Origin: an uncultured Acidobacteriota bacterium
Lineage (GTDB): Bacteria > Acidobacteriota > Thermoanaerobaculia > Multivoradales > JAGPDF01
Length of the DNA stretch: 64,000 bases
Reading direction: 5' to 3'
Assembly (NCBI GenBank): GCA_963803995.1
Contig: CAWDOT010000012.1
Span: forward strand, 140,822 to 204,821
Notes under the pieces: model-generated
The model's database searches: none
Told to the model about the DNA's origin: nothing
What the model saw: the letters and a program-made list of their open reading frames with translations, nothing else
Program-made: the position numbers and the translations under genes
In this document: piece by piece, positions 1 to 64,000 of the stretch
Layout of the letters: the number at the start of each line of letters is the position of its first letter
Position numbering within the stretch: the first letter of the stretch is position 1

Positions 1-27
1 CTCATCATCGGGATCTCTCCGGAGAGG

Positions 28-465
28 TCAGGGGTGTTCGGGAACGAGCTCGACGGTCAGTCCGTCGACGCGCTCGACCCGGCAGCGCTCGCCGACGACC
101 AGCGCGCGCGCCGAGAGGTTGCGGGCGCGCCAGGGCGTGCCGCGCAGCTCGGCGCGTCCGATCTCGCCGGCGGCGATCGCGTCGATCGCGACCGCCGTCT
201 CGCCGACCACGTCGGGCGGACCGCCGACGACGCCGCGGGGTCCGATCCGGGCGAGAAGCGGCCTTCTGAACAGCAGGAGCGAGGCGATCGAGAGCGCGCT
301 GAACAGCAGCCACTGGAGCGCCGGCGAGACGACGATCCCCGCGGCGGCGAGCGCCCCGGTGACGAGCGCGCCGACGCCGAAGAAGATGATGAAGAAGCCG
401 CCCGGCGTCAGCAACTCGCCGAGCAGCAGGAAGAATCCGCCCAGCACCCACGCCCACCAGACCAT
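28..465 (-). CDS. NfeD-family membrane protein
   Basis: 145-aa ORF. N-terminal hydrophobic helices (WAWVLGGFFLLLGELLTPGGFFIIFFGVGALVTGALAAAGIVV) are followed by a soluble beta-rich C-terminal part (GETAVAIDAIAAGEIGRAELRGTPWRARN...VERVDGLTVELV), the NfeD/YbbJ layout. Another ATG on the same strand at nt 8 starts a gene that leaves the window and is too short to call. Confidence 0.75.
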   Translation of the reverse strand: MVWWAWVLGGFFLLLGELLTPGGFFIIFFGVGALVTGALAAAGIVVSPALQWLLFSALSIASLLLFRRPLLARIGPRGVVGGPPDVVGETAVAIDAIAAGEIGRAELRGTPWRARNLSARALVVGERCRVERVDGLTVELVPEHP

Positions 466-651
466 GTCGCTTCTCCCCCGCCCGAGAGCTTTCCCAGCGG
501 TGATGAAAGACTAGAGAAAAAGCGCCATAGAAGAAAGGACTTTGACGCGCGGAGCTCGCGCTGGTCGGACGAAGGTCGTGACGGACGGCCCGGCACGCTG
601 CCGAATGGACCCGCTCCCGCGCGCCCGGGGGGCGCGCAGGGGGCAGGCAGA

Positions 652-3600
652 TCAGGCGCTGGCCGCCGCCGTCTCCGGCTGGAGCTCCTCGAGCTGGACG
701 GCTACCAGTTTGGAGACGCCGCGCTCCTCCATGGTCACCCCGTAGAGCGTGCCGCAGACCTCCATCGACAGCTTGTTGTGGGTGATCACGATGCACTGCG
801 TCTCCTGCGACAGCTGCTTCAGCATGGCGACGAAGCGCAGCGTGTTGACGTCGTCGAGCGGGGCGTCGACCTCGTCGAGGATGCAGAAGGGCGAGGGCTT
901 GATGCGGAACAGCGCGAAGAGCAGCGCGATCGCGGTCAGCGCCTTCTCGCCGCCCGACATGAGCATCAGGTTCTGGAGCCGCTTGCCGGGGGGGCGGGCG
1001 ACGATCTCGATGCCGCTCTCGAGCAGGTCCTCCTCGTCCATCAGCCGCATCTCGGCTTCGCCGCCGCGGAAGAGCTCGACGAAGGTGCGCGAGAACTGCT
1101 CGTTGACCAGCGCGAAGGCCTCCTTGAAGCGCGCGCTCGAGGTCTGGTTGATCTCGCGGATGGTCGAGCGCAGCGACTCGACCGAGCGCGCGACGTCGGC
1201 GCGCTGTACGGTGAGGAACTTGTGGCGCTCCTCTTCCGCGGTGTACTCCTCGGCGGCGAGCACGTTGACCGGCCCGAACGCCTCGACCTGCTCGCGCAGG
1301 CGGGCGAGATCGACCTCGAGCTCGGCGAGATTGGCCGGGACCTCGCCGGGGATCTCCGGCGGGATCTCGCCGCAGCGCTCGGCGAGCTCGGCCTCGAGGT
1401 GGGCCGCATCGCGCTCCAGGCCGGTCAGAGCCACGCGCAGCTCCTCGACCCGGCCGCGCGCCCCGTCGTGCTCGACACGCGCCGCCGTCACCGACTCGTC
1501 GCGCCGGCGCACCGCCTGACGCTCGGCGTCGAGGCGATCCTCCTCGGCGCGCACCACCTCCTCGCCGCCGGCGCGCAGCTCGAGCGCCTCCTGGAGATCC
1601 TGGGCGGCCCGCGCCATGCCCTGCTCGAGCTCGTGCTTGCGGCCGGCGAGCCCGTCGGCCTCGGCGATCCACGCGGCGCCTTCCTGGCGCGCGGCCTCGA
1701 TCTCGCGTTCGATCCGCGAGGCCTGCTGTTCGAGCGAACGCAGCCGCTCGGTCAGCACGTCGAGCTGTCCGCGCCGGCCGGCGCCGAGCGCGCGCACCGA
1801 TTCGCGCTCGCGACGGATCCCCTCGACCTCCTGGCGCAGCCCGTCGAAGCCCCGCTCGCGTCCGGCGTGCAGCGCTTCGAGCCGGCCGAGCTCGTCGCCG
1901 GACTCCTGCCGGAGCCGCGCCAGGCGCTCGAGCTCGCCCGCGAGATCGGACTGCTCGCGCTGGAGCGACGCCTCGCTGGTCGAGAGGCGGCGGTGCCGCC
2001 CCGAGAGCTCTTCGCGCCGCGCGCCGGTCACCGCGCGCTCCTGGCGCAGCGCGGCGACCTCCTCCTGCAGGCGGTGGATGCCCTGGGCCGATTCGGCGCG
2101 TCGCGCGACCAGCGTCTCGATGTCGGCGCTCGTCGTCTCGACCTCGCCGCCGAGCCGGTCGATCTCGCCCTCGAGGTCGCCGAGCTCGCTCGTCCGCGCG
2201 AGGAAGCCGGGCAACGCCTCCGCGCCCTGGAGGTGGACGACGCCGCCCTCGATCCAGAGACGGTCGCGGGTCAGGAAGGCGACGCCGGGCCAGAGCCGGG
2301 CCAGCCGCTCGGCGGCCGCCGCGTCCTCGACCAGGAAGGCGGGGGGCAGCGCGCGCGCGAGCTCGGGCGCCAGGCCGAGGGCGTCGCCCAGCGAGGCGAC
2401 GATCGCGGCGTCCTGCGGTCGCGGCCACGCCGCGGGCTCGATCGCGACCGGTTCGAGCAGCGCGCCCGCGGAGCGGCCGCGACCGGCGAGCCGGGCGGCG
2501 AGCTCCAGGCCGGAGGAGCCCTCCGGCACGAGCACCGCTTCCAGCAGCTCGCCGAGGTAGAGGTCGAGGCTGGTTTCCCAGCCGCGCAGCGCGTGAACGC
2601 GGGCGCCCAGGCGCGCCGGATCGGCGACGCCCGCCTCGGCGAGCCGGCTGGCGAGCTCGGCCTCCCGGCCGGCTTCGCTCTCGGCGAGCTCGGCCAGGAA
2701 CCGCTGGCGCTCGCCGCGTGCGGCGTGCTCGGTCTCGAGCCCGCGCAACCGCTCGGCCGCGGTCTTCTCCTGGGCGAGCAGCGCCTCGAGCGCGGCGCGC
2801 GCGACGCCCAGGCGCTCCTCGCGGCCGGCGAGCTCGGCGTCGATCTCGGCCAGGCGCGATTCGGCCGCGGCGAGCTCGCGCGCGGCCTCCTCGAGCTCCT
2901 GGGTGCGCTGGTGAAGCTCCTCGAACAGGTGGCGCTGGCGGAAGCTGCCGCGCTCGTTCTCGATCTGCTCGCGGTGGACGCGCTGGCGCAGCGCGTCGAG
3001 CTCGCCCAGCGAGGCGAGCAGCTCGCGCCGCGCCGCCTCGAGCCGCGCGTCGGCATCGGCGGCGGCGCGCTCGACCTCGCGCAGGCGGGCGCCGTCCGCC
3101 TCGACCTCGGCCGCGGCGCGATCGTGGTCGGCGACCAGCGCAGCGCGCCGCTCGGCGAGCTCCGCGGCCGCGGCGGCGCGCTGCGTCGTCTCGTCCGACC
3201 GGCGGGCCGCCAGTGCCGCGCCGGCGCCTAGGCGGGCGTCGATCTCGGCCAGGGTCCGGCGGGCGCCCGCCAGGTACTGCTGGCGCCCCTCGATCGTCGC
3301 GCCCAGCTCGGCCTGCCGGCGCGCCCGCTCCGCGAGCGCTTCGGCCATCTGTTCGACGGTCTCGCGCAACGCGGCGAGCTCCGCTTCCTGGCGATGCACG
3401 TCGGCCGCGAGGTCGGTCTCGGCGGTCTGCGCCGCGCCGAGCGCGATGCGCCGCTCGGCGAGCTCGCCGGCGAGGCGCGCCCAGCGCCCGAGCAGCACCG
3501 TGCGCTGCAGCGCGTCGAGCTCGCCCCGGCGCTCCTGATAGCGGCGCGCGGCGCCGGCCTGGCGCTTGAGGGAGCGCAGGTTGCGCTCGACCTCGGAGAC

Positions 3601-4185
3601 GATGTCGTCGAGCCGGAGCAGGTTGGCGGAGGCCTCCTCGAGCTTGACCTCGGCGACCTTCTTGCGCGCCTTGTAGCGCGTGATGCCGGCGGCCTCCTCG
3701 ATCAGCTTCCGGCGCTCCTGCGGCTTGCCCGAGAGGATCAGACCGATCTTGCCCTGCTCGATCACCGAGTAGGCTCGGATGCCGAGGCCGGTGTCCATCA
3801 GCAGATCCTTGATCTCCTTGAGCCGGACGATCTTGCCGTTGATCCGGTACTGGCTCTCGCCGCTCCGGAAGACGCGGCGCGAGATCGTCACCCGGCCGTC
3901 GTCGCTGCCCGCGAAGCCCGGGTCGGCGAGGAAGGAGAGGGTCACCTCGCCCATGCCGAGCGGCTTGCGCTTCTCGGATCCGTTGAAGATCACGTCTTCC
4001 ATCGTCTCGCCGCGCAGGGTCTTGGCGCTCTGCTCGCCGAGCACCCAGGTGATGGCGTCGGCGAGGTTCGACTTGCCGCAGCCGTTGGGCCCGACGATGC
4101 CGGTCACGCCGCCCGCGAAGCGCAGCTCGACGGGGTCGACGAAGGACTTGAATCCGGACAGCTCCAGACGATCGAGTTTGAGCAT
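652..4185 (-). CDS. smc: Chromosome segregation protein SMC
   Basis: ORF 652..4593 trimmed to the ATG at 4185 (MLKLDRLELSGFKSF). Walker A GPNGCGKSN, very long Ala/Glu/Arg-rich coiled-coil arms with a central hinge, C-terminal signature SGGEKALTAIALLFA and Walker B ILDEVDAPLD. 1177 aa with no frame disruption. Confidence 0.95.
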   Translation of the reverse strand: MLKLDRLELSGFKSFVDPVELRFAGGVTGIVGPNGCGKSNLADAITWVLGEQSAKTLRGETMEDVIFNGSEKRKPLGMGEVTLSFLADPGFAGSDDGRVTISRRVFRSGESQYRINGKIVRLKEIKDLLMDTGLGIRAYSVIEQGKIGLILSGKPQERRKLIEEAAGITRYKARKKVAEVKLEEASANLLRLDDIVSEVERNLRSLKRQAGAARRYQERRGELDALQRTVLLGRWARLAGELAERRIALGAAQTAETDLAADVHRQEAELAALRETVEQMAEALAERARRQAELGATIEGRQQYLAGARRTLAEIDARLGAGAALAARRSDETTQRAAAAAELAERRAALVADHDRAAAEVEADGARLREVERAAADADARLEAARRELLASLGELDALRQRVHREQIENERGSFRQRHLFEELHQRTQELEEAARELAAAESRLAEIDAELAGREERLGVARAALEALLAQEKTAAERLRGLETEHAARGERQRFLAELAESEAGREAELASRLAEAGVADPARLGARVHALRGWETSLDLYLGELLEAVLVPEGSSGLELAARLAGRGRSAGALLEPVAIEPAAWPRPQDAAIVASLGDALGLAPELARALPPAFLVEDAAAAERLARLWPGVAFLTRDRLWIEGGVVHLQGAEALPGFLARTSELGDLEGEIDRLGGEVETTSADIETLVARRAESAQGIHRLQEEVAALRQERAVTGARREELSGRHRRLSTSEASLQREQSDLAGELERLARLRQESGDELGRLEALHAGRERGFDGLRQEVEGIRRERESVRALGAGRRGQLDVLTERLRSLEQQASRIEREIEAARQEGAAWIAEADGLAGRKHELEQGMARAAQDLQEALELRAGGEEVVRAEEDRLDAERQAVRRRDESVTAARVEHDGARGRVEELRVALTGLERDAAHLEAELAERCGEIPPEIPGEVPANLAELEVDLARLREQVEAFGPVNVLAAEEYTAEEERHKFLTVQRADVARSVESLRSTIREINQTSSARFKEAFALVNEQFSRTFVELFRGGEAEMRLMDEEDLLESGIEIVARPPGKRLQNLMLMSGGEKALTAIALLFALFRIKPSPFCILDEVDAPLDDVNTLRFVAMLKQLSQETQCIVITHNKLSMEVCGTLYGVTMEERGVSKLVAVQLEELQPETAAASA

Positions 4186-4288
4186 TCCCGCTCCCAGAAG
4201 GCGAAGTCGAAAAGTACCAGAAGGACTGGCGGACGCACAAGATCTTGGGGTATCTTCCGCCAGCGTAACTACATATGGGAGATCGACC

Positions 4289-5068
4289 GTGACCGGGCGG
4301 AGGGGGGCCGGAGTCGTCCTGGCGCTGGTGGCGGGGCTCGCCGGAGCCGCGCGCGGGCAAGCTCCGTTCGTCACCGACGACGCCGGGACCGCGGCGCCCC
4401 GCCAGGTGCATGCCGAGCTGTTCGCGATCGGCTCCGACCTGCCCGACTCCGACCATCCGGCGAGTGCCCAGCGGACGCTGGTGCTGTCCCTGGCGACCGG
4501 CCTCGGCCCGGCGGTCGAAGTGGGGCTCGACTGGCCCTGGATCGGCATCCGGTCGGACGGGGCGGCGGACGTTGCCGGCGGCGGCGACCTCAATGTTTAC
4601 GTGAAATGGCGCTGTTTCGAGGGTGCTGGTGGCGGTCCGGCGCTCGCGCTGGTGGGCGCCCTGGAGTTGCCGACCGGCGACGAAGCCAAGGGGCTGGGCT
4701 CGGGAGAACGGGACGAGACGCTCAATGCCGTCGCCGAGTGGGTCGGCGTGGGCGGGGTCGACCTCCGGGCGAATCTCGGGGTCGTCTTCGCCGGCAACTC
4801 GCTGACCGGCAAGGTCGGCCTCACCACGGATTCGCGCATCTGGACCGGAGGAGTCTCGGCGACGGTGGAACGGGCTCGATTCGCGGTCGGCGCCGAGGTC
4901 ACCGCGGCGGTGGGGCAGCGCGCGGGGGAAAACAGCCGGGAACTGCGTCTCCAGGCCGGTCTCCGCCGGGCTTTCGGCTCGCGTTCGACCCTGGGATTCG
5001 GCGTTCAGCGGGGCTGGCAAGAGGCGCCCCCCTGGCAGGCGCTGCTGGGAGTCACGATCGACCTCTGA
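4289..5068 (+). CDS. Secreted outer-membrane beta-barrel-like protein (family uncertain)
   Basis: In-frame GTG at 4289 preceded by GGGAG (4278-4282). Signal peptide VTGRRGAGVVLALVAGLAGAARGQAP, then alternating Gly/aromatic-rich amphipathic beta-strand pattern to the C-terminus (WQALLGVTIDL). The upstream part of ORF 3779..5068 is antisense to smc and was discarded. Confidence 0.55.
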   Translation: MTGRRGAGVVLALVAGLAGAARGQAPFVTDDAGTAAPRQVHAELFAIGSDLPDSDHPASAQRTLVLSLATGLGPAVEVGLDWPWIGIRSDGAADVAGGGDLNVYVKWRCFEGAGGGPALALVGALELPTGDEAKGLGSGERDETLNAVAEWVGVGGVDLRANLGVVFAGNSLTGKVGLTTDSRIWTGGVSATVERARFAVGAEVTAAVGQRAGENSRELRLQAGLRRAFGSRSTLGFGVQRGWQEAPPWQALLGVTIDL

Positions 5069-5081
5069 GCGGGGCCGCGCG

Positions 5082-5102
5082 CAGGGCCCGCGCCGGGCCC
5101 TG
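5082..5102 (+). terminator. GC-rich hairpin after the OM barrel gene (possible terminator, no U-tract)
   Basis: CAGGGCCCG-CGC-CGGGCCCTG, a perfect 9-bp stem with a 3-nt loop, 14 nt after the stop at 5068. No T-run follows, so its function is uncertain. Confidence 0.3.
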
Positions 5103-5196
5103 CTGATAGGCTGATCGCCGTCGCTCGACCGCGGAGGCACTCCTGGCGCGAACTTCGATCCGCTCGAAGCTCTTCCTGAGCCACTTCCTCGCCGTC

Positions 5197-6564
5197 GTGC
5201 TGGTGTCCGGGAGCATCGGCACCTACTTCTACCGCCAGGCGACGGGCTCACTGCTGGAGAGTCTGCGGGCGCGGCTCGCGTACAGCGCGGGGCTGCTCTC
5301 GCGCGCGCTCGACGCCGCCGAGCTCGACGCGATCCTGGGCCCCGCCGACGCCGAACGTCCGGAGTACCGCCGCCATCTCGAGCTGCTGCGCGAGTTTCAG
5401 GGTGCCAACCGGGACGTCGCCTTCATCTATGTCATGCGCCGCGACGGCGACGAGGTCCGCTTCGTCCTCGATTCCGACTCGAGCCCCGATCAGGCGCGGC
5501 CTGGAGACCGCTACGAAGGTGCCCCGCCCCGCCTGCTGGAGGGCTTCGAGCGGCCGGCCGCCGACGACGCGATCGCCCGGGACCGGTGGGGCTACTTTCT
5601 CTCCGGCTACGCGCCGCTCAAGAACGGCGGCGGCCGCTACCTGGTCGGCATCGACATGCGCGCCGACGAGGTCCAGGCCAAGTTCGCGCGGATCCGGATC
5701 GCCGGCGGCGTCTCGCTCGTCCTTTCGATCCTGCTGGCCGCGCTTTTCAGCCAGTGGCTGGCGGCGCGCATCACCAGGCCCCTGTCGCGGGTGATCGACC
5801 GCACCGCCGAGATCGCTCGCGGCGAGCTGACCGGCGAGGTCCGGGTCACCGGAGACGACGAGCTCGAGGACCTGGCCGAGGCGGTCAACCGGATGGCCGC
5901 CGACCTGCTCGAGAGCCAGCGGCGGGGCGAGCAGGCGCGCGCCGAACTGGTCCGGACCAACGCGACTCTCGAGGAGCGGATCGACGAGCGCACTCGGCAG
6001 CTCACCGAGGTCAACGACACGCTGCGCGCCGAGATCGAGGAGCGCAAGGCGGTGGAGATCCGGCTGGAGCGCGCGGCGACGATCGACCACCTGACCGGCC
6101 TGTTCAACCGGGCGGCCATGCTCCGACTGCTCGACCAGGAGGTCGAGCGGATGCGACGGGCGACGGCGCCCTTCTCGCTCTTGCTCGCCGACCTGGACTT
6201 CTTCAAGCCGATCAACGATCGCTTCGGCCACGGCGTCGGCGACGAGACGCTGCTCCGGATCTCGGCGATCCTGCGCGGCACGTTGCGCGGCCAGGACGCC
6301 CTCTGCCGGTGGGGAGGCGACGAGCTGATGTTCTTCCTGCCCGAGACCTCGCTCGCCGGCGCCGCCGAGGTCGCCGAGAAGGCGCGCCGGCGGCTCGCCG
6401 AGGAGGTGCTGCCGATCGAGGAGCACCGGCTGCAGGTCACCCTGAGCCTGGGGGTCGCCGAGGCGCGCCTCGACGAGCCGGTGCGCGACCTCGTCCGCCG
6501 CGCCGACTCCGCGCTCTACCGCGCCAAGCTCGAGGGGCGCAACCTGGTGCGCACGGCCGGGTGA
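5197..6564 (+). CDS. Membrane sensor diguanylate cyclase (periplasmic sensor-HAMP-GGDEF)
   Basis: 455-aa ORF with a GTG start (N-terminus may be slightly longer). TM helix, ~150-aa extracytoplasmic region, second TM (IAGGVSLVLSILLAALFSQWLAA), HAMP (RPLSRVIDRTAEIARGEL...LAEAVNRMAADL), coiled coil, and a GGDEF domain (DHLTGLFNR, I-site RGQD, active-site variant GGDEL). Confidence 0.85.
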   Translation: MLVSGSIGTYFYRQATGSLLESLRARLAYSAGLLSRALDAAELDAILGPADAERPEYRRHLELLREFQGANRDVAFIYVMRRDGDEVRFVLDSDSSPDQARPGDRYEGAPPRLLEGFERPAADDAIARDRWGYFLSGYAPLKNGGGRYLVGIDMRADEVQAKFARIRIAGGVSLVLSILLAALFSQWLAARITRPLSRVIDRTAEIARGELTGEVRVTGDDELEDLAEAVNRMAADLLESQRRGEQARAELVRTNATLEERIDERTRQLTEVNDTLRAEIEERKAVEIRLERAATIDHLTGLFNRAAMLRLLDQEVERMRRATAPFSLLLADLDFFKPINDRFGHGVGDETLLRISAILRGTLRGQDALCRWGGDELMFFLPETSLAGAAEVAEKARRRLAEEVLPIEEHRLQVTLSLGVAEARLDEPVRDLVRRADSALYRAKLEGRNLVRTAG

Positions 6565-6631
6565 GCCGCCCGCGCGGCGGGGCCGGACGCCCGGTCCGGT
6601 CCGGAAGGCGCCCGCCGATGCGCACCGAGCC

Positions 6632-7243
6632 CTAGCTCGCGCGGCGGGTGTGGGCCGTGAAGTCGCGGATGTAGAAGGCCGCCCAGAGGATGAGCGGAAG
6701 CGCGAACTTGAAGGGGAGGTCGAGCAGGTGCTTGCCCAGGCCCCAGAAGTTCTGCGCGAAGGTGCCGTAGTGTGCCCGGCTCCAGTCGCCGAGCTGCGTG
6801 GCGTAGACGAACTTCACGAAGAAGAAGTAGAGCAACAGGTCGAAGAACACCGAAACCAGCGTCGCCCAGCCCAGATTCTCCCAGCGCCGCTTCGCCTCGA
6901 TGCCGGGCACCGCGAGGAAGAGCGCGAAGGTGAGAATCAGGTGGAAGTGCAGGTCGGTGACCCGGATCCGGTAGAGATAGCCCTTCTCGGCCAGGTAGTC
7001 GAGGCGGACGACCTGGGCGAAGTGGTCGAGGTAGTGCAGGCGCGTGACGTCCGGGCTCTCGGTGAAGTGGAGGAGCCGCTCGGTCGCGGCGGTCAGGAAG
7101 GGGTTGTAGATCGGCGTCAGCAGGAGCCAGACGATCGCCGCCGGCACGATGGCGAGCGCCAGGTTGCGCACGAAGCGGCGCATCCAGATCCCGTCGGCGG
7201 GCCGCGCCGCTCCGGGTCTTTCGCGCTCCTGCCGGTGGACCAT
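6632..7243 (-). CDS. Polytopic membrane protein immediately downstream of the exosortase (possible exosortase-associated partner)
   Basis: 203-aa ORF starting 19 nt after the exosortase stop on the same strand. Several hydrophobic helices (LALAIVPAAIVWLLLTPIY, HFHLILTFALFLAV, WATLVSVFFDLLLYFFFVKFVY, FKFALPLILWAAFYI). An alternative start is Met21 (nt 7183). The functional link is inferred from adjacency only. Confidence 0.6.
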   Translation of the reverse strand: MVHRQERERPGAARPADGIWMRRFVRNLALAIVPAAIVWLLLTPIYNPFLTAATERLLHFTESPDVTRLHYLDHFAQVVRLDYLAEKGYLYRIRVTDLHFHLILTFALFLAVPGIEAKRRWENLGWATLVSVFFDLLLYFFFVKFVYATQLGDWSRAHYGTFAQNFWGLGKHLLDLPFKFALPLILWAAFYIRDFTAHTRRAS

Positions 7244-7262
7244 GACGGCGGGCCCCCCGGCC

Positions 7263-7820
7263 TCAGGTCCGGGCTTCCGCGTCGGGCGGCGCCGGCGGCG
7301 CCAGGCGGTTGGCCCAGAGAATCCAGAGCAGCACGCCGGCCAGGATCACGATCGTCTGCCAGATCACGGTGTGCGAGCTGTCGAACAGCTTCGGGAAATA
7401 GACGCCGGTCAGGAAGAGCGCGACCACGCGCACCAGGTTGACGAGCTGGATCGCCACGAATCCGAACAGGAGCCCGGTCGCCCTCGACTTCCAGGGGGCC
7501 GGGAAGGCGAGCACCGCGGCGAAGTAGATGATCATCGCCTCGACGCCGTTGCATCCGTTCTTGATGTTGACCGCGAAGCGCGGGCTGCGGATGACCGTGC
7601 CCTGCATCTGGGTGCCCTGCCCGATCGCCGACAGAACGGCGCCCGAGGCGCGCGCGATCGCGCCGGTGAAGGGCTCGATGACGTGATCGTTGACCGGATT
7701 CCAGGCGATCAGGGTGAAGCCGCCGCCGAGCAGCACGACGAACACCACGAGGAAGCGCAGCTCCTGGCGGTAGCGGGCGAAGTACGAGGTTTCGGACGGA
7801 TTCGGCGGGGTCTCGGTCAT
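7263..7820 (-). CDS. Exosortase/archaeosortase-family transpeptidase, short form
   Basis: 185 aa, multi-TM. The family catalytic-type residues appear in the expected order: Cys in NGCNGVEAM, Arg in NLVRVV, His in SSHTVIW. Its size matches the shortest exosortase subfamilies (XrtH-like), but the subfamily cannot be assigned without HMMs. Confidence 0.8.
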   Translation of the reverse strand: MTETPPNPSETSYFARYRQELRFLVVFVVLLGGGFTLIAWNPVNDHVIEPFTGAIARASGAVLSAIGQGTQMQGTVIRSPRFAVNIKNGCNGVEAMIIYFAAVLAFPAPWKSRATGLLFGFVAIQLVNLVRVVALFLTGVYFPKLFDSSHTVIWQTIVILAGVLLWILWANRLAPPAPPDAEART

Positions 7821-7880
7821 GGCAGGTTCGCAGGCGAAGCCGAAAGCTTAGGTCAGCCGGCGTGCCGGCGACAAGGCGGC

Positions 7881-7909
7881 CGCCGCGGTTTGACATCGTG
7901 CGCGCCGGC
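7881..7909 (+). promoter_or_regulatory. Sigma-70-type promoter of the pyr operon
   Basis: TTGACA (7881-7886), a 17-nt spacer, then TACGAT (7904-7909). It is followed ~20 nt later by GGAG (7931-7934) and the TTG start at 7940. Confidence 0.5.
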
Positions 7910-7939
7910 TCGTACGATCTCGCCGCCTCTGGAGCCCCC

Positions 7940-8494
7940 TTGGAACTCGTCTCGAAGGCAACCATCCTCGACTCCGATCAGATCGGCCGCATCGTTCGCC
8001 GCATGGCGGGCGAGATCGCCGAGGCCCATCGCGGCACGGAAGGGCTGATGCTGATCGGCATCCGCACCCGCGGCGTGCCGCTCGCCGAGGGGCTCGCCCA
8101 GGAGATCGAACGCCTGGAGGGCAAGCGGCCGCCGATCGGCACCCTCGACATCACGCTCTACCGCGACGACCTCACCCTGGTGGCGCCCAAGCCGGTGGTG
8201 CGCGAGAGCCACTTCCCCGAGCCGATCCAGGACCGGGTGCTGGTTCTCTGCGACGACGTCCTCTACACCGGCCGCACCGTGCGGGCGGCGCTCGACGCGC
8301 TGCTCGACTTCGGCCGTCCGAAGGCGGTCCGGCTGGCGGTGCTGATCGACCGCGGCTGGCGCGAGCTGCCGATCCAGGCCGACTTCGTCGGCCGCCGGGT
8401 ACCGACCTCGTCGAGCGAGGTGATCAAGGTCTCCTGCGCCGAGACCGACGGCTCCGATCAGGTGCAGATCCTGGAGCGCCCGGCGGAGTCATGA
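7940..8494 (+). CDS. pyrR: Bifunctional pyrimidine operon regulator / uracil phosphoribosyltransferase PyrR
   Basis: Type I PRTase PRPP loop [19 protein letters not shown]. Further PyrR-like blocks are [24 protein letters not shown] and [18 protein letters not shown]. The start is placed at TTG 7940 (RBS GGAG) because the longer ORF start at 7862 lies upstream of the predicted promoter. The stop overlaps the pyrB ATG (ATGA). Confidence 0.9.
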
Positions 8495-9432
8495 CGGAGG
8501 CCGGCTGGACCCGCAAGGACCTGCTCGGGATCGAGGAGCTGTCCGTTGCGGAGATCGAGCTGATCCTGGAAACCGCCGAGTCCTTCGCCGAGGTCGCCGA
8601 GCGCCCGGTCAAGAAGGTGCCGACGCTGCGCGGCAAGACGGTCGTCAACCTCTTCTTCGAACCTTCCACCCGCACCCGCGTTTCGTTCGAGATCGCGGCG
8701 CAGCGCCTGTCGGCCGACATCGTCAACTTCTCCGTCGACCTCTCGTCGCAGACCAAGGGCGAGACGCTGCGCGACACCGCGCGCAACATCGCCTCGATGT
8801 TCCCGGACTTCGTCGTCGTCCGCCACCGCCACGTCGGCGTGCCGGGAATGCTCGCGCGCGAGCTGACGGCGGGGGTGGTCAACGCCGGCGACGGCTCGCA
8901 TGAGCACCCGACCCAGGCGCTGCTCGACGCGCTGACCATCCGCCGCCGCAAGGGCTCGATCGCCGGCCTGACGGTGGCGATGGTCGGCGACATCGCGCAC
9001 AGCAGGGTGGTGCGCTCGAACATCCACTTGCTGACCCGCCTGGGCGCGAAGGTGCGGGTGGCGGGGCCGCGCACGATGGTGCCGCCCGAGATCGCCGCGC
9101 TCGGCTGCGAGGTCCACCACACGCTCGAGGAAGCGATCCGCGACGCCGACGTCGTGATGATGCTGCGCCTCCAGCTCGAGCGCCAGCGCCGGTTCCTGTT
9201 CCCGAGCCTGGGCGAGTACGCCCGGCTCTTCGGTCTGACCGCGCAGCGGCTCGAGGCGGCGAAGCCCGATGCGATCGTCCTCCACCCGGGCCCGATGAAC
9301 CGCGGAGTCGAGATCACCAGCGAGGTGGCCGACGGTCCGCGCTCGGTCATCCTCGAGCAGGTCGGGCAGGGCGTGGCGGTGCGCATGGCGGCGCTCTACC
9401 TGCTCGCCGGCGCCCGGGAGCGCGCGCGATGA
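8491..9432 (+). CDS. pyrB: Aspartate carbamoyltransferase catalytic subunit
   Basis: 313 aa. Carbamoyl-phosphate site [13 protein letters not shown], plus [10 protein letters not shown] and HPGPMNRG motifs. It has 4-nt overlaps with pyrR and pyrC. Confidence 0.95.
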
Positions 9433-10715
9433 AGCTGCTGATCCGGGGCGGGCGGGTGGTCGATCCGAGCCAGGGACTGGACGGCGAGGCCGACGTCCTG
9501 ATCGACCGGGGCGTGGTCGAGATCGTCGCGCCCGGCCTCGCGCCGGGAGCCGACACCGTGGTGCTCGAGGCCGCCGGCAAGGTGGTCGCGCCGGGCCTGA
9601 TCGACATGCACGTCCACCTGCGCGAGCCGGGGCAGGAGGTCAAGGAGACCGTCGCCACCGGCACCGCGGCGGCGGTGGCCGGCGGCTTCACCGCGGTTGC
9701 CTGCATGGCGAATACCGCGCCGGTCAACGACTCGCGGCTGGTGACGGAAGTCATTCTGCGCGCCGCCGAGCGCGCCGGGCTGGCGCGCGTCCACCCGATC
9801 GGGGCCATCAGCCAGGGTCTCGAGGGGCAGCAGCTCGCGCCCTTCGGCCAGCTCACCGCGGCCGGCTGCGTGGCTTTCTCGGACGACGGCAAGCCGGTGT
9901 CGAACACCGAGCTGATGCGGCGCGCGCTCGAGTACGCGCAGCACAGCGGCCGCCCGATCATCCAGCACGCCCAGGACATGGACCTGACCGGCGACGGCGT
10001 GATGCACGAGGGGCGCTGGTCGGCCTGCTGCGGCCTGCCCGGAATTCCGGGCCTCGCCGAGGAGGTGATGGTGGCGCGCGACCTGCTCCTGCTCGAGGAG
10101 ACCGGCGGCCGCTACCACATCGCCCACCTGTCGACCGCGCGCAGCCTGCGTCTCGTGCGCGAAGCGCGGGCGCGCGGGCTCGCGGTCACCTGCGAGGTGA
10201 CGCCGCATCACCTGGTGCTTTCGGACCGGGCCGTGATCGAGTCGGGCTTCGACTCGCGCTGGAAGATGAACCCGCCGCTGCGCGCCGAGAGCGACCTCGA
10301 AGCGCTGCTCGGCGGCCTGGCCGACGGCACGATCGACGTCATCGCCTCGGACCACGCGCCGCACACCGAGGACGACAAGCTGCTCGAGTTCGAGCTCGCA
10401 CCCTTCGGGATCGTCGGCCTCGAGACCTCGCTGGCGCTCTGCCTCGACCGCCTGGTGCGCACCGGGATGATCGGCCTGGCGCGGCTGATCGACCTCATGA
10501 GCTGCGCCCCGGCGCGCGTGCTGGGCGTCGCCGGCGGCACGCTCGCGCCCGGCGCGCCGGGCGACGTCACGGTGATCGACCTCGAGCGCGAGTTCGAGGT
10601 CGCCGCGGCTCGTTTCCGCTCGAAATCGCGCAATACGCCCTTCGAGGGATGGCGCCTGCGCGGCGCCGCGGTCGCCACGGTGGTCGGCGGGCGCGTCGTC
10701 CACCGCGTCGACTGA
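9429..10715 (+). CDS. pyrC: Dihydroorotase
   Basis: 428 aa amidohydrolase. Metal ligands [10 protein letters not shown] and SDHAPH, in operon context after pyrB. Confidence 0.9.
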
Positions 10716-10785
10716 GCCGCTGCGCGCCGGACCCGTCCGGTGCGAGAATCCCCCGGATGAGAGCCCTCCGACCGGAGCCCCGCGC

Positions 10786-11619
10786 TTGACCCTCGCGCCG
10801 ACCCCGCGCGAGCTCGCCGCCGCCGCCGAGGCGGCCGCCGACGCCGGCGCCGCCGTGCTCGAGCACTACTTCCGGAGCGGCCGGCTCGAAGTGAGCGTCA
10901 AGGGCCAGAACGACTTCGTCACCCAGGCCGACCGGGAGAGCGAGGCGGTGCTGGTGGCGGAGATCCTGCGCCGCTACCCCGATCACCGGATCCTGGCCGA
11001 GGAGGGCACGCTCCACGCGGGCGCGACTGCGGACTACGAATGGGTGATCGATCCGCTCGACGGCACCACCAACTTCCTGCACGGGCTGCCGGTGTGGGCG
11101 GTGTCGGTCGCCTGTCGGCGAGGGGGAGAGCTGCTGGCCGGCGTGGTGCTCGACCCGGCCGGCGGCAACCGGTTCGTCGCGGCGCGCGGCGGCGGGGCTT
11201 CCTGGAACGGGCGGCCGATGCAGGTGTCGAGCCGCCCCGAGCTCGACGGCGCCTTCCTGGCCACCGGCTATCCCTTCCGCGCCCACGCCGCGCTCGAGGT
11301 CTACCTCGATCTCTTCCGCGCCGTCTTCCGGCGCGCGCGTGCGATCCGGCGCTGCGGCGCGGCGGCGCTCGATCTCGCCTACACGGCGGCCGGCGTCTAC
11401 GACGGCTTCTTCGAGTTCCGCCTCTCGCCCTGGGACATCGCCGCCGGCGCGCTCCTCATCCGGGAGGCCGGCGGCGTCCTCACCGACCTCGACGGCAGGG
11501 ACGCCTTTCTCGAATCCGGCAACGTTCTGGCTGGAGCTCCCGGCGTCCACGAAGGCCTGCTCGCGGCGGCGCGCGCCAGCGCCTCCGAGGCCGAAGTCGA
11601 CCGCCTCGTCCCGCGCTGA
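10786..11619 (+). CDS. Inositol monophosphatase family protein (SuhB-like)
   Basis: 277 aa with the IMPase signatures WVIDPLDGTTNF and WDIAAGALLIREAGG. Confidence 0.85.
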   Translation: MTLAPTPRELAAAAEAAADAGAAVLEHYFRSGRLEVSVKGQNDFVTQADRESEAVLVAEILRRYPDHRILAEEGTLHAGATADYEWVIDPLDGTTNFLHGLPVWAVSVACRRGGELLAGVVLDPAGGNRFVAARGGGASWNGRPMQVSSRPELDGAFLATGYPFRAHAALEVYLDLFRAVFRRARAIRRCGAAALDLAYTAAGVYDGFFEFRLSPWDIAAGALLIREAGGVLTDLDGRDAFLESGNVLAGAPGVHEGLLAAARASASEAEVDRLVPR

Positions 11620-11655
11620 GCGGAGCCGCCCGGCGCGGCGCTTGCTAGTCTCGGG

Positions 11656-12714
11656 ATGCCGATGACGACTCCGCGCATCCGCGGTCCGCTCGAGATCCGG
11701 CTGCTCGCCGACGGCGCGCGCGGGCGGACGCGGGTGCTGCGTCTTCCGGCCGCGGCGCAACGGGTGCTGGCAGGGCTCGGCATCTTGCTCGGGCTGCTCC
11801 TCGTCGCCGGCCTGGCGACCGCCCCGTCGACCCTCTCGAGCCTCCTGCTGTCGCGCGAGTACGCCGTGCAGGCGACCCGGCGGCTGCAGCTCGGCGAGCG
11901 CATGCAGGCGCTGGTCGACCGGCTCGAGGAGCTGCGGCGGCGGGGTGCGTCGATCTCCGGGCGGCTCGAGCGGATCCTGACGATCTACGAGATCCCCGAC
12001 GCGGCGGCCGCCCGCCCCGCCACCTACCACGCCGCCGTCGCGGCGCCGGACTCGATCTTCGCCTCGACCATCACCCACGGCAACCGGCTGGAGGCTGCGC
12101 TGGCGCGCGATCTCGATCTCGCGCGGCAGCGCCTGGATGCCGTCGCCGCGTTCGAGGGGAGCCATCCCGACCTGGTCGCCACAGTGCCGGCGCGCACGCC
12201 GCTCGCCGGCTCCACCTGGGTCCTGACGAGCGGCTTCGGCCCGCGCCGGAGCCTGTTCACCCGCGAGCTCGAGCTGCACGCCGGGCTCGACCTGGCCGCG
12301 CCGATCGGCACGCCCGTCCTCGCGCCCACGGCCGGCGTGGTGACGTTCGCCGGTCCGGTCGAGGCCGACCGGCGTTCCGACTGGTGGCGGATGGGGCGCA
12401 TGGTGGTCGTCCGCCACGGCGATCGGTTCCTCACCCTCTACGGCCATTGCGAGGAGCTGCTGGTGCGCGCCGGACAGCGGGTCGCGGCGGGGGACCGGCT
12501 GGCGACGGTGGGGGAGACCGGCTGGACGCCGGCTCCTCACCTGCACTACGAAATCCGCCGCCACCGCCCTTCCGGAGAGTGGGAGGCCGTCGATCCGCTC
12601 GACTATGCGCTGGACCTGGCCCCGGACGACGAGCTGCCGACCGGGCGCCGGCGGCCGGCCGCGGATTCCGGGCTCGGGCCGGCTCCGGCCCTGTTGCCGG
12701 CCTTCCTGCGCTAG
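11656..12714 (+). CDS. M23 family metallopeptidase (LytM-like)
   Basis: 352 aa. N-terminal TM/signal (VLAGLGILLGLLLVAGLA), coiled region, C-terminal M23 motifs HAGLDLAAPIGTPVLAPTAGVV and PHLHYEIR. Confidence 0.85.
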   Translation: MPMTTPRIRGPLEIRLLADGARGRTRVLRLPAAAQRVLAGLGILLGLLLVAGLATAPSTLSSLLLSREYAVQATRRLQLGERMQALVDRLEELRRRGASISGRLERILTIYEIPDAAAARPATYHAAVAAPDSIFASTITHGNRLEAALARDLDLARQRLDAVAAFEGSHPDLVATVPARTPLAGSTWVLTSGFGPRRSLFTRELELHAGLDLAAPIGTPVLAPTAGVVTFAGPVEADRRSDWWRMGRMVVVRHGDRFLTLYGHCEELLVRAGQRVAAGDRLATVGETGWTPAPHLHYEIRRHRPSGEWEAVDPLDYALDLAPDDELPTGRRRPAADSGLGPAPALLPAFLR

Positions 12715-12757
12715 GCTGCAACCAATTGCCGGGCCGTCCGTTGAGGTAGGAACGACT

Positions 12758-13546
12758 ATGGGATTCGTGTCCGAGCGTCGAATTCACCCGCGCTATCCGC
12801 GCCGCATCGAGGTTCGCTTCTGGAGGCAGGGCGAAGCGCAGGCGCACTCCGGCTTCACCGTGAACATCTCGCGGACGGGGGTCTTCCTCGGTACGGGCTT
12901 CCTCCTCGCGCCCGGGGAGCGGGTGAGAGTCGAGATCGTCGACCCGGCCAGAGGCTTCATGGCCGAGGGGCGCGTGGTCCGTGTCCACCGCGTCGCCCAG
13001 GCTCTGCGCCATGTCGACCAGGCAGGGGTCGGAATCCGTTTCCTGCAGCCGGAGGAGCTGGTCGAGGAGCTTCTGCCGGCGGCGGCGCGCAGCGCGGCGC
13101 CGCCTCTGCGCGCCGGCACCGCGGTCTCGGTGCGTGACGCCGAGCCGCAAGACTCCGGCGAAACCGAGCCGGAACCCGACGCGGTGGCGGCGCCCGCGCC
13201 CGCGAGCTCCGCTCCCTCGACCCCGGCGAGCTCCCGGGTGGTGCCGGTCGACTTCCCGGACCGCTCGACCTTCCTGTCGGTCTATCACCGGGATCTCGCG
13301 AGCGGCGGGCTGTTCGTCTCGACGTCGTCGCCCGCCGCGCTGCAGGAGATCGTGACCATCGAGCTGCGGACTCCGCTGCCCGGCGTGGCCCCTCTTCGGT
13401 TCGAGGCGCGGGTGGTGCACCGCTTCGAACCCGAGGCGGCGGTCGGTTCCGGGCGGAACCTGCTCTCGGGCATGGGCCTCCAGTTCCTCGAGCCGGAGCG
13501 GGTCAGGGCCGCGCTGGCGCCGATTCTGGCCGAGCTGCGCAAGTAG
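12758..13546 (+). CDS. PilZ domain protein (probably two PilZ-like modules)
   Basis: ATG at 12758, in frame within ORF 12605..13546. First module has RIHPRYPRRIEV ... NISRTGVFL (RxxxR and D/NxSxxG c-di-GMP motifs). A second, degenerate module is VVPVDFPDRSTFLSVYHRDLASGGLFV. Confidence 0.75.
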   Translation: MGFVSERRIHPRYPRRIEVRFWRQGEAQAHSGFTVNISRTGVFLGTGFLLAPGERVRVEIVDPARGFMAEGRVVRVHRVAQALRHVDQAGVGIRFLQPEELVEELLPAAARSAAPPLRAGTAVSVRDAEPQDSGETEPEPDAVAAPAPASSAPSTPASSRVVPVDFPDRSTFLSVYHRDLASGGLFVSTSSPAALQEIVTIELRTPLPGVAPLRFEARVVHRFEPEAAVGSGRNLLSGMGLQFLEPERVRAALAPILAELRK

Positions 13547-13645
13547 CCCACCCCGGGGCGGGAAGAAGCCGCGCCCTGGCTTCGTTAGAATGAGCACGAT
13601 CCGCCAGGCACCGCCGTGCCTGCGCCCCCGCTCTAGGAGAGCTCG

Positions 13646-14080
13646 ATGCCCTACAGTCCCCTGCTGGTCAAGCCGATGCGCGAGGAGCTGGTCGCGGCCG
13701 GCTTCGAGGAACTGACGACGCCCGCCGACGTGGACCGTTTTCTGGACGACGGCGGCGGCACCGCGCTGATGGTGGTCAACTCGGTCTGCGGCTGCGCCGC
13801 CGGCATGGCGCGCCCCGGAGTCCGGCTGGCGCTGCAGAGCGGGCCGCGCCCCGACCGGCTCGGCACCGTCTTCGCCGGCCAGGATCTCGAGGCGACCGCG
13901 CGCGCCCGCGCCCGGTTCGGCGACATCCCGCCCTCCTCGCCCTCGATGGCGCTGTTCAAGGGGAGCGAGCTGGTCTGGTTCCTGCCGCGCCACCGGATCG
14001 AGGGGCGCGACGCCCTCGACGTCGCCGCCGACCTGCGCGCGGCCTTCGCCGAGCACTGCGCGACCGCGGCGGTCGGCTGA
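13646..14080 (+). CDS. Bacilliredoxin (BrxA/BrxB, YphP/YqiW family, DUF1094)
   Basis: 144 aa, collinear with my recollection of B. subtilis YphP. Shared blocks are REELVAAGFEELTT, VVNSVCGCAAG (CGC redox motif), VFAGQD, PSSPSMALFKG and FLPRHRIEG, with C-terminal AFAEHC. Confidence 0.85.
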   Translation: MPYSPLLVKPMREELVAAGFEELTTPADVDRFLDDGGGTALMVVNSVCGCAAGMARPGVRLALQSGPRPDRLGTVFAGQDLEATARARARFGDIPPSSPSMALFKGSELVWFLPRHRIEGRDALDVAADLRAAFAEHCATAAVG

Positions 14081-14091
14081 CCGTCGCGCCG

Positions 14092-14364
14092 ATGGGCACC
14101 TTCCACCAGGACACCCACGAGCTGCACGGGATCACCGTGGTCGTCGAGACCACCGGGCCCGAGCTCTGGATCGGACGTTGCCACTCCTGGGACGGGCGGT
14201 CGCTCGTGCTGCACGACGCCGACGTCCACCGGGAAGCGGAGAACGACAAACCGCGCGCCGAGTGGCTCGAACGCGCCGGCAGGCTCGGCGTCTGGCCCCG
14301 CCACCGCCGGGTCGCGCTCCCCGCGGACGCGGTCGCGTCCGTCCGCCGCCTCGGGGGCGCCTGA
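14092..14364 (+). CDS. Hypothetical small protein
   Basis: 90-aa ORF in the tight brx-DUF423 gene string, with non-degenerate composition (MGTFHQDTHELHGITVVVETTGPELWIGRCHSWDGRSLVLHDADVH). No recognisable motif. Confidence 0.45.
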   Translation: MGTFHQDTHELHGITVVVETTGPELWIGRCHSWDGRSLVLHDADVHREAENDKPRAEWLERAGRLGVWPRHRRVALPADAVASVRRLGGA

Positions 14365-14366
14365 CC

Positions 14367-14732
14367 GTGCGCGGACTCCTCGCCGCGGGGGCGCTCGAGT
14401 GCGCGCTCGCCGTGGCTTTGGGGGCGTTCGGAGCCCACGCCCTGGCCGGGAAGGTCGATGCGCGCGCGCTCGAGCTCTGGGAGACGGCCGCCCGTTACCT
14501 CGCTTACGCCGGGCTGGGGGCGCTGGCGGCCGCGGCCGCCGGTCGCGGCGCGGGGATTCCCGCCGGGGCCGTCGCGCTGCTGCTCGCCGGCGGCGCGCTG
14601 TTCGCCGGCACCGTCGCGGCCCTGGCGCTGGGCGCCCCGCGCTGGCTGGGCGCCGTGACGCCGCTCGGCGGACTCGCCATGATTCTCGGATTCGTCTGGA
14701 TCGCCGGCTCGGCCTGGCGCTCCGGCGTGTGA
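14367..14732 (+). CDS. DUF423 (YgdD-like) small membrane protein
   Basis: GTG at 14367, in frame within ORF 14178..14732. Four hydrophobic helices and the family motif GAFGAHAL. The upstream part of the ORF overlaps the previous gene and is Arg-rich noise. Confidence 0.75.
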   Translation: MRGLLAAGALECALAVALGAFGAHALAGKVDARALELWETAARYLAYAGLGALAAAAAGRGAGIPAGAVALLLAGGALFAGTVAALALGAPRWLGAVTPLGGLAMILGFVWIAGSAWRSGV

Positions 14733-14754
14733 AGCAACTCGGAGAGGAGACTCG

Positions 14755-17228
<2,474 letters not shown>

Positions 17229-17330
17229 GCGCGGGCGCACGCGAGGTGCGCCTCCCGCCGACTCCGCCCCGCGGTGCGCCGTGCGCGCCGCGGCCGAATC
17301 CAGTTGCGTTCGATCGAGGAGCTTCGTTCG

Positions 17331-19510
17331 ATGATCCGTTTCCTTCGCAGGGTTCTGCTCTGCGCTCTCTTTGCTGGTACCAGCCCGCTGTTCGCGGCCT
17401 GGGAGGCGAGGCTGGCCACCTCCGACGGCGCCCCGGCCGCGGGCTACTCGGTGGCCGTGGTCGGCCGCCCGCTCGCCGCCCTGTGCGACGCCGAAGGGCG
17501 CTTCCGCCTCGAACCGCCGCCGACGCCGCCGTTCGCGATCGTCGCCACCTCTCCGGAAGGGGTGATCGCGGCGCCGCTCGAGGTGATCGACCTCGGCGCG
17601 ACCGAGCTCCGGTTGCTCGAAGTGGTCCGCGAGGCGGTGACGGTCGTCTCGGGCGTCGCCCCCTCGCTCGAGCTGCTGCCGGGCAGCGCCGCCACCGTGC
17701 TCACCCGCGAGGAGCTCGAGCAGCGGGCGCCGCAACGGCTCTACCAGGCGCTCGAGTCGGTCGCGGGCGCGTCGAAGCTCGGCGACGGCGCCGACTCGGT
17801 GCCGGCGCTGCGCAACCTCGGCCGCGGCCGTACGCTGATCCTGATCGACGGCGCGCGGGTGACCGCCGAACGGCGCGCGGGGCCTTCGGCCACCTTCGTC
17901 GATCCGGCGAGCCTCGCCTCGGTCGAGGTCCTGCGCGGCCCGGGCTCGGTGGTCTATGGTTCGGACGCCTTCGGCGGCGTGCTGAACGCCGTCACCCGCG
18001 ATCCCGACGCCGAGCCCTTCGCCTTGCGGTACGGCGCGGAGGGAGCAGGCGGGGCGCTCGACGAGCGCTCGGCCTTCGCCGCGGCATCGTTCGGACTGGG
18101 ATCGGCCGGACTGCTGGTCGAGGGCCACTACCGCGAGGCCGACGACGCCGAAGCCGGCGGCGGAGAGGAGATCTACAACTCCTCCTACCAGGGGAGCGGC
18201 GGCGCGCTCCGCTTCGTCGCGCCGGTGGGGTCGGGCCGCCTCCGGCTCAATCTCGCGATCGAGCGAGTGGACGACCTCGGCAAGGCGTCGATCGATTCCC
18301 GGCAGATCCGCAGCTACTACCCGCTGGAAGACTCCGACCGACTGACTGCCTCCTGGATCGGCGATCCGGCGGGTGCCTGGAACTCGATCGAGACGGCGCT
18401 CTTCTACGGGCGCTATCACATCGTGCTCGACCGCGACCGGGCGCCCACCGACACCGCGAACCGCCGCGTCGACCGCTCCGACACCGACGCCGACGACGCG
18501 TCGCTGCGCTTCGTCGCGTCGCGCGCGGCGGGGGGTGGCAACCTGCAGCTCGGCGTCGACGTCGCGTCGCGTTTCGACCTCCGGGCGATCACCGAGCAGG
18601 TGCGCTACGCCGACGACCAGACGACGATCGTCCGCGTCGACCGCACCGTCTCGATCGAGGAGGCCGAGCAGGTCGACAGCGGGGCGTTCGCGACGTGGAA
18701 TCGGGCGCTCGCCGAGCGCTGGAGCCTGGGCGTCGGCGTGCGCGGGGATCTCGTCGACACGGAGAACCGCGGCGGGTACTACGGCGACCAGTCGATCGAG
18801 CATTCGGCGCTCTCCGGCAACCTGTCGCTCTCCGCCGGCCCCTTCGCGGGCTGGACGACCACGGCGCAGGTGGCGCGCGGCTTCCGCTCGCCGACGCTCT
18901 CCGACCGCTTCTTCCGCGGGCCGTCCGGACGCGGCTTCGTCACCGGCAACCCGGAGCTCGATCCCGAGACCAGCCTGCAGTACGACCTCGCCACGCGCTG
19001 GAGCCGGGGCGGACGGCGCTCGGGTTCTTCGTCTACCGTTACGAGATCGAGGATCTGATCGAGCGCTACGGCTCCGGCTCGGACTTCTTCTTCCGCAACC
19101 GGGGGCAGGCGACGATCGAGGGGATCGAAGCCGAGCTGCAGACCGGCTTCGGCCACGGCTGGAGCCTCGAAGCGGGCGCCGCGGTCTCGGACGGCGAGAC
19201 CGACGGCGGCGCGACGATCGACGACATCGCCGCCCCGAACGGCTGGGTGACCCTGCGCCACTCGTTCGGCAGGTTCTTCGCCTTCGGCCGGGTCTTCACC
19301 GCGCTCGAGCACGACGAGCCGGGGCCGACCAGCTCGCCCGCCGGGCTACACGCTCTTCGACCTGGGCGGCGGTTACCGCTTCTCGGAGGCTCTGGAGCTT
19401 CGCCTGCTCGTGCGCAACGTGGGCGATCACCGCTACTACGCCTCGCCCGACAACGCCGCCGACCGCGCCGTGGGCCGCAGCTTCGGCCTGTCGATCTCGG
19501 GCCGGATCTG
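17331..19510 (+). pseudogene. TonB-dependent receptor, two frameshifts
   Basis: ATG 17331 (MIRFLRRVLLCALFAG). Carboxypeptidase-regulatory-like N-domain, then plug (LYQALESVAGAS, RTLILIDGARV, VEVLRGPGSVVYGSDAFGGVLN), then barrel. Frame changes at about 19015 (LATRWSRG/ALGFFVYRYEIEDLIE) and 19335 (EHDEPGPT/PGYTLFDLGGGYRFSEALELRLLVRNVGDHRYY...GLSISGRI-stop 19508-19510). Confidence 0.85.
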
Positions 19511-19515
19511 ACGGC

Positions 19516-19935
19516 GGAGGGTCGAAGGGACGGAGAGAGAGAAGAAGGAAGACCAAAGAAGGAAAAGACCAAAGAAGGAAAAGACCAAAGAAGGAAAAGA
19601 CCAGAGAAGGAAAAGACCAGAGAAGGAAAAGACCAGAGAAGGAAAACGGTCTCCTTCGTGGTTGTCTCGTCGTGCGGCCGACGGCACCTCGGACCGTGGA
19701 AATGCGATGAGGGCGCGCCCGTTGCCGGAGCTGCGGCGCTCGAGGAGCAGGGGTTGCGGGCGATGCGGTGGCCCCGGAAGTCAGCGACCCGCGTCTGGGG
19801 CGGAGCCATCGACGCCCCGACCCGGCCGACGCCAGGCCCGCCTCCTCCCTTCTATGGGCTTTTTCTTCTTGGCTTCTGCTCTCTTCTGTTCTGCTTCTGC
19901 TTCTCTCTGCTCTTTGTCTCGTCGTTCTCTCGAAT
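19516..19935. repeat. Long-hairpin repeat element, copy A (purine-rich left arm, pyrimidine-rich right arm)
   Basis: Non-coding gap between convergent genes. The left arm is GA-only. The right end CCCTTCTATGGGCTTTTT (19847-19864) plus a CT-only tail matches the right ends of copies B, C and D. The interior CATCGACGCCCC...AGGCCCGCCTCC is similar to copy B2 (CATCGACCCGCC...AGGCCCGCCTCGG). Confidence 0.7.
19544..19649. repeat. Tandem repeat, 16-bp unit GAAGGAAAAGACCARA x ~6.5
   Basis: Units counted by hand at 19544, 19558, 19574, 19590, 19606 and 19622, with a partial unit at 19638. The unit resembles the family left end GAAAAGCTCCAGAGAAGG. Confidence 0.9.
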
Positions 19936-19944
19936 CGCTGCGAA

Positions 19945-21327
19945 TCACCCCTGGACTTGTTGCCGTCGCCAGTAGAAGTAGGCGGGCAGGCCGAGGGCGA
20001 GCAGCAGCAGTCCGGCGAGGGACTCGACCGGGCGTTCCCAGACGGTGTTGATTACGAGCAGCAGCGACGCGCCGATGAAGGCGAGCGGGACCCACGGGTG
20101 GCCCCAGACCCGGTAGGGGCGCGGGCGGTCCGGATACTTGCGGCGCAGCACGAAGACCGCGGCGCCGGTGCCGACGTGGAAGACGACCGCTGCGAAGACC
20201 GTGTAGGTGTAGAGCTGGGCGTAGGTCCCGCTCAGGGTGAGCAGCACCGACCAGAGCGACTGCGCCCAGAGGGAGCGGGTCGGCACGCGGGTCTTCGGGT
20301 CGATGCGCGCCAGCGACCGGAAGAAGAGGCCGTCCTGGGCCATCGGCGGATAGACGCGCGAGCTGTAGAGGATCGTCGCGGCGAGGCAGCCGAAGGTCGA
20401 GACCAGCACGGCGGCCGCCAGCAGCTGCGCGCCGCGTGGGCCGAACAGCGCCGCGGCGGCGGCTTCGGCGACGCGCGGCGACGCGGCGATCGCGTCGATC
20501 GGCAGCGCGCGCAGGTAAACCAGGTTGAGCAGGACGTAGAGCAGGGTGACCAGCGCCGTGCCGCCGATCAGCCCGAGCGGCAGATCGCGCTCGGGACGCT
20601 TCATCTCGCCGGCGGAGAAGGTGAGCCCGTACCAGCCGTCGTAGGTCCAGAGCGCGGCGATCATGGCGACGCCGAACGCGGCGGCGAGGCCGGTCGCCGG
20701 CAGCGGCGCGAGCCAGGGCGAAGAGGCCTTGATCGGCAGCAGGAAGCCGAAGAGGACGAAGGCGAGGACGGCGCCGACCTTGAGCCAGGTGAGCGCGTTC
20801 TGGGCCGTGGCTCCCGCCCGCAGCCCCAGATGGTTGACGAAGGTCAGGACGAGGATGGCGACCGCCGCGGTGAGCTGGCCGGCGGTGAGCTTCCAGGCGA
20901 ACCCGAAGACGTCCCGCTCCGCCAGCAGGTTGCCGGTGCCCAGGCCCGGGAAGAACGCGCCGAGGTATTCGCCGAAGCCGACCGCGACCGCCGCGATCCC
21001 CCCCGACATGATGACCAGGAAGCAGGCCCAGCCGTAGAGGAACCCGGTGAGCGGACCGTAGGCCTCGCGCAGGTAGACGTAGATCCCGCCGGCGCCGGGA
21101 TACATCGCCCCGAGCTCGGCGTAGGTGAGCGCCCCGGCGATCGAGAGCAGGCCGCCCACCAGCCAGACCAGCAGCAGCAGCCCTGCGTGCGGTGCCGCCT
21201 TCGCGATGTCGCTCGACACCAGGAAGATTCCGGTGCCGATCACCGCCCCGACGGTGATAAGCGTGCCGTCCCAGGCGGAGAGCTCCCGCGCCAGCTCGGG
21301 CGCGGAATCCGGCTTCGTCGCGGGCAT
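19945..21327 (-). CDS. APC-family amino acid permease
   Basis: 460 aa with ~12 TM helices. N-terminal APC signature region LITVGAVIGTGIFLVSS ... GALTYAELGAMYPGAGGIYVYLREAYG. Confidence 0.85.
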   Translation of the reverse strand: MPATKPDSAPELARELSAWDGTLITVGAVIGTGIFLVSSDIAKAAPHAGLLLLVWLVGGLLSIAGALTYAELGAMYPGAGGIYVYLREAYGPLTGFLYGWACFLVIMSGGIAAVAVGFGEYLGAFFPGLGTGNLLAERDVFGFAWKLTAGQLTAAVAILVLTFVNHLGLRAGATAQNALTWLKVGAVLAFVLFGFLLPIKASSPWLAPLPATGLAAAFGVAMIAALWTYDGWYGLTFSAGEMKRPERDLPLGLIGGTALVTLLYVLLNLVYLRALPIDAIAASPRVAEAAAAALFGPRGAQLLAAAVLVSTFGCLAATILYSSRVYPPMAQDGLFFRSLARIDPKTRVPTRSLWAQSLWSVLLTLSGTYAQLYTYTVFAAVVFHVGTGAAVFVLRRKYPDRPRPYRVWGHPWVPLAFIGASLLLVINTVWERPVESLAGLLLLALGLPAYFYWRRQQVQG

Positions 21328-21432
21328 GTGGCGGGGATCCTACCCCGCGCCGAGAGGACCGGTGGGCGGCGAGGCCCGGAGCCTGTCATGCGGTCGCGTG
21401 GTTCCCCGTTCTCCCCTTCGAGGGGGAATCCG

Positions 21433-24116
21433 ATGAGCCGATCCACACTGAGTCTGCACCGGGCTGTCCGTTCGTCCGCGCACTTGAGCCGCCGGCGTCC
21501 GCTCGCCCCGGTGATCGGCGCCGCCTGGCTGATCGCGGCCCTGCTGACCGTCCCGGCGCTCGCCCAGCCGGGGACCGGATCGCGCTGGTGGGATTTCGGG
21601 CCCTCCGGATCGAACGGGTCGTTCGTCGAGATCACCCGGGTCATCGACGGCGGCGTCTCGGCCTACGCCGTCGCCGCGGACCCGCTCAATCGGGTGCTGA
21701 CGCTGACCCAGTGGAAGGACGCCACGATCGACTTGAACCTCGACTGCGCCGTCACCCGTCACTTCCAGAACGCCCGCACGCTCGACATGGAGTTCACCGG
21801 CGAGCTCGAGGCCACGCGCCGGGTCGCGCTCGACCTGGGCGGGGGGCAGGACGACCACTGCCTGGCGATGGACGTCGACGCGTTCTCGCGGCCGGTGATC
21901 GTCGGCCACGCCAGCACCGCCGGGCCGGATGCGGCTTTCGTGGTGCGCCTGGCCGCGGCCGACGGCGCCTACGACAACTCCTTCTCCTCGAACGGCAGGT
22001 TCACGCTCGAGAACCTGGTCGGCTTCCTCGGCAGCGAGACCCGCTTCTCGGACGTCGCGATCTACCCCGACCGGCGCGTCCTCGCCTGCGGCTTCGTCGA
22101 GCGGGGGAGCGAGCGGAACATGCTGGTCATGCGCTTCCTCTCGAACGGCTCGCTCGACACGAGCTTCAACGGCAGCGGCTACCGCGAGATCGACTTCAAC
22201 GGCGCGGGAAGCGACAACGACGTCTGCGAGCGGCTGCTGATCCTGCCCGACCAGCGCATCGTGCTGGCCGGCACGGCCAACACGCCCTCGACCGGGGACG
22301 TCGCTTACGCCCTGGCGCGGCTCGACGACGACGGCAGCCCCGACTTCGGCTTCTCCTTCGACGGTAAGGTCGTCATCGACGACGCTTCGGTCCTCACCAC
22401 GCCCGCGGTCGTGGACGTCGCCTACGACGCCGCGCGCCAGCGCCTGGTGGTCGCCGCCAACACGACCGGGCTCAGCGTGACCCCCGGCGGCGCGCTGGTG
22501 GCCGTCGGCGACGGGGGCGTGCTGGACGGCACCTTCAACGGCACCGGCCGGCGCAGCCTCCGCTTCTCGGAGTTCGGCCTCGGCACGCCGCCGCGCGAGC
22601 CGGGCGCGACCTGGCTGCGGCGCCTCCTGATGCGTGCCGACGGCAGCTTCTACCTCGCCGGCACGCACGAGAACAGCGCCGCCGACGCTGCCATTCTGGG
22701 GTCCCAGGGACGTGGCGCTCGCCCGCTTGCGTCCGGACGGCGGCGACGACGCCCTGATGGGGACCGGGTTCTCGACCGACGGCATCGCCTTCTACGCCTA
22801 CCCGGGGATGGGCCACAGCGACGTCGGCTCGGAGGAGGAGCGCCTGGTCGTGGGCGACACCCTCGAGGACGCGATCTTCTACCGCGGCAATGTGCTGCTG
22901 CTCTCCGAGACGAATCGCCACCCGGAGGGCCACTGGGGCGGCGCCGACTGGAACCTCGGTCCGATCGCGCCGGTGCTGGCGGCGATCGTGACCGACCGGA
23001 TCTGGCACGAGGACTTCGAGGACGACGGGCTGGCGGAGCCGACTTCGATCTACGCGACGATCCCGGTGCCCGCCGGCTACGGCCGCTACTGCAGCGTGCG
23101 CGACCCGGTCTCGGGCGGCTTCGGCCTGCTGCCGCAGGGCGCCGCGAGCGACCCCTGTCAGGTCATGCTCGACAGCGATCCCGACCTGATCGTCGAGCGC
23201 GCCGGCCTCTACTCGCTGGCCGGGCCGAACAACGTCCTGGCCACCTGCGCCGGCGGCTACGTGGGGCTCCATCCGGGCAACGGCGGGGCGCCCTTCGACG
23301 CGGCCCTCGCCGCCGCGGCGGGGCGAACCGACTGCGTCTTCACGGCCGCGCCGGTGGCCCTGCCGGTCTTCTCGCGCCCTTACACCGGAGGCCATCTCGC
23401 AGGCGAGCGCACAGTCGTTCAATCACGACCCGTTCCACAAGCCGATCGACGTCAGCGACTTCGGCCAGACGCCGAACGCCGCCCATCCGCTGGCGCACTA
23501 CATCGATCTCAACGGCATCCAGAAGTGCTACGACCCGGGCGGCCCCGACGATCACGAGGTTATCGGTGGGGTCGACGAGGCGGCGGCGGACATCCTGGTC
23601 GAGAGCGACCGCGACGTGGTCGCGGTCGCGGCGGGCAGGGTGGCCGCGGCCGTGCCCCGCTACGCCCTGATGTGGGCGCCGGTGGGCGGCGATCCCCACC
23701 AGCGCGAGGTCTTCGTGCGCCACTCGATCGGCAGCGGCCGCTACAGCGAGCAGTTCACCACCTACTACGCCCACATGTCCGACACCCGCGTGCGGAGGGG
23801 GGACGCGGTGGTGGCGGGCACGGTGCTCGGCGAGGTCGGCACCACCGGCGCGTCCTCGGGTGAACACCTGCACATCGCCGTCTTCCGTCACAGGAACCTC
23901 AGCTACCGCGCGTCCTGGGAGCTCGACTACTCGCGCGCCGACTTCTTCGAGCTGGGCAAGGAGCTCGCCGCGATCGATCCGTGGGGCTGGCGCGGACCGC
24001 AGGGCATCGACCCCTGGGCCTGGCGCTTCAAGTTCAACGACGGCGACCTGCCCGACTACGCCGGCAGCTGGAGCATCAACCTCTGGAAGGCCGGCGAGGC
24101 GCCCACCATGGACTGA
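21433..24116 (+). pseudogene. Secreted delta-60-repeat protein fused to a C-terminal M23 peptidase domain, two frameshifts
   Basis: ATG 21433 with a signal peptide (AAWLIAALLTVPALAQP). Repeats of ~60 aa each carry D-x-S/T-F-x-x-x-G (DNSFSSNGRF, DTSFNGSGYREIDF, DFGFSFDGKV, DGTFNGTGRR). Shifts at about 22690 and 23385. The C-terminal frame (to the stop at 24116) has M23 motifs YYAHMS and GTTGASSGEHLHIAVF. It could also be two adjacent genes. Confidence 0.7.
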
Positions 24117-24130
24117 ACGATCGCGGGGAC

Positions 24131-24545
24131 CGGGTTTCGGGGACAGGCACCGGTTCCACCCCCAGGATCGCTTCGCCCCGGCGTCCCGGGGCGCGGCGGC
24201 GAACTGCTCCAGAGAAGGAGAGGTGCAGGCCCGGGACCGCAGGTCGCCCGATCGACCGGCCGCCGCCAGGCCCGGCGCGGCTCCTTCTCTGGAGCTTTTG
24301 CTTTGGGATTCGGGGACAGGCACCTTTCGGGTGCGGCCCCGGACAGGCCCGGGATCAGGCGCCTCACCCGGACTGGACACTTCCCCCTCGGCGTCCTCGG
24401 CCGCGGCGGCGAAAAGCTCCAGAGAAGGAAAGGCGCAGGCCCGGGTGCATCGGTCGCTTCATCGACCCGCCACCGCGAGGCCCGCCTCGGACCCTTCTAT
24501 GGAGCTTTTGCTTCTCGTTCCTCTCTGTCCTCCCGCTGCTTGAGA
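24131..24545. repeat. Long-hairpin repeat element, two tandem copies (B1 24131-24305, B2 24311-24545)
   Basis: Each copy begins GGGGACAGGCACC. B1 has a perfect 15-bp inverted repeat, GCTCCAGAGAAGGAG (24206-24220) and CTCCTTCTCTGGAGC (24281-24295). B2 has GCTCCAGAGAAGG (24416-24428) and CCTTCTATGGAGC (24493-24505) with one mismatch. Both end in CTGGAGCTTTTGCTT, and B2 adds a CT-rich tail. Confidence 0.8.
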
Positions 24546-24622
24546 AGGGTTTCTGGCGCGTTCTTCTGGGTGTTGCACTTCGCGGGCGGTGCGCGCACTC
24601 TGGAGAGAAAGGAGGCAAGCCC

Positions 24623-25609
24623 ATGAGGTGCTTCGTCACGGGAGCGACCGGGTTCATCGGGTCGCGGGTCGTGCGCCGCCTTGTGCAGGGCGGCCATCAG
24701 GTGCGCTGTCTGGTCCACCGGCCGGAGAAGGCCGCAGTGCTCTCGGGCCTGGACGTCGAAGCCGTGCAGGGCGAGATCGACGATCGCACGCTGCTGCTTC
24801 CGGCGATGGAGGGCGTCGACTGGGTCTTCCACCTCGCCGCCCTCTACGACTTCTGGACGCCGAAGCCCGCCGAGTACTGGAGGGTCAACGTCGACGGCAC
24901 CAAGGCGGCGCTCGAGGCCGCGCTCGAGGCGGGGGTCCGAAAGGTCGTGCACGTCAGCTCGTTCATCGTCTACGGCGAGCCTGATGTGCAGCCCCTCGCC
25001 GAGGGGGTCCCCGAGGGCCCGCGGCGCTTCAGCCGGTACGCCGAATCGAAGCACGCGGCGGACGAGCTCGCCTGGGAGCTGCGCCGCACCCGCGGGCTGC
25101 CCCTCGTGGCGGTCTATCCCGGGGCGGTGGTGGGCGAGGAGGACCCGAAGCCCTCGGGGGATTACGTGCGGGCGCTGGTCGAGCACAAGCTGCCGGCCAC
25201 CCTCCTCGAGCAGTACGTCTTCCCCTTCGTCTTTGTCGACGACGCCGCGGAGATCGTCGTGCGCGCGGCCGAGAAGGAGGGCAACGAGGGCGAGCGCTAC
25301 TTCGCGGTGGCGGAGAACCTCACCTGGGGTGAGCTCAACCGGCAGATCTCCGAGGCCTCGGGCGAGCGCCTGCCCCGCCTGCACATGCCCGGCCCGCTGG
25401 TGATGCCGGCCGCCGCGGCGATGACCTTGCTCGCCGACCTGACCGGACAGCCGCCGCTCTGGGGCATGGCCGTCGACCAGATGCGCACGATGAAGCACGG
25501 CACACGGGTCGACGGCGGCAAGGCGGTACGCGAGCTCGGCGTCCGCTACACCCCGATCCGCGAGGCCCTGGCCCGCGCGATCGGCGCCGCCCACGCCGGG
25601 GTCGGCTGA
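24623..25609 (+). CDS. NAD-dependent epimerase/dehydratase (extended SDR)
   Basis: ATG 24623 preceded by AAGGAGG. Rossmann motif VTGATGFIGSRVV and catalytic YxxxK in YAESKHAAD. 328 aa. Confidence 0.85.
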   Translation: MRCFVTGATGFIGSRVVRRLVQGGHQVRCLVHRPEKAAVLSGLDVEAVQGEIDDRTLLLPAMEGVDWVFHLAALYDFWTPKPAEYWRVNVDGTKAALEAALEAGVRKVVHVSSFIVYGEPDVQPLAEGVPEGPRRFSRYAESKHAADELAWELRRTRGLPLVAVYPGAVVGEEDPKPSGDYVRALVEHKLPATLLEQYVFPFVFVDDAAEIVVRAAEKEGNEGERYFAVAENLTWGELNRQISEASGERLPRLHMPGPLVMPAAAAMTLLADLTGQPPLWGMAVDQMRTMKHGTRVDGGKAVRELGVRYTPIREALARAIGAAHAGVG

Positions 25610-25678
25610 GGCCCGGGCCAGAGGCCACCGAGCTCCGGCGTCCCGATCGGGAACTCGATCCCCGACTCGCCGCCGGGC

Positions 25679-26323
25679 TCAGAGGGGGGCCAGGCTCCAG
25701 CGGCAGGTTTCGCCGACCTCGAAGTCCTCGGCGAAGATCCAGTCGGTGCGCGTGACGCGGATCTCGTCGAACTGCACCGAGATGGCCGGTTCAGCGCCGA
25801 CGATCTGGGTTAGGAAGACTCTCAGCTGTGCGCTCTGGACCGTCGGAGGCGGCGTGAAGGGCCCCCCTTCGACGTGCTGCCAGCCCGCGACGCTGCTCTC
25901 CGCGTAACCAGCGAAATGGTCGTCGATGTCGGCGCCCCCGCAATCCGCGTCGTCGAAGAAGCCGAGCGTCAGATTCGAACGGGCAGCGTAGATGCTGCTC
26001 TCGAACCGGAAGTCACCCGACATGCGGAAGCTCTCGGATGGGGAGACCGCTCCCAGGCAGATACTGAACAGCACGGATGCGAAGTCGGAGGAAGGATCAC
26101 CGGAGGCCAGAGCGACGCCCGACCCGACGCAGTCGTCCCGGTCGAGCGATCCGTCGAAGGTGAGCGAGCTGCTGGTCGGAAAGGCCACGGTCCAGCCGCT
26201 CACTCCGTCCGCGAGATCGAATCTTCCGTTGGGGACCAGGTTCCCGGTCTGGGCCATGACCAGCGCGCACAGCACTGCCAGGGCCGCGAATGTCGCGACC
26301 GTGAGGCGATGGTCGAAATACAT
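25679..26323 (-). CDS. Secreted hypothetical protein (jelly-roll / CBM-like guess)
   Basis: 214 aa. Signal peptide (TVATFAALAVLCALVMAQ), beta-rich sequence, SD GGAGGGA before the ATG. GC is visibly lower than in neighbouring genes. Confidence 0.6.
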   Translation of the reverse strand: MYFDHRLTVATFAALAVLCALVMAQTGNLVPNGRFDLADGVSGWTVAFPTSSSLTFDGSLDRDDCVGSGVALASGDPSSDFASVLFSICLGAVSPSESFRMSGDFRFESSIYAARSNLTLGFFDDADCGGADIDDHFAGYAESSVAGWQHVEGGPFTPPPTVQSAQLRVFLTQIVGAEPAISVQFDEIRVTRTDWIFAEDFEVGETCRWSLAPL

Positions 26324-26479
26324 GGTTTCCCTCCAGGTCGCCGCCCGGGCTTCGCCGAGCGCATCTCTCCGGGCGGGTCCGTTTCAGGGTAGCAGAAACG
26401 AACCCTGCAATCACCTCTCTCCAGAGCCGGCGAGCGCGTAGACTACCGGACCCGAACCCGGGGCAGCTGGGGAGGTGTC

Positions 26480-26821
26480 ATGCACAACGAGCCGGTCGTC
26501 GTCCTCGTCCACTATCGCGCCCAGCCCGGCCGCGAGGAGACCGCGCGACGCGAGATCGCGGCGCTCGTCGCGCTGGTCGTCGAGCGCGAGCCCGACTGCC
26601 TGGGCATCGTGATCCTCTCGAGGCCCGACGACCCGGCGCAGATCCTGCTCCAGGAGAGCTGGACCTCGCGCGCCGCCTATCTCGGCTCCCACCGCGAGAC
26701 GCCGCACCTGGTCGATTTCATCCGGCGCGCCGCGGACTTCCTCGCCGGCCCGCCCGACATCTCGATCTGGGACCGCGTCGTCGCCGCGCCTGCCGATTCG
26801 GGCGGCGCGCGGCGCTCCTGA
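26480..26821 (+). CDS. Antibiotic-biosynthesis-monooxygenase (ABM/Dabb) domain protein
   Basis: 113 aa with a ferredoxin-like ABM pattern (VVVLVHYRAQPGREE...ILLQESWTSRAAYLGSHRETPHLVDF). SD GGGGAGG. Confidence 0.65.
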   Translation: MHNEPVVVLVHYRAQPGREETARREIAALVALVVEREPDCLGIVILSRPDDPAQILLQESWTSRAAYLGSHRETPHLVDFIRRAADFLAGPPDISIWDRVVAAPADSGGARRS

Positions 26822-26957
26822 GCGTCGCCGCTGCGGGGATCGGGCCGGGCTCGGCGAACGCCACCCGAAGCCGGCGGCGCGACCCCCGGCCTGCGCGGGC
26901 GCCGGGCAAGGGAGTACACTGAAGCCGGGTACCGTCTCTCCCGGATCGGAGGCCGCG

Positions 26958-27401
26958 ATGATCTTCATCTCCCCGAACCGGCAGGACCGGGAGCGGAGCC
27001 TGCTCCTGCTGGGCTCGAGCGCGATCCTGGCGCTCGGCGCCCTCGGCTTCGGGATCCAGGACAACTCTCCCGGCCTGCTGCTGGCGTACCTCGCCGCCGT
27101 CGCCCTCGTTCTCGTCTTCGTCCACGCCTGGCGTTCCTGGCGGAGCTTCGTCTGGCTCGCCGGCGGCGCGCTCTTCGGGATCGGACTGTTCGCGGAGCTG
27201 CACGACCTGTTCGAAGGCCTCGCGCGGGCGCACCTCGGAGTCGGCGTGGGAGGCGCGCTGCTCGCGGGCGTCGGGACCGCCTGTTTCCTGATCGCGGCCC
27301 TGCTCGGCCCCGCCCTGCTGCTGGTCGCTCTGGGCGGCTTCCTGGTCCGCTTCGCCGCCGAGCACAGGACGCACCGCGGGCACGGCGCCCACGCGGCGTA
27401 G
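26958..27401 (+). CDS. Hypothetical membrane protein
   Basis: 147 aa with four predicted TM helices (LLLLGSSAILALGALGF, LLLAYLAAVALVLVFV, FVWLAGGALFGIGLF, ACFLIAALLGPALLLVALGGFLV). Confidence 0.5.
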   Translation: MIFISPNRQDRERSLLLLGSSAILALGALGFGIQDNSPGLLLAYLAAVALVLVFVHAWRSWRSFVWLAGGALFGIGLFAELHDLFEGLARAHLGVGVGGALLAGVGTACFLIAALLGPALLLVALGGFLVRFAAEHRTHRGHGAHAA

Positions 27402-27446
27402 CGCGCGGTCGGGCGGGTTCGAGTTCGACTAGACTCCGCGCAGCCC

Positions 27447-28652
27447 ATGGCTCCCAGCGATTCGACCTCGGCCGCCCTCGCGCGCGTCGACGGAGCCGCC
27501 GCGGTCGCGCTCGCGGCGGACCTCGTCCGCATTCCCAGCCATCCCGGTCTCGAGCGGCAGGAGGAGGGCGTCGCGCGGGCGCTCGCGCTCTGGCTCGAAG
27601 CGCGCGGCCTGGCGCCCCGCCTCGACGAGGCGGCGCCCGGCCGTCCCAACCTGCTCTGCACCGTGCGCGGCCCGCGTCCCGGCCGCCATCTGATCCTCTG
27701 CGGCCACACCGACACCGTGCCGATCAACGCCGACGGCGCCGGCCACGGCTTCTCCGGCGCGGTGGTCGACGGCTGGCTGCGCGGGCGCGGATCGGTCGAC
27801 ATGAAGGGTCCGCTGGCGGCGATGGCCGCGGCGCTCGTCGCGCTCGACGGCGCGCTGCCCGCGGGCGAGGTGACGCTCGCCGCGGTGGCCGACGAGGAGA
27901 TGGAGTCGATCGGCGCGGAGCACCTGATCCGCTCGGGGCTCGCCGCGGACGGCGCCGTGGTGGGGGAACCGACCGGCAACCGGATCGCCCTCGGCCACAA
28001 GGGGCTCGAGTGGCTGCAGGTGGAGTTCACCGGCCGCGCCGCGCACGGCGGCACGCCGGAGCGGGGGATCAACGCGATCGTCGCCGCGGCCCGCTTCGTC
28101 GCGCTGGTCGAGGCCCGTCTCCAGCCCCGCCTCGCGGCGCGCGCCCACCCGCGGCTCGGACCGCCGACGCTCAACTTCGGCACCGTCGCGGGCGGCGACC
28201 AGCCCTCGACCGTGGCGGCGCGCTGCCGACTGGCGCTCGACCGCCGCACGGTGCCGGAGGAGAGCTACGAGCGGGTGGTGGGCGAGCTGGTCGACCTGCT
28301 GCACGAAGTCGAGGCCGCGATGCCCGGCCTCACCTCGCGGGTCGGGCGGATGCCCGGCGGCATGGCGACGATGGCCCACGTCGCGCTCGACACGCCGCCC
28401 GACCATCCGCTGGCGCAGGCTGCCGCCGCGGCGCGCGAGCGGGTGCTCGGCGAGCGCGGCGAGTTCACCTCGTTCCCGGCCTGGACCGACGGCGCCCTGA
28501 TCGCCGGATTCGGGAACGTGCCGACGATCGTGCTCGGCCCCGGCGACCTCGCCCTCGCGCACGCGCCGGCCGAGGCGATCCCGGTCGCCGAGATCGAGGC
28601 GGCGGCCCGGCTCTTCGCGGTGCTCGCCGTCGGGTTCTGCGCCGGAGCCTGA
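27447..28652 (+). CDS. M20 family metallopeptidase (ArgE/DapE/ACY1-like)
   Basis: 401 aa with M20 metal/catalytic blocks LCGHTDTVP, GRGSVDMKG and AVADEEMES. Confidence 0.85.
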   Translation: MAPSDSTSAALARVDGAAAVALAADLVRIPSHPGLERQEEGVARALALWLEARGLAPRLDEAAPGRPNLLCTVRGPRPGRHLILCGHTDTVPINADGAGHGFSGAVVDGWLRGRGSVDMKGPLAAMAAALVALDGALPAGEVTLAAVADEEMESIGAEHLIRSGLAADGAVVGEPTGNRIALGHKGLEWLQVEFTGRAAHGGTPERGINAIVAAARFVALVEARLQPRLAARAHPRLGPPTLNFGTVAGGDQPSTVAARCRLALDRRTVPEESYERVVGELVDLLHEVEAAMPGLTSRVGRMPGGMATMAHVALDTPPDHPLAQAAAAARERVLGERGEFTSFPAWTDGALIAGFGNVPTIVLGPGDLALAHAPAEAIPVAEIEAAARLFAVLAVGFCAGA

Positions 28653-28654
28653 GC

Positions 28655-30019
28655 TTGCGCCTGCGCGTCCCGCACAGTTACGCGCTGCTCGCCGGGTTGA
28701 TCGTCGCGACCGCGCTCGCCACCTGGGTGCTGCCGGCGGGGAAGTACGAGCGGACCGCCGAGGGCGGGCGCACGCTGGTCGTCCCCTCGAGCTACGCCGA
28801 GCTGGAGCGCCAGCCGGCCGGTCCGGTCGAGGTCGTCCTCGCCTTTCCGCGCGGCCTGGCGGCGACCGCGCCGATCGTCTTCTACATCCTGCTGATCGGC
28901 GGCACCTTCGGCGTCCTGCAGCAGACTGGCGCGCTAGAGGCCGGCATCGGTGCGGTGGTCTCCGGTGTGGGCGGGCGCGCGGAACGGGTGCTGCCCGCCC
29001 TGATCGTGCTCTTCTCGCTGGGCGGCGCGACCATGGGGATGGCGGAGGAGACCCTGCCCTTCCTGCCCGCCCTCGTGCTGCTCGCGCGCCGGCTCGGCTA
29101 CGACGAGGTGATCGGCGGCGCCATCGCGCTCGCCGGGGCCGGCGCGGGATTCGCGGGGGCGTTCCTCAACCCGTTCACGGTCGGTGTCGGCCAGGGGATC
29201 GCCGGACTGCCGCTCTTCTCCGGCATCGGCTACCGGATGATCGTCTGGGCGACGCTCACGCTCGCCACGGTCCTCTACGTGGGTTGGGCCGCCCGCCGCC
29301 ACCGGGTGGTCGAGTCGGCGGGCCTGCCGGCGAGCGCGTCGCCGGCGGCCGCCGGAGCGCCACCCGCTCTCGACCGCCGGCGCGCCGCGGTGCTCCTCGC
29401 GCTCGGCCTGGCGCTGGTCGCGGTGGTGGCGGGCGCGTTGCGCTGGCAGTGGGGGTTGACCGAGCTGTCGGGACTCTTCGTCCTGCTCGCGGTGGTCGCC
29501 GGCGTCGCGGGCGGACTGGGCGCCGACGGCACCTGCGAGAGCTTCATCGCCGGCGCCGCCTCGCTGGCGGGCGCCGCCCTGGTGGTCGGGCTCGCGCGCG
29601 GAGTGCTGGTCGTGCTCGACGGCGCGCGCGCCACCGACGGCGTGCTCCATGCCCTCTCGGGCGCGGTCGCCGGACTGCCCGCGGGCGCCACGGTCTTCGG
29701 CATCTACGGCGTGCAGGTGGCGCTCTCCTACCTCGTCCCCTCGGGTTCGGGCCAGGCGGCGCTCGCGCTGCCGATCCTGGTGCCGCTCGCCGACCTCGTC
29801 GGCATCACGCGGCAGACCAGCGTGCTCGCCTACCAGTTCGGCGACGGCTTCTCGAACGTCTTCGCGCCGACCTCGGGCTACTTCATGGCCGGCCTGGCGC
29901 TGATCAACGTGCCGTGGACGCGGTGGGCGCGCTTCATGGCGCCGTTGCAGGCGATCTGGCTCGGCCTCGGTCTCCTCTTCCTCGCCATCGCGCACGCCGT
30001 GCGCTGGGGACCGTTCTGA
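28655..30019 (+). CDS. YfcC-family (DcuC-like) membrane transporter
   Basis: TTG 28655, in frame in ORF 28010..30019, 3 nt after the M20 stop. About 12 TM helices, YfcC-like N-terminus (VPHSYALLAGLIVATALATWVLPAGKYER) and FAGAFLNPFTVGVGQG. Confidence 0.75.
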   Translation: MRLRVPHSYALLAGLIVATALATWVLPAGKYERTAEGGRTLVVPSSYAELERQPAGPVEVVLAFPRGLAATAPIVFYILLIGGTFGVLQQTGALEAGIGAVVSGVGGRAERVLPALIVLFSLGGATMGMAEETLPFLPALVLLARRLGYDEVIGGAIALAGAGAGFAGAFLNPFTVGVGQGIAGLPLFSGIGYRMIVWATLTLATVLYVGWAARRHRVVESAGLPASASPAAAGAPPALDRRRAAVLLALGLALVAVVAGALRWQWGLTELSGLFVLLAVVAGVAGGLGADGTCESFIAGAASLAGAALVVGLARGVLVVLDGARATDGVLHALSGAVAGLPAGATVFGIYGVQVALSYLVPSGSGQAALALPILVPLADLVGITRQTSVLAYQFGDGFSNVFAPTSGYFMAGLALINVPWTRWARFMAPLQAIWLGLGLLFLAIAHAVRWGPF

Positions 30020-30021
30020 CC

Positions 30022-31335
30022 ATGGCCCATCGCTATCCCGAGTCGAACGTCTTCTACCGCCGGCTCGACCGCGCCTTCCCGCTCGCCGCGCACGCCGAGG
30101 GGAGCTGGATCGTCGACGCGGAAGGCCGCCGCTACCTGGACGCTTCCGGCGGCGCCGTCGTCGCCAACCTCGGCCACGATCTCGCGGAGGTCGCGGACGC
30201 GGTCGCCGGGGAGATCCGCCGCCTGGGCTACGTGAACGGCACGCAGTTCACCACCGCCGCCTGCGAGGAGCTGGCGGCCGAGCTCGCCGAGGTGCTGCCC
30301 GAGCCGCTGCGCTACGTCTACTTCCTCGCCAGCGGCTCGGAGGCGATCGAGGCGGCGGTCAAGCTCGCGCGTCAGGTCCAGGTCGAGCGCGGGCGGCAGC
30401 AGCGGTGGAAGATCGTGTCGCGCGTCCCCTCCTACCACGGCAACACCCTGGCCGCGCTCTCGCTGTCGGGGCGCGAAGCCTACCGGGAGGCCTACGGGCC
30501 GCTCCTGCTCGACCTGCCGCGCATCCCGGCGCCCGATCCCTTCCGCCAGCCGGCGGGGCCCGGCTCGACCGGCGAGGCGCTCGAGATCGAGCTCGCCCGC
30601 CAGGGGCCGGAGAGTGTCGCGGCCTTCCTGGCGGAGCCGATCGGCGGCTCCTCCTCGGGCGCGGTGGTGCCTTCGCGCGCCTACTGGCGGCGGATCGTCG
30701 AGTCCTGCCAGCGCCACGGCCTGCTCTGGATCGCCGACGAGGTGATGTGCGGCATGGGCCGCACCGGCCGCTGGTTCGCGTTCGAGCACTTCGGCGTCGT
30801 CCCCGACATCCTGGTGCTCGGCAAGGGGCTGAACGCCGGTGCGGTGCCGCTCTCCGCGGTGGTCGCCTCGCGCGCGGTGGTCGACACGATCGCCGGCGGC
30901 AGCGGCGCCTTCCGCCACGCCCAGACCTATTCGCACCACCCTGCGCTCTGCGCCGCCGGTCTCGCCGTCGTCCGCCGGATGAAGCGCGACCGGCTGGTCG
31001 AGCGGGCGGCGGCGCTCGAGGACCCCCTCTTCGCCTCGCTGGCGCGCCTGAAGCGCCATCGCCACGTCGGCGACATCCGGGGCAAGGGGCTGCTCGCCGC
31101 CGTCGAGCTGGTCGCCGACCGCGAGACCCGCGCACCCTTCGCGCGCGCCGAGAAGGTCGCCGAGCGGCTCGCCGCGGCGGCCTTCGACGAGGGGCTGATC
31201 GTCTGGCCGAACGCCGGCAACGTGGACGGGACGCGCGGCGACCTGGTCATGATCGCGCCGCCCTTCACCGCGACCGAGGCGGAGCTGGTGGAGATCGGGA
31301 ACCGGCTCGACCGCGCCCTCGAGCGCGTGCCCTGA
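30022..31335 (+). CDS. Class III (omega) aminotransferase
   Basis: ATG 30022, 2 nt after the transporter stop. 437 aa. Blocks SGSEAIEAAVKLAR and DEVMCGMGRTGRWFAFEHFGVVPDILVLGKGL (PLP-Lys). Confidence 0.85.
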   Translation: MAHRYPESNVFYRRLDRAFPLAAHAEGSWIVDAEGRRYLDASGGAVVANLGHDLAEVADAVAGEIRRLGYVNGTQFTTAACEELAAELAEVLPEPLRYVYFLASGSEAIEAAVKLARQVQVERGRQQRWKIVSRVPSYHGNTLAALSLSGREAYREAYGPLLLDLPRIPAPDPFRQPAGPGSTGEALEIELARQGPESVAAFLAEPIGGSSSGAVVPSRAYWRRIVESCQRHGLLWIADEVMCGMGRTGRWFAFEHFGVVPDILVLGKGLNAGAVPLSAVVASRAVVDTIAGGSGAFRHAQTYSHHPALCAAGLAVVRRMKRDRLVERAAALEDPLFASLARLKRHRHVGDIRGKGLLAAVELVADRETRAPFARAEKVAERLAAAAFDEGLIVWPNAGNVDGTRGDLVMIAPPFTATEAELVEIGNRLDRALERVP

Positions 31336-31359
31336 TCCCGGCTTCCCGCGCGCTGCGCC

Positions 31360-31824
31360 TTGCGGCCCCGGCGCGGTCGTGAAACGCTTTCACACGATGC
31401 ATCCCGGGGCCCGATCCGCTTGACCCTGCGTGTTCATACGCACGAAGCGATCTCGCACCGCCTCTGCGGGCGGCCGGTCGAGCTCTACCCCGGATTCGCC
31501 GCGGTCGAGATGGAAGCGCCCCCGGAAACCGCCGCGGACGGCCGCGGCCTGGTCCACGGCGGCTTCGTCTTCGGTCTCGCCGACCATGCCGCGATGCTGG
31601 CGGTCGACGAACCGACCGTGGTGCTCGCCGCCGCAGAGGTCAAGTTCCTGATGCCGGTGGCGGTGGGCGAAACGCTGCGCGCCGAGGCCCTGCTCGAGAT
31701 GCGCAACGGCCGCCGCGCCACCGTGCGCGCCTGGGTGCGCCGGGGCGGCGACGAGGTCCTGACCGCAGTCTTCCGCTGCGCGGTTCCCGCGCGCCACGTG
31801 CTGGAGCCGAAGGAGACGGAGTGA
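31360..31824 (+). CDS. PaaI/hotdog-fold thioesterase
   Basis: Hotdog core [19 protein letters not shown]...[19 protein letters not shown]. The start is uncertain (TTG 31360 or TTG 31420). The stop overlaps the next GTG start (GTGA). Confidence 0.7.
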
Positions 31825-33574
31825 GCGACCCGCCCGCGCACGGCGGAGAGCGGGTCGCGGCAGCCCTCGCGCGGCACGGCGTCGAGACCCTCTTCACGCT
31901 CTGCGGCGGGCACATCTCGCCGATCCTGGTGGCGGCGAAGGCGCGCGGCCTCGCCGTCGTCGACGTCCGCCACGAGGCCGACGCGGTGTTCGCCGCCGAC
32001 GCCACCGCGCGCCTGACCGGGCGCCCCGGCGTGGCCGCCGTCACCGCCGGGCCCGGGAATCACCAACAGCGTCACCGCGCTGCAGAACGCGCGCATGGCG
32101 CAGTCGCCGGTCGTCCTGCTCGGCGGCGCCACCGCGACCGTGCTCAAGGGGCGGGGCTCGCTCCAGGACATCGACCAGCAGGCGCTCGCAGCGCCGCTCG
32201 TCAAGTGGCAGGCGAGCGCGGCGACGGTCGGCGAGCTCGCGCCGCTGGTCGAGCGCGCGCTCTGGATCGCGCGCGAGGGCGTGCCCGGTCCGGTCTTCGT
32301 CGAGTGCCCGGTCGACCTGCTCTTCCCGGAGGCGGTCGCGCGCGAGTGGTACGGGATCGAACCGAAGCCGGGAGAGAAGGCGCCCGGTCTCGGCAAGCGC
32401 CTCGAACGGCTCTATCTCCGCCAGCACCTGCGCCGGATCTTCCGCGCGAGCGACGCGCCGGCCGCCGCTCCGCTCGCGGCGCCGGCGCCGCCGCCGGACG
32501 CCTGGGCGGTGCGCCGCGCGGCGCGGGCGCTCGCGCGGGCCGCCCGCCCCGTGGCGGTGGTCGGCAGCCAGGCGACGCTCGCCGCCGCCGAGGTGGGGGA
32601 GCTCGCCGCCGCGCTCGAGCGGCTCGGCATCCCCGTCTACCTCTCGGGCGGCGCGCGCGGGCTGCTCGGCGCACGCCACCCGCTGCTCCTTCGCCACCGC
32701 CGCAAGGAGGCGCTGCGCGAAGCCGACTGCGTGCTGCTCGCCGGCGTCCCCTGCGACTTCCGGCTCGACTACGGCCGCTCGATCCCCCGCCGCGCGACGC
32801 TGGTCGCCGCCAACCGGAGCCGCGCCGATCTCGTCCTCAACCGGCGGCCCGACATCGGCTCGCTGGGCGACGCGGCGCTCTTCGTGCGCGCCCTCGCCGA
32901 GCGGATGGAAGCCCGCGCGGCCTGGGGCGGCTGGCTCGACACCCTGCGCGCGCGCGACGACGAGCGCGAGGCCGAGATCGCGAAGCGCGCCGAGGACCCG
33001 GGCACGGGCGGCGTGAACCCGCTGCGCCTGCTCACCGAGCTCGACGCCTTCCTCGACGAGCGCGCGGTGCTGGTGGCCGACGGCGGCGACTTCGTCGGCA
33101 CCGCCGCCTACACGGTGCGCCCCCGCTCGCCGCTCTCCTGGCTCGACCCGGGCGCCTTCGGCACGCTGGGCGTCGGCGGCGGCTTCGCGCTGGGCGCCCG
33201 CATGGCCCGGCGCGACGCCGAGGTCTGGGTGCTCTGGGGCGACGGCTCGGCGGCCTACAGCCTGATGGAGTACGACACCTTCGTCCGCCACGGCCTGCCG
33301 GTGATCGGCCTGGTCGGCAACGACGCCGCCTGGGGGCAGATCGCGCGCGACCAGATCGAGATCCTCGGCGACGACGTCGGCACCGTGCTCGCGGCGACCG
33401 ACTACCACCTGCGCCGCGGAGGCGCTGGGCGGCGTCGGCCTGCTGCTCGACCGCGCCGGCGCGATCGGCGAGACCTTCGCCGAGGCGCGCCGCCAGGCCA
33501 ACGCCGGCCGCGCCGTCCTGATCAACGCCCGCCTCGCCCCATCCGACTTCCGCAAGGGCTCGATCTCGCTCTAG
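31821..33574 (+). pseudogene. Thiamine-diphosphate-dependent enzyme (acetolactate-synthase-like), two frameshifts
   Basis: N-terminal Pyr domain [17 protein letters not shown] +1 at about 32058 turns [14 protein letters not shown] into GPGNHQQ. The ThDP motif [34 protein letters not shown] is present. A second shift at about 33412 restores ...[28 protein letters not shown]...FRKGSISL-stop (33572-33574). Confidence 0.8.
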
Positions 33575-34445
33575 CTTCCGGCGCGGCCGCGCGCCGGTCG
33601 ACGACCGCGCGCGCGAGGATCGCGCCGATCAGGACGGTGCCGCCGACGATCGCGAGACCGCTCGGCCGCTCGCCGTGGAGCCACCAGGTCCAGACCGGAT
33701 TGAGCACCGGCTCGAGCAGCACGAGCAGCGAGACCTCGAGCGCGGGCAGGTGCGCGAGGCCGCGGGTGAAGAGCTGATAGGCGAGCGCGATCTGGATGGT
33801 GCCGAGGTAGAGGATCGCGCCGGCGTCGCCCCCGGTGAAGCGCTCGACCGGCAGCGCCACCGGCAGGCAGGCGAGGAAGGCGATGCCGTTGCCCAGCACG
33901 GTCGCCTGGAGCGAGCGATCGGCCGGTCCGCCGCTCTTCGCCAGCCGCCGCATCAGGATCATCAGCAGCGCGTAGGCGAGCCCCGAGGCGAGCGCGATGG
34001 CGTTGCCGAGGAGCGGCCGGGGCGCGGTGGCGGCGACGTCGCGCGAGCCGAGGAAGACGAGGACGAGGCCGGCGGTGACCGTCGCCAGCAGCGGCAGGTC
34101 GCGGCGCCGGAAGGGCTCGTCGAGCAGCCAGGGCGCCAGCAGCACGACCCAGAGCGGCGCGGTGGACTGCAGGAAGATCGCCGCCGCCGCGGTGGTCAGC
34201 TTGGTCGCGGTGACGAAACAGACGAGCGTCGCCGCGTAGGCGATGGCGGCCGGGAAGAGGTCGGCGCGGTAGCCGCGGCGGGCGGCCGGCAGGCAGACCA
34301 GCAGGACGAGCGCCGCCACCGCCGAGCGGAAGCCGGCGACCTGGAAGCCGGTGAGCGTGGTGCCCTTGATCGCCGCGCCGCCGGTCGAGAAGAGGAGCGC
34401 GGCGCCGAGCACGGCGAGGCGGGCGCGCGTCAGGGCGGCGGACAC
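33522..34445 (-). CDS. DMT-superfamily (EamA) transporter
   Basis: 307 aa with 10 TM helices in two EamA halves (LAVLGAALLFSTGGAAIK..., FLQSTAPLWVVLLAPWLL...). The 3' end overlaps the convergent ThDP gene by ~50 nt. Confidence 0.8.
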   Translation of the reverse strand: MSAALTRARLAVLGAALLFSTGGAAIKGTTLTGFQVAGFRSAVAALVLLVCLPAARRGYRADLFPAAIAYAATLVCFVTATKLTTAAAAIFLQSTAPLWVVLLAPWLLDEPFRRRDLPLLATVTAGLVLVFLGSRDVAATAPRPLLGNAIALASGLAYALLMILMRRLAKSGGPADRSLQATVLGNGIAFLACLPVALPVERFTGGDAGAILYLGTIQIALAYQLFTRGLAHLPALEVSLLVLLEPVLNPVWTWWLHGERPSGLAIVGGTVLIGAILARAVVDRRAAAPEARARSSPCGSRMGRGGR

Positions 34446-34487
34446 GGCGGCATCCTATCGCCGCCGCTGTGATGGAATGCCGGCGCG

Positions 34488-35282
34488 ATGTTCCCGCTGC
34501 GCGACGACATCCCGAGCCGGCGCGCGTCGATCGTCACCTGGGCCGTCGTCGGCGCGAACGTGCTGGTCTTCGTCTACCAGCTCACGCTGCCCGAACAGGG
34601 GATCCAGCAGCTCTTCTACCTGTTCGGCATCGTTCCTGCGCGCTTCGTCCATCCGGCCTGGGCGGAGCGGGTCGGATTCCCGGACGCCAGCCTGCTGCCC
34701 TTCTTCACCAGCATGTTCCTGCACGGCGGCTTCTTCCACGTCCTGTCGAACATGTGGTCGCTCTGGATCTTCGGGGACAACGTGGAGGACCGGATGGGGC
34801 GCTTCCGGTTCCTGTCCTTCTACCTGCTGTGCGGGCTCGCCGCCGGTTTCACCCACGCGCTGACCAATCCGAACTCCGCGATTCCCACGGTGGGAGCTTC
34901 GGGAGCGATCGCGGGCGTGCTCGGGGCCTATCTGCGCTGGTACCCGCACGCGCGGGTGCTGACGCTGATCCCGATCTTCTTCTACCCGCTCTTCGTCCAC
35001 CTGCCGGCCCTGGTCTACCTCGGCCTCTGGTTCGTCTCGCAGCTCTTCTCGGGGACGATGTCGCTCGCGGGGCCCGGAGCGGTGGGCGGCGTCGCCTGGT
35101 GGGCGCACATCGGGGGCTTCGTCGCGGGCTTCCTGCTCTGCGGGTTCTTCTCGCGCCACGACCCCGACCAGCTGCCCGGACCGCGGCGCCACGTCCTCTA
35201 TCCCGTGGCGCCCCGATCCGGAGCCTGGCGGGCGCCACGCCCGTCGGGCGACGACGACCTCGACCGCCGCCTGCGGCTCTGA
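34488..35282 (+). CDS. Rhomboid family intramembrane serine protease
   Basis: 264 aa. Rhomboid motifs HGGFFHVLSNMWSLWIFG, GASGAIAGVLGAY (catalytic Ser) and AHIGGFVAG (His). Confidence 0.9.
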   Translation: MFPLRDDIPSRRASIVTWAVVGANVLVFVYQLTLPEQGIQQLFYLFGIVPARFVHPAWAERVGFPDASLLPFFTSMFLHGGFFHVLSNMWSLWIFGDNVEDRMGRFRFLSFYLLCGLAAGFTHALTNPNSAIPTVGASGAIAGVLGAYLRWYPHARVLTLIPIFFYPLFVHLPALVYLGLWFVSQLFSGTMSLAGPGAVGGVAWWAHIGGFVAGFLLCGFFSRHDPDQLPGPRRHVLYPVAPRSGAWRAPRPSGDDDLDRRLRL

Positions 35283-35289
35283 CCCGGCT

Positions 35290-36235
35290 TCAGGCTTCGT
35301 TCGCGCCCGAAAGGAGCCGGGCGTAGAGGGCGGGATCGACATTGCCGCCGGAGACGACGCAGGCGACGCGGCGGCCGCGGAAACGGTCCGGAGCGGTCAG
35401 CAGGGCGCCGACGCCGAGCGCGCCGGTCGGCTCCGCCTTGAGATTGGCGTCGAGGAAGAGCCGGCGCACCCCCTCGGCGATCCCCTCTTCCGGGACCTCG
35501 ATCACCCCGGCCAGGCCGTGGCGCAGGATCTCCCAGTTGTGCCGTCCGAGCGAGAGCGTGCGGGCGCCGTCGGCGAGCGTCGGCGGCTCGGACTCGTTCG
35601 GCACGATCTTCCCGGCCGCGAACGAGCGCGCGGCGTCGTTCGCCAGCAGCGGCTCGGCGCCCCAGACGCGCGCCGACGAGCCCCCTTCCCGCAGGCCGAC
35701 GACCATGCCCGACGAGAGACCGCCCCCGCCGAGCGGGACGAGGACGTCGTCGAGCTCGGCGCCGGCCGCGACCTCGTGGCCGAGGGAGGCGTTGCCGGCG
35801 ATGACCAGCGGATCGTCGTAGGCGCTCGCGACGTACGCTTCCGGGATCGGCGGCGGCGAGCTCGGCGACCCGCGCGGCGCGGCCCCGAACGCGGGTGTCG
35901 AGCAGGTCGACCGTCGCGCCGTGCGCGCGGACCGCGTCGATCTTCACCTGCGCCGAGGTCGCCGGCATCACCACCGTGCAGCCCTTGTGGAGACGGCGGC
36001 AGGCGGCGGCCATCGCCTGTCCGAAGTTGCCGGACGAGGCCGCGATCACCCGCGGGTGCGGGATCGAGCGGGCGACGTTGTAGGCCGCGCGGAACTTGAA
36101 GCTGCCGGTGTGCTGGAAGGTCTCGACCACCAGCGTCAGCCGGCAGCCGAGCGCCGCGCCGAGGCGGTCGGCCGGCAGCAGCAGCGTCGGCCGCGCCGCG
36201 GCGGAGAGCGAGGGAGGCACCTCGTGGAGCGCCAT
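35290..36235 (-). pseudogene. PLP-dependent threonine/serine dehydratase-like enzyme, one frameshift
   Basis: ATG at 36235 (MALHEVPP). PLP-Lys block HTGSFKFRAAYN. A 1-nt insertion at about 35833 (AADPEAYVASAYDDPLVIAGNASLG is read as AADPGSVR). Gly loop PLGGGGLSSG, and the C-terminal part equals ORF 35290..35706. Confidence 0.8.
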
Positions 36236-36261
36236 GGTCCGGCCGACGATACCAGCGCCGC

Positions 36262-37591
36262 TCAGGTCAGGCTCTGCTGGCGGACGGTGAGCTCGAACTC
36301 GAGCAGGCCGGCCCGGAAGCGGTCGCCGGGGCGCAGCCGCGCCGAGCGCACGCGCTCCTCGCGCAGGTAGACGCCGTTGGTCGAACCGAGGTCGACGAGA
36401 TACGCGACGCCCTCGTCGAGAACGACGCGGAAGTGCTGCGACGACATGCGTCGGGTCCTGGAAGGCGAGCGTATTGCGCTGGGCGTCGCGGCCGATCGAC
36501 ACCGCCTGCTGCGGCGGCAGGCGGAAGCGGCGCGCCTCGTGGCCGTGCTCGCGCACCGTCAGCACGATCTCCTCGGTCAGCACCAGCGTGCGCTCGAACG
36601 GGTCGAGTCGCGGCAGGCTCTCGAACGCGGCGGTCTCGTCGAAGGAGATCTCGAACAGCTGGCCCGAACGCACCACGGGCTTCGCCAGGAGATCGCCCTC
36701 GAGCTCGGGGTCGAGCGGCGGCGCCTGCGACGCGGGAGTCGCGGCGAGTGCGCCGCCCGGCGCCGAGGGCATCGGAATTCCCGGTGCGGTGCCGACGTCC
36801 GGGAGAGCGTCCGTAGCTTCCTCGGTCCGCGGACGCCGGCGGGCGAGCCAGAATCCGAGCCACCCCGCGACGCCGGCCACGAGCAGGGCCAGGAGCCAGG
36901 GCCAGGTGCTCGACTCCGGCGCCGGCGGCGGTGCCGGGACCGGCGCCGGCGTTGCGGCCGGCGGCGGCGGCGCCTGCACGGCGGCGCGCGCCCGACGCTC
37001 GTCGGTGATCTCCTCGCGCAGCCGGCCGACCTCCGCGGCCACGCGCTCGGCGTCTACCGCCTGCAGCGGACCCGTGTAGGCGCCACCGGTGAGCAGCGCG
37101 AGCCGCCGCAGCGCCCGTTCGTCGGCGCGACCCGCGCCGACCGCGGCGATCCGCACGCCGGCATCGCGCGCCAGCCGGGCGACGTCCTCGAGCGTGGTCG
37201 CCGAGTTCTCGTCCTTGCCGTCCGAGATCACGACCAGCGCGCCGCCGCCGCCGAGCGTCCGCACGGCCTCGACCAGCGCGTCGTGGAGGACGGTGAAGCG
37301 GCCGCGGGGGGTGATCGAATCGAGGCTCTCGCCGGAGGCGCCGGGGCCGGTCGACAGCCAGCGCACCTCGTCGTCGAAGGTCAGGACCGCGAGCGGGGTC
37401 CCGGCCGGGAGGCGCGCAGTGAGGTCGCGCACGAGGGCAACCGCCGCCGCGCTCTCGGCGGGTGACAGCGAGCGGCTCGAATCGAGCGCGACCACCACGG
37501 CCGGGGCATCCTCCGCGGCGGGCGCGGGCAGGAGCGGCGAGGCGAGGAGCAGGCCGGAGAGGACGAAGAACGGCGCGCGGGTCGATGACAT
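36262..37591 (-). pseudogene. Membrane protein with extracytoplasmic vWA domain and cytoplasmic FHA domain, one frameshift
   Basis: ATG 37591 with a signal peptide. vWA MIDAS VVVALDSSRSLS, a Pro/Ala linker, TM WPWLLALLVAGVAGWLGFWLA, and FHA VSIGRDAQRNTLAF.../SSQHFRVVLDEGVAYLVDLGSTNGVYL. The shift at about 36448 falls inside the FHA domain. Confidence 0.75.
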
Positions 37592-37745
37592 CGGGCGGCC
37601 CTCCGGAGCCGAGTGTACCGGTCTCGCCTGGACCCCGCCCCGCCCCAAGCGGCGGGCCGGAGCCGCGATAGGATTGGCGCCGGCGCGCCCGGGTCCCGGT
37701 CCGCTGGAGGCCGCCGCCGCACCGCCCGATTCCCAAGGAGGCTCG

Positions 37746-39854
<2,109 letters not shown>

Positions 39855-39893
39855 CCCCGCCTTCGCCACCGCCCCCGCCCCGAAGGGGAACCT

Positions 39894-39932
39894 GGGGACA
39901 GGCACCCGCGGTGCCTGTCCCCGTTTCTTTTC
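39894..39932 (+). terminator. Rho-independent terminator after the S9 peptidase gene
   Basis: GGGGACAGGCACC-CGC-GGTGCCTGTCCCC, a perfect 13-bp stem, followed by GTTTCTTTTC. It begins 40 nt after the stop codon. Confidence 0.8.
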
Positions 39933-39952
39933 AGCAGAAGCCGGAGGCCAGG

Positions 39953-40260
39953 AGCTAGAAGCTAGAAGCTAAAAGCTAAAAGCTAAAAGCGAAAAGCAAA
40001 AGCTCCAGTTAAGGGGTTGTGGGCGGGGCGTCCGTGGCTCGATCTGGCAGCGGTGGCGCCGCTGAGGTCGCGAGGTGCGGCGGGAGGCTTCTCGAGGACG
40101 AGCGGTCTCGGGCGGCCACGGCCGCTCGATGGAGCCACCATCGCCACGCCCACAACCCCTTAACTGGAGCTTTTGCTGTTTTCCTTTTTCTTTGCTCTCT
40201 GCCTTGGGCGTCCTGGCTTCGAGGCAGGCCCTGGAGCTCTCTGTCTCGGCGGTTCTTCTC
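39953..40260. repeat. Long-hairpin repeat element, copy C, with perfect 30-bp terminal inverted repeats
   Basis: GCAAAAGCTCCAGTTAAGGGGTTGTGGGCG (39996-40025) and its exact reverse complement (40147-40176). It is preceded by seven tandem 7-mers GCTARAA (39954-40002) and followed by a CT-only tract. Confidence 0.9.
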
Positions 40261-40268
40261 TCTGGGCG

Positions 40269-41196
40269 CTAGTCCCGGTAGATCTCGTCGAGCGTCTCGC
40301 GCTGGCGGCGGAAGAGCAGGCCGACGAAGTGGGCGGAGAGGACGAGGGCGTAGGCGCCGAGGGCCCTGTTGATCAGGCCGCCGAGGAGCGGCAGGGGCGC
40401 GAGGATGGCGCCGAGCAGGATGCGGGTCGCGACCAGGAGGAGGACGATGCCGACCGTGGCCAGGCCCTGCGGGCCGGCCTTCGAGAGCAGCGCCTCGAGG
40501 TGCAGATCGACGCGGAAGCAGAGCCAGCCGCTGGCCTGTGCGCCGGTCGCGCCGAACGCGAAGACCCCGAGACAGAGCCCGATCCCGAGCGCGACGAGCA
40601 GGAGGAGGACGTCGCCGCGCGTCTGCGGTGCCCTCGATCAGCGCGAGCGGCGAGAAGTCGGTGACACGGGTCATCACCCAGGCGGGAAGCAGGGTGATGA
40701 CGGCGATGAAGAGGAACTGCACCATCTCCCCGAGGCGCTTGCCCGGCTCCGCGTAGTCGGGCCAGTCGGGCAGCTCGTCGTCGCCCTCGGCCGTGGTGCG
40801 GACGATCTCGAGCAGGAGCCCGGGCAGCAGGAGCGCGACGAGGGCCTGGACCAGGAGGCCCGCGAGGGCGTTGAGCAGCGTGGCGGCGGTGACCGTGAGC
40901 GCCCAGGCCGGCACGAGGTAGCGGCCGAGGCCGCGGAACGGGTAGAGCAGCGCGTCGGCGAAGCCGTAGGGGCGGTCGAGGCGGCGCTTCCGGACGTAGG
41001 CATTCGTCGCCGCGGGGGCTTCGGCGTCGAGCGGCAGCGCCCGCTCGCGGCAGTGGCGGCAGAGGAAGAGTCGATGGCCGGTTTCCACGCAGTCGGGGCA
41101 GAGCCGCCGCTTGCAGGAGGGACAACGGAACTCGGCAGGGCGGTCGGGGTGGGTCGTGCAGGGCGGCGGGACCAAGGACTGCAATCCTGACAGCAA
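40269..41196 (-). pseudogene. B-box-type zinc-finger membrane protein, one frameshift
   Basis: TTG start at 41196 (start uncertain). Cys/His cluster CTTHPDRPAEFRCPSCKRRLCPDCVETGHRLFLCRHC, followed by several TM helices. A shift at about 40625 precedes the last helices (...LLLLVALGIGLCLGVFAFG...LFRRQRETLDEIYRD-stop 40269-40271). Confidence 0.65.
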
Positions 41197-41202
41197 ACAG
41201 AA

Positions 41203-41230
41203 GGGGCGTGACGGTCGCCCGTCACGCCCC
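41203..41230 (-). terminator. Hairpin downstream of the metalloprotease gene (probable terminator)
   Basis: GGGGCGTGACGG-TCGC-CCGTCACGCCCC, a perfect 12-bp stem, 48 nt after the stop at 41278. On the minus strand it is followed by TTCTGTTTGCT. Confidence 0.55.
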
Positions 41231-41277
41231 GGTGCGCCCCGGGCCCGCCCGGAGGGCGAGCCGCGGTCAGATCCCGG

Positions 41278-43612
41278 CTAGTTGCAGGGGAATCCGTCGC
41301 TGGTTCCGGTCGCGCCGATCGTCTGCGGATAGGAGCCGAGCGGATTGATGTAGTGCCGGACAGCGGAGCCGGCGGTGTCGCTGATCGTGACGTCGAAGCC
41401 CTGGTTGGTCAGGCCCGAGACGAACACCCAGTAGGCGTTGAACGGCGGCACGCAGGCGTCCACCATCTTCACGCCCATCTCGAAGTTCGCCGGGTCGAAG
41501 AACCACCAGAACGACGACTGGTCGGACGAGGCTCGCTGGCCGCCGAAGCTCATCACCTGAGCCGCGCCGGAGTCGGAGACCGTCGTCCAGTCGACCTCGA
41601 CCTGGAACCGGCCGCCCAGATGGCAGGCGGTGTCGGCGTCCGCGACGCAGGCCGTCGTGGCGTTCTCCGCCGTCGGCGCCAGCTTGCCGAGCAGCGAATC
41701 GCCGAGCGGGTCGATCGGCGTCGAGCCGAGAACCTTGCGGACCTGGGCCTCGGTCGGCTTCTCGTAGCGGGCGCCGGAGCCCGGCGTGCAGTCGAAGCCG
41801 GTGACGCCGTCGGTCGCGCCGATCGTCTGCGGGTAGTTGCCGAGCAGGTTCGGATAGGCGCGGGTCTGGCCCGTGAAGGTGTCGAGGATGGTGACCGCGT
41901 AGCCCTGGTTGGTCAGCCCCGAGACGAACACCCAGAAGCTGTCGTTGAAGGTGCAGGCGTCGACCATCTTGACGCCCATCTCGAAGTTGGCGTTGTCGAA
42001 GAAGTAGAAGAACGCCGACTGGTCCGACTCGGCGCGCGCGCCGTTGAAGCTCATCACCTGGCCGAGACCGGCAGACGACGCCGTCGTGTAGGCGACGTTG
42101 ACCTGGAAGCGGCCGCCGAGCAGGCAGGCATTCAGGTTCGACGGGCTGCAGGCGAGGTCGGGCCCGTTGATCACGAGGTCGCGCAGCTCGAGGCCGTCGC
42201 TGCGGCGCAGGAAGAGCGCGGGCACCGTGGTGTTGTCGGAGTCGCCGGCCATCGCGACCAAGTCCTCCGGACCGCCCGTCGAGGGAGTCTGCGCTGTTGT
42301 AGACGATCACCGCGGTGGCTCCGGCGGCGAGCGCGTTGTTGAACTTGTCGATGAACGGGCAGTCGTTGCGCTCGATCAGCACGATCTTTCCGGCGACGCT
42401 GTCGATCGCGGAGCAGGCGCGCGCCGGGTTGGCGATGACCACCTGGCCGGTCGGGATGACCGCGTTGTCGCCAAAGACCGGGGCGCCGAACGACGCGGCC
42501 TGCGCCTCCCACTCGCCGCCGCCCTCCGGGAAGAGCGCCTCGACCGAGGGCAGCTTCGCCCAGCCCGCCGACTCGGCCATCACATTGGCGCCGTCCCAGA
42601 CCACGTCCGGTCCGTTGACGATGGAGTCCTCGACGCTCCGCCTTGGTCATCTCGTCGAAGTGCTTGCCGGTCGAGTTGTCGAGAATGAACAGGTCGTAGA
42701 CGCCCGGGTCTTCGCCGCACGAACTCGCCGAAGTCCGGACTCGCCGAGTTGCGGTTGGTGAAGCTCGCGAACCCGATGCCGTGGCCGAGCTCGTGCAGGA
42801 GCACGTTGCTGAAGTTGATCTGGTCGCCGTTGTCGGAGTCCTGGCCGTAGTAGTAGCCGGCGCCGCCCAGGCAACCGTTGTCGTAGTCGATGTTCTCGTT
42901 GACGAAGACGATGATGTCGCCGGTCTCGAGGTCGCCGTCGCCGTCGAAGTCCCCTTCGGGCTTGACGTCCGGATCGCTCGACGACGTGAAGTCCGCCTCC
43001 GCGAGGTGCTCGCCGAGCATGGTGCCGGCCGTGACGTCCTTGCCGTCGAAAACGAAGCCGAAGTAGATGTAGGTCGGGCCGGCGGAGGCGAGCACCGCGC
43101 TCGTGGCGTCGCAGAAGCTGTCCCTGTGGACGGCCAGGACTTTGGTCGGGGTCGTCTTGCCGACCAGGCCGCCCCACTTGGCGAGCGCCTGCTCGAGCGC
43201 GAAGCGGCGCTGTTCGCCGAAGGTGGTCCCGGGGTTGCCCGGAGCCGCGGGCGCCGCGTCCGTCTCGTTGAAGCCGAAGCCCGGCTCGATCGAGGTACTC
43301 GACGGTGAAGTTCGACGTGCCGTCCGGGTAGCAGAGGTCGCGGAACAGCGGCATCGTGAGGTCGGTCTGGTGGAAGCCGAGCAGGTCGCTGATCGCCGGC
43401 CACATGAGCAGCGGCGAGGTGGCGAGGTCCCAGTGCGAGATCGAGGAGCCGCTGGTCGACGGGTTCGGCGCGTAGAGCTGGACGCGGCCGGCCTCGTCGG
43501 CGCCGGCGGGGATCGAGCCGAAGGTCACGACGGCGTCTGCGTAGGCGGTGCCGGCGCCGAGGGCGACGGCGCAGAGGGCGGCGAAAGAGGCGCGGAGGAG
43601 CGGGCGGTTCAT
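41278..43612 (-). pseudogene. Secreted zinc metalloprotease (HExxH) with a PA domain and two C-terminal four-Cys domains, four frameshifts
   Basis: ATG 43612 with a signal peptide (ASFAALCAVALGAGTAYA). Zincin motif VLLHELGHGIGF. PA domain GKIVLIERNDCPFIDKFNNALAAGATAVIVYNS. The two ~120-aa domains lie at 41788-42153 and 41281-41652. Shifts at about 43293, 42720, 42640 and 42265. Confidence 0.75.
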
Positions 43613-43614
43613 CG

Positions 43615-44014
43615 TCACTGCTCCTTGCTCTCGGACTTCGCCGGGGCCTTGGCCTCGGCGAGGAACTCGGCGAACTGACGCGGCGTCGTCGACGCAGCTC
43701 ACCGCCAGGGTGCCGTCCGGATTCCGCTTGGCGACGGCGACCTGGAGGGTCTGGTCGCCGACCTGGAGCTTGCGGACGCCGGCGGCCGCGGGCGCCTGCG
43801 CGCGGACCGTCGTCACGTCCTTGTCGAACTGGACGCGGAAGCTGGCGACCGCCTGCTTCTGGGCCGGGGTCAACTTCGCCTCGACCGCCGCGGCGTTGGC
43901 GGCGGCCTTCTCGCGCGCGCTCGGCGCGTCGTCGGCGAGGGCGGGCAGGGTCCACCCGGCCAGGGCCAGGGCGAGACCGAGGAATGTTGCGACTCTCGAA
44001 GCTCTGCTTCTCAC
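43615..44014 (-). pseudogene. Small secreted hypothetical protein, one frameshift
   Basis: GTG 44014 preceded by GAGGAGG. Signal peptide VATFLGLALALAGWTLPALA. A shift at about 43680 restores the tail QFAEFLAEAKAPAKSESKEQ-stop, which ends 2 nt before the metalloprotease ATG. Confidence 0.55.
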
Positions 44015-44142
44015 GCTGGAAACCTCCTCTGGGTAAGCTCGCGGGACCGGGCGGGGTCCCGCGCATGTGGCGTCTGGATCGTCGGACTCTAGCAGATCGT
44101 CCCGGACCGGGAGCCCCGCCCGGGGCCTGCGGTCCGAATGGC

Positions 44143-46182
44143 TCACTGGGTGCAGGGGAACCCGGTGTCGGCTCCCGTCGCGCCGATCGTCTGGGGGTAC
44201 TGGCCGAGCGGGTTGCGGTAGTGGCGGGTCAGGCCCGAGTGGGTGTCGGTGATCGCGACGTCGTAGGCCTGGTTGGTCAGGCCCGAGACGAAGACCCAGT
44301 AGGCATCGAACGGCGGCACGCAGGCGTCGACCATCTTGACGCCCATCTCGAAGTTGGCCGCGTCGAAGAACCACCAGAACGAGGACTGGTCGGACGCGGC
44401 GCGCTGGCCGTCGAAGCTCATGACCTGCGCGGCGCCGCCGTCGGAGAGGGTGGTCCAGTCGACCTCCACCTGGAAACGGCCGCCGAGCTGGCAGGCCGTG
44501 TCGGCGTCGGCGACGCAGACCGTGGGCTCGCCGCTCGGCGCGAGCAGCGTCACGACGAGCTGGTAGGCGCCCTCGCCGTCGAAGCGGTGAGCCAGGAAAT
44601 TCCAGGTCCCGGCCGCCGGAGCGTCGACCACGATCGACTCGATGGTGCTCGGATTCTGGGAGGCGGCGTCGAACTCGGTCACCGTGGGCTGCGCGCCGGC
44701 GCGCGCGTAGAGGTCGCCGTCGAGCGGTCCGAACAGGTCGCCGACCAGCGTCGCGCGCAGCTGCTGGGTGCCGGCCGGCACTTCGACCGCGAAGGTGTCG
44801 TCGTCGTCGCCGCCGGCGAGCGAATCGGTCGATCCGGAGGAGGTGGAGCCGCCCCCGATCGGCGCCGCTCCGCAGGCCGAGGTGCCGAGGTCGGCGCCGG
44901 CGGTCGCTTCGATCCAGGCGCGGTTGTCGGGGACGTCGGCGAAGAAGCTCTCGCCGGGCGGCTGGCAGTCGAGCGAAGTGGTTCCCGAGCCCACCCCCGC
45001 GAGGCGTTGCACGCCGCCCTGGGAGATCAGCAGGGAGGCGCCGCCGTCGCCCAGGCAGAGCCCCGACTCCGTGCCCGGCGCGCCGAGCGGGGCGGTGAGC
45101 TGGACACAGACCTGGTCGTCGTCCGGAACGATCGAGCAGGCCGCGGTGACCCCCTGACCGGCGCGCCGGATCCCGAACGAGAAGTCGAGGCCGCCGGTCG
45201 CGCCGTAGCCGACCAGCGTGGCGGACAGGCCGCTGCCGATCTCGTCGCCGGTCGCCAGCAGGGTCGGCGCCGCGCCGGGCACCGCTTCGGCGAGCGTGAT
45301 CAGCGCGAGGTCGTGGCCGAGGGCGAACTGGTAGTCGGAGTGGATCGTGATCCCCGCCAGTCCGAAGACGCCGTAGTGGGGGAGGAAAACCTGCTTGTCG
45401 TCGAGCGCGAGCAGCTCGTTGGCCTGAAGGCACTCCTCGCCGGTCAGATCCTGGCCGCAGATGCAGCTCGCCGCGGTGAGGAAGCTCGAGCAGCCGATCA
45501 GCGTGCCGCCGCAGCCGCCCTCGGGGGTCAGCAGCATGCCGGTGGCGGGGAAGTCGACCGAGGGCAGCGCGTTGACCAGGTGCTCGCGCGGCGCGGGCGC
45601 CGGCGCGGCGGCGGCCAGGGCGGCGGCCGGGAAGCGGGCCGCCAGCGGGTCGGCGGGCGCGGCGGCGAGCAGGGTCCGGACCTGATCGGGGGTCGGCGCG
45701 GGGGCAAGCGCTCCGCCGCCCGGCGTGCAGTCGAAGCCGCTGACGCCGTCGGTGGCGCCGATCGTCTGCGGATAGGTGCCGAGCGGATTCGAGTAGGTGC
45801 GGGTCTCGAGGGTGACGGTGTCCTGGATGGTCACCTCGAAAGCCTGGTTGGTGAGCCCCGAGACGAACACCCAGAAGCTGTCGTTGAAGGAGCAGGCGTC
45901 GACCATCTTGACGCCCATCTCGAAATTGGCGTTGTCGAAGAACCAGAAGAACGCCGACTGGTCCGACTCGGCGCGGGCGCCGTTGAAGCTCATCACGTTC
46001 GCCGCGCCGTTCGAACCGGCCGTGGTCCAGCCCACCTCGACGGCGAATCGGCCGGAGAGCAGACAGGCGGTGTCGGCGTCGGCGCCGCAGGCGGCGCGCG
46101 CGGGGACGGCGGCGAGCGGCAGCAGGAACGCCGCGGTGAGAAGCGCGGCCGCGCTGCCGGTCCCTCGGCTCTGGTGGCTCAT
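44143..46182 (-). CDS. Secreted trypsin-fold protein lacking catalytic His and Ser (pseudoprotease), with a PPC-like domain and flanking four-Cys domains
   Basis: Intact 679-aa ORF, ATG 46182 preceded by GGAGAGGAG, with a signal peptide. S1-fold blocks are present but altered: LTAASC where TAAHC is expected, HDLALITL (Asp kept), and CLGDGGASL where GDSGGP is expected. A pre-peptidase C-terminal-like module is DDDDTFAVEVPAGTQQLRATL...GAYQLVVTL. The four-Cys domains lie at 45727-46092 and 44146-44520. Confidence 0.8.
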   Translation of the reverse strand: MSHQSRGTGSAAALLTAAFLLPLAAVPARAACGADADTACLLSGRFAVEVGWTTAGSNGAANVMSFNGARAESDQSAFFWFFDNANFEMGVKMVDACSFNDSFWVFVSGLTNQAFEVTIQDTVTLETRTYSNPLGTYPQTIGATDGVSGFDCTPGGGALAPAPTPDQVRTLLAAAPADPLAARFPAAALAAAAPAPAPREHLVNALPSVDFPATGMLLTPEGGCGGTLIGCSSFLTAASCICGQDLTGEECLQANELLALDDKQVFLPHYGVFGLAGITIHSDYQFALGHDLALITLAEAVPGAAPTLLATGDEIGSGLSATLVGYGATGGLDFSFGIRRAGQGVTAACSIVPDDDQVCVQLTAPLGAPGTESGLCLGDGGASLLISQGGVQRLAGVGSGTTSLDCQPPGESFFADVPDNRAWIEATAGADLGTSACGAAPIGGGSTSSGSTDSLAGGDDDDTFAVEVPAGTQQLRATLVGDLFGPLDGDLYARAGAQPTVTEFDAASQNPSTIESIVVDAPAAGTWNFLAHRFDGEGAYQLVVTLLAPSGEPTVCVADADTACQLGGRFQVEVDWTTLSDGGAAQVMSFDGQRAASDQSSFWWFFDAANFEMGVKMVDACVPPFDAYWVFVSGLTNQAYDVAITDTHSGLTRHYRNPLGQYPQTIGATGADTGFPCTQ

Positions 46183-46208
46183 GGCGATCTCCTCTCCGGC
46201 GGCGCCGG

Positions 46209-48365
46209 TCAGTCCATCAGGGGCAAATAGGCGGACTCGGCGTACTCGCGCACCATGCGGTCGCTCGAGAACTTCGGCGTGATGGTGGCGATCGCCTCCT
46301 TCATCATCGCCACCCAGCGGCGCGGGATCTGCTGCTCGTCGCGGTCGTAATAGGCGGGCACGATCTGCTCCTCGAGCAGGTGGTAGAGCGCCAGGGCGTC
46401 CTCGCGGTCGCGCGCGGCGTCGTCGCCCGCCACCTCCTTGCCGGCGATCACCCAGCCGTTCCTGCCGTCGTGGCCCTCGGGCCACCAGCCGTCGGCGATC
46501 GAGCAGTTGAGGGCGCCGTTCATCGCCGCCTTCATGCCCGACGTGCCGGAGGCCTCGAGGGGCCGCTGCGGCGTGTTGAGCCAGACGTCGACGCCCTGGA
46601 CCAGCATGCGCGCCACCCGCATGTCGTAGTCCTCGACGAAGAAGACGCGTCCCTTCAGCTTGTCGGACTGCGAGAGCTGGAAGAGGTGGGCGATCAGGCC
46701 CTGCCCCTCCTTGTCGGCGGGGTGGGCCTTGCCGGCGAGCAGGATCTGCACCGGCCGCGCCGGGTCGGAGACGAGCTGGCGCAGGCGGTGGAGGTCGGAG
46801 AAGAGCAGGCCGGCGCGCTTGTAGGTCGCGAAGCGACGCGCGAAGCCGATGGTCAGGACCTCCGGATCGAACATCTGCTCGACATTGCGCAGCTCGTCGG
46901 GCGACAGCCCGTGGCGCGCGAACTGGTCGCGCAGGCGCGACCGCAGGAAGCGCGCCAGCCGCCGCTTCTGCTCGAGGTGGGCTTCCCAGAGCTCCTCGTC
47001 GGGACCCTCGAGGATGGCGACCTTGCCGGTCTCGCTGGCGAGCACCTGGGACCACTTCTCGCCGAACCAGCGCGCGAAGAGCTCCTGCAGCTCGACGCCC
47101 AGCCAGGTCGCGGGGTGGACGCCGTTGGTGACCGCGCGCATGCGCTCGGCCTCGGGCAGCGTCTCGGGCAGCAGGTGGTTCCACATCCGGGCCGAGACCT
47201 CGGCGTTCAGCTTCGAAACGCCGTTGACCCGCGCGCTCGTGCGCAGCGCGAGCGCGGTCATGTTGAACGGCTGGTTGGGCTCGCCGTGGTCGTTGTTGCC
47301 GAGCGCCAGCCAGCGCTCGGGCGGCACGCCGAGCGCGAGCCAGAAGCGCTCGAAGTACTTGCGCACGAGCGGCGGATCGAAGACCTCGTTGCCCGCGGGC
47401 ACCGGCGTGTGGGTGGTGAAGACCGAGCGCCGCCGGATGCCGGGGAGAATCGACTCGAAGTCGCCCTCGCCGGCCTCCATCGCGCGGCGGATCCGTTCGA
47501 ACTGGAGGAAGGCCGAGTGCCCTTCGTTCATGTGCCAGACGCTGGGCTCGATGCCGAGCGCCTCGAGCGCCCGCACGCCGCCGACGCCGAGCACCACCTC
47601 CTGCGCCAGCCGCATCTCGCGGCCCGGCGTGTAGAGCATCGAGGTGATCGGGCGGTCGGCGGAGTCGTTCTGCGGCACGTCGGTGTCGAGCAGCACGAGC
47701 GGCACGCGGCCGACCTGGGCCACCCAGACCAGCACCCGGATCTCGCGGTCGGGGAAGGGCACCGTGACGTGGACGACGCGTCCGGTGGGCCCCGACGCCG
47801 GCCGCACCGGCAGGCGCGAGAAGTCGTAGTCGGGGTAGTTGTGCTGCTGGCGGCCGTCGGCGTCGATGGTCTGCCGGAAGTAGCCGTTGCGGTAGAGCAG
47901 GCCGACGCCGACCAGGGGCAGGCCGAGGTCGCTCGCGCTCTTCAGGTGGTCGCCGGCGAGGACGCCGAGGCCCCCGGAGTAGAGCCGGAGCGACTGGTGC
48001 AGGCCGAACTCCATGCAGAAGTAGGCGATGGTCCCCCTGGCCTCGGGAAAACGGCGGGCGAACCAGGTCTCCGCGGGTTCCGCCGTGTAGCGCTCGAACG
48101 CCTGCGTCACCTGGCGGTAAGCGGCGACGAAGCTGTCGTCCTCGAGCCGGGACTGCCAGTGGGTGCGGTCGAAGTTGATCAGGAGCTGCACCGGGTTGCG
48201 GTAGAGCGCCCAGGCGCGGCTGTCGATCTGATTGAAGAGGGCACGCGCCCGCGGGCTCCACGACCACCAGAGGTTGTAGGCGAGGTCGTAGAGCTTGGCC
48301 ACCTCGCGCGGCAGGTCGATGTCGGCGATGTGCAGGCGGGGGATCGGCTTCCAGTCTCGGGTCAT
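46209..48365 (-). CDS. glgP: Alpha-glucan (maltodextrin/glycogen) phosphorylase, short GT35 type
   Basis: Intact 718-aa ORF. N-terminal DUF3417-like LAYNLWWSWSPRARALF, GGLGVLAGDHLKSASDLG, AGKAHPADKEGQ, and the PLP-Lys region EASGTSGMKAAMNGALN. Confidence 0.9.
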   Translation of the reverse strand: MTRDWKPIPRLHIADIDLPREVAKLYDLAYNLWWSWSPRARALFNQIDSRAWALYRNPVQLLINFDRTHWQSRLEDDSFVAAYRQVTQAFERYTAEPAETWFARRFPEARGTIAYFCMEFGLHQSLRLYSGGLGVLAGDHLKSASDLGLPLVGVGLLYRNGYFRQTIDADGRQQHNYPDYDFSRLPVRPASGPTGRVVHVTVPFPDREIRVLVWVAQVGRVPLVLLDTDVPQNDSADRPITSMLYTPGREMRLAQEVVLGVGGVRALEALGIEPSVWHMNEGHSAFLQFERIRRAMEAGEGDFESILPGIRRRSVFTTHTPVPAGNEVFDPPLVRKYFERFWLALGVPPERWLALGNNDHGEPNQPFNMTALALRTSARVNGVSKLNAEVSARMWNHLLPETLPEAERMRAVTNGVHPATWLGVELQELFARWFGEKWSQVLASETGKVAILEGPDEELWEAHLEQKRRLARFLRSRLRDQFARHGLSPDELRNVEQMFDPEVLTIGFARRFATYKRAGLLFSDLHRLRQLVSDPARPVQILLAGKAHPADKEGQGLIAHLFQLSQSDKLKGRVFFVEDYDMRVARMLVQGVDVWLNTPQRPLEASGTSGMKAAMNGALNCSIADGWWPEGHDGRNGWVIAGKEVAGDDAARDREDALALYHLLEEQIVPAYYDRDEQQIPRRWVAMMKEAIATITPKFSSDRMVREYAESAYLPLMD

Positions 48366-48381
48366 CGAGTCTCTCTTCGAA

Positions 48382-50665
48382 TCAGTCCTCGGGCGGTCGC
48401 GCCCACTCGGGCTCGATCTCGGGGAACGGCAGGTCGAGGTCCGCCCAGGCCGGGAGGCGGCGCGCGCGGGGTCCGAGGTCGATCACTTCGCGCAGTCGCG
48501 CGCAGTGCTCGCGGAAGCGCATCTCGGCGTAGTCGCGCCCGGTACCCATGGTGACCAGGAAGGGCCAGTCCGAAGCCGCGGCGAGCAGGAGCTGGTTGAG
48601 GATCGTCCGCCGCCACTTGCGCGACCCGCCCCAGCGCACGGCGGCGAAGGCGCGCCGCTCGAGGTCGGCGAGCTCCCACCAGAACCACTCGGTCTCGGGG
48701 TTGACCCAGACCCGATGATCGCCGCCGGCGCCCCACGAGCCCTCGGCGAAGAAGGCGCGGCGCAGCGCCGGCTGGGCGTCGAGCTCGTGGGACGGCGTGG
48801 TCGCCTCCACCGCGGCGCCGGGCGCCGCCAGCTCGAGCACCCGCTCGAGCCAGACCGGACCCTCGAACCACCAGTGCCCGAACAGCTCCATGTCGAAGGG
48901 CGCGCAGACCACGCCACCGCCCATGCCGTCGAGGCCGGCCGCCAGCGCGAGGAAGTGCTCCGCCTGCTCGTGGGCGCGCGCGCGCGCGTCCTCCGGCCAG
49001 TAGACCAGCTTGTCCGCCATGTCGACCTGGCTCTGGGTCACGCGCCAGAGGCGCAGCCCGGAAGGCCAGTGGCGCTTGTGGAAGTCGAGGAAGGCGCCGT
49101 CGCCCGGATAGCCGCCCTGGCTCGACCAGACCTGCGCGGCGCTGCGCGCGTCGCGCAGGAACGCCGCGACGGCGCTCTGGCGGATCCAGTAGGGGCGGGG
49201 GTGCGGTCCGCCCGGCTCGACCACCTGGTCGGGCGGCAGCTGGGAGCCGTAGGGGAAGGCGGGGTCGCCGGCGCGCACCAGGTGGGCGTCGACCACCGTC
49301 CAGTTGAGCCCCTGTTCGGCGAGGAAGAGCTCGTTGCCGGGGCGGCTCTCCTCGGAGGCGCCGGTGACCGGATGGCGCCAGGGCCCCCCCGGCCGGTAGG
49401 CGCACTCCGGCATCCAGCAGCCGCGCGGATCGATGCCGAACAGCTCGCGGTGGCTCTCGCGCCCGGCGCGCAGCGCCAGCCGGATCAGCTTCGAGGTGTG
49501 CGCGAGCGGCAGGTAGACGTGAGTGCCGGCCGAGGTGGAGAGCTCGATCGTGTCGTTCTCGGCGAGCGCCGCGAGCGCCGTCACGAGGTTCTTGTCGAAG
49601 GACTCCCAGAGCCCCTTCAGCCGCTGGTACTCGCCGTGCCACCAGAGGGCGAGCGGGTGGCGCTTGCGCGTCTCCCAGGCGGCCTTGGCGCGCTCGGCGA
49701 GATAGCGGTCGACGACGCCGACCGTGCGCGGGTCGGCGAGCATGGCGCCGACCACCGGGGTCACCGAGACCGTCGCGACGTGGCGTCGCCCCTTCCCGCC
49801 CAGCCGCCGGAAGACGTCGAGGAGCGGTAGGTAGCAGTGCGCGATCGCCTCCGCCAGCCAGTCCTCGCCGTGGGGCCAGGTGCCGTGGCCGAGCACCCAG
49901 GGCAGGTGCATGTGGAGGACGAAAGCGATCCGGCGCGGCGAACCGTCGACGCGGCCGGAGGCGGCGGCCGTGAAGGCGGGCGGCTCGAGCGGCGGCCGCT
50001 GCTTGAACTGGGAAGAGGATCCGCTCGCGCTCGGCCGCGCTGAGCCGGACGCCGGCGGCGGCCGCGGGCCCGACCGGCGCCTCCGGTTCGCTCCCGCCCT
50101 CGGCCCCGCCGCCGACCTCGACTCCGCCCCCGACCCCGACCGGGACGCCCACTTCGCCCGGCTCGGGCTGGAACTCGACCGGCGTCGTCAGCACCGAGCG
50201 CGGCGGCGGCTCCGGCCTGGCCGCCTCGCCAGCGAGCTTAGGCAACTCGGCGAAAGGAGGGAGGCCAGCCCGGGACGGAGGCTGGTCTTCGGAAGGCAAA
50301 AGCTCCATAGAAGGGGTCGTGGCGGGCGAGGCGCCCTTGCGAGTCCGGCGCTTCGTGGGGGCGGCAGCGCCCTCCGGTTTGGCCTTGGCAGCCGCCTTGC
50401 CCTTTGCGCCCGACCCGGCCTTCGAATCCGGTTCGCCACGCCTGCCGGCGGCGGCCGCTGCGCTCGCCTTTACGCCCTTTCCTTGGGCTCCCGCTGCCTT
50501 CTTCGGGCTGGTGGCGGTCCGGCGGCGGCGCGACTCCGCGTTCGGAAGCCCCGAACTCGCCTCGGCAGCTTCAGCGACCTCGACCGCAGGCTTTTTTTCC
50601 TTAACTGGGCTTTTGCTGTTCTTTACTTTGGGCGTGCTTCCCTTCGCCTTCGGCCGGTCGCTCAT
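48382..50665 (-). pseudogene. GH57 1,4-alpha-glucan branching enzyme with a ~230-aa Lys/Ala/Pro-rich N-terminal extension, one frameshift
   Basis: GH57 core IAFVLHMHLPWVLGHGTWPHGEDWL, GCWMPECAY and FDMELFGHWWFEG (ORF 48382..49911). No start codon lies in frame just upstream of the core. The only ATG (50665, ATGA overlap with the DHH stop) opens a different frame that meets the core frame at about 50005. The extension is therefore plausible but unproven. Confidence 0.7.
50296..50640. repeat. Long-hairpin repeat element, copy D, inside the putative N-extension coding region
   Basis: Left end GCAAAAGCTCCATAGAAGGGG (50296-50316). Right end CCTTAACTGGGCTTTTGC (50599-50616) plus TGTTCTTTACTTTGGGCGT, similar to the copy C right flank TGTTTTCC...CCTTGGGCGT. 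Confidence 0.65.
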
Positions 50666-51795
50666 CGCGCTCGCTCGCTTTCCGCCGCGGCGCGCGCTTC
50701 GCGCGCCACGTCGCCGCCGTTGGGCTCGATCGGCGCCTCGCGCGCGGCGCGCGCGGGCGCGACTTCGAGCGGCAGGAGCTTGTCGGGGTTCTTGCGCAGC
50801 GCGGCGGCGAAGCGGCGAGCGAGCTGGCGCTCGACGGTCCGGGTCGTTTCCGGGTGGAGCTCGTCGACCACGATGAAACCGCCGGCGAGGGTGCCGTGAC
50901 CGCCGCCCTTGCCGCGCTTGCCGATCAGCCGGCGCATCAGGTTGCCGGCGTCGGCGCGCGGATTGGTCGTCCGGATCGACAGGTAGAGCCGGTCGCCGTG
51001 GCTGCCGGTGCAGAGCGACCAGGTCTTGCCCTCCATCCGCAGCAGCAGGTCGGCGATCTCCGGCACGATGTCCGGCTGGTCGACGCGGCCGAGGTTGGAG
51101 ACGATCAGATTGCCGACGCCGGCCAGACCCTCGATCGCGCGGTGGAGGATCTGGAAGTAGGAGAAGGGGAGCCGCGCGGTCTGAATGCGCGCCAGCATCC
51201 GGCGGTCGATGCGCGGCAGCAGGCGGTCGTACGCGGCGTGGTCGGGGCCCGCGGCCTCCCGGCCGAAATCCTGGGTCTCGGAGCGGATCGCGTAGACCAG
51301 GCCGGTCGCCAGCGCCCGCGGCGGCGCGATCCCGGCGGCCTCGAGGTACTCGGCGAGGATCGTCGCGGTGGCGCCATAGGCGGGGCGGACGTCCGCCAGC
51401 CGCGCCGACTGGGTCGCCTTGCGCATCGGGTGGTGGTCGATCACGAGGTCCGGCACGACCCCCTTGGGCAGCTGCGAGTTCCCGGTCCAGGGCTGGCAGT
51501 CGACCAGCGCGAAGTGCTGATAGTCGCGTCTCTTCAAATGCCGCAGGTGCGAAAGCTCCAGCTTCAGGCTGCGCACCATCTCCCGGTTCTCGGCCCGCCC
51601 GATCATGCCGCCGTAGGCGACGGTGGTCCGACGCCGGAAGCGCCGCCGGAGGATCAACGACAGCACCGCGGTCGCCGCCAGGGCGTCCGGGTCGGGGTTG
51701 TCGTGGGTGAGTACCAGCCAGCGGGCGCGGGGCGAAGTGGCTTCGACCTCAGCGGCGAAGGCGGCGAATCGCGCCCTCGTCTCGTCGCTCGTCAT
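50662..51795 (-). CDS. DHH-family phosphoesterase (NrnA-like)
   Basis: 377 aa. Motifs THDNPDPDALA, VIDHHP (DHH) and GKGGGHGTLAG (DHHA1 GGGH). Confidence 0.85.
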   Translation of the reverse strand: MTSDETRARFAAFAAEVEATSPRARWLVLTHDNPDPDALAATAVLSLILRRRFRRRTTVAYGGMIGRAENREMVRSLKLELSHLRHLKRRDYQHFALVDCQPWTGNSQLPKGVVPDLVIDHHPMRKATQSARLADVRPAYGATATILAEYLEAAGIAPPRALATGLVYAIRSETQDFGREAAGPDHAAYDRLLPRIDRRMLARIQTARLPFSYFQILHRAIEGLAGVGNLIVSNLGRVDQPDIVPEIADLLLRMEGKTWSLCTGSHGDRLYLSIRTTNPRADAGNLMRRLIGKRGKGGGHGTLAGGFIVVDELHPETTRTVERQLARRFAAALRKNPDKLLPLEVAPARAAREAPIEPNGGDVAREARAAAESERAR

Positions 51796-51868
51796 CGGGT
51801 GAGGATCCTAGCATCCGGGCCTCCACCCCTCCGCTATACTTCCCGCGCCTTCAGCCGAGGCCGCCCGC

Positions 51869-53094
51869 ATGAAAAGAGTGCTTTTCCTCTCCCCCGGATA
51901 CCCGAGCGAGATGCCGCAGTTCGTGCGCGGCCTCGGCGAGGTCGGCGCGGCCGTCTACGGCGTCGGCGACCAGGCCGAGGGAATGCTGCCCGCCGCGGTC
52001 CGGCGCACCCTCTCGGGTTACCTCCGGGTGTCCTCGTTGTGGGACGAGGAGGCCGTCGTCGCGGCGGTCCGGGAGTGGCGCGAGCTGGGGGCCCCCGACC
52101 GTGTCGAGTGCCTCTGGGAACCGGGCATGCTGCTCGCCGCGCGGCTCCGCGAGGCCCTGGGAGCCCCCGGGCTCGGGGTCGAGCGGACCATTCCGTTCCG
52201 CAACAAGGAGCGGATGAAGCAGGTGCTCGACGCCGCCGGGATCCGCACTCCCCGCCACCAGGCGGCGCAGAGCGCGGCCGGGATCTGGGAGGCCGCCGAG
52301 CGGATCGGCTTTCCCGCTGATCGTCAAGCCGATCGCCGGGGCGGGCTCGGCGGACACCCATCGGGTCGAGAACCGCGACGAGCTGGCGCGCGTGGTCGCC
52401 GCCGTCCGCGCACGTCGAGGAGGTCTCGCGTCGAGGAGTTCGTCGACGGCGAGGAGTACACCTACGACACGGTCTCGATCCGGGCGTGCCGGTCTACCAC
52501 AACATCGCCTGGTACCGGCCGCGGCCGCTGGTGGCGCGCACCAACGAGTGGATCAGCCCGCAGGTGGTGGCGCTGCGCCACCCCGACCAGCCGGCAGCTC
52601 GCCGCGCGGCGTCGAGATGGGGCGGGCGGTGCTCGCCGCGCTCGGCTTCGAGTACGGGGTTCACCCACATGGAGTGGTACCACAAGGCCGATGGCGAGGT
52701 CGTGTTCGGGGAGATCGGCGGCCGGCCGCCGGGCGCGCACCAGGTCGACCAGATGAACTACGCCTGCGAGCTCGACGTCTTCCGCGGCTGGGCCGAGGCG
52801 GTCGTCCACGGCAGCTTCACGCAGCCGGTCGAGCGGCGCTACAACGTCGCCAACGTCTACAAGCGCGCCGAGGGCGAGGGGCGCATCGCGCGCGTCGAGG
52901 GGCTCGACGGGTTCAAGCGCCGCCATGGCGCGGCCGTGGTCTGGGACAACCTCCTGCCGGTCGGGGCCCGCCGGCGCAACTGGAAGCAGACGCTGGTGTC
53001 GGACGGCTTCCTGGTGATCCGCCATCCCGACCTCGCCACCACGCTCGCGATGGCCGACGAGTTCGGCCGCGAGGTGCGGCTCTACGCCGCCTGA
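51869..53094 (+). pseudogene. ATP-grasp ligase paralog 1, at least 6 frameshifts
   Basis: MKRVLFLSPGYPSEMPQFV..., FRNKERMKQVLDAAGIRTP, IGFP/LIVKPIAGAGSAD, VEEFVDGEEYTYDTVSI, GFTHMEWYHKADGEVVFGEIGGRPPGA, ending REVRLYAA-stop 53092-53094. Shifts at about 52314, 52400, 52420, 52480, 52605 and 52657. Confidence 0.8.
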
Positions 53095-53101
53095 GGAGAG
53101 C

Positions 53102-54346
53102 ATGCCGAACGTCGTCTTCGTAGCCCCCTTCTTCCTCGACACGACGCTGCGCTTCGTCGACTCGGTCGCGTCGCTCGCGGGCGTGCGGACCGGCGCTGGT
53201 CAGCCAGGACCCGGCCGACAAGCTCCCGCCCGGGCTGAAGAGCCGCCTCGATTCCCACCGGCGCGTCGGCGACGGCCTCGACCCCCGTCAGATCGCCGAG
53301 GCGACCCGCTCGATCGCCCGCGAATGGGGCGGGAAGGTGGACCGGCTGATCGGCGCGCTCGAACAGCTGCAGGTGCCGCTCGGCGAGGTGCGCGAGGCGC
53401 TCGGGATCGAGGGCATGGGCGCCGAGACGGCGCGCAACTTCCGCGACAAGGCGCGCATGAAGGACGTGCTGCGCGCGGCAGGGCCTGCCCTGCGCTCGCC
53501 ACGCGCGCCTGACCGACGACCGAGGCGGCCTGGCGCTTCGCCGAGCGAGGTCGGCTACCCGCTGGTGCTCAAGCCGCCGGCCGGTGCGGGCGCCAAGTCG
53601 ACCTTCCGGATCGCCGACGCCGAGCGAGCTGCGCGAAGCGCTCGCCGCTGGCGCGGCCGACGCGCGGAGCGGCCGGCGGTGCGTCGAGGAGTTCGTCATC
53701 GGCGACGAGCACTCGCTTCGACACCGTGCTCGATCCGCGGCCGCGCCGTCTGGCACTCGATCTCCCACTACCTGCCGGCGCCGCTGCACGTGGTCGACAA
53801 CCCGTGGATCCAGTGGTGCGTGGTGTCGCCGCGCGAGATCGACCACCCCCGCTACGACGAGATCCGCAAGGTCGGGCTCGCGCCGCGCTCGAGGCGCTCG
53901 GCATGGGCACCGGCCTCTCGCACATGGAGTGGTTCCGGCGCCCGGACGGCCGGGTCGCGGTCTCCGAGGTCGGGGCGCGGCCGCCGGGCGCGCAGATCAC
54001 GTCGCTGATCTCCTACGCCCACGACCTCGACTTCTACCGGGCCTGGGGCCGGCTGGTGGTGTTCGACCAGTTCGACGCCGCCGCAGCGCGCTTACGCCGC
54101 CGGCGCCGCCTACCTGCGCGGCCAGGGCGAAGGGCGGGTCCGCGCCATCCACGGGCATCGAACCGGCGCCGCGCCGGCTCGGCGACCTGGTGGTCGAGAA
54201 GCGGCTGCCGCAGATCGGGCCAGTCGCCCTCGGCGAGCTACGAGGGCGACGGCTACGTGATCGTCCGCCACCGCGAGACGCGGGCGGTGGACGGAGCGCG
54301 TCTGAAATGTCCTGATCTCGCGAACGTCCGAGTGGAGCTGGGATGA
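53102..54346 (+). pseudogene. ATP-grasp ligase paralog 2 (more divergent), about 10 frameshifts
   Basis: ATG 53102 after GAGGAGAG. MPNVVFVAPFFLDTTLRFV, FRDKARMKDVLRAAG, VGYPLVLKPPAGAGAKSTF, VEEFVIGDEHSFDTV, LSHMEWFRRPDGRVAVSEVGARPPGAQI, ending NVRVELG-stop 54344-54346. The sequence is readable only by hopping frames between about 53195 and 54200. Confidence 0.75.
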
Positions 54347-54350
54347 GCGC

Positions 54351-55571
54351 ATGAACATCCTCATGATCTCGCCGGGCTACCCGGCGGAGATGACCTACTT
54401 CACCCGCGCCCTCGCCGCGGTCGGCGCGCGGGTCATCGGCGTCGGCGACCAGCCGCGCGACGGCGCTGCCCGCAGATGGCCCGCGAGCACGTCGCCCACT
54501 ACCTGCAGGTCCGCTCGCTCTGGGACGAGCCGGCGGTGGTGCGCGAGGTGCACGAAGCTGGCTCACCAGGTGCGCATCGACCGGGTCGAGTGCCTGTGGG
54601 AGCCGGGCATGATCCTCGCGGCGCGGCTGCGCGAGGCGCTCGGCCTGCCCGGCATGGACGTGGCGCAGACGATGCCCTTCCGCGACAAGGAAGTGATGAA
54701 GCAGGTGCTCGACGCCGCCGGCATCCGCACGCCGCACCACCACCGGGCGCTGACTCGGACCAGGTGCGCGAGGCCGCCGAGCGGATCGGCTACCCGCTGA
54801 TCGTCAAGCCGATCGCCGGCGCCGGCTCGGCCGACACCTACCGCGGCGACAGTCGCGCCGAGCTCGAGCGCGCGCTGCCCATGGTCCGGCACGTCGAAGA
54901 GGTCAGCGTCGAGGAGTTCATCGACGGCGAGGAGTTCACCTTCGACACGATCTGCGCCGACGGGCGAGATCCTGTTCGAGAACGTCTGCTGGTACCGGCC
55001 GCGGCCGCTCGTCCAGCGCCAGAACGAGTGGATCAGCCCGCAGACGGTCGCGCTGCGCGACCTCGACCAGCCCGACCTCGCGGCGGGCCGGCGCATGGGA
55101 CGCGAGGTGCTCCGCGCGCTCGGCTTCCGCACCGGCTTCACCCACATGGAGTGGTACCGCAAGGCCGACGGCGAGGTGGTGTTCGGCGAGATCGGCGGCC
55201 GGCCGCCCGGCGCGCGCACGGTCGACGTCATGAACTACTGCACCGACAACGACATCTACGCCGCGTGGGCGGAGGCCGTCGTCCACGGCCGCGTCGAGCG
55301 CCGCTTCGAGCGCAAGTGGAACGTGGTCTGCACCTTCAAGCGGGCCCAGGGTCAGGGGCACATCCAGCGCATCGTCGGGCTCGACAAGGTCCTGCACGAC
55401 CTCGGGCCCTTCGTCGTCGAGGTCGACCTCACCCCGGTCGGCGCGCCGCGCAAGAACTGGAAGCTGTCGATCGTCAGCGACGGTTACGTCGTCGTCCGCC
55501 ATCCCGAGCTCGGCCCGGCGCTCGCCATGGGCGACCGCATCGCCCGCGAAGTCCACCTCTACGCCGGCTGA
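54351..55571 (+). pseudogene. ATP-grasp ligase paralog 3, at least 4 frameshifts
   Basis: MNILMISPGYPAEMTYFT, FRDKEVMKQVLDAAGIRTP, IGYPLIVKPIAGAGSADTY, VEEFIDGEEFTFDTICADG, GFTHMEWYRKADGEVVFGEIGGRPPGA, ending REVHLYAG-stop. Shifts at about 54460, 54560, 54750 and 54965. About 90% nucleotide identity to paralog 1 in the FTHMEWY block. Confidence 0.8.
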
Positions 55572-55647
55572 GGCCGGTCCGCCGCCCACCGGCGCCGGCG
55601 GCGAACCGATTCGGCGCTTTTCCGTATCTCCTGCTGGAGGAGTTCCC

Positions 55648-58600
55648 ATGTCCCGATTCCGTCTGCTCGCCCCCGGTCTGCTCCTGTCATCCGTCCTCGC
55701 GCTCTCCGGCCGCCCGGCCGCGGGCGCCGATCCCGCCCTCTGGCTGCGCAGCCCGGCGATCTCGCCGGACGGGTCGACCATCGCCTTCAGCTACCGGGGC
55801 GATCTCTGGACCGTGCCGGCGGGCGGTGGCGCCGCCACGCCGCGCACGCTGAACGCCGGCTACGAGACCGCACCGGTCTGGTCGCCGGACGGCAGCCGGA
55901 TCGCCTTTGCCTCGGACCGCTACGGGAACTTCGACGTCTTCGTGATGCCGGCCGGCGGCGGCGAGGCGACCCGCCTCACGTTCCATTCGGCCGACGACGT
56001 TCCGACCAGCTTCACCCCCGACGGCAAGGGGGTGCTCTTCTCCTCGGCGCGGCTCGACGCCGTGACCAACGCCCAGTACCCCAGCCCGGCCCAGCCCGAG
56101 CTCTACCGGGTGGAGCTCGCCGGCGGCATGCCGGTCCAGGTGCTCTCGACGCCGGCCCCCTATGCCGTCTGGGACCGCGCCGGGGAGCGCCTCGCCTACT
56201 CCGACCAGAAGGGCTACGAGATGGAGTGGCGCAAGCACGACAACTCCTCCTTCGCCCGCGACGTCTGGATCTGGGACCGCGCGGCGAACAGCCACCGGCG
56301 GCTGACCGCCCTCGGCTACGACGATCGGCAGCCGGTCTGGGCGCCGGACCAGGGTTCGCTCTTCTATCTGTCGGAGAAGAGCGGCAGCTTCAATGTCTGG
56401 AAGCTCTCGCTCGAGGATCCCGAGCACCCGGTCCAGGTCACCACCCACGCCACGCATCCGGTTCGCTTCCTCTCCGCCTCGGCGGCGGGGGACCTCTGCT
56501 ACACCTGGGACGGCGAGATCTGGGTGCGCCCGGCCGGCGCCGCCGACAGCCGCAGGCTCGAGGTGAGCGCGGCGGTCGACCGTCGCGACCTCGCGATGGC
56601 GCCGGTCGACGTCGCGAGCGAGATCTCCGAGTTCGCGCTCTCGCCGAACGGCGAGGAGATCGCCTTCGTGGCCCGTGGCGAGGTGTTCGTCGCCTCGGTC
56701 GAGCACGGCGTGACCCGCCGCATCACCGACACGCCCGGCCAGGAGCGCTCGGTGACCTTCTCGCCCGACGGCAAGAGCCTGCTCTATGCCGCCGAGCGGG
56801 GTTCGAGCTGGGACGTCTACCGCACCGACCGCACCGATCCGCAGGAGCCGGCCTTCTTCAACGCCACGGCGCTCAGGGAGAGCGCCGTCGTCGCCACGGA
56901 CGCCGAGGAGTTCCAGCCCCGCTTCTCGCCCGACGGCAAGGAGGTCGCCTATCTCGAGGAGCGCACCGAGCTCAAGGTGATCCAGCTGGCGAGCGGCAAG
57001 ACCCGCGTCCTGCTGCCGGGCGACAGGAACTACTCCTACGCCGACGGCGACCAGTGGTACGAGTGGTCGCCGGACGGACAGTGGGTGGCGGTCCAGTTCC
57101 TCTCGCCGACGCGCTGGTCCTCCGAGGTCGGCCTGGTGCCCGCCTCCGGCCAGGGCGAGGTGATCAACATCAGCAGGAGCGGCTACGAGGACTCGTTCCC
57201 GCGCTGGGCCGGCAAGGGCGAGCTGCTGCTCTGGGCGAGCGACCGCCACGGCGCGCGCGAGCAGGCGGGATGGCCGCGCGAGCAGGACGTCTTCGCCGCC
57301 TTCCTGACCCGCAAGGCCTGGGATCGCTTCGGGCTCGACGAGGCGGGCTATGCCCAGCTCGTCGAGAAGGAGAAGGAGGCGGAGAAGAAGAAGGACGGGG
57401 AGAAGGACAAAGGCAAGGAGAAGGTCAAGGGCGAGGAGAAGGCGGGCGACAAGGCGGCGGGCGCGGAGGAGAAGGCGGTCAAGCTGCCCGACCCGGTGAC
57501 GCTCGAGCTCGAGGCGATCGAGGACCGCGTCGTCCGCATCTCGATGCACTCGGCCGACCTCGCCGCCGCCGACCTGACTCCGGACCGCGAGACGCTGGTC
57601 TACCTGGCGCGCTTCGAGAAGGGCTACGACCTCTGGAAGTACACGCCGCGCAGCAAGGAGATCGAGCTCGTCGCCAAGCTCGGGGCCGAACGCTCGGCCG
57701 ACCTCCGGCTCATCGCCGAGGGCAAGAAGGCGATCGTGCTCGCCGACGACCATCTGGTCGAAGTCGACCTCGAGTCGGGCAAGACCAAGCCGGTCAGGGT
57801 CGCCGCCCGGCTCGAGCTCAAGGCCGCCGAGGAGCGCGCGGCGCTGTTCGAGCACGCCTGGCGCCAGACCTGGAAGAAGTTCTACGTGGACACGATGCAC
57901 GGCGTCGACTGGCCGGCGATGAAGGCCGCCTACGCCCGCTTCCTGCCCTACATCGACAACAACCGGGACTTCGCCGAGCTGATCTCGGAGATGCAGGGCG
58001 AGCTCAACGCCTCGCACACCGGCGGGCGCTACCGGCCGACGCGGCCGGACGCCGACGTCACCGCCGCGCTCGGCTTCTTCCCCGACCCGGCCTGGAGTGG
58101 CGCCGGCGTGAAGATCGCCGAGGTGCTCGAGGGGGGGCCGCTGCAGCAGGCCGCGACCAGGGTGAAGAACGGGGTGGTGATCGAGGCGATCGACGGCGGG
58201 AGGATCGAGCCCGGCGCCAACTGGTACCCCCTGCTCAACCGCAAGGCGGGCAGCCGCGTACGCCTCGCCCTCTTCGACCCGCAGTCCGCGAATCCCGCGG
58301 CCGCGCGCTGGGAGGAGACGGTCAAGCCGATCACGCCGCAGGAGCAGGCGCCTCTGCTCTACGAGCGCTGGGTGCGCGCGCGCCGCGCCGACGTCGAGCG
58401 GCTGTCGGGCGGCCGCATCGGCTACGCCCACATCCGGGGCATGAACGACGGCGCCTACCGGGAGATCTTCGAGGAGATCTTCGGCCGCGCCGTCGACAAG
58501 GAGGCGATCGTGCTCGACACGCGCTTCAACGGCGGCGGCAACCTCGTCGAGCCCCTCACCGTCTTCCTGTCGGGCCAGGTCTACTACCGGTCGGTCCCGC

Positions 58601-58970
58601 GCGGCCGGCAGATCGGCGTCGAGCCGGGCTTCCGGTGGACGAAGCCCTCGATCGTGGTGATGAACGAGGGCAACTACTCCGACGCCCACTGTTTCCCGAC
58701 CGCCTACAAGGCGCTCGGTCTGGGCGAGACGGTCGGCATGCAGGTGCCGGGCACCTGCACGTCGGTCTGGTGGGAGCGGCTGCAGGACAAGACGCTGACC
58801 TTCGGCATCCCGGAGGTCGGGTACCTCGACGCGGCCGGCGACTACACGGAGAACAAACACCTCGACCCGGACTATCCGGTCGACAACGATCCGGCGCTCG
58901 AGGCGGGGGGCGGGATCAGGAGATCGAGAAGGCGGTCGAGGTCCTGCTCGGCAAGCTCGGCGCGCACTGA
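55648..58970 (+). pseudogene. Tricorn-protease-like secreted peptidase (TolB-type propellers, PDZ, S41 domain), one frameshift
   Basis: ATG 55648 after GGAGG, with a signal peptide. N-terminus LWLRSPAISPDGSTIAFSYRGDLWTVPAGGG and repeated SPDG blades. C-terminal S41-like region IRGMNDGAY, TRFNGGGNLVE and MNEGNYSDAHCF. A frameshift in a G-run at about 58900 precedes the tail RDQEIEKAVEVLLGKLGAH-stop 58968-58970. Confidence 0.8.
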
Positions 58971-59000
58971 GTCGGAGCGAGTCTCGATTCCACGCCGGGC

Positions 59001-59154
59001 CGCCGGTTCCTTCCCCCTCCGGGAACCGGCGCGCGTCCGTGGAAAACGAGGCCGTGGCGCGCGCCTGCGTTCGGGCCGCTGTCTGCGGCGTCCGTGGCGG
59101 ATGGGCCGCCGGTGACGCGGCCCTCAAGCTTCCCTGCGGGGGAAGGAACCGGCG
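59001..59154. repeat. 17-bp perfect inverted repeat pair in the convergent intergenic gap
   Basis: CGCCGGTTCCTTCCCCC (59001-59017) and GGGGGAAGGAACCGGCG (59138-59154), 120 nt apart. The left copy also forms a local hairpin, CGCCGGTTCC-11 nt-GGAACCGGCG (59001-59031). Confidence 0.7.
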
Positions 59155-59160
59155 ACCCGG

Positions 59161-59846
59161 CTACGCTGTCGCCAGTTGACGCGCCGGGGGCAGGTTCGGC
59201 CGCGAGACCATCGTGTAGATCAGGTCGTCTTCGACTTTCCACCAGCCGGCGCAGCTGCCGACGGGGGCCCAGTCGGCGGCGAAGGAGCGCCAGCCGCAAC
59301 GCGGGCCATCGTTCCCGAAGCGGACCTCGACCTCGCGCGGGTCGACGCGCAGGCCCCGCCGCGCGAGCTTCAGCACGCTCTCCTTGGCGCTCCAGATCCG
59401 GTTGGCGACGGCGTCGCGTTCGGCGCCCGAGTGCGCGGCCCAGAGCTGGCGCTCGGCGCCGGTGAGGAAGTCGGCGACGAAGGCCGGGCTGCGCGCCTCC
59501 ACGAGCTCGAGGTCGCAGCCGACCTCGACGCCGGCGGCGCCGACCACGGCGAGGGCGCGCTCGCCGCGGTGGGAGATCGAAAGCGAAACACGCAACGGCT
59601 GGCTCCGATAGTGCGCCAGAGGGGCGCCCGCCGCGTCGGGCAGGATGGCGAGTGCCGGCCAGGTCGTCGCGATCGCCGGCAGCCCGAGGTAGCTGGCGAG
59701 GGCGCGCTTGGCGGTCCACCGGCCGAGCCGCCAGTCGTTGCGCCGGGACGGCACGGCAGCGGCACCGAGCAGGTCCTTCTCGGTCTCGGCGATCCAGGCG
59801 TCGCCGGCCGGCACTCCGGCGGCGTGCCCGTCGAGCCACCCCCAGG

Positions 59847-59850
<4 letters not shown>
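59161..59850 (-). CDS. 4'-phosphopantetheinyl transferase (Sfp type)
   Basis: 229 aa with a GTG start at 59850 that overlaps the upstream stop (GTGA). PPTase motifs ISHRGERALAVV, GCDLELVE and WSAKESVLK. Confidence 0.85.

Positions 59851-64000
<4,150 letters not shown>

Follow-up and report, generated by a model that had tools for sequence, protein, structure and literature searches.

The window (the whole stretch of DNA that was analysed, 64,000 nucleotides) contains two co-directional genes, one encoding a protein with an M23-peptidase domain and the other an NAD-dependent epimerase/dehydratase, that are separated by a gap of 506 nt (24117-24622), counted from the M23 stop codon (24114-24116) to the epimerase ATG (24623). 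The gap is largely taken up by two head-to-tail repeat units, B1 and B2, which together occupy 383 nt and start 15 nt past the M23 stop codon. The features of the locus and the related hairpins found elsewhere in the window are collected in Table 1. The M23 gene as a whole (21796-24113) changes frame twice, at about 22,700 and 23,399, so that three frames are needed to read it. It is collinear with an intact gene (893 aa) in the related contig L122; the window version is either a pseudogene or the product of assembly indels. Broken gene calls were also found in the relative L132. On the far side, the epimerase is followed in the window by a minus-strand ORF of 214 aa that has no Pfam match (25679-26323), and in L122 directly by a DUF885 gene (4034-5803 of that contig); the neighbourhood thus differs there too.

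Table 1. The array, its flanking genes and the other family copies in the window
Feature	Position	Strand	Evidence
Copy E, degenerate, between convergent TonB-receptor and permease genes	about 19516-19935		
DUF5122/M23-peptidase gene, 3' part	23400-24116	+	Pfam Peptidase_M23, E=3e-12; collinear with the 893-aa gene of L122 (tblastn)
Unit B1 (box, spacer, long hairpin, T-rich tail), 173 nt	24132-24304	+	direct repeats and alignments
B1 GGGGACAGGCACC box, left half of a short palindrome family, here without a good right arm	24139-24151	+	motif search
B1 conserved GC-rich spacer CGCCCCGGCGTCCCGGGGCGCGGCGGCG, includes a small hairpin	24174-24200	+	alignment of 9 units, fold pairs
B1 long hairpin, GGTCG/CGACC apex	24206-24295	+	inverted repeat, fold; covariance model CM R1 113.8 bits
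B1 T-rich tail TTTTGCTTT, directly 3' of the stem	24296-24304	+	sequence; terminator-like scan flags 24279-24296 plus tail
Unit B2 (parts ordered as in B1), 210 nt	24305-24514	+	direct repeats and alignments
B2 box with degenerate right arm (GGGGACAGGCACC tttcg GGTGCggCCCC)	24312-24340	+	sequence
B2 long hairpin, arms AAAAGCTCCAGAGAAGG / CCTTCTATGGAGCTTTT	24412-24509	+	inverted repeat, fold; CM R1 110.5 bits
GGGTGTTGC...AGGAGG block, likely epimerase promoter/leader and RBS, outside the repeats	24568-24622	+	alignment of window, L001, L132, L122 and L002
NAD-dependent epimerase/dehydratase gene	24623-25609	+	Pfam PF01370, E=1.7e-37; homologs
Copy C, 30-bp perfect arms	39996-40176		arms and covariance model; CM R1 46 bits
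Copy D, degenerate, between co-directional genes	about 50296-50616		

Both units follow the same plan: a box GGG(T/A)TTCGGGGACAGGCACC, a GC-rich spacer, a long imperfect hairpin and a tail TTTTGCTT(T/C), which after the stem of B2 reads TTTTGCTTC. A repeat finder returned two direct repeats between them, one of 128 nt without gaps at 81% identity (24176-24303 versus 24386-24513) and one of 20 nt at 95% identity that covers the box (24132-24151 versus 24305-24324). Over the whole units a gapped alignment gave 80% identity, the surplus of B2 being a segment of 37 nt that separates its GGGGACAGGCACC box from the spacer. The local alignment of B1 with B2 scored 144, where shuffled sequences scored about 20 on average (z=45), and alignments of B with the other family copies of the window scored between 25 and 57 (z<14). 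The preliminary description had proposed two tandem copies of a family element, on the proviso that the idea would fail if their similarity were confined to a short core. Since the similarity extends over the entire unit, the tandem pair stands, with the box included in the duplicated segment. The boundaries needed some adjustment: an end of B2 at 24545 is some 30 nt too far, as the similarity stops around 24514, and the proposed common ending CTGGAGC does not apply to B2, which ends with ATGGAGCTTTTGCTT (last arm ATGGAGC). B1 and B2 are one composite non-coding unit that was locally duplicated as a whole.

In each of the four arrays compared, the frame that follows the M23 stop codon runs through the gap without a stop. 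Open frames are common in every frame of this stretch of 68-69% GC, where stop codons are rare. A coding role of the array was rejected: the length of B1 (173 nt) is not a multiple of 3, and the gaps of close strains differ by 23 nt. A comparison with Rfam gave no match at the gathering threshold, and up to an E-value of 10 only chance matches to generic hairpin families.

The most prominent part of each unit is the hairpin, an imperfect structure of 98 nt that is closed by AAAAGCTCCAGAGAAGG and CCTTCT(C/A)TGGAGCTTTT and is followed by TTTTGCTT. Its base can be written as (AAAA)GCTCCAGAGAAGG / CCTTCT(C/A)TGGAGC(TTTT) and its apex as GGTCG-N6-CGACC. The arms were correctly given before: those of B1 (24206-24220 and 24281-24295) comprise 15 bp, are perfect and lie 60 nt apart, and those of B2 comprise 13 bp with one mismatch (G/A), or 17 nt at 94% identity when the AAAA/TTTT extension is counted. 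The stems have 34-38 pairs with internal loops. The predicted folding energies are -61 (B1) and about -52 to -53 kcal/mol (B2) for the plus strand, and -67.5 and -58.6 kcal/mol, respectively, for the minus strand. Both hairpins were more stable than all of 200 shuffled sequences on both strands, with z-scores of -3.2 to -5.5 (B1 -3.2 on the plus and -5.5 on the minus strand; B2 -3.8). The segments with box and spacer folded no better than shuffled sequences (z=-0.58 for 24131-24199 of B1, and +0.6). Among 14 family copies neither strand was consistently the better folding one, judged by fold energy and G-U pairs, so that a constraint at the level of RNA and one at the level of DNA cannot be separated on this basis. 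Covariation is likewise uninformative within the array set, because the sequences are too closely related: only one pair had changed on both sides among the 9 array units. There is an asymmetry in the flanks. The T tail on the plus strand was retained after every unit compared, and the A run that would form the tail on the minus strand was lost in B1 and in the first two units of L122 (U1 and U2). This pattern is consistent with a directional use of the hairpin.

The hairpin belongs to a small, dispersed family. The core GCTCCAGAGAAGG occurs 10 times in the window, where 2.7 matches are expected, and the window of 64 kb holds three well-formed copies (B1, B2 and C) besides two degenerate ones (D and E). 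The stem base, AAAAGCTCCAGAGAAGG on one side and CCTTCTCTGGAGCTTTT on the other, is conserved throughout the family, and the interior varies among the copies at other loci. In copy C the two arms have changed together, with TT in place of AG on one side and AA in place of CT on the other. Ten hairpins served to build a covariance model (CM R1), which retrieved B1, B2 and C from the window together with the metagenomic copies, and had no match in L002 or L141-L143. These metagenomic copies were encountered in a scan of metagenome contigs with a two-arm pattern, which returned 8 stretches, including four clear members (L133, L134, L135 and L137; 67-72% GC) with a AGCTCCAGAGAAGGG base and A-rich/T-rich flanks. 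A pattern search of viral contigs found neither the hairpin nor the box palindrome. A scan of genome contigs with GCAAAAGCTCCANNNAAGG (16 specified bases) gave at least 80 matches; those listed were single and apparently due to chance, in unrelated genomes, and the sole one from Acidobacteria among them (L004) falls in coding sequence.

The copies are found at a recurrent type of position. Copy B lies between co-directional genes and copy C between convergent ones, and B, C, D and E all start less than 50 nt past a stop codon, as do the copies of L134 and L135 when GC3-filtered ORFs are considered. Moreover, the similarity of B2, E, D (on the reverse strand) and the L137 copy continues past the core for 36-54 nt of the right half and extends to the G/A mismatch (CCTTCTATGG), which favours a shared ancestral copy over separate inventions at each locus. 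The locus of copy E differs between relatives. The convergent permease and TonB-receptor genes are 434 nt apart in the window and the element is also present in the sister lineage (L147, 2872-3263), whereas in L142, a 70% relative, this convergent pair has just 7 nt between its stop codons (9371-9379) and the element is absent; the element thus appears to have been gained at this site. Named homologs of a neighbouring permease all derive from Thermoanaerobaculia or Acidobacteriota (64-68% identity), and Thermoanaerobaculia are the best named homologs for the high-GC contigs with family copies. The hairpin family is dispersed in a Thermoanaerobaculia-like lineage and appears to have been gained at particular sites over its history. 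The microsatellite that flanks copy E differs in unit, with 16-nt AAGACCA(A/G)AGAAGGAA repeats in the window (at 19.5 kb) and 13-nt CTTCTTCTTTGTG repeats in L147.

The box has a distribution of its own. The sequence GGGGACAGGCACC was found at 24139, at 24312 and as both arms of a palindrome at 39894-39922, that is 4 matches versus an expected 0.13. The latter palindrome is perfect over 13 bp, carries a T tail (39894-39930) and lies about 75 nt upstream of copy C. The earlier suggestion that the left arm of this hairpin is the same motif as the box, and may be part of the element, found support: the box lies inside the duplicated unit and is also present 5' of copy C. It is not obligatory for the long-hairpin family, because the four metagenomic long hairpins (L133, L134, L135 and L137) lack it, and hairpins with box-type arms occur alone in L002 (two, at 250-320 and 2650-2686), where the long hairpin is missing. 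The hairpins of the form GGGGACAGGCAC...GTGCCTGTCCCC make up a separate family of short palindromes, which have variable loops. Two lineages carry them in intergenic regions that are unrelated to each other, in some cases near a long hairpin and in others not.

Given a dispersed family with terminal inverted repeats (13-17 bp in B1 and B2, 30 bp and perfect in C), B1 and B2 could also be viewed as two independent, side-by-side insertions of a mobile miniature element of the MITE or REPIN type. The presence or absence of the element between lineages and the 36-54 nt shared by copies at separate loci would agree with such mobility. We nevertheless regard two separate insertions as extremely unlikely, as B1 and B2 have in common a box, a spacer and a hairpin interior that are missing in the other copies, a difference that is reflected in the z-scores given above. 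In addition, the arms of B1, B2 and C are not bordered by direct repeats that could represent a target-site duplication, the palindrome fading instead into A-rich and T-rich runs, and there is no pair of nearly identical copies at different loci. Neither the window nor the loci compared with it contained an autonomous parent element with matching ends.

The same gap was followed in the contigs that carry the 15 sequences of the 90% epimerase cluster. Two units are present in L001 (99.4% nucleotide identity of the epimerase gene) and L132 (97.2%), as in the window, versus three in L122-L127, L129, L131 and L145 (92.6%). In the latter nine contigs, which stem from separate runs or samples, the three-unit array is identical over 681 of 681 nt. 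The lengths of the gap in the four genomes are 506, 483, 468 and 681 nt. A comparison of copy number among relatives, as had been proposed, thus separates a two-unit from a three-unit state; the unit number differs between the sister lineages and appears to be fixed within the one that was sampled repeatedly. A phylogeny of the units placed the B2 type apart from B1 and the three units of L122 (94/99 support), and this lack of one-to-one orthology points to turnover of the array by duplication, loss or conversion. The next closest ortholog of the epimerase, that of L002 (73% aa identity), lacks the long hairpin and is preceded by another gene than M23; because of this different gene an empty site for the B locus cannot be defined there.

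Arrays occur in further strains. The contigs of two sequencing runs, X5 and X6, end or branch inside units, and X6 also contains a junction from unit to unit. The joints in these runs (24303/4 to 24560/8) were at one time considered to represent relatives with a single copy, a reading that was dropped as the contigs start or branch within a unit. The strains of X5 and X6 carry at least two nearly identical units, i.e. tandem arrays.

Between close strains the 5' part of B2 is the most variable segment of the array: L001 and L132 have a direct duplication of the box at this place and the window has a longer, different segment. The version of the window was absent from all indexed runs that were searched, and the surplus of 37 nt is therefore unconfirmed by independent data. 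Orthologous units within the lineage of the window are 94-99% identical. Across the two lineages the units show 80-87% identity versus 90-93% for the flanking genes, and in the third unit of L122 (U3) the right arm has decayed to CCATATATGG, with a fold energy of -41 kcal/mol (z=-1.6). The faster divergence of the units and the decay of this one imply that selection on single units is weak, or that the array is partly neutral.

These last observations bear on the possibility that the array is neutral or selfish repeat DNA, where a hairpin landed in a tolerant site behind a stop codon, stalled replication and had its segment duplicated by slippage, to the effect of neither gene. Besides the rapid divergence and the decaying unit, the variation of unit number by lineage without visible consequence, the absence of the element from more distant relatives, and the expansion of the flanks of other copies to microsatellites that differ between lineages (the 16-nt repeats at 19.5 kb and the 13-nt repeats of L147) would all fit. 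It is more difficult to reconcile with neutrality that the stem base is invariant and the spacer CGGCGTCC..GGCGGCGAA nearly so among the 9 units compared while the hairpin interior drifts, that every unit has kept the T tail on the transcribed strand, and that the three-unit allele is identical in 9 independent samples. The location of the family copies just past stop codons points in the same direction, but purifying selection against insertion elsewhere would lead to a similar distribution. Considering both sides, we hold a purely neutral array to be somewhat unlikely.

The position of the array upstream of the epimerase gene, on the same strand, had led to the suggestion that it could be a promoter module or a 5' UTR. 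This reading, a cis-regulatory leader, promoter module or structured 5' UTR of the epimerase, has little support, because the block that runs from GGGTGTTGC via AGGAGG to the ATG (24568-24625) lies outside the repeats and a scan found no sigma-70-like site within them. The block is invariant in the sequences compared, including the repeat-free 73% ortholog of L002, and it remains unchanged where the unit number is 2 or 3. Neither the absence of the array 5' of that same ortholog nor the lack of an Rfam match is in line with a riboswitch or structured leader. Moreover, copies C and E lie between convergent genes and have no gene start to serve. The sequencing runs labelled as RNA consist of assembled contigs without direction or transcript ends, which were compared with the window sequence, a diverged reference. 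Contigs of such runs reach 21-44 nt 5' of the conserved box, and the transcription start could consequently be nearer to the last hairpin. In the sole genuinely transcriptomic run (X25) the contigs, at low depth, begin some 76 nt 5' of the epimerase start codon; none covers the array and none joins a hairpin to coding sequence, which again speaks against a leader function. Altogether, we consider it very unlikely that the array serves the start of the epimerase gene. As for the GGGTGTTGC box itself (24568-24576), its place about 50 nt 5' of the start codon and its invariance make it a candidate for a promoter or an operator.

The other role that had been suggested, that of a terminator for the upstream M23 gene, is plausible, considering that the array starts 15 nt past the stop codon and consists of stable hairpins that are each followed by TTTTGCTT. 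A stable G+C-rich stem, a T tract and a preceding stop codon, the elements of an intrinsic terminator, are all present, although the geometry is not the compact one of a stem of about 5-14 bp and a loop of 3-8 nt: the stems of 34-38 pairs exceed the length usual for intrinsic terminators by a factor of 3-5, and other bases break up the T tract (TTTTGCTTT). A scan of the array with a terminator consensus found only a 6-bp sub-hairpin. We favour the interpretation that the array is a locally duplicated composite 3'-end module that acts as a tandem terminator or RNA stabiliser, and on the sequence evidence we judge this to be reasonably probable. In such a scheme the array would have originated by unequal recombination or replication slippage between units, and its turnover would have resulted in 2 units in the lineage of the window and 3 in the sister lineage. 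Upon transcription of the M23 gene each unit would form a hairpin with a stem of about 35-38 bp and UUUUGCUU directly behind it, and each hairpin may then act as a terminator of the intrinsic or factor-assisted type, as a block to 3'-exonucleases, or as both. The stacked units could provide a fail-safe stop that insulates the epimerase promoter, much like REP325 in yjdMN of E. coli. The REP325 array, located between the co-directional genes yjdM and yjdN, is a partially Rho-dependent terminator as well as an mRNA stabiliser; it reduces the transcription that continues into yjdN and protects the mRNA of the gene before it (bioRxiv 10.64898/2026.03.23.713779).

The array shares features with several known systems. 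Tandem and bidirectional intrinsic terminators similarly have a stable stem past a stop codon, preceded by an A run and followed by a T run, and in stacked form they make a fail-safe stop. Their usual stem is 5-14 bp, whereas it is about 35-38 bp with internal loops here, and unlike in ordinary terminators the sequence of the stem base is conserved across unrelated loci. The likeness to REP and BIME elements resides in the occurrence of dispersed extragenic palindromes after genes (co-directional or convergent), often in arrays and variable between strains. The units of BIMEs alternate in orientation, whereas the units here are arranged head to tail. REPs are also considerably smaller, with 20-40 bp versus a hairpin of 98 nt or longer (24202-24299) and units of 173-210 nt; the only REP-sized structure here is the separate GGGGACAGGCACC palindrome at 39894-39922. 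One end of a REP bears an unpaired tag, GTAG or CGTC, and position preferences have been described for these elements (PMC3733652). By eye, such a tag could not be found at the ends of the long hairpin or the box palindrome; the one CGTC noted forms the loop of the small hairpin in the spacer. The elements therefore fail REP membership on size and on the absent GTAG/CGTC tag.

The MIRUs of Mycobacterium are units of 40-100 bp that are no long palindromes and are often variable within species. Like these and other VNTRs, the present family is dispersed over intergenic sites and also forms head-to-tail arrays, the unit number of which differs between related genomes according to lineage. Its units are longer (173-210 nt), however, form hairpins and appear to be fixed in number within each of the lineages sampled. 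The ERIC/IRU and Correia (NEMIS) elements are imperfect palindromes of 100-150 bp or more with conserved ends, which reside in transcribed intergenic regions and affect RNA processing or termination. The elements described here are likewise imperfect intergenic palindromes with conserved ends, but they share no sequence similarity with either, lack the TA target duplication of Correia, and differ by an interior that varies by locus and by flanks of purine/pyrimidine runs that are prone to microsatellite expansion.

Taken as a whole, the array represents a new family within a class of repeats that is ordinary for bacteria. Its two tandem units are genuine and go back to a local duplication, and they probably serve as stacked signals for RNA 3' ends. 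A more far-reaching proposal would be that the long hairpins and the GGGGACAGGCACC palindromes together constitute a new REP-like superfamily of Thermoanaerobaculia without GTAG/CGTC tags, in which the AAAAGCTCCAGAGAAGG stem base is the recognition site of a dedicated trans-acting factor (a protein that binds or processes RNA, or else an HUH-type transposase with the hairpin in single-stranded form as its substrate) and the head-to-tail arrays are the equivalent of BIMEs. We put this forward as a rather doubtful suggestion; if it were true, the arrays would tune the insulation between neighbouring genes.

Interspersed palindromic repeats are well studied in Proteobacteria, and a limited literature search returned no paper that describes them for Acidobacteriota. 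The locus indicates that a Thermoanaerobaculia-like lineage has a repeat family of its own that forms head-to-tail arrays. The natural contrast between two and three units offers a means to test termination or RNA-end stabilisation by the hairpins, the more so because the three-unit strain is widespread in sludge and sediment metagenomes. In practical terms, the arrays could be used as strain markers; they also break short-read assemblies, with contigs that end or branch within units, and yield long spurious ORFs in high-GC DNA.

Two further observations concern the metagenomic members of the family. In L133 (about 1700-1990), L134 (about 1545-1830) and L135 (about 510-790) the long hairpin is enclosed by an outer inverted repeat, GGCTGCTGAGAAACCGAC ... 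GATCGGTTTCTGAGCAGCC, such that the outer and inner repeats form a nested palindrome of about 280 nt. In L137 (1409-1620) a second left arm is found 75 nt 5' of the first, and the right arm is followed by a pyrimidine microsatellite, (CTTGTT)n, which together make up a further case of slippage at the flanks of the element.

Follow-up and report, generated by a model that had tools for sequence, protein, structure and literature searches.

Element D lies between two convergent genes in the 64-kb window (the whole stretch of DNA that was analysed, 64,000 nucleotides, from a Thermoanaerobaculia bacterium of ~72% GC) and serves as type copy for a lineage-specific family of palindromic intergenic repeats, which belongs to one high-GC clade of uncultured Thermoanaerobaculia. 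The D locus has been inherited vertically at one site, with arms that are conserved like the adjoining coding sequence, whereas the spacer and core are not. From the layout of its sequence, we consider it about evenly probable that the family is a lineage-specific REP/BIME-like palindromic repeat acting as a bidirectional terminator or 3'-end hairpin.

Architecture and setting of element D

The left arm of D, GCAAAAGCTCCAGTTAAGGGGTTGTGGGCG at 39996-40025 (+), displays in the arm alignment the family motif in the form GCAAAAGCTCCA-GTT-AAGGGG, and the right arm at 40147-40176, CCCCTT-AAC-TGGAGCTTTTGC, is its exact reverse complement. This perfect inverted repeat of 30 nt, described in the original prediction, had 0 equivalents in 100 shuffles. 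The further dyad symmetry noticed in the interior and flanks was also recovered: inside the core, GTGGCTCGAT and ATGGAGCCAC pair at 9/10 positions, and in the dyad search and folds the entire extended palindrome reaches from 39979 to 40193, with 79-nt arms (39979-40057 and 40115-40193, complementarity of 81%) and 57 nt between them. The core (40026-40146) is GC-rich, variable and partly self-complementary (fold z = -4.5). On the left, the tandem 7-mers said to enter the repeat were found by Tandem Repeats Finder as an A-rich microsatellite, AGCTARA, at 39953-40004 (+; 7-nt unit AGCTAAA, 7.6 copies, 91% matches), which adjoins the left arm and iterates its GCAAAAGCT portion. On the right, a tract of pyrimidines alone had been claimed; the sequence and a T-tract census instead reveal a T/C-rich tail, TGTTTTCCTTTTTCTTTGCTCTCTGCCTT at 40177-40205 (+), that is 90% pyrimidine, with 71% up to 40262. 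This tail is a putative U-tract of rightward transcripts.

The arms and flanks of D are AT-rich, as had been noted for the segment, with 60-nt windows down to 0.40-0.48 GC against ~0.72 for the window, and they surround an interior of 121 nt with 76% GC. Folding of 331 nt around D in comparison with shuffles gave z = -10.1 and -8.3 for the two strands, and folding of the 203-nt core region gave z = -11.2 and -14.6; the strands behaved alike, without G-U asymmetry. The predicted setting, non-coding DNA between convergent genes just past a canonical terminator, is also correct. The S9 peptidase gene (+) on the left stops at 39852-39854, and the B-box/DUF4013 membrane-protein gene (-) on the right at 40269-40271. 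The S9-gene terminator (39893-39933, +; -29.3 kcal/mol) consists of the hairpin GGGGACAGGCACC-CGC-GGTGCCTGTCCCC (39893-39923) with its T-tract, GTTTCTTTTC, and D lies 70 nt beyond the hairpin. The GGGGACAGGCACC hairpin is itself a member of a second conserved hairpin family, with the same stem in the related locus L213, and a scan for it in viral contigs gave 0 matches.

The very stable long hairpin and U-rich 3' tail, together with A/R-rich 5' repeats that could be (ARN)n-like, would suit an independently transcribed structured sRNA or cis-antisense RNA gene, one of the options originally proposed. Such a gene is nevertheless very improbable: no sigma-70-like promoter was found, both strands fold equally, and the core is unconserved in sequence and length. 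Rfam 15 returned 0 gathering-score matches for the window and 7 related loci, and below threshold plant miRNA-precursor models alone, a generic miRNA-hairpin noise (34 bits against a gathering score of 137); copies A-C searched separately gave 0 matches. The Rfam search suggested at the outset thus matched no described RNA family. An outward promoter was rejected, promoter-like sites being absent.

Family motif and other copies in the window

The arm motif AAAAGC(T)CCA-NNN-AAGG (AAAAGCYCCANNNAAGG), with at most one mismatch, has 6 matches in the 64-kb window against 0.00 expected, which upholds the proposal of a window-wide family. An nhmmer profile of the arm run over the window matched the family loci alone, of which there are 4-5. 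A family unit is composed of two inverted arms of ~25-35 nt that enclose a fast-evolving, GC-rich core of 64 to ~330 nt. The consensus of an arm reads RAAGCAAAAGC(T)CCA-NNN-AAGGGG and continues into G-rich sequence; A-rich microsatellites adjoin the unit beyond one arm, and T-rich ones beyond the opposite arm. Between AAAAG and CCA the spacing differs by 1-3 nt among the aligned arms, and the NNN triplet is not conserved across copies (GTT, GAG, TAG, TCT). When unlinked copies were compared by blastn, 14-20 nt of arm aligned and nothing else, the cores being unrelated and spread ~5-fold in length.

Related ends had been reported at 19.6, 24.2, 24.4 and 50.3-50.6 kb. Those at 24.2 and 24.4 kb are confirmed as copy B (24201-24301; arms GAACTGCTCCAGAGAAGG / CCTTCTCTGGAGCTTTTGC, 64-nt core, fold z = -3.2 / -4.2) and copy C (24411-24511; arms GAAAAGCTCCAGAGAAGG / CCTTCTATGGAGCTTTTGC, 64-nt core). 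They are tandem duplicates with 81.6% identity over 125 nt, and copy C is flanked by the genes of an M23 peptidase and of an epimerase. At 19.6 kb, copy A (19549-19913) represents a variant subtype with a weak fold (z = -2.3 / -1.2), located between convergent TonB-receptor and amino-acid-permease genes. Its ordinary left arm is replaced by six tandem 16-mers, AAGACCARAGAAGGAA (19549-19646), each a variant of the arm motif, and its right side holds a core, the right arm CCTTCTATGGGCTTTTTC (19848-19865) and CT-rich repeats (19872-19913); the variant motif also occurs in the relative L121. The ends at 50.3-50.6 kb are coding and unstructured. Here, the two motifs (50296-50618, -), strong at 50296-50316 and weak at 50599-50618, belong to the coding part of a GH57 gene, in its N-terminal extension, and form no significant hairpin (z = -1.5); one arm inside the coding region is kept in three relatives. 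Single arms were found in the window, as the degenerate GAAAAAGCGCCATAGAAGA at 516-534, 118 nt downstream of an SMC gene, and in L108. Every copy sits downstream of a stop codon; the gene pairs around D, A, the L121 variant and the L108 half-site are convergent, and B/C and 516-534 follow a gene end.

Some arms contain a mini-palindrome, GCYCC-N6-GGRG(C), reaching -10.9 kcal/mol in the right arm of copy B (GCTCC-AGAGAA-GGAGC) and -8.0 kcal/mol in L214 (GCCCATATATGGGC). A mini-hairpin per arm was set aside as the general family unit, other arms giving ~-4 kcal/mol. Several further readings were discarded. An integron attC site is contradicted by the order GTTAAGG ... CCTTAAC, reversed relative to RYYYAAC ... 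GTTRRRY, by the unconserved triplet and by the lack of an integrase in the window. A small ORF ending ...KSSS-TAA is confined to GTT-type arms, and the peptide PS[LM]ELL that runs across B/C meets an in-frame stop codon in D. A CsrA-sponge-like GGA array does not fit D-type arms, which have AAGGGG without GGA, and a G-quadruplex would have three G-runs only.

The arms could alternatively be a sequence-specific signal in double-stranded DNA, such as a nucleoid-protein or iteron-like site or an uptake-like signal, with the hairpins incidental. At terminators, Haemophilus and Neisseria likewise have uptake sequences arranged as inverted A-tract/stem pairs. Conservation falling on the motif rather than on pairing, the single arms, the conserved coding arm and the direct array of six arm motifs in copy A all speak for such a signal. 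We regard it as unlikely, since the density is ~1 exact core per 10 kb with 5/6 cores intergenic, compared with ~1/kb and mostly genic positions for uptake signals, the variable AAAAG-CCA spacing would be awkward for a rigid protein site, and there is no candidate binding protein. In particular, a DUS/USS-like DNA uptake sequence was rejected on the basis of six cores per 64 kb, of which five are intergenic and belong to inverted pairs.

Persistence and conservation in relatives

Four relatives, with B-box protein identity of 65-72% (L206/L207 72%, L208 66%, L213/L214 65%), carry the element at the D site, where it begins 87-100 nt past the B-box stop and is turned towards the convergent S9 gene. 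Every relative with a contig that spans the convergent B-box/S9 pair carries it (4/4); in L205 (84%), the same spacer is present and the contig ends before the arm. Identity across these relatives is 69-92% in the arms and 81-87% in the last 150 nt of the gene, compared with 61-66% in the spacer and 32-56% in the core, and the right arm of D retains 86-92% across four taxa. The core varies in length from 119 to 316 nt, and that of D is recognisably homologous in L206 alone, the closest full ortholog. Traits specific to the locus are kept, namely the GTT triplet and the inner arm GGGGT(T/A)GTGGG, and comparable arrays are present at the orthologous sites, namely (AAAAGC)n, (CAGAAAC)n and (AGCTTTT)n. 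The element architecture recurs in independent assemblies of three other sources (ENA, JGI and Logan); that of D is not an assembly artefact. It is a clean case of arms kept by selection or conversion at one site across species as the core turns over.

Compensatory changes, proposed as a check on the hairpin, were observed in part. The arms of the window and L206 differ in a coordinated manner (GTGGG/CCCAC versus GTAAG/CTTAC), but in L208 and L213 the two arms differ in subtype and pair imperfectly at the motif. Fold z ranges from -11 to -15 for D, is -6.6 for L206 and lies between -3 and -4 for B, C, L208 and L213; copy A and the L121 variant fold weakly. In ungapped register, inner-arm complementarity amounts to 16/20 in D, 15/20 in L206 and 11/20 in B against a background of 34%, so that among the arms tested in this manner it is clear only in D and L206 and, in part, in B.

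These comparisons bear on the suggestion that the element is a classical MITE, in which 30-bp terminal inverted repeats would bound a non-autonomous transposon of the cut-and-paste type. Terminal inverted repeats common to several loci (D, B, C, A and the orthologs), a size of 100-400 bp and AT-rich ends are all compatible with it. This reading is nonetheless disfavoured and largely refuted, and it is the one to which we attach the least probability. Target-site duplications or direct flanking repeats are absent at D, B, C and A when the flanks are read directly; the left flank is A-rich and the right one T-rich, which makes them complementary rather than duplicated. Unlinked interiors are unrelated, with lengths that differ 5-fold, and the element occupies the orthologous site in every spanning relative with its locus-specific features kept. 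No clean empty site was found among the relatives. In L212 (54%), the D site is not a clean empty site because another gene, for a patatin, occupies the position. At the M23-peptidase site, synteny is broken in L209 and L211, and the site is therefore uninformative on this point. A search of the window's sizeable ORFs revealed no transposase, Y1 transposase or integrase, and blastn against a plasmid collection gave no match to the element. D is without marks of recent transposition.

Distribution beyond the window

In a scan of a genome collection with GCAAAAGCTCCANNNAAGG, chance matches in AT-rich genomes dominate the matches listed, among which L108 (a Thermoanaerobaculia MAG) and perhaps L112 look related. 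Matches in Ilyomonas and Acidobacteriaceae were rejected as a multi-copy sequence and a coding gene. Metagenomes scanned by the S9 peptidase C-terminus yielded 80 loci (836 kb) of at most 78% identity with the motif absent, a result that speaks only for distant carriers of the S9 gene, which lack the family. The arm pattern found four AT-rich phage sites in viral contigs, of the form AAAAGCCCC-N6-GGRGCT followed by T-rich sequence, and these look like ordinary small terminators. A/T tracts (at least 6/9 bases) are rare in these genomes of 70-73% GC, and intergenic ones are mostly within the family in the window and in the nearer relatives L119, L120, L121, L208 and L108; L212 has no intergenic A/T tracts.

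Proposed function

Among the options put forward originally, a REP/BIME-like or terminator hairpin is the best supported, through its extragenic position at gene 3' ends, its A-tract and T-tract on both strands and its persistence at the site. An A-tract, a GC-rich stem-loop and a T-tract can be read on both strands in D (GCAAAAGCTCC...GGAGCTTTTGCTGTTTT), B, C, L206, L208 and L213. On either strand, a purine/A-rich arm would be located 5' and a pyrimidine/T-rich arm 3'; with the palindrome laid out in this manner, either transcript would therefore have an A-tract and a large GC-rich hairpin, closed by GCUCC/GGAGC, and then UUUUGCU(G/U)UUU. We infer that this layout is that of a bidirectional intrinsic terminator or a 3'-end protective hairpin. 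The element may stop or insulate convergent and read-through transcription at gene ends, like enterobacterial BIME/REP. The perfect arms of D probably reflect recent homogenisation from arm to arm; slippage at a site that forms hairpins is the probable origin of the arrays in the flanks and of the duplications in the core.

Several findings stand against a plain terminator. The hairpin is composite and 100-400 nt long, compared with a canonical stem of ~5-14 bp and loop of 3-8 nt, and a consensus terminator scan picked the S9 hairpin, a stem in the left end of copy A and the mini-hairpin of B alone. In the + direction D is redundant, because the S9 gene's own strong terminator directly precedes it, and the strong arm at GH57 cannot be a terminator because it lies within coding DNA. 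Furthermore, ~25 nt of identity between unlinked loci exceeds what a terminator needs and points to shared descent or a sequence-specific reader.

The main rival, which we hold as a tentative possibility, is a REPIN-type selfish or domesticated element, whose arms would be atypical REP units, made into inverted doublets and maintained as such by a single-copy Y1 transposase (RAYT, TIRYT or class-3 TnpA) with its gene at another place in the genome; any termination would then be a by-product. REPINs persist vertically. The extragenic inverted doublets (D, B, C, L206, L208, L213), with arms conserved beyond the needs of pairing, agree with this reading, as do the small palindrome in some arms (copy B, L214) and the tandem iteration of the arm motif (for example, 6 x 16 nt in copy A), which resembles REP clusters. 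Acidobacteria have also been reported to possess Y1 transposases and atypical REP-like structures, with ~600 copies in Solibacter usitatus for class-3 TnpA-Y1 (PMC6006769), as well as TIRYT genes whose flanking TIRs contain a GGGGWSAS motif (PMC3733652), one that the neighbouring GGGGACAGGCACC hairpin fits. Against a REPIN, the foot of the hairpin bears none of the tags GTAG, CGTC and CnGA in an alignment of 22 arms, most arms have a weak mini-palindrome (~-4 kcal/mol), Y1 or any other transposase is absent from the window's sizeable ORFs, and described REPINs have much shorter spacers than the 64-330 nt seen here. GTAG was observed in the inner arm of the L208 and L213 right arms alone, with GTTG elsewhere.

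It is conceivable, with similarly modest probability, that the arm (~25 nt, A-tract plus CCA-N3-AAGG) is a signal for a dedicated protein in an untagged, undescribed REPIN-like system of Thermoanaerobaculia. Candidate readers would be a domesticated HUH/Y1 transposase or a lineage-specific termination or processing factor. Such a system might be kept at orthologous gene ends, with its two arms homogenised and growth by arm iteration, and might in one case have been absorbed into a coding region.

Most of what is known of intergenic palindromic repeats comes from Proteobacteria, and a family in uncultured, very GC-rich Acidobacteria therefore widens the picture. As the family supplies most terminator-like signals of the 64-kb window, it could help to annotate the ends of transcription units in Thermoanaerobaculia MAGs. 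The family may also illustrate the connection between palindromic terminators, REP-like repeats and the expansion of microsatellites.

Comparison with known systems

Like REP, BIME and REPIN sequences of Enterobacteria and Pseudomonas, the family is extragenic, mostly downstream of genes, and forms hairpins from inverted doublets; conserved arms with a variable spacer, clusters, tandem units, long vertical persistence and proposed roles in termination and 3'-end mRNA protection are also held in common. It differs in that it lacks the GTAG/CGTC-tagged palindromic unit of 20-40 nt, no RAYT was seen in the window, the arm is an A-tract plus CCA-N3-AAGG with a mini-stem of at most 4-5 bp, and the spacer is GC-rich and 64-330 nt long. 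The repeats of class-3 TnpA-Y1 and TIRYT, compared by published descriptions, are from the same phylum and share untagged or atypical structures and dispersed repeat families, but their CnGA foot and GGGGWSAS are absent from the main arms here.

Correia elements, the MITEs of Neisseria, are similar in being intergenic, 100-150 bp long with terminal inverted repeats of ~26 bp, and in forming long RNA hairpins able to serve as terminators or processing sites. They duplicate a TA target, have an interior that is conserved and vary between strains in presence or absence; for the element here, none of these traits was seen. Compared with bidirectional intrinsic terminators, among them the inverted uptake-sequence pairs of Haemophilus and Neisseria, the element forms a composite hairpin of 10-30 times the length, and its motif is far less dense than uptake signals are; the order of A-tract, GC stem, loop, stem and T-tract on both strands is nevertheless the same, as are the enrichment between convergent genes and the conserved word that forms the stem base.

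Structure and Setting of the Element

The left arm of the long hairpin under study (D), GCAAAAGCTCCAGTTAAGGGGTTGTGGGCG, is located at 39996-40025, with the exact reverse complement at 40147-40176, as in the original prediction; no equivalent match arose in 100 shuffles. The dyad extends to arms of 79 nt with 81% complementarity (39979-40193), and the core, as delimited for the comparison with relatives, measures 119 nt. To the left, a 7-nt AGCTAAA array of 7.6 copies (39953-40004), iterating GCAAAAGCT, merges into the arm, so that the predicted continuity is confirmed. Past the right arm comes TGTTTTCCTTTTTCTTTGCTCTCTGCCTT, measured as 90% pyrimidine and not pyrimidine-only, as had been described. 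Compared with shuffles, folding gave z = -10.1 and -8.3 on the two strands for 331 nt around D, and z = -11.2 and -14.6 for its 203-nt core. The setting was also correctly predicted: D lies between the stops of two convergent genes, encoding an S9 peptidase (+, 39852-39854) and a B-box/DUF4013 membrane protein (-, 40269-40271), and a strong canonical terminator at 39893-39923 lies 70 nt before it. The greater AT content ascribed to D is seen in its arms and flanks, which stand out as AT-rich in a window of 72% GC where such stretches are very few. Ordinary chromosomal genes make up the neighbourhood, and several of them occur in the same order in L212, a locus from another genome. Many frameshifts are observed in the window, where the otherwise conserved genes for the S9 peptidase (37080-39854), the B-box protein (40269-41196), GH57 (48382-50665), and a TonB-dependent receptor (17229-19511) are split across frames, which suggests an indel-prone, perhaps long-read, assembly, probably of a MAG, or pseudogenisation.

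Copies within the Window

The claim of a window-wide family is upheld, since the core motif AAAAGCYCCANNNAAGG has six matches at no more than one mismatch, against 0.00 expected. Among the copies originally listed, those at 24.2 and 24.4 kb are B (24201-24301) and C (24411-24511), a tandem pair with 81.6% identity over 125 nt, of which C lies 3' of an M23 peptidase gene. The copy at 19.6 kb (A, 19549-19913), between convergent genes, is a variant subtype in which six near-perfect 16-mers, AAGACCARAGAAGGAA, stand in for the ordinary left arm, each being a version of the arm that is shorter by one base. These 16-nt tandem units (AAGACCAAAGAAGGAA; 19549-19646, n = 6, 98% matches) are all arm-motif variants, and the array forms a purine-only tract with six evenly spaced AAGGAA (GGA) words. 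The pair at 50.3-50.6 kb (50296 and 50599) did not hold as a copy: it lies within coding DNA, and the stretch folds no better than shuffles (z = -1.5). A degenerate single arm follows the SMC gene at 516-534, and an nhmmer profile of the arms found no further copies in the window.

By blastn, unlinked copies have 14-20 nt of arm in common, while A, B, and C share ~40 nt of the right arm, their interiors being otherwise unrelated. No target-site duplications were found at the copies, whose flanks are complementary instead of duplicated, and no transposase, integrase, or reverse transcriptase was found in any sizeable ORF of the window. A classical MITE, the non-autonomous transposon offered originally, is marked by target-site duplication and a uniform interior, and is therefore less likely.

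In these genomes of 70-73% GC (window, L121, L212, L208), A/T runs (6 or more of 9) are extremely scarce, and none is intergenic across the 20.9 kb of L212. Most intergenic A/T tracts in the window and nearer relatives belong to the arm family. Given the scarcity of such runs, U-tract terminators must be uncommon, and most transcription units in these genomes presumably end by some other route.

Conservation in Related Genomes

Orthologous intergenic regions were fetched from several assemblies via homologs of the B-box protein; homologs of the neighbouring proteins, where named, belong to Thermoanaerobaculia (Acidobacteriota). The element is present, with the same arms, in every region spanning the B-box/S9 gene pair, beginning 87-100 nt past the B-box stop. 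At 84% B-box identity (L205) the spacer is the same and the contig stops short of the arm, so that the core is not seen. The core measures 316 nt in L206/L207 (72%), which carry (AAAAGC)n; 200 nt in L208 (66%), with (AGCTTTT)n; and 152 nt in L213 (65%, as L214), this pair carrying (CAGAAAC)n and (AGCTTTT)n. Orthologous cores and flanks lengthen by tandem duplication, with three units spaced 96-100 nt in the L206 core (1401-1680) and 2 x 33 nt in L208 (5803-5868), and the (CAGAAAC)n of L214 (1270-1300) is absent from its near relative L213, implying very fast length turnover.

Between four taxa, identity reaches 86-92% in the S9-side arm, 69-85% in the B-box-side arm, and 81-87% in the last 150 nt of the gene, compared with 61-66% in the spacer and 32-56% in the core; the arms are thus kept as tightly as coding sequence while their surroundings drift. 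Details specific to the locus, such as a GTT triplet and an inner arm reading GGGGT(T/A)GTGGG, are inherited, and argue for vertical descent of the element at this site over repeated insertion. Both arms changed in coordination between the window and L206 (GTGGG/CCCAC vs GTAAG/CTTAC). L208 and L213 each combine arms of two unlike subtypes, GCCCAT-N-TAAGGG vs GCTC-CAGTTAAGGGG, so that the perfect arms seen in the window and in L206 look like the product of later arm-to-arm homogenisation.

The reach of the family is bounded by L212 (54% B-box identity), in which no motif occurs in 20.9 kb; a patatin gene occupies the position of the element there, so this is not a clean empty site. One relative, L121-L124 (80% DHH identity), contains a variant element between convergent genes, with a GACCA-type motif as in copy A. 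A genome-collection scan with a loose pattern, dominated by chance matches, gave, among the matches listed, a Thermoanaerobaculia MAG (L108) in which a single arm adjoins the stop codon of an rsmI-like gene, convergent and read from sequence. When metagenomes were scanned with the S9 protein, the carriers recovered were all distant (≤78% identity, 836 kb) and lacked the motif. In an Acidobacteriaceae MAG of 64% GC (L112, 2250-2360), a single arm-like GGGCAAAAGCTCCAGAGAAGGATAGCGGGGCAGGCGG (nhmmer E = 0.0014), apparently intergenic between two ORFs and adjoining a GC-rich hairpin, could be a distant member or a chance match.

The GH57 gene of relatives starts at an ATGA overlapping the stop of the upstream DHH gene, and has an open, fast-evolving, K/A/P-rich N-terminal extension of ~250 codons with conserved islands (window 49912-50665 (-); L119 4637-5380; L120 2774-3520; L121 11131-11880). 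The strong arm at 50296-50316, read in frame as TPS(M/L/K)ELL, is kept in L119 and L120 (89% and 93% DHH identity) and not in L121 (80%), and possibly represents an old element that the gene has absorbed. The L212 counterpart of this extension, in the DHH-GH57 spacer, contains an N run (3847-3946) with the same ~57-nt sequence on either side, an assembly gap that falls inside a tandem repeat.

Structure and Motif

D and L206 have strongly significant folds. For B, C, L208, and L213 the significance is moderate (z = -3 to -4), and for copy A and the L121 variant it is weak. Inner-arm complementarity in ungapped register is 16/20 in D, 15/20 in L206, and 11/20 in B, and ~8/20 elsewhere, against a background of 34%. 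Consequently, the arm motif with its A/T tract is the most constant feature; the long stem is usually present and loosely kept. A possible mini-palindrome, GCYCC-N6-GGRG(C), occurs in each arm and is convincing in B and L214 only.

A structured sRNA, also put forward originally, is less likely: the window and seven related loci matched no Rfam family at gathering score (sub-threshold matches being generic plant miRNA-hairpin models only), no promoter-like sites were found, and G-U pair counts favour neither strand. There was no plasmid match, and no description of the arm family was found in Rfam, the plasmid collection, or the papers searched.

Proposed Role and Comparison with Known Systems

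As D is palindromic, on either strand the 5' half is purine/A-rich and the 3' half pyrimidine/T-rich. Either transcript would pass from an A-rich leader into a large GC-rich hairpin closed by GCUCC/GGAGC and then UUUUGCU(G/U)UUU, an order of parts that is typical of bidirectional intrinsic terminators. Scanning viral contigs with the arm pattern gave four AT-rich phage sites, AAAAGCCCC-N6-GGRGCT then a T-rich stretch, which resemble small terminators of the ordinary kind, so the arm is terminator-like in form. All copies lie 3' of stop codons, four of them between convergent genes. Alongside the observed family, inheritance, and conservation pattern, we propose from this layout, the share of A/T tracts, and the gene-end position a bidirectional-terminator or BIME-like role, in which the element would attenuate or insulate convergent and read-through transcription and would also protect 3' ends. 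The REP/BIME-like or terminator option of the original prediction is the best supported of the three, for layout and position. Weighing against a terminator role are the very large hairpin, the S9 terminator that makes D redundant in one direction, identity between loci beyond a terminator's need, and the one arm in coding DNA. A double-stranded DNA signal in the arms, protein-binding or uptake-like, is considered less likely.

The main rival is a REPIN-type element that an unseen Y1 transposase would service. For Acidobacteria, class-3 TnpA-Y1 genes are reported together with atypical secondary structures in high copy (PMC6006769), as are TIRYT Y1-transposase genes flanked by GGGGWSAS-containing inverted repeats (PMC3733652). 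Another conserved family of hairpins, GGGGACAGGCACC-N3-GGTGCCTGTCCCC, whose copy at 39894-39922 is the S9 gene's terminator, fits this 8-mer (PMC3733652). Half copies recur beside B and C (24139-24151 and 24312-24324, 66-98 nt upstream), and L213 1364-1392 has the identical 13-bp stem, with loop TTC vs CGC in the window and no T-tract. This fit is a lead, not a test, and the main arms lack a GTAG, CGTC, or CnGA tag. The family departs from defining features of REP (no tag, and a compact unit convincing in B and L214 only) and of MITE (no duplication, no uniform interior); with the BIME-like transcriptional role proposed here, it is the known intergenic palindromic repeats that it would, by analogy, resemble in its working.

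Follow-up and report, generated by a model that had tools for sequence, protein, structure and literature searches.

A widespread, unclassified four-cysteine module of secreted Acidobacteriota proteins, tentatively read as a targeting or retention domain

Two neighboring genes of an uncultured Acidobacteriota bacterium encode secreted, protease-like proteins which between them carry the same domain of about 120 residues four times. What this domain is, and what it does for its carriers, is the question raised by the locus. An earlier note on the analyzed stretch of DNA (64,000 nucleotides, hereafter the window) placed the four copies on the minus strand, and their positions were confirmed exactly: when all six frames of the window were searched with the family HMM, only these four copies were recovered, each scoring 127–137 bits, far beyond chance. 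The features of the locus are as follows.

44143–46182, minus strand: gene of protein A, 679 aa, intact (ORF and translation)
46093–46182, minus strand: putative signal peptide of protein A, MSHQSRGTGSAAALLTAAFLLPLAAVPARA, assigned by eye from the translation; ACGADADTAC comes next
45727–46092, minus strand: module copy a1, subtype a, 137 bits against the family HMM; N-terminus of mature protein A
45643–45726, minus strand: linker following a1, TPGGGALAPAPTPDQVRTLLAAAPADPL, from the translation; homologous to 41653–41799 and to the linkers of the orthologues L002, L003, and P0033
44911–45549, minus strand: trypsin-fold domain (Pfam PF00089 Trypsin, aa 212–424, 4.2e-10)
44596–44799, minus strand: PPC (bacterial pre-peptidase C-terminal) domain (Pfam PF04151, aa 462–529, E 1.1e-9)
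44146–44520, minus strand: module copy b1, subtype b, 131 bits against the family HMM; ends in GFPCTQ, then the stop codon
41278–43612, minus strand: metalloprotease gene, three-frame read-through
42769–42795, minus strand: HExxH zinc-binding motif HELGHGIGF, read from the translation
42184–42451, minus strand: PA (protease-associated) domain (PF02225, E 1.3e-17, in the reconstructed protein); the frameshift near 42277 lies inside
41788–42153, minus strand: module copy a2, subtype a, in the metalloprotease gene, 127 bits against the family HMM
41653–41799, minus strand: end of a2 (GFDC) and conserved a–b linker, TPGSGARYEKPTEAQVRKVLGSTPIDPLGDSLLGKLAPTAENATT, read from the translation
41281–41652, minus strand: module copy b2, subtype b, 127 bits against the family HMM; ends in GFPCN, then the stop codon

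The module is an all-beta domain of about 122 residues with four cysteines. The four window copies are 63–82% identical in amino acid sequence, and 68 out of 125 columns of their alignment are invariant, including all four cysteines, as had been claimed. The consensus and the subtype-specific motifs described earlier, the order of an a copy followed by a b copy, and, behind the a copy, the homologous linker (P-x-x-QVR...DPL, at 45643–45726 and 41653–41799) are all present in the translations. Copies of the same subtype are the most similar (a1/a2, 75% of amino acids and 81% of nucleotides; b1/b2, 81.5 and 84%, respectively), compared with 63–69% of amino acids and 71–74% of nucleotides for the a versus b pairs.

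The nucleotide identity within subtypes had been estimated at roughly 85% and attributed to recent duplication or gene conversion. The measured values are slightly lower, and neither event is indicated by them, as the paralogues in the window (81 and 84%) resemble each other no more than they resemble their orthologues from other species (82% between a2 and the a copy of L002, 83% between b2 and its b copy). Across genomes, a copies cluster with a copies, and b copies with b copies; thus, the split between the subtypes predates these species.

Protein A, an identical 679-aa copy of which is present in the representative library as P0028, consists of the signal peptide, a1, the conserved linker, an inactive trypsin fold, the PPC domain, and b1. 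Its earlier description as a pseudoprotease holds, since the catalytic His and Ser are both absent (TAASC in place of TAAHC at 45460–45477, and GDGGAS in place of GDSGG at 45031–45051), while the Asp is kept (GHDLALITL); both the trypsin fold and the PPC domain were found by Pfam between the two module copies, where they had been expected. In the metalloprotease, the order is signal peptide, SSISHWD region, HELGHGIGF, PA domain, a2, linker, b2. Its match to the NCBIfam model NF038122 (metallo_LGF) is weak, 19.7 bits against a cut-off of 80, and its PA region resembles, also below the cut-off, M36 peptidases that elsewhere bear lineage-specific sorting signals (myxosortase-, T9SS-, and rhombosortase-dependent M36 in NCBIfam).

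In this assembly the reading frame of the metalloprotease gene is broken four times, near 43286, 42719, 42633, and 42277, which the earlier note did not mention. According to tblastn and DNA alignment to intact orthologues (L002, about 770 aa; L003, 4102–6369, 755 aa; P0033, 757 aa), these are three one-base insertions and one two-base deletion.

The domain family is unclassified in all libraries searched. The isolated window module had no match at E<=1 in Pfam-A (2025 copy) or NCBIfam 20.0, forty diverse members showed no consistent match to Pfam or NCBIfam (scattered single ones only, at E>=0.009), and in 67 full-length members the module was covered by no Pfam family. A profile search of PDB sequences found no relative (best E 0.95). 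Two AF2 models of copy b1 (pLDDT 90.5 and 96.3) have identical secondary structure, and Foldseek comparison of both with the PDB gave nothing at E<=1e-3, the best query-normalized TM-scores being 0.37 and 0.28; a search of BFVD with a module model likewise gave no match at E<=1e-3. The suggestion that no named family covers the domain therefore stands at the level of both sequence and structure. That the copies are independently folding units is also borne out, as natural proteins consisting of a signal peptide and a single module exist (P0002, P0006, P0008, P0009), and the isolated domain is modeled at pLDDT 96.3.

The family is large, with 9,586 representatives of 50%-identity clusters at E<=1e-3, of which 7,860 reach E<=1e-10. 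Each of the 72 genomic loci belongs to an Acidobacteriota MAG, in most cases one of Thermoanaerobaculia, and all named sources are Acidobacteriota (Thermoanaerobaculia, Holophagales), a picture drawn from a pattern scan geared to close relatives and from few named matches, most members being metagenome proteins. Many paralogues and tandem gene arrays of module proteins are observed.

Among the listed, highest-scoring representatives, two copies are the commonest arrangement (119 out of 172 proteins), the last copy ends at most five residues from the C-terminus in 144 out of 172, and in about 15% the pair is at the N-terminus, followed by 500–1200 further residues. The chain ends exactly one residue past the last cysteine in 98 out of 146 cases, and an N-terminal hydrophobic segment is present in 102 out of 135. 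Partner domains are diverse: fn3, BNR/Sortilin, S8, PA, M64, M12, trypsin-like, lactonase, LamG, PKD, Calx-beta, and beta-helix. The module behaves as a shuffled cassette, frequently an a–linker–b pair, joined to a wide range of unrelated secreted enzymes and repeat proteins, in most cases at the extreme C-terminus and in others at the N-terminus, and it is exported behind putative Sec-type signal peptides.

All four cysteines are retained in 251 out of 273 family segments, and the rare losses are paired (the first two cysteines retained and the last two lost in two segments, the reverse in one), which weakly suggests disulfides C2–C10 and C67–C123. Near-invariant polar residues are R15, N56, E58, K62, T82, D92, and N103 (numbering of copy b1); N56, E58, K62, D92, and N103 are conserved at 92–100%, unusually strict for a beta module of 120 residues. 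These residues could serve the structure, as a network of buried salt bridges, and even a catalytic role is conceivable.

Judging from architecture alone, we tentatively favor, with a probability of about 0.45, a disulfide-stabilized, non-catalytic targeting or retention domain that holds exoenzymes on a surface. Two disulfides would probably staple the module, and the conserved polar cluster (R15, N56, E58, K62, T82, D92, N103) would bind one common ligand and so keep the exoenzymes in place. The surface would most likely be an envelope or matrix polymer made by the producing cell itself, with a polymeric substrate as the second possibility, and the tandem pairing of copies would provide avidity. 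In the window, one cassette equips the HExxH/PA-domain metalloprotease, and in the neighboring protein A two modules flank the catalytically dead trypsin fold and the PPC domain.

By analogy, the behavior of the module most resembles that of non-covalent cell-surface anchoring modules, namely, SLH, LysM, choline-binding, and GW repeats, which are also tandem, lineage-specific, and found at either terminus of many unrelated secreted enzymes. These modules bind Gram-positive wall polymers, whereas the host here is a diderm acidobacterium, and they have no sequence or fold relation to the module; more generally, no similarity to known binding-module folds was found. Carbohydrate-binding modules (CBMs) are likewise small non-catalytic beta domains rich in aromatic residues, frequently duplicated and attached to secreted hydrolases. 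Classical glycoside hydrolases, however, are scarce among the partners of the module, which are mostly peptidases, propellers, and fn3/PKD repeats, and this speaks against a carbohydrate-binding module of the conventional type directed at an environmental polysaccharide; no CBM model of Pfam matched the module, and no CBM was among the significant Foldseek matches.

Other C-terminal elements differ in kind. PEP-CTERM and IPTL-CTERM signals also mark the C-terminus of proteins secreted by soil and sediment bacteria, but consist of a short motif, a transmembrane helix, and a basic tail, whereas the module is a folded domain of 120 residues with no hydrophobic tail. A C-terminal hydrophobic helix was seen in only one out of 146 representatives, where it is separate from the modules: P0148 combines two N-terminal modules with a PEP/IPTL-CTERM-like anchor of its own, and thus the module there is cargo rather than the sorting signal. 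A possible link to the exosortase at 7263–7820, raised earlier, finds no support: this exosortase is XrtH (TIGR04177, 124 bits), 34 kb away, and neither of the two module proteins, whose last residues are GFPCTQ and GFPCN, has a transmembrane anchor at its C-terminus.

The strict C-terminal end, a cysteine plus one residue, would be equally expected of a secretion or sorting domain. The module could be the recognition and attachment domain of an undiscovered, Acidobacteriota-specific outer-membrane export or surface-display pathway with dedicated machinery, its internal and N-terminal copies serving as secondary binding units; it would then be, with a fold of which no relative has been solved, the functional counterpart of the T9SS C-terminal domain (Por_Secre_tail; TIGR04183/PF18962). 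Both are folded, beta-rich, lineage-restricted domains at the extreme C-terminus of a diverse secreted or surface proteome, with many paralogues per genome, and the tandem gene arrays, as well as the below-cut-off resemblance of the PA region to M36 peptidases bearing sorting signals of other phyla, point the same way. Unlike the T9SS domain, the module is about 120 residues long with four conserved cysteines, usually tandem, and also N-terminal or alone. We consider this reading unlikely, since tandem pairs predominate among the listed representatives, N-terminal pairs precede long stretches of further sequence, protein A has one module directly behind its signal peptide, module-only proteins exist, P0148 joins modules to a separate membrane anchor, and no candidate machinery was identified. 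The TIGR04183, PF18962, and TIGR04131 models do not match the module, nor does the T9SS domain fold, and none of SprA/Sov, PorV, PorU, or GldKLMN is among the scanned genes of the 64-kb window. To our knowledge, Acidobacteriota have no T9SS. The module as a T9SS domain proper, a single and exclusively C-terminal copy, was rejected given the two copies in 119 out of 172 listed proteins, the N-terminal pairs, and the module-only proteins.

An intramolecular chaperone, stabilizer, or pro-domain cleaved after export is improbable. A role of this type has been proposed for PPC domains of secreted proteases, and the PPC domain resembles the module in being a C-terminal accessory beta domain of such proteases and co-occurs with it in protein A, where b1 follows it; the module is also C-terminal in many peptidases, and its four cysteines fit an oxidizing compartment. 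The two nevertheless differ in length and cysteine pattern and occupy separate regions, as the PF04151 match in protein A is confined to aa 462–529, with no signal over either module. Moreover, many partners are not proteases (fn3, PKD, beta-helix, beta-propellers, Calx-beta), N-terminal and stand-alone forms exist, and very high conservation across unrelated partners is not expected of a chaperone tailored to one catalytic domain.

Equally improbable is a divergent member of a described domain family missed by the libraries and by Foldseek, as the Pfam-A, NCBIfam, and PDB profile searches were negative, and so was Foldseek with two high-confidence models (best query-normalized TM-score 0.37). 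Least credible is a small catalytic domain with N-x-E-x3-K, D92, and N103 as the active site, or a hydrolase inhibitor: the 92–100% conservation of these residues and the stand-alone secreted forms would fit it, but no similarity to an enzyme or inhibitor family or fold was found, the module is attached to proteins with catalytic domains of their own, and duplication in tandem is a habit of binding modules more than of such domains.

In soils and sediments, Acidobacteriota rank with the most abundant bacteria, and their secreted hydrolases drive polymer turnover. Across nearly ten thousand clusters at 50% identity, the module is attached to peptidases, propellers, beta-helix proteins, and adhesin-like repeats, and a family name would improve the annotation of thousands of "hypothetical" proteins. 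Its high-confidence model with no PDB match makes it a good candidate for experimental structure determination. Being widespread, and having neither a family name nor a structural relative in the searched libraries, the module thus offers a concrete handle on the targeting and retention of exoenzymes in diderm Acidobacteriota, and its ligand or partner would tell whether this lineage has a surface-display or secretion logic of its own.

The earlier note had proposed an unrecognized, independently folding four-cysteine module that occurs as a/b pairs in two neighboring secreted protease-like proteins, and this core reading stands. All four segments of about 122 amino acids are present exactly where it placed them, and the translations contain the subtype motifs, the order of an a copy followed by a b copy, and, behind both a copies, a homologous linker (P-x-x-QVR…DPL). 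The window has a G+C content of about 72%, and both genes, those of protein A and of the metalloprotease, lie on the minus strand, with the following features.

44143-46182, minus strand: gene of protein A, one intact ORF, 679 aa
45727-46092, minus strand: module copy a1 of protein A, subtype a
44911-45549, minus strand: Trypsin (Pfam), aa 212-424 of protein A, between the linker and b1
aa 462-529 of protein A, minus strand: PPC (Pfam), between the linker and b1
44146-44520, minus strand: module copy b1 of protein A, subtype b
41788-42153, minus strand: module copy a2 of the metalloprotease, subtype a
41281-41652, minus strand: module copy b2 of the metalloprotease, subtype b

Copies a1 and a2 are 75% identical in amino acids and 81% in nucleotides, and b1 and b2, 81.5% and 84%, respectively, so that an earlier estimate of about 85% nucleotide identity within subtypes was somewhat high; between a and b copies the values are 63-69% and 71-74%. 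Across the four copies 68 alignment columns are invariant, all four cysteines included, and a six-frame scan of the 64 kb with the family HMM yields these four copies only, with 127-137 bits each.

The N-terminus of protein A resembles a signal peptide that ends in ARA and is followed by ACGADADTAC. Its trypsin fold retains the catalytic Asp, while the catalytic His and Ser are gone (TAASC replaces TAAHC, and GDGGAS replaces GDSGG), so the fold is predicted to be catalytically dead. Judging by these motifs, which agree with the initial call, protein A is a secreted pseudoprotease with two modules placed on either side of the trypsin fold.

As for the metalloprotease (41278-43612), the a2 and b2 copies are indeed there, but the gene is not a single ORF in the window, as four frame changes are needed to read through it. 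Intact orthologs are found in two loci of related Acidobacteriota MAGs, L002 (about 770 aa) and L003 (4102-6369, 755 aa), and in the metagenome protein P0033 (757 aa), all with the same layout, namely, a signal peptide, an SS[IV]SHW[DN] region, HExxH, a PA domain, module a, the linker, and module b. DNA alignment with L002 and L003 reveals single-base insertions near 43286, 42633, and 42277, and a two-base deletion near 42719. Compared with intact orthologs of related MAGs, frame changes affect three out of five consecutive genes: the S9 peptidase (38278-39851) and the zinc-finger/membrane protein (40272-41166) are also split, each over two frames, and the phosphorylase (46209-48365) is intact. 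The simplest explanation is that these changes probably are sequence errors in the assembly; possibly, they reflect real gene decay. The SS[IV]SH[WF][DN] motif region (window 43427-43447), which has no Pfam match in the window, recurs in several peptidases that bear the module (P0015, P0018, P0031, P0033, and L002 at 7024-8370); one metagenome neighbor gene matches PF27052 (Lysyl_endopep_N).

No relative of the module was identified in the libraries searched, in line with the earlier view that no named family is known for it. An isolated copy has no match at E ≤ 1 in Pfam-A and NCBIfam; 40 diverse family members produce in the same databases only scattered, mutually inconsistent matches (E ≥ 0.009); among 67 full-length members the module lies outside every Pfam match; and the family profile retrieves no relative among PDB sequences (best E 0.95). 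The AlphaFold2 model is all-beta with nine strands and confident, with pLDDT 90.5 when built from 17 sequences, and pLDDT 96.3 and pTM 0.89 when built from 50, the secondary structure being the same in both. Foldseek searches with both models against PDB found nothing at E ≤ 1e-3 (best query-normalized TM-scores 0.37 and 0.28), nor did a search against BFVD at this threshold, and a literature search that included the module sequence motifs found nothing relevant. The module is a new family within a known kind, the accessory modules of secreted proteins, and its confidently predicted fold has no solved relative.

The family is very large and, so far, restricted to Acidobacteriota. At E ≤ 1e-3 an exhaustive profile search retrieved 9,586 cluster representatives (clusters at 50% identity), among them 7,860 at E ≤ 1e-10 and 2,178 at E ≤ 1e-30. 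With a single genome taken for each species, a pattern scan produced 72 loci, all from Acidobacteriota MAGs, mostly Thermoanaerobaculia (including Candidatus Multivoraceae) with some Holophagales, and the few named database matches are to Acidobacteriota, Holophagales, or merely “bacterium.” Domain architecture was considered in 172 proteins, the best 146 representatives and 26 first matches. Two copies are carried by 119 of these proteins, one by 48, and three or four by five; the last copy lies at most five residues from the C-terminus in 144, and the chain stops exactly one residue past the last Cys in 98 out of 146. A hydrophobic N-terminal segment is seen in 102 of the 135 proteins starting with Met. 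The partner domains are highly diverse: repeat or binding-type domains (fn3, PKD, Calx-beta, LamG), peptidase-related ones (S8, PA, M64, M12, trypsin-like), and propellers and helices (BNR/Sortilin-like, lactonase, PD40, right-handed beta-helix).

All four cysteines are kept in 251 out of 273 segments. The rare losses come as CC-- (twice) and --CC (once), which weakly suggests disulfides C2-C10 and C67-C123. Near-invariant positions also include R15, F16, F52, N56, E58, K62, W75, F77, T82, D92, N103, and G106 (numbering of b1).

The high identity of same-subtype copies had been attributed to recent duplication or gene conversion. This explanation is rejected, as the paralogs in the window are no closer to each other than to orthologous copies of other species (nucleotide identity of a2 and b2 to the copies in L002 is 82% and 83%, respectively, and of b1 to the b copy in L001, 83%), and the subtypes predate the species. 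Across genomes a copies group with a, and b copies with b; family-wide, the copy most closely related to a given one occupies the same position in another protein in 128 cases, is an other-position copy in 56, and is its sister in 40. Taken together, these sequence comparisons argue that the tandem a/b pair is old and do not call for recent gene conversion. Copies are nevertheless shuffled to some extent. Two stand-alone proteins consisting of a signal peptide and one module, P0001 and P0004, look like mosaics with an a-type N-terminal half and a b-type C-terminal half, the latter nearly identical to b1 in P0001 and similar in P0004, which suggests recombination between subtypes. In P0036, the window's a-linker-b cassette is attached to a different catalytic domain, which is reprolysin-like, and in P0030 it follows another N-terminal region. 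Tandem right-handed beta-helix paralogs, each with the module as its last domain, are seen with a period of about 1.46 kb in L058, L061, and L063, and four tandem genes that likewise end in the module and have no Pfam match, in L050 (5242-10434).

Synteny of the slot that lies between the genes of the S9 peptidase and the alpha-glucan phosphorylase extends to at least 13 related Thermoanaerobaculia MAG loci (L001-L003, L013-L018, L021, L022, L026, L035). The module-bearing gene in it differs with the species and encodes an HExxH/PA protease, another metalloprotease with HEIGH, or an S1-like protease whose module copy is distant; it looks like a variable exoenzyme slot. The flanking genes themselves are syntenic housekeeping genes and point to no functional link with the module. 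The glycogen-metabolism pair directly upstream of protein A (46209-49911) comprises the phosphorylase, which matches TIGR02094 with 821 bits, and an ORF resembling a branching enzyme, with NCBIfam matches below the cut-off (best NF041566, 371 bits); a long overlapping ORF (48362-50665) is probably spurious or frameshift-related. No shared neighbors were found around two small family members (L073, L074), and one of the two, although it seems to stand alone, may have been split off from the end of a larger gene.

The module is exported, autonomous, and cysteine-stabilized, has no homology to known families, and is fused promiscuously. We suggest that it is a non-catalytic targeting module, which would bind a common ligand and so localize many different exoenzymes. 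Its behavior fits best that of SLH, LysM, and CBMs, non-covalent surface-anchoring or binding modules, with which it shares occurrence in tandem, at both ends of proteins, and on its own, as well as restriction to a lineage and a very diverse cargo. The strongest competing reading makes it a genuine domain for sorting or secretion, an analog of the T9SS CTD, which would account for the strict C-terminal end of the module and its cargo spectrum, but not for tandem and N-terminal copies (in about 15%, the pair is N-terminal with 250-1200 more residues behind it) nor for module-only proteins, where a signal peptide and a single module (P0002, P0006, P0008, P0009) or two modules (P0027) make up the whole chain. 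It also fits poorly with P0148 (335 aa), in which two N-terminal modules stand alongside a separate hydrophobic tail that is PEP/IPTL-CTERM-like and ends in basic residues, the sole such C-terminal anchor among the 146 representatives. For a targeting module, the scarcity of glycoside hydrolases as partners tentatively favors retention of exoenzymes on the envelope or matrix of the producing cell over binding of environmental polysaccharide. The exosortase at 7263-7820, considered earlier as a possible partner, is XrtH (TIGR04177, 124 bits), next to an ORF (6632-7243) that scores 26.8 bits with the XrtH-associated membrane protein model NF041730, below its 35-bit cut-off; it is rejected, since it is 34 kb away and the module proteins of the window, ending in GFPCTQ (protein A) and GFPCN (the metalloprotease), have no IPTL/PEP-CTERM-type hydrophobic tail that could serve as a membrane-anchor signal.

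The module is of moderate to high interest for protein-family curators and acidobacterial cell biology, and would be of high interest only if it defined a new sorting pathway.

What the first reader, a model, noticed from the sequence alone, without database searches (positions are those of the whole stretch)
50296..50665. A copy of the repeat element lies inside the putative N-terminal extension of the GH57 gene
Family ends are present at 50296-50316 (GCAAAAGCTCCATAGAAGGGG) and 50599-50616 (CCTTAACTGGGCTTTTGC). The right flank resembles that of copy C. On the coding (minus) strand, the reverse complement of these sequences translates to MSDRPKAKGSTPKVKNSKSPVKEKK... and ...ATTPSMELLPSED.

There are two readings. 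The element may have been exapted into a Lys-rich protein extension. Alternatively this is intergenic DNA, and the true GH57 start is hidden by the indel at about 50005. For the first reading: the ATG at 50665 overlaps the DHH stop (ATGA), and no start codon lies in frame just upstream of the GH57 core. Against it: in DNA this GC-rich almost any frame stays open, and a frameshift is needed to join the two parts.
Basis: partly seen in the sequence, partly recalled or inferred. Interest (0 to 1): 0.6.

Follow-up and report, generated by a model that had tools for sequence, protein, structure and literature searches.

The report
Repeat element translated inside GH57 gene
The stretch is the real, translated start of a glycogen-branching-enzyme gene, and part of its lysine-rich tail comes from a palindromic repeat that is normally found between genes; the break in the reading frame is almost certainly a sequencing error.

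Summary
Both family ends lie exactly where stated (50296-50316 and 50599-50616), in inverted orientation. No such match is expected by chance.

The region 50015-50665 (minus strand) is coding, not intergenic. Every GH57 orthologue examined starts at an ATG that overlaps the DHH stop (ATGA) and carries a basic, disordered N-terminal extension. P0002 reads almost identically (…TTPSMELLPSDGQPPSRAGLPPFAELPK…).

The frameshift is one extra base in GGG 50010-50012. It is absent from three orthologous contigs and from every public contig of near-identical strains that spans the site. The same comparison shows dozens of other 1-nt indels nearby, so an assembly error is the likely cause.

The element copy has lost the long hairpin, but its ends are among the best-conserved DNA in the extension. 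They use codons that are almost absent from the gene core, which points to constraint on the nucleotide sequence.

The same family sits in frame inside trpC and rsmE genes of related Thermoanaerobaculia, and close trpC orthologues lack the insert. This is a new example of the kind known from Rickettsia palindromic elements. Whether the element-derived peptide has a function is not shown.

The parts
50662..51795 (-). DHH/DHHA1 phosphoesterase gene. Its TGA stop (50662-50664) overlaps the GH57 ATG.
   Evidence: Pfam DHH 6.5e-08 and DHHA1 2.5e-07. The same DHH-GH57 4-nt overlap is seen in L025, L026, L027 and L029, and as DNA in L001 and L002.
50663..50665 (-). ATG start of the GH57 gene (ATGA, translationally coupled to DHH).
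   Evidence: The start is conserved in all orthologous loci with upstream DNA.
50015..50665 (-). N-terminal extension, 217 codons read in the frame of ATG 50665. Residues 1-124 are basic (pI 11, net +19) and residues 125-217 are acidic and Pro/Gly-rich.
   Evidence: Translation. It aligns to P0002 and P0003 along its length with indels in whole codons. dN/dS is 0.37-0.55 against 0.16 in the core. Composition.
50594..50616 (-). Gene-proximal (5' in gene sense) end of the repeat element: GCAAAAGC-CCAGTTAAGGAAAAA, read as SKSPVKEK.
   Evidence: The same end is in L001 (GCAAAAGCTCAGTTAAGGG). A shared 1-nt deletion relative to the family consensus removes an in-frame TAA (inference from sequence). 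15/21 positions are identical in three lineages.
50617..50642 (-). Purine-rich remnant (on the coding strand) of the microsatellite that flanks family ends; read as PKVKN.
   Evidence: All 8 metagenome family members and L008 have a (GAA/AAG)-rich tract directly outside the 21-mer. L001 has GAAGAGAAGAAAAGC at this position.
50317..50598 (-). Element interior, 282 nt, encoding a Lys/Arg/Ala-rich low-complexity peptide. No long hairpin remains.
   Evidence: The RNA fold of 50290-50622 has z = -1.1, against z = -13.1 for intergenic copy 39990-40182. The interior is poorly conserved between orthologues.
50296..50316 (-). Distal (3' in gene sense) end of the element: CCCCTTCTATGGAGCTTTTGC, read as (T)PSMELL(P).
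   Evidence: It matches the family consensus 21/21. L001 and L002 match 20/21, and a 13-nt core survives in L026. 19/21 positions are identical in three lineages, against a 36% mean for the extension. It uses CCT, TCT, CTT and TTG, codons used 0-1 times in the 515-codon core (GC3 0.96).
50180..50200 (-). Conserved extension motif RSVLTTP (part of PEPPPRSVLTTP).
   Evidence: 19/21 three-way DNA identity. The motif is present in P0001-P0004, P0006, P0008 and P0015.
50010..50012 (.). GGG run carrying one base too many. This is the only frame break between the extension and the core.
   Evidence: L001, L002 and L003 all have one base fewer here. Public contigs of near-identical strains in runs X1-X4 all omit one base at 50010/50013. 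Examples are a 61-nt contig with 0 mismatches and 1 gap, and a 573-nt contig.
48382..50009 (-). Rest of the GH57 gene in the core frame: conserved QFKQRPPLEPP linker, GH57 catalytic domain and BE_C domain.
   Evidence: Pfam Glyco_hydro_57 3e-21 and BE_C 1.1e-10. Orthologues are 77-94% identical. P0001 reads AAERERILVQFKQRPPLEPP without interruption across the break.
46209..48365 (-). Alpha-glucan phosphorylase gene, downstream in the same unit.
   Evidence: Pfam Phosphorylase 9.3e-32 and DUF3417 1.4e-30. Synteny is kept in L002, L026 and L027.

Best explanation
Window 48382-50665 (minus strand) is one gene for a GH57 1,4-alpha-glucan branching enzyme. It carries an N-terminal extension of about 220 residues that looks intrinsically disordered. 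Translation starts at ATG 50665, which overlaps the stop of the upstream DHH gene.

The apparent frameshift is one spurious base in GGG 50010-50012, in an assembly rich in indel errors. Without it the protein reads ...AAERERILFQFKQRPPLEPP...IAFVLHMHLPW.

Codons about 12-124 of the extension derive from a copy of a palindromic repeat family of Thermoanaerobaculia. A family member consists of a purine-rich microsatellite, the 21-nt end GCAAAAGCTCCAKWKAAGGRG, a GC-rich interior and the inverted end. Most copies in this window lie between genes.

Inferred steps: the copy entered the 5' part of the gene, or the gene start moved upstream over it, before the window, P0002 and P0003 lineages split. 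It was kept in frame, helped by a 1-nt deletion that removes a TAA in the proximal end. It lost its long hairpin, and it is now translated as part of the basic tail. Its AT-rich ends are kept nearly unchanged against the strong GC3 bias of the gene. The ends therefore appear constrained at the DNA or RNA level, or homogenised with other copies, and not selected as peptide.

Shown here: the coding status, the conserved start, the extra base, the identity of the ends, their conservation, and parallel in-frame copies in trpC and rsmE. Not shown: translation in vivo, the mechanism of spread, and any function of the ends or of the basic tail.
For: Ends and family:
-.

Coding status:
- P0002 (759 aa) and P0003 carry the same extension.
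- DNA alignment shows whole-codon indels and a conserved ATGA start.
- In four more orthologues the called gene overlaps the DHH stop by 4 nt.
- dN/dS is 0.37-0.55 in the extension and 0.16 in the core.
- The core frame has no start codon upstream of 49911.

Extra base:
- It is absent in L001, L002 and L003 and in all spanning contigs of four public runs.
- Twelve further 1-nt indels are listed and 24 more indel sites were not shown in 44000-56000 against the same kind of contigs.

Conservation of the ends:
- 19/21 and 15/21 three-way identity against a 36% mean.
- Rare T-ending codons in a gene with GC3 0.96.
- The hairpin is lost: z = -1.1 against -13.1.

Parallels in other genes:
- L008 trpC has an insert of about 100 aa reading KSKSSIEGG...FPSMELFSS. 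P0121 and P0122 share it, and the nearest orthologues P0124 and P0125 lack it.
- L018 rsmE has the exact 21-mer plus microsatellite, read as NPFSGAFASSFLFSFSSSS. The DNA motif is conserved with rare codons in orthologues down to 58% identity.
- L012 trpC and an L013 RNase-H-like gene also carry it.
Against: - No proteomic or ribosome-profiling evidence exists. RNA evidence is only one 151-nt metatranscriptome contig from a relative, spanning 50560-50710.
- The contigs that lack the extra base come from close relatives (95-100% identity), not demonstrably the same strain. The one run with 100%-identical contigs nearby (X6) has nothing over 50010. A private, real frameshift is therefore not excluded.
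- No clean empty-site orthologue was found for GH57. Orthologues without detectable ends (P0004, P0006) still have a basic extension, and degenerate PSxE(S/L)(L/F) motifs are scattered over the tree. Insertion cannot be told apart from a start codon migrating over a formerly intergenic copy.
- No target-site duplication, transposase or RAYT was identified.
- Alignments in low-complexity sequence make the dN/dS values rough.
Confidence: 0.8

Rival explanations
1. The frameshift is real in this strain. The extension and the catalytic core are uncoupled, so the GH57 gene is a recent pseudogene or is expressed only as a truncated or out-of-frame product. The rest of the main explanation (coding ancestry, embedded element) still holds.
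For: The window sequence itself carries the extra base. The public contigs that lack it are from relatives, and the one run with 100%-identical contigs has no coverage at 50010.
Against: Every other sequence that spans the site lacks the base, including a 61-nt contig identical apart from that gap. The same assembly differs from public contigs by many 1-nt indels in the neighbouring, highly conserved ATP-grasp genes. An earlier follow-up, e1-2805156, independently judged those to be sequencing errors. The core shows no other damage and is 94% identical to P0001.
Confidence: 0.1
2. The likeness to the repeat family is not ancestry. PSMELL and SKSxVK would be short protein motifs of the extension that resemble the repeat ends by chance or convergence.
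For: Degenerate PSxE(S/L)(L/F)S peptides recur in many GH57 orthologues, which could suggest a peptide motif.
Against: The distal end matches the family consensus 21/21, with 0.00 matches expected by chance. Similarity extends to 41 nt. The second end is present in the correct inverted orientation with the family's flanking purine tract. The same DNA ends are read in a different frame in rsmE, in L012 trpC and in L013 (PFSGAF, PLTGAF, PFYGAF). The motif uses codons otherwise avoided in this gene. Selection on a peptide would not preserve synonymous T-ending codons.
Confidence: 0.05
3. 50015-50665 is intergenic DNA holding an ordinary non-coding element copy. The true GH57 start lies close to the core and is hidden by the indel.
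For: In 72.5% GC DNA long open frames arise by chance (one search lists many overlapping ORFs). The family is mostly intergenic in this window.
Against: No ATG, GTG or TTG exists in the core frame upstream of 49911, and a start there would remove the conserved IAFVLH strand. Orthologues keep the frame open from the ATGA start with whole-codon indels and conserved peptide motifs (PEPPPRSVLTTP, ILFQF(K/E)QRPPLEPP). Substitutions are commonest at third codon positions and dN/dS is below 1.
Confidence: 0.03
4. The extra base is real, and a programmed +1 ribosomal frameshift at CUC UUC C CAG joins the two parts.
For: Only that a +1 shift at this point would restore the orthologous protein sequence.
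Against: No relative has the extra base, so a programmed site would not be conserved. The site has no stop or rare 'hungry' codon and no known +1 motif (read from the sequence; own knowledge of prfB-type sites).
Confidence: 0.01

Closest known systems
Rickettsia palindromic elements (RPEs; Ogata et al. 2000, Science 290:347, as summarised in the review PMC10969869)
   Same: Both are short palindromic repeats dispersed in the genome. Copies lie in frame inside unrelated housekeeping genes and are translated as extra peptide segments that the host protein tolerates. Copies are inherited by orthologues in related species.
   Different: There is no sequence relationship, and the phylum differs (Acidobacteriota, class Thermoanaerobaculia, against Alphaproteobacteria). 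The genome here is about 72% GC and the element ends are AT-rich. Ends are flanked by purine/pyrimidine microsatellites. In this window most copies are intergenic long hairpins. The same end is read in at least two frames in different genes.
Intragenic ERIC, BOX and other bacterial MITEs that form in-frame fusions (Delihas 2007 and others, cited in PMC10969869)
   Same: Terminal inverted repeats, small size and no transposase of their own. They are mostly intergenic, with occasional copies that extend or interrupt ORFs in frame.
   Different: No target-site duplication or parent IS was identified here. An earlier follow-up on intergenic copies (e1-2805149) found them inherited at fixed sites instead of jumping. 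Presence and absence is shown here only for trpC.
REP / BIME / REPIN elements with RAYT transposases
   Same: Inverted pairs of a conserved short motif around a variable spacer, forming hairpins after genes and resembling terminators.
   Different: REP elements are extragenic by definition, whereas this family tolerates coding positions. No RAYT could be looked for. The conserved 21-mer has no internal palindrome of its own.
GH57 glycogen branching enzymes (Pfam PF03065 + PF09210)
   Same: The core 48382-49929 has both domains and the motifs WMPECAY and FDMELFGHWW. It sits beside a glucan phosphorylase gene.
   Different: It carries a 220-residue N-terminal extension (basic, then acidic) that the 520-563-aa archaeal and Thermoanaerobaculum relatives lack. 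More distant acidobacterial relatives carry a Fis-type HTH domain at that position instead.

Membership tests
GH57 1,4-alpha-glucan branching enzyme | Glyco_hydro_57 catalytic domain plus BE_C C-terminal domain | tested here: met
   PF03065 3e-21 and PF09210 1.1e-10 on the core frame.
GH57 1,4-alpha-glucan branching enzyme | Conserved catalytic-region motifs (Glu in W-x-P-E-C-A-Y, Asp in F-D-x-E-L-F-G-H-W-W, His pair at the N-terminal strand) | tested here: met
   GCWMPECAYRPG, APFDMELFGHWWFEG and IAFVLHMHLPW are present in the translation. Assigning catalytic roles rests on my own knowledge of GH57 and was not tested.
Thermoanaerobaculia palindromic repeat family (undescribed; type copy 39953-40260) | 21-nt end GCAAAAGCTCCAKWKAAGGRG | tested here: met
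   50296-50316 matches 21/21. 50599-50616 matches with a 1-nt deletion, the same AAGCCCA variant seen at 19847-19864 and in L015.
Thermoanaerobaculia palindromic repeat family (undescribed; type copy 39953-40260) | Two ends in inverted orientation bounding a variable interior | tested here: met
   The ends are 321 nt apart in inverted orientation. Other copies span about 105-270 nt.
Thermoanaerobaculia palindromic repeat family (undescribed; type copy 39953-40260) | Purine-rich (outside left) and pyrimidine-rich (outside right) microsatellite flanks | tested here: inconclusive
   Only remnants are present: AAAGTAAAGAAC outside the proximal end and CTTCC outside the distal end. L001 keeps GAAGAGAAGAAAAGC.
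Thermoanaerobaculia palindromic repeat family (undescribed; type copy 39953-40260) | Whole element folds into a long GC-rich hairpin | tested here: not met
   z = -1.1 for 50290-50622 against z = -13.1 for 39990-40182. Only the terminal motifs can pair. It is therefore a decayed or remodelled copy.
[quoted passage not shown] | Copies lie in frame inside ORFs of unrelated genes | tested here: met
   GH57 (this window), trpC (L008, L012), rsmE (L018) and an RNase-H-like gene (L013).
[quoted passage not shown] | Orthologues without the insert exist (empty site) | tested here: inconclusive
   Met for trpC: P0124 and P0125 lack the insert of about 100 aa. Met for rsmE: P0266 and P0268 lack PFSGAF. 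Not resolved for GH57.
[quoted passage not shown] | Sequence homology to a described RPE family | not tested
   No RPE sequences were compared. Rfam found nothing in the window. Homology is not expected across phyla, so the claim is 'works like', not 'is a member'.
MITE | Target-site duplications and a parent IS or transposase with matching terminal repeats | not testable with these tools
Flanks are microsatellites, which hide any duplication.
Programmed ribosomal frameshift site | Frameshift conserved in relatives, with a slippery or stall motif | tested here: not met
   Relatives lack the extra base.

The most novel reading that the evidence does not exclude
The 21-nt AT-rich end motif may be a functional nucleic-acid signal that is maintained even where it lies inside coding sequence. 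It could be a binding site for a dedicated trans-acting protein or an RNA processing or decay signal. The copies in GH57, trpC and rsmE would then be dual-use sequence, both codons and cis-element. The family would be a still-spreading, RPE-like source of new protein segments in Thermoanaerobaculia, not decaying junk.
Probability: 0.2. Interest if true: 0.7.

Novelty: new member of a known kind. Interest (0 to 1): 0.45.

Why it matters
For annotation, the GH57 gene of this genome should be called as one gene of about 760 codons from ATG 50665. The frame break should be treated as an assembly error, not as a pseudogene or a 509-aa product.

For biology, an undescribed palindromic repeat family of an uncultured acidobacterial class is not purely extragenic. 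It has been built into at least three or four housekeeping proteins and carried along for long evolutionary times. In-frame translated repeats have been described mainly for Rickettsia (RPEs) and, in isolated cases, for a few other bacteria such as enterobacteria and cyanobacteria (PMC10969869). A second, independent, high-GC example would help to test whether such elements are tolerated passengers or a source of new disordered protein segments.

The ends keep rare AT-rich codons in genes with GC3 of 0.86-0.96. That gives a concrete, testable hint that the motif itself has a function.

Tried and rejected
- The genome search (own genome) and the fetch from genomes were closed. No genome-wide census of the family, no search for a transposase or RAYT, and no look at this genome's own trpC and rsmE were possible.
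- The genome-contig scan with the 21-mer gave 8 loci, 7 of them chance hits in unrelated low-GC genomes. Only L008 is a true family member, and the window's own genome was not hit.
- In the metagenome scan, 8 of 13 loci were real.
- Rfam at gathering threshold found no match in the window.
- Pfam found no domain in the extension.
- A look for same-strain reads over 50010 (X6 and its study-mates, X8) found no coverage.
- The metatranscriptome runs X25-X28 were too sparse to show co-transcription or to cover 50010.
- A look-up of earlier findings by the element sequence returned nothing.
- The idea that the two ends still form a conserved RNA helix in the mRNA was not supported. L001's T-to-C change in GCTTTTGC gives an A·C mismatch with no compensating change (read), and the overall fold is no better than shuffles.
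- The polypurine Lys/Glu insert in the tricorn-like protease (57364-57483) was checked as a possible further in-gene copy. It has no end motif.
- Target-site duplications for the trpC insert were not pursued, because the nearest empty-site orthologue is too diverged (75%) in that linker.
Full report
**1. What is in the sequence**

GCAAAAGCTCCATAGAAGGGG (50296-50316) has four relatives in the window with up to 3 mismatches: 24281, 24491, 39996 and 40156. Shuffles give 0.00 expected matches. CCTTAACTGGGCTTTTGC (50599-50616) is unique at up to 3 mismatches. It is the family end with one base missing, compared with CCTTAACTGGAGCTTTTGC in copy C.

The other window copies lie between genes. There are two tandem copies of about 105 nt at 24197-24513, and a 181-nt copy at 39996-40176 that folds into a near-perfect hairpin (z = -13.1). 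A further copy at 19516-19935 has an expanded 16-nt microsatellite.

On the minus strand the frame from ATG 50665 reads MSDRPKAKGSTPKVKNSKSPVKEKK...TTPSMELLPSED...AAERERILF. The GH57 core (IAFVLHMHLPW...) is in another frame. That frame has no ATG, GTG or TTG between a stop at about 50188 and ATG 49911. ATG 50665 overlaps the DHH stop as ATGA.

**2. The region is coding**

The GH57 core found 1075 homologues. The closest come from Thermoanaerobaculia MAGs and metagenomes and are 585-760 aa long, while the domain core is about 520 aa.

P0002 (759 aa, 88% identical in the core) carries the same extension: MSEGPKVKDGTVEEKKSKSSVKGKG...ATKRRTRKGAPPATTPSMELLPSDGQPPSRAGLPPFAELPK...PEPPPRSVLTTP.... 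P0001 (94%) reads AAERERILVQFKQRPPLEPP straight across the point where the window changes frame. P0004 and P0006 read ILFQFQQRP and ILFQFEQRP.

I fetched the DNA of eight orthologous loci. In L025, L026, L027 and L029 the called GH57 gene overlaps the DHH stop by 4 nt. The same ATGA is in the DNA of L001 and L002. In L002 the gene caller chose a later start, but the frame is open from the ATGA.

Between the window and L001 or L002 the extension differs by whole-codon indels, and differences are commonest at third positions. Nei-Gojobori dN/dS is 0.37-0.55 in the extension and 0.16 in the core. Alignment of low-complexity sequence makes these values rough. This is the pattern of a weakly constrained, disordered protein segment. 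Residues 1-124 have pI 11 and net charge +19, residues 125-217 have pI 4.4, and only 13% of residues are hydrophobic.

**3. The frameshift**

In the DNA alignment the window has ATCCTCTTCCCAGTTCAAG where L003 has ATCCTCGT-CCAGTTCAAA. L001 and L002 have the same one-base gap. The extra base lies in GGG 50010-50012 on the plus strand.

I laid public contigs from four metagenome runs (sludge and sediment) on 49700-50700. Every contig that spans the site omits one base at 50010 or 50013. One is a 61-nt contig with no other difference, and another is 573 nt long.

The same comparison over 44000-56000 lists twelve further 1-nt indels, with 24 more indel sites not shown. They are concentrated in the conserved ATP-grasp genes at 52-55 kb. 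An earlier follow-up (e1-2805156) had independently called those sequencing errors.

These contigs come from close relatives, not provably the same strain. The one run with 100%-identical pieces does not cover 50010. I therefore put an assembly error at about 0.85-0.9 and a private real mutation at about 0.1. A programmed frameshift is not supported, because no relative has the base.

**4. The element copy inside the gene**

In gene sense, the proximal end (50594-50616) is read as SKSPVKEK and the distal end (50296-50316) as PSMELL.

A scan of orthologous extensions gave the following:
- The distal end matches 20/21 in L001 and 20/21 in L002.
- A 13-nt core (CCCTTCTATGGAG, read FPSMESLS) is present in L026.
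- A degenerate form is present in L028.
- Nothing is detectable in L025, L027 or L029.
- The proximal end is recognisable in L001 and more weakly in L002 and L029.

On a tree of the cores, the near-consensus copy is confined to the clade WINDOW, P0001, P0002 and P0003. Degenerate PSxE(S/L)(L/F)S peptides are scattered elsewhere. The copy is therefore old. It is at least as old as that clade and possibly as old as the whole 40-sequence group. No clean empty site was found for GH57.

In a three-way DNA alignment the extension averages 36% identical columns. The distal end scores 19/21, tied for best with the RSVLTTP motif, and the proximal end scores 15/21. The distal end is written in CCT, TCT, CTT, TTG and CCT. 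In the 515-codon core (GC3 0.96) these codons occur 1, 0, 0, 0 and 1 times. They are unchanged in lineages whose extension dS is about 0.6-1.6. That pattern argues for constraint on the nucleotide sequence, or for repeated homogenisation with other copies, and against selection on the peptide.

The interior no longer forms the family hairpin (z = -1.1).

One detail suggests filtering for an open frame. The 'GTT' variant of the end would read AGC TCC AGT TAA in this frame. Both the window (AGC CCA GTT AAG) and L001 (AGC TCA GTT AAG) carry a 1-nt deletion that avoids the stop. This is read from the sequences and is an inference.

**5. The same family inside other genes**

The 21-mer pattern found one true relative among species-representative genomes (L008, Acidobacteria bacterium BJ1) and eight among metagenome contigs. 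All are at least 67% GC, and all have a (GAA/AAG)-rich microsatellite directly outside the end.

- **trpC, L008.** The element lies inside trpC, between trpD and trpF. The Pfam IGPS match starts at residue 139, which is profile position 29. The insert reads (EEKSR)x4-KSKSSIEGG...FPSMELFSS...LPSLELLSPE, in the same frame as in GH57.
- **trpC relatives.** P0121 and P0122 share the insert. The nearest other orthologues (P0124 and P0125, 75% identical) and nearly all of the 120 listed Thermoanaerobaculia TrpC are 260-270 aa long and lack it.
- **trpC, L012.** This copy carries one end read in another frame (HPLTGAFASSSS).
- **rsmE, L018.** The exact 21-mer plus microsatellite lies inside rsmE, just before the LLIGPEGGW motif, and is read NPFSGAFASSFLFSFSSSS. 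PFSGAF or PLTGAF persists in orthologues down to 58% identity and is absent in P0266 and P0268. The DNA stays CCCTTCTCTGGAGCTTTT or CCCCTAACTGGAGCTTTT, with rare codons, in genes of GC3 0.86-0.89.
- **RNase-H-like gene, L013.** The open frame that contains this gene's RNase_H_2 domain also runs through an element end (TPFYGAFASSSS), but no start codon was established there.
- **Intergenic copies.** Five of the metagenome copies look intergenic.

**6. Interpretation and comparison**

The closest known phenomenon is the Rickettsia palindromic element. RPEs are palindromic repeats found in frame in many unrelated genes and inherited by orthologues (Ogata et al. 2000, as summarised in PMC10969869). 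Intragenic ERIC, BOX and cyanobacterial MITEs are looser parallels.

This is a likeness in behaviour, not membership. Earlier follow-ups on intergenic copies (e1-2805149, e1-1484055) described conserved arms, drifting middles, fixed chromosomal sites and a terminator-like role. My results agree on conserved arms and vertical inheritance. They add that the family is not purely extragenic.

A full-text search for Thermoanaerobaculia together with 'repeat' and 'palindromic' found only one general genomics paper, so I found no description of this family.

**7. What remains open**

- Translation in vivo is inferred, not observed.
- The function of the basic tail is unknown. More distant acidobacterial GH57 relatives carry a Fis-type HTH at the same position. 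This makes a nucleic-acid or polyanion-binding role for the N-terminus a reasonable guess and no more.
- Why the AT-rich ends are preserved is also unknown.

**Verdict**

The second reading is refuted. The frameshift is an artefact with high probability. The finding is a new member of a known kind and of moderate interest.

Noticed in passing
window 52310-54753: At least eleven 1-nt indels are listed here, and 24 more indel sites in 44000-56000 were not shown, relative to public contigs of close relatives. They fall in the three ATP-grasp genes, so this assembly is rich in indel errors and frame breaks elsewhere in the window should be distrusted.
   Followed up: partly
L008 553-1662 (Acidobacteria bacterium BJ1, JACTMI010000024.1): trpC carries an in-frame insert of about 100 aa. 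It is made of a (GAAGAGAAAAGCAGA)-type microsatellite (EEKSR x4), a complete element and a second distal end. Close orthologues lack it.
   Followed up: yes
L018 (Ga0316605_10407493), minus strand, around 358-378: rsmE carries the exact 21-mer plus a pyrimidine microsatellite in frame, just before the LLIGPEGGW motif. The PFSGAF/PLTGAF motif and its DNA are kept across orthologues down to 58% identity.
   Followed up: yes
P0044, P0045, P0048, P0060 (GH57 relatives, about 50% identity): These acidobacterial GH57 branching enzymes have an N-terminal Fis-type helix-turn-helix (HTH_23/HTH_8, residues about 19-54) where this clade has the basic disordered tail. An enzyme with a DNA-binding-type N-terminus is unusual.
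   Followed up: partly
window 57364-57483: A Lys/Glu-rich low-complexity insert (EKEKEAEKKKDGEKDKGKEKVKGEEK) in the tricorn-like protease is encoded by polypurine DNA like the element flanks. It has no 21-mer end.
   Followed up: partly
window 39950-39995 and 19544-19649; L015; L008 650-715: The DNA just outside the element ends is repeatedly expanded into different microsatellites: a 7-nt AGCTAAA unit, a 16-nt unit and a 15-nt unit. This suggests that slippage is seeded by the end sequence.
   Followed up: no
window 24135-24150, 24309-24325, 39893-39925: A second motif, GGGGACAGGCACC, stands 60-100 nt upstream of each intergenic element copy. At 39893-39925 it forms its own small hairpin. No clear counterpart was seen near the GH57 copy.
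   Followed up: no
P0220 (TrpC relative, 333 aa), N-terminus: This protein has an N-terminal extension reading ...KSKSRSKSFLLKGKDKDHDEDKSKSLLLKGKSKSKG.... It looks like two more translated end-like motifs in front of the TrpC helix. Its DNA was not examined.
   Followed up: no
window 50298-50335, run X26 (metatranscriptome, sludge): A 153-nt contig from a run labelled RNA matches the element end and 17 nt beyond it exactly (one gap), then diverges. It is probably another copy of the family that is transcribed elsewhere.
   Followed up: no

Follow-up and report, generated by a model that had tools for sequence, protein, structure and literature searches.

A tandem triad of ATP-grasp ligase genes beside a glycogen operon in an acidobacterial genome: candidate L-amino-acid-ligase-like enzymes of a widespread three-clade family

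The window, a 64-kb stretch of DNA from an uncultured Acidobacteriota bacterium, carries three consecutive ligase genes whose products, by domain content and motifs, are members of the ATP-grasp superfamily. The triad is one arrangement of a large, slowly evolving family with three ancient paralog clades (A, B, and C), and on the same sequence comparisons it is no curiosity of a single lineage. It is considered fairly likely that the genes encode a set of ligases resembling L-amino-acid ligases (LALs), which would act sequentially or as a heteromer to make a small peptide or cyanophycin-like polyamide connected with storage metabolism, and that the frameshifts in the genes as read are assembly errors. 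The triad and its surroundings comprise the following features:

46209..48365, minus strand: alpha-glucan phosphorylase gene (DUF3417 and Phosphorylase in Pfam), intact
48382..50665, minus strand: GH57-type glucan branching enzyme gene, found by tblastn with the GH57 protein of locus L084; one frameshift near 50040
50662..51795, minus strand: DHH/DHHA1 phosphoesterase gene (Pfam DHH and DHHA1), first gene of the divergent operon
51796..51868, no strand: divergent control region of 73 nt separating the triad from the DHH operon; contains TATACT at 51835-51840
51869..53094, plus strand: ATP-grasp ligase gene 1 (clade A, subtype A1), ~406 codons when repaired; 7 frameshifts
53102..54346, plus strand: ATP-grasp ligase gene 2 (clade B), ~411 codons when repaired; 13 frameshifts
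54351..55571, plus strand: ATP-grasp ligase gene 3 (clade A, subtype A2), 405 codons when repaired; 4 frameshifts
55567..55625, plus strand: GC-rich hairpin followed by GCUUUUCC, weakly terminator-like, within the 76 nt that separate gene 3 from the tricorn gene
55648..58970, plus strand: gene for a predicted secreted tricorn-type S41 protease (Pfam PD40, Tricorn_C1, PDZ_Tricorn, and Peptidase_S41)

The first-pass annotation described three same-strand ATP-grasp genes of ~405-415 codons with gaps of 7 and 4 nt. Both spacings are confirmed by the coordinates, and the lengths hold for the repaired genes (405-411 codons), whereas as read none of the three is an intact ORF. All of the motifs it listed were found, i.e., FR(N/D)K..MK, KPxAGAG, EEF(V/I)xG(E/D)E, and HMEW(Y/F)...(G/S)E(I/V)GxRPPG, gene 2 carrying the variants KPPAGAGAK and SEVGARPPG. 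Genes 1 and 3, said to be ~90% identical in places, reach 89% nucleotide identity in the best 100-nt stretch and 74% overall, and gene 2 has indeed diverged (55-59% to gene 1 or gene 3); at the protein level, genes 1 and 3 share 62% identity and gene 2 shares 35-39% with either. The clade order is thus A-B-A, this Thermoanaerobaculia-like acidobacterial lineage carrying A1-B-A2 as one operon. Compared with the related locus L001, gene 1 is 69% identical to A1, gene 2 66% to B, and gene 3 78% to A2, and the nearest relatives of gene 1 outside its own lineage are B-less A genes from acidobacterial locus L078 and from Gammaproteobacteria. The earlier observation on the triad is therefore partly confirmed, being valid only after frameshift repair.

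Pfam searches with the stitched proteins gave matches above the gathering score to ATP-grasp_4 (PF13535, 35.0 bits; cut-off 27), ATP-grasp (PF02222, 27.6 and 29.3 bits; cut-off 27), ATP-grasp_3 (PF02655, 24.1 and 33.0 bits; cut-off 23.2), and ATPgrasp_N (PF18130, 39.4 bits; cut-off 27). Gene 1 matched ATP-grasp_4, ATP-grasp, and others, and gene 3 matched ATPgrasp_N and ATP-grasp domains. Each of the three corrected proteins retains intact nucleotide- and Mg-binding motifs (KPxAGAG, EEFxxGE, and HMEW...E-x-G-x-R), which do not vary among 17 A-type and 19 B-type homologs. The proposal that these are stand-alone ATP-grasp ligases of the LAL type was borne out by the best PDB sequence matches in phmmer, namely, BL00235 (3vot, E 3e-16), RizA (4wd3, 2.8e-14), and BacD (1.8e-7), and by structure: AlphaFold models of an A ortholog (P0006, pLDDT 88.5) and a B ortholog (P0154, pLDDT 90.2) had 3vot, 4wd3, 3wnz, and 3vmm (BL00235, RizA, and BacD) as top Foldseek matches, with TM scores of 0.73-0.81 for both models and 0.77-0.81 for P0006 alone. 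Placement by HMMs and Foldseek, suggested in the first-pass annotation, thus put LALs nearest, and the curated cut-off of every named family was missed by a wide margin. The curated LAL models BacD (NF053745) and DdaF (NF041595) scored 23-27 bits against cut-offs of 850 and 840; the CphA model TIGR02068 scored 25-42 bits against 850, only the generic ATP-grasp segment aligning; and the NCBIfam models for Ddl (<=46 bits against 243), RimK (<=30 against 143), and LysX (<=27 against 276) also fell short.

More than 7900 homologs were found for each of A and B, all unnamed, and no named function for the A/B/C family is given in Pfam, NCBIfam, the source annotations, or the searched literature. The family occurs in at least nine phyla, the 80 species-level loci coming from Acidobacteriota, Actinomycetota, Gammaproteobacteria, Gemmatimonadota, Planctomycetota, Myxococcota, Dormibacterota, Eisenbacteria, and others. 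A neighbor-joining tree of 204 sequences resolved into three clean clades (A 89, B 66, and C 49). A-type proteins retain 55-63% identity between phyla, and only 238 representatives at 50% identity match with E <= 1e-30. B and A are nearly always coupled: in 65 loci the spacer between them has a median length of 6 nt, with 1- or 4-nt overlaps frequent, and genes 2 and 3 of the window (B then A on one strand, 4 nt apart) show the same tight pairing. This coupling makes plausible the earlier suggestion that the enzymes act stepwise or as a hetero-oligomer; the alternative to a heteromer is that A and B are independent enzymes. Culturable hosts of the family include Microlunatus ginsengisoli, Geodermatophilus, Actinoplanes, and Pseudonocardia.

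Further genes accompany the ligases in the 50 loci with full flanks (47 of them species-level loci): a C-type ligase in 33, an S51-like gene in 28, a PF00756 esterase in 32, a gene for a 246-aa hydrolase-like protein in 31, a fourth ATP-grasp gene in 20, and an M20 dipeptidase gene in 11. Homologs of the S51-like gene match PF03575 in 24 of 26 cases. Neither the 64-kb window nor the flanks of its closest relatives contain the divergent C-type ligase gene or the S51-like, M20, esterase, and hydrolase-like genes, so that the bearing of these genes on this lineage is indirect; here, a second A-type gene is present instead.

The first-pass annotation had recognized no pathway partner in the window, which does not hold, since the divergent operon of DHH, GH57, and alpha-glucan phosphorylase genes (46209-51795) is kept in all six relatives. 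In these loci (L001, L004, L063, and L084-86) the GlgP-GH57-DHH operon facing A1-B-A2 is arranged identically. The DHH gene is 81% identical to its L084 ortholog, with position and orientation kept in all six; the GH57 gene, its position likewise kept, shows 79% identity to the L084 protein (Glyco_hydro_57 and BE_C) over residues 219-763, at 48385-50013; and the phosphorylase is 77% identical to the L084 ortholog over 717 residues. Within the divergent spacer, (G/T)(C/A/T)TA(T/G)ACT is kept ~28-35 nt upstream of the A1 start in the window, L084, L001, L004, and L063. A generic promoter scan called nothing, and the TATACT hexamer is a putative -10-like element, to be taken as a lead only. More broadly, 22 of the 80 species, i.e., 22 of the 42 outside Actinomycetota, have glycogen genes no more than 10 kb from the ligases, and such genes are lacking next to the ligases in all 38 actinomycetotal loci. 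Adjacency to GlgA, GlgB, GlgC, GlgP, or GH57 genes recurs in at least seven non-actinobacterial phyla, and glycogen synthase is among the genes that cluster with the ligases elsewhere.

From the fold and the neighboring genes alone, we infer that the product would be a peptide or polyamide. With ATP and Mg, each enzyme would convert a carboxylate into its activated acyl-phosphate and then join this to an amine, with B and A forming a heteromer or catalyzing consecutive steps and the extra A-type enzyme adding or replacing one step. The outcome may be a small non-ribosomal peptide or cyanophycin-like polyamide used, together with glycogen, in storage or stress metabolism. The S51-family peptidase, M20 dipeptidase, and two esterases that cluster with the ligases in other phyla would turn this product over; S51 is the family of cyanophycinase and dipeptidase E. 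A wider version of this proposal, possible but unlikely, is that the A/B/C ligases together with the S51, M20, and esterase proteins form the synthesis and turnover machinery for an undescribed, very widespread bacterial metabolite, be it a cyanophycin-like storage polyamide produced by stand-alone LAL-type ligases or a decoration of glycogen with amino-acyl or carboxyl-ester groups; the triad of the window would then represent the synthetase in its minimal form, tied to the glycogen operon.

The ORF list for the triad region holds fragments of 136-295 aa only, and the first-pass annotation hinted at broken ORFs by advising resequencing but gave no count. Frameshift-aware alignment to intact orthologs (L084 A1 for gene 1) located 24 frame breaks (7 + 13 + 4), of which 22 are +1/+2 insertions and two are deletions; gene 1 has six insertions and one deletion without in-frame stops, and all 13 breaks in gene 2 are insertions. 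Nucleotide alignment agreed with this, showing 26 indels of a length not divisible by three. That the triad consists of pseudogenes genuinely inactivated in this genome, e.g., very recently, is judged improbable. The density of breaks (24 in 3.7 kb) next to nearly clean GlgP, DHH, and tricorn genes and a largely clean GH57 gene would agree with inactivation, as would the absence from the window of the C-type ligase and hydrolase partners. However, the three corrected proteins contain no in-frame stops, and all 130 residues that are invariant across 17 A-type homologs from several phyla are kept in corrected gene 3, as are 113 of the 114 invariant across 19 B-type homologs in corrected gene 2. 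Third-position GC is 0.9-1.0 within every ORF fragment, frame switching is patchy in other parts of the window too, and all three genes are intact in the six close relatives. Bacterial pseudogene decay is deletion-biased, and an excess of insertions is typical of raw long-read consensus. Because the invariant residues are kept and in-frame stops are lacking, the 24 frameshifts most likely arose as errors in the assembly consensus rather than by old decay, and the real genes are probably intact in the organism. Frameshifts specific to the window are missing from the adjacent GlgP gene and from most of GH57. The packing of so many breaks into 3.7 kb beside clean neighbors is odd for random sequencing error.

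More doubtful still is that the ligases act on the alpha-glucan itself, esterifying glycogen hydroxyls with an amino acid or carboxylate that the co-clustered esterases would remove. ATP-grasp enzymes do form esters, e.g., D-Ala-D-lactate ligase and microviridin ligases, and the recurrent glycogen-gene adjacency would fit, as would the two esterase-type genes of the extended cluster, one of them the PF00756 protein with an E-set/Enterochelin_N-like N-domain. To our knowledge, however, glycogen esterification by such ligases has no precedent; the presence of S51 and M20 peptidases in these clusters argues for amide bonds, the 38 actinomycetotal loci keep the esterases while lacking glycogen genes, and the closest structures are ligases of free amino acids.

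It is very unlikely that the ligases and the tricorn protease form one module in which the ligases build a peptide and the protease processes or recycles it, as the first-pass annotation had proposed from adjacency. The protease itself was described correctly: a ~1100-aa tricorn/S41 protein begins 76 nt downstream, at 55648, with the tricorn domain set (PD40 145.8 bits, Tricorn_C1 68.0, Peptidase_S41 60.9, and PDZ_Tricorn 23.9, borderline to its cut-off of 25) and one frameshift close to the 3' end of the gene. It lies on the same strand as the triad, and no strong terminator was called in between: the terminator scan did not call the hairpin, whose fold of -38.6 kcal/mol has a z-score of only -1.5, the hairpin and U-run being suggestive only of a terminator and weak evidence for separation. 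Nevertheless, across 83 related loci, among them the six with an identical triad, no tricorn ortholog lies within 10 kb of the ligases. Synteny with the relatives stops directly after gene 3, and in L001 and L084-86, the relatives whose downstream flank was covered, a convergent FAD-oxidase and MgtE take the protease's place. Moreover, the ligases are of cytoplasmic type, whereas the protease is probably exported, as its N-terminus is signal-peptide-like. By these comparisons the protease is a chance neighbor outside the conserved system, and the earlier interpretation as a whole is only partly supported.

Hardly any credence is given to extra copies of PurT, PurK, or biotin carboxylase or to RiPP (graspetide) maturases: JGI labels homologs "formate-dependent GAR transformylase" or "biotin carboxylase", and PurT and PurK rank next after the LALs in structural comparison, but PurT (TIGR01142, 27-36 bits against 502), PurK (TIGR01161, 22-27 against 318), and NCBIfam accC (~20 against 626) all fall far below cut-off, the C-terminal domain of biotin carboxylase is absent, and the operon spacers of 73, 7, 4, and 76 nt (B-to-A median 6 nt in 65 loci) are too short for a microviridin-type precursor-peptide gene adjoining the triad, none having been found, in line with the first-pass annotation, in a family with housekeeping-type neighborhoods.

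The fold and chemistry of the LAL-like triad are ordinary; the family is unusual in its thousands of members, its ~60% identity between phyla, and its three ancient paralogs kept together. Such a degree of conservation implies an important product, and the recurrence beside the ligases of glycogen genes and of hydrolases of the cyanophycinase family and dipeptidase type leads to a concrete hypothesis, namely, that the product is a novel peptide or polymer used in storage or stress. For this window the conclusions reach less far: the apparent tie to the protease is spurious, and the broken reading frames probably reflect errors in the sequence.

Among known systems, the fourth gene resembles tricorn (Thermoplasma TRI and bacterial homologs) in its full domain set of beta-propellers (PD40), Tricorn_C1, PDZ, and S41 over ~1100 aa, but has the signal-peptide-like N-terminus and no conserved relation to the ligases. 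PurT, PurK, and biotin carboxylase share the overall fold with the triad proteins and differ in genomic context. The cyanophycin system (CphA, the S51 cyanophycinases CphB/CphE, and dipeptidases) combines ATP-grasp ligation, an S51 hydrolase, and a dipeptidase as the family clusters do, and the glycogen genes alongside those clusters recall its storage-polymer context. The triad proteins, however, are ~400 aa long against ~870 aa for CphA and lack its Mur-ligase-like M domain and N domain, and the S51-like and M20 counterparts are not in the window. LALs, i.e., BL00235 of Bacillus licheniformis (3vot), RizA (4wd3), and BacD/YwfE (3vmm/3wnz), have the same three-domain ATP-grasp architecture including ATPgrasp_N, the same E-x-G-x-R catalytic motif, and a similar size (~400 aa), at an identity of only 15-23% in the Foldseek alignments. 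Whereas known LALs are single enzymes in antibiotic clusters of few taxa, the triad belongs to a multi-paralog (A/B/C) family that spans at least nine phyla with 55-63% conservation and sits in storage-metabolism neighborhoods.

The G+C content of the window is approximately 72%. Between 51869 and 55571 a mechanical ORF list yields fragments only, and third-position GC switches frame every 100-400 nt. A side-by-side reading of the three frames resolves this region into three ATP-grasp genes in a row on the + strand, all of them broken many times, and the gene ends obtained match the boundaries drawn in the first-pass annotation (A and B denote ligase clades):

51869-53094, + strand: gene 1 (A1), ATG at 51869, stop codon at 53092-53094, from the three-frame reading
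53102-54346, + strand: gene 2 (B), ATG at 53102, 7 nt after gene 1, stop codon at 54344-54346
54351-55571, + strand: gene 3 (A2), ATG at 54351, 4 nt after gene 2, stop codon at 55569-55571
ATG at 55648, + strand: tricorn-type gene, 76 nt past gene 3

Frame breaks were located by frameshift-aware dynamic programming, using the intact orthologous proteins of the close-relative locus L084 against the window DNA. Genes 1, 2 and 3 contain 7, 13 and 4 breaks, respectively (22 insertions of 1-2 nt and two deletions), with zero in-frame stops in this alignment, and the repaired proteins measure approximately 406, 411 and 405 residues. Nucleotide alignment with three orthologous triads gave the same picture (26 non-multiple-of-three indels, 24 of them insertions). 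All 130 positions that do not vary among 17 A-type homologues of several phyla are preserved in the repaired gene 3 product, as are 113 of the 114 invariant B-type residues in that of gene 2; in a leave-one-out test, both proteins do as well as any genuine member. Bacterial gene decay is deletion-biased, and raw long-read consensus is insertion-rich. The breaks are locally concentrated, but the strong insertion excess, the intact constrained residues and the preserved codon bias favor assembly consensus errors over long-standing pseudogenes, and for these same reasons it is unlikely that the triad consists of true pseudogenes, although very recent inactivation may be compatible with this single sequence. 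Programmed frameshifting is implausible, as the 24 sites share no motif. On a third-position GC map of the window, frame switches are patchy, being dense at approximately 13000-16300, 35300-40000, 42200-43600 and 51900-55000, while 46200-50000, 55800-58900 and 59900-64000 are clean, which suggests uneven consensus quality of the assembly. From 46209 to 50038, which covers the glucan phosphorylase gene and the greater part of the GH57 gene, no window-specific frameshifts were found.

At E <= 1e-10, A and B each have more than 7900 homologues, labeled only 'ATP-grasp domain-containing protein' or carrying automated PurT or biotin-carboxylase names. A scan of species-representative genomes retrieved 80 loci with the ligase family, from Acidobacteriota, Actinomycetota, Gammaproteobacteria, Gemmatimonadota, Planctomycetota, Myxococcota, Dormibacterota, Eisenbacteria and unclassified lineages. 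Culturable carriers of the ligases include Microlunatus ginsengisoli JCM 16929, Geodermatophilus sp. CPCC 206100 and Actinoplanes sp. Since A-type proteins share 55-63% identity between phyla, and only 238 representatives were found at E <= 1e-30 in a library clustered at 50% identity, the family is, judged from these sequences, slowly evolving. Neighbor joining of 204 sequences separates them cleanly into the clades A (89), B (66) and C (49), and the arrangement in the window is A-B-A. Gene 1 groups first with its orthologues in the closest relatives, and next with the A gene of the acidobacterial locus L078, which has no accompanying B, and with 'solo' A genes of Gammaproteobacteria; gene 3 groups with A genes placed after B. 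The spacer from B to A has a median of 6 nt (65 loci), stop and start codons often overlapping, and this tight coupling points to co-translation and to either a complex or successive steps. Full-text literature searches found no description of the ligase family or its cluster.

Six close-relative loci (L001, L004, L063, L084-86) have exactly the arrangement of the window: the genes for an alpha-glucan phosphorylase, a GH57 branching enzyme and a DHH/DHHA1 phosphoesterase share a strand, and A1-B-A2 diverges from this operon, all copies in the relatives being intact (405-413 aa; the L084 triad is at 8770-12444). The divergent spacer (approximately 70-100 nt in the relatives, 73 nt in the window) contains a conserved TATACT-like hexamer approximately 30 nt upstream of A1; a generic scan of 51500-56000 returned no promoters or terminators. 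The 767-aa ORF at 48362-50665 has no Pfam match, since over most of GH57 its frame is the wrong one. The first-pass annotation had seen no pathway partner; the glycogen operon, with the same layout in the six relatives, is the one conserved partner that it missed. Upstream of the glucan phosphorylase gene, a C-terminal domain of approximately 125 aa occurs four times on the - strand (41284-41667, 41788-42129, 44152-44517 and 45727-46101) in genes for secreted trypsin/PPC-type proteases, and matches the end of a 446-aa L084 protein at 69-75% identity.

Genes neighboring the ligases in other phyla were counted by tblastn. Where the flanks are complete, about two-thirds of the loci have, divergent to the B-A pair, an operon encoding a C-type ligase, a 314-aa peptidase S51 family protein, a PF00756 esterase whose N-domain is Enterochelin_N-like, a hydrolase-like protein of 246 aa and often also a fourth ATP-grasp, which is Ddl-like; after A there is frequently an M20 dipeptidase or GlgB. 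The family of the S51-like protein was assigned by Pfam on 26 homologues, of which 24 match PF03575, and a GxSAG-like motif is invariant; a PDB sequence search with this protein returned only noise. In L039, L081, L083, L030, L050, L013 and about 30 other surveyed loci, an extended cluster lies approximately 1-7 kb upstream of B, with the hydrolase-like, Ddl-like, esterase, S51-family and C-type ligase genes on one strand and B, A and then the M20 dipeptidase or GlgB on the other, none of them having a named function. A second architecture of the system lacks B (L013, L018, L023, L051, L062, L076 and L079, from Gammaproteobacteria/Proteobacteria): the genes for a C-type ligase and GlgA share a strand and face a single A1-like ligase, and the hydrolase genes are 5-10 kb off. 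Of the 80 species, 22 have glycogen genes (GlgA, GlgB, GlgC, GlgP, GH57) no more than 10 kb from the ligases; all 22 are among the 42 species outside Actinomycetota, and the count within that phylum is 0 of 38. By a rough estimate, a few per cent of random 20-kb windows would be expected to contain such genes.

The 64-kb window itself contains none of the cluster hydrolase genes and no C-type ligase. Two genes, for a peptidase and a permease, are located 23-32 kb from the ligases:

27402-28649, + strand: M20 peptidase
19948-21339, - strand: amino-acid permease

Both are probably unrelated to the ligases, since tblastn with the cluster-type M20 dipeptidase found no match in the window. The rest is ordinary chromosomal content (SMC, PyrB/PyrC, TonB receptor, permease, etc.), and Rfam and tRNA searches across the full 64 kb returned nothing.

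In the proposed mechanism, each ligase would convert a carboxylate and ATP to an acyl-phosphate and then transfer the acyl group to an amine. The ligases together may assemble a small peptide or a cyanophycin-like polyamide, which in other phyla would be degraded by the S51-family and M20 peptidases, perhaps also by esterases, and which could serve storage or stress metabolism in parallel to glycogen. We regard this scheme of ligases resembling L-amino-acid ligases (LALs) as probable overall, though by a limited degree; there is far more certainty about the class of enzyme, and about the protease playing no part, than about what the product is. Enzymes that esterify glucan would also fit the esterases and glycogen genes in the clusters, but such a role has no known precedent and is decidedly improbable.

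Peptide or amide formation would not involve the tricorn-type gene. The protease itself is a true S41 enzyme of the tricorn type, and its N-terminus is signal-like; the frame of its gene changes at 58880-58970, where the frame ending at 58970 gives a plausible C-terminus and the long ORF continues to 59115 in the wrong frame. In the relatives with examined flanks (L001, L084-86), the triad is followed by a convergent FAD-oxidase gene and by MgtE. None of the genes downstream of the triad in the relatives is present in the window, where the tricorn gene is followed by two genes on the other strand:

59161-59880, - strand: Sfp-type 4'-phosphopantetheinyl transferase, overlapping the end of the large acetyl-CoA-carboxylase-like gene
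59847-63884+, - strand: very large single-chain acetyl-CoA-carboxylase-like gene (biotinyl domain, ACC_central, carboxyltransferase)

The latter has a eukaryote-style architecture and continues towards the end of the window. In none of 83 loci is there a tricorn orthologue within 10 kb of the ligases, and the adjacency is specific to the genome of the window. The earlier proposal of a link between triad and protease is thus not borne out by neighborhood conservation, and a ligase-protease module, contradicted by all neighborhood data, is very improbable.

Pfam assigns only generic ATP-grasp domains and ATPgrasp_N to the triad proteins, and with NCBIfam the PurT, PurK, Ddl, RimK, LysX, CphA, BacD, DdaF and biotin carboxylase models all score far under cut-off. 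These scores rule out membership of PurT/PurK/biotin carboxylase, CphA, Ddl, RimK and LysX, and the operon has no room for the precursor of a RiPP maturase, so mis-annotated PurT/PurK/biotin carboxylase or RiPP ligases deserve almost no credence. The ATP- and Mg-binding motifs are intact in the three window proteins and invariant family-wide; therefore, all three look catalytically competent by their motifs. The nearest solved proteins by sequence are the LALs BL00235 (3vot, E 3e-16), RizA (4wd3) and BacD. AlphaFold models of the A-type orthologue P0006 (78% identical to gene 3; pLDDT 88.5) and the B-type orthologue P0154 (72% identical to gene 2; pLDDT 90.2) have the same three proteins as best structural matches (TM 0.73-0.81), followed by PurT and PurK. 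The first-pass reading as stand-alone LAL-type ligases thus holds for fold and chemistry, but does not extend to membership of a characterized LAL orthologue group. The chemistry is ordinary, in an unusually conserved, multi-paralogue and uncharacterized system; the family is a good target for function discovery. Among known systems, BL00235, RizA and BacD are closest to the triad proteins in sequence and predicted fold, although the BacD model cut-off is far from reached.
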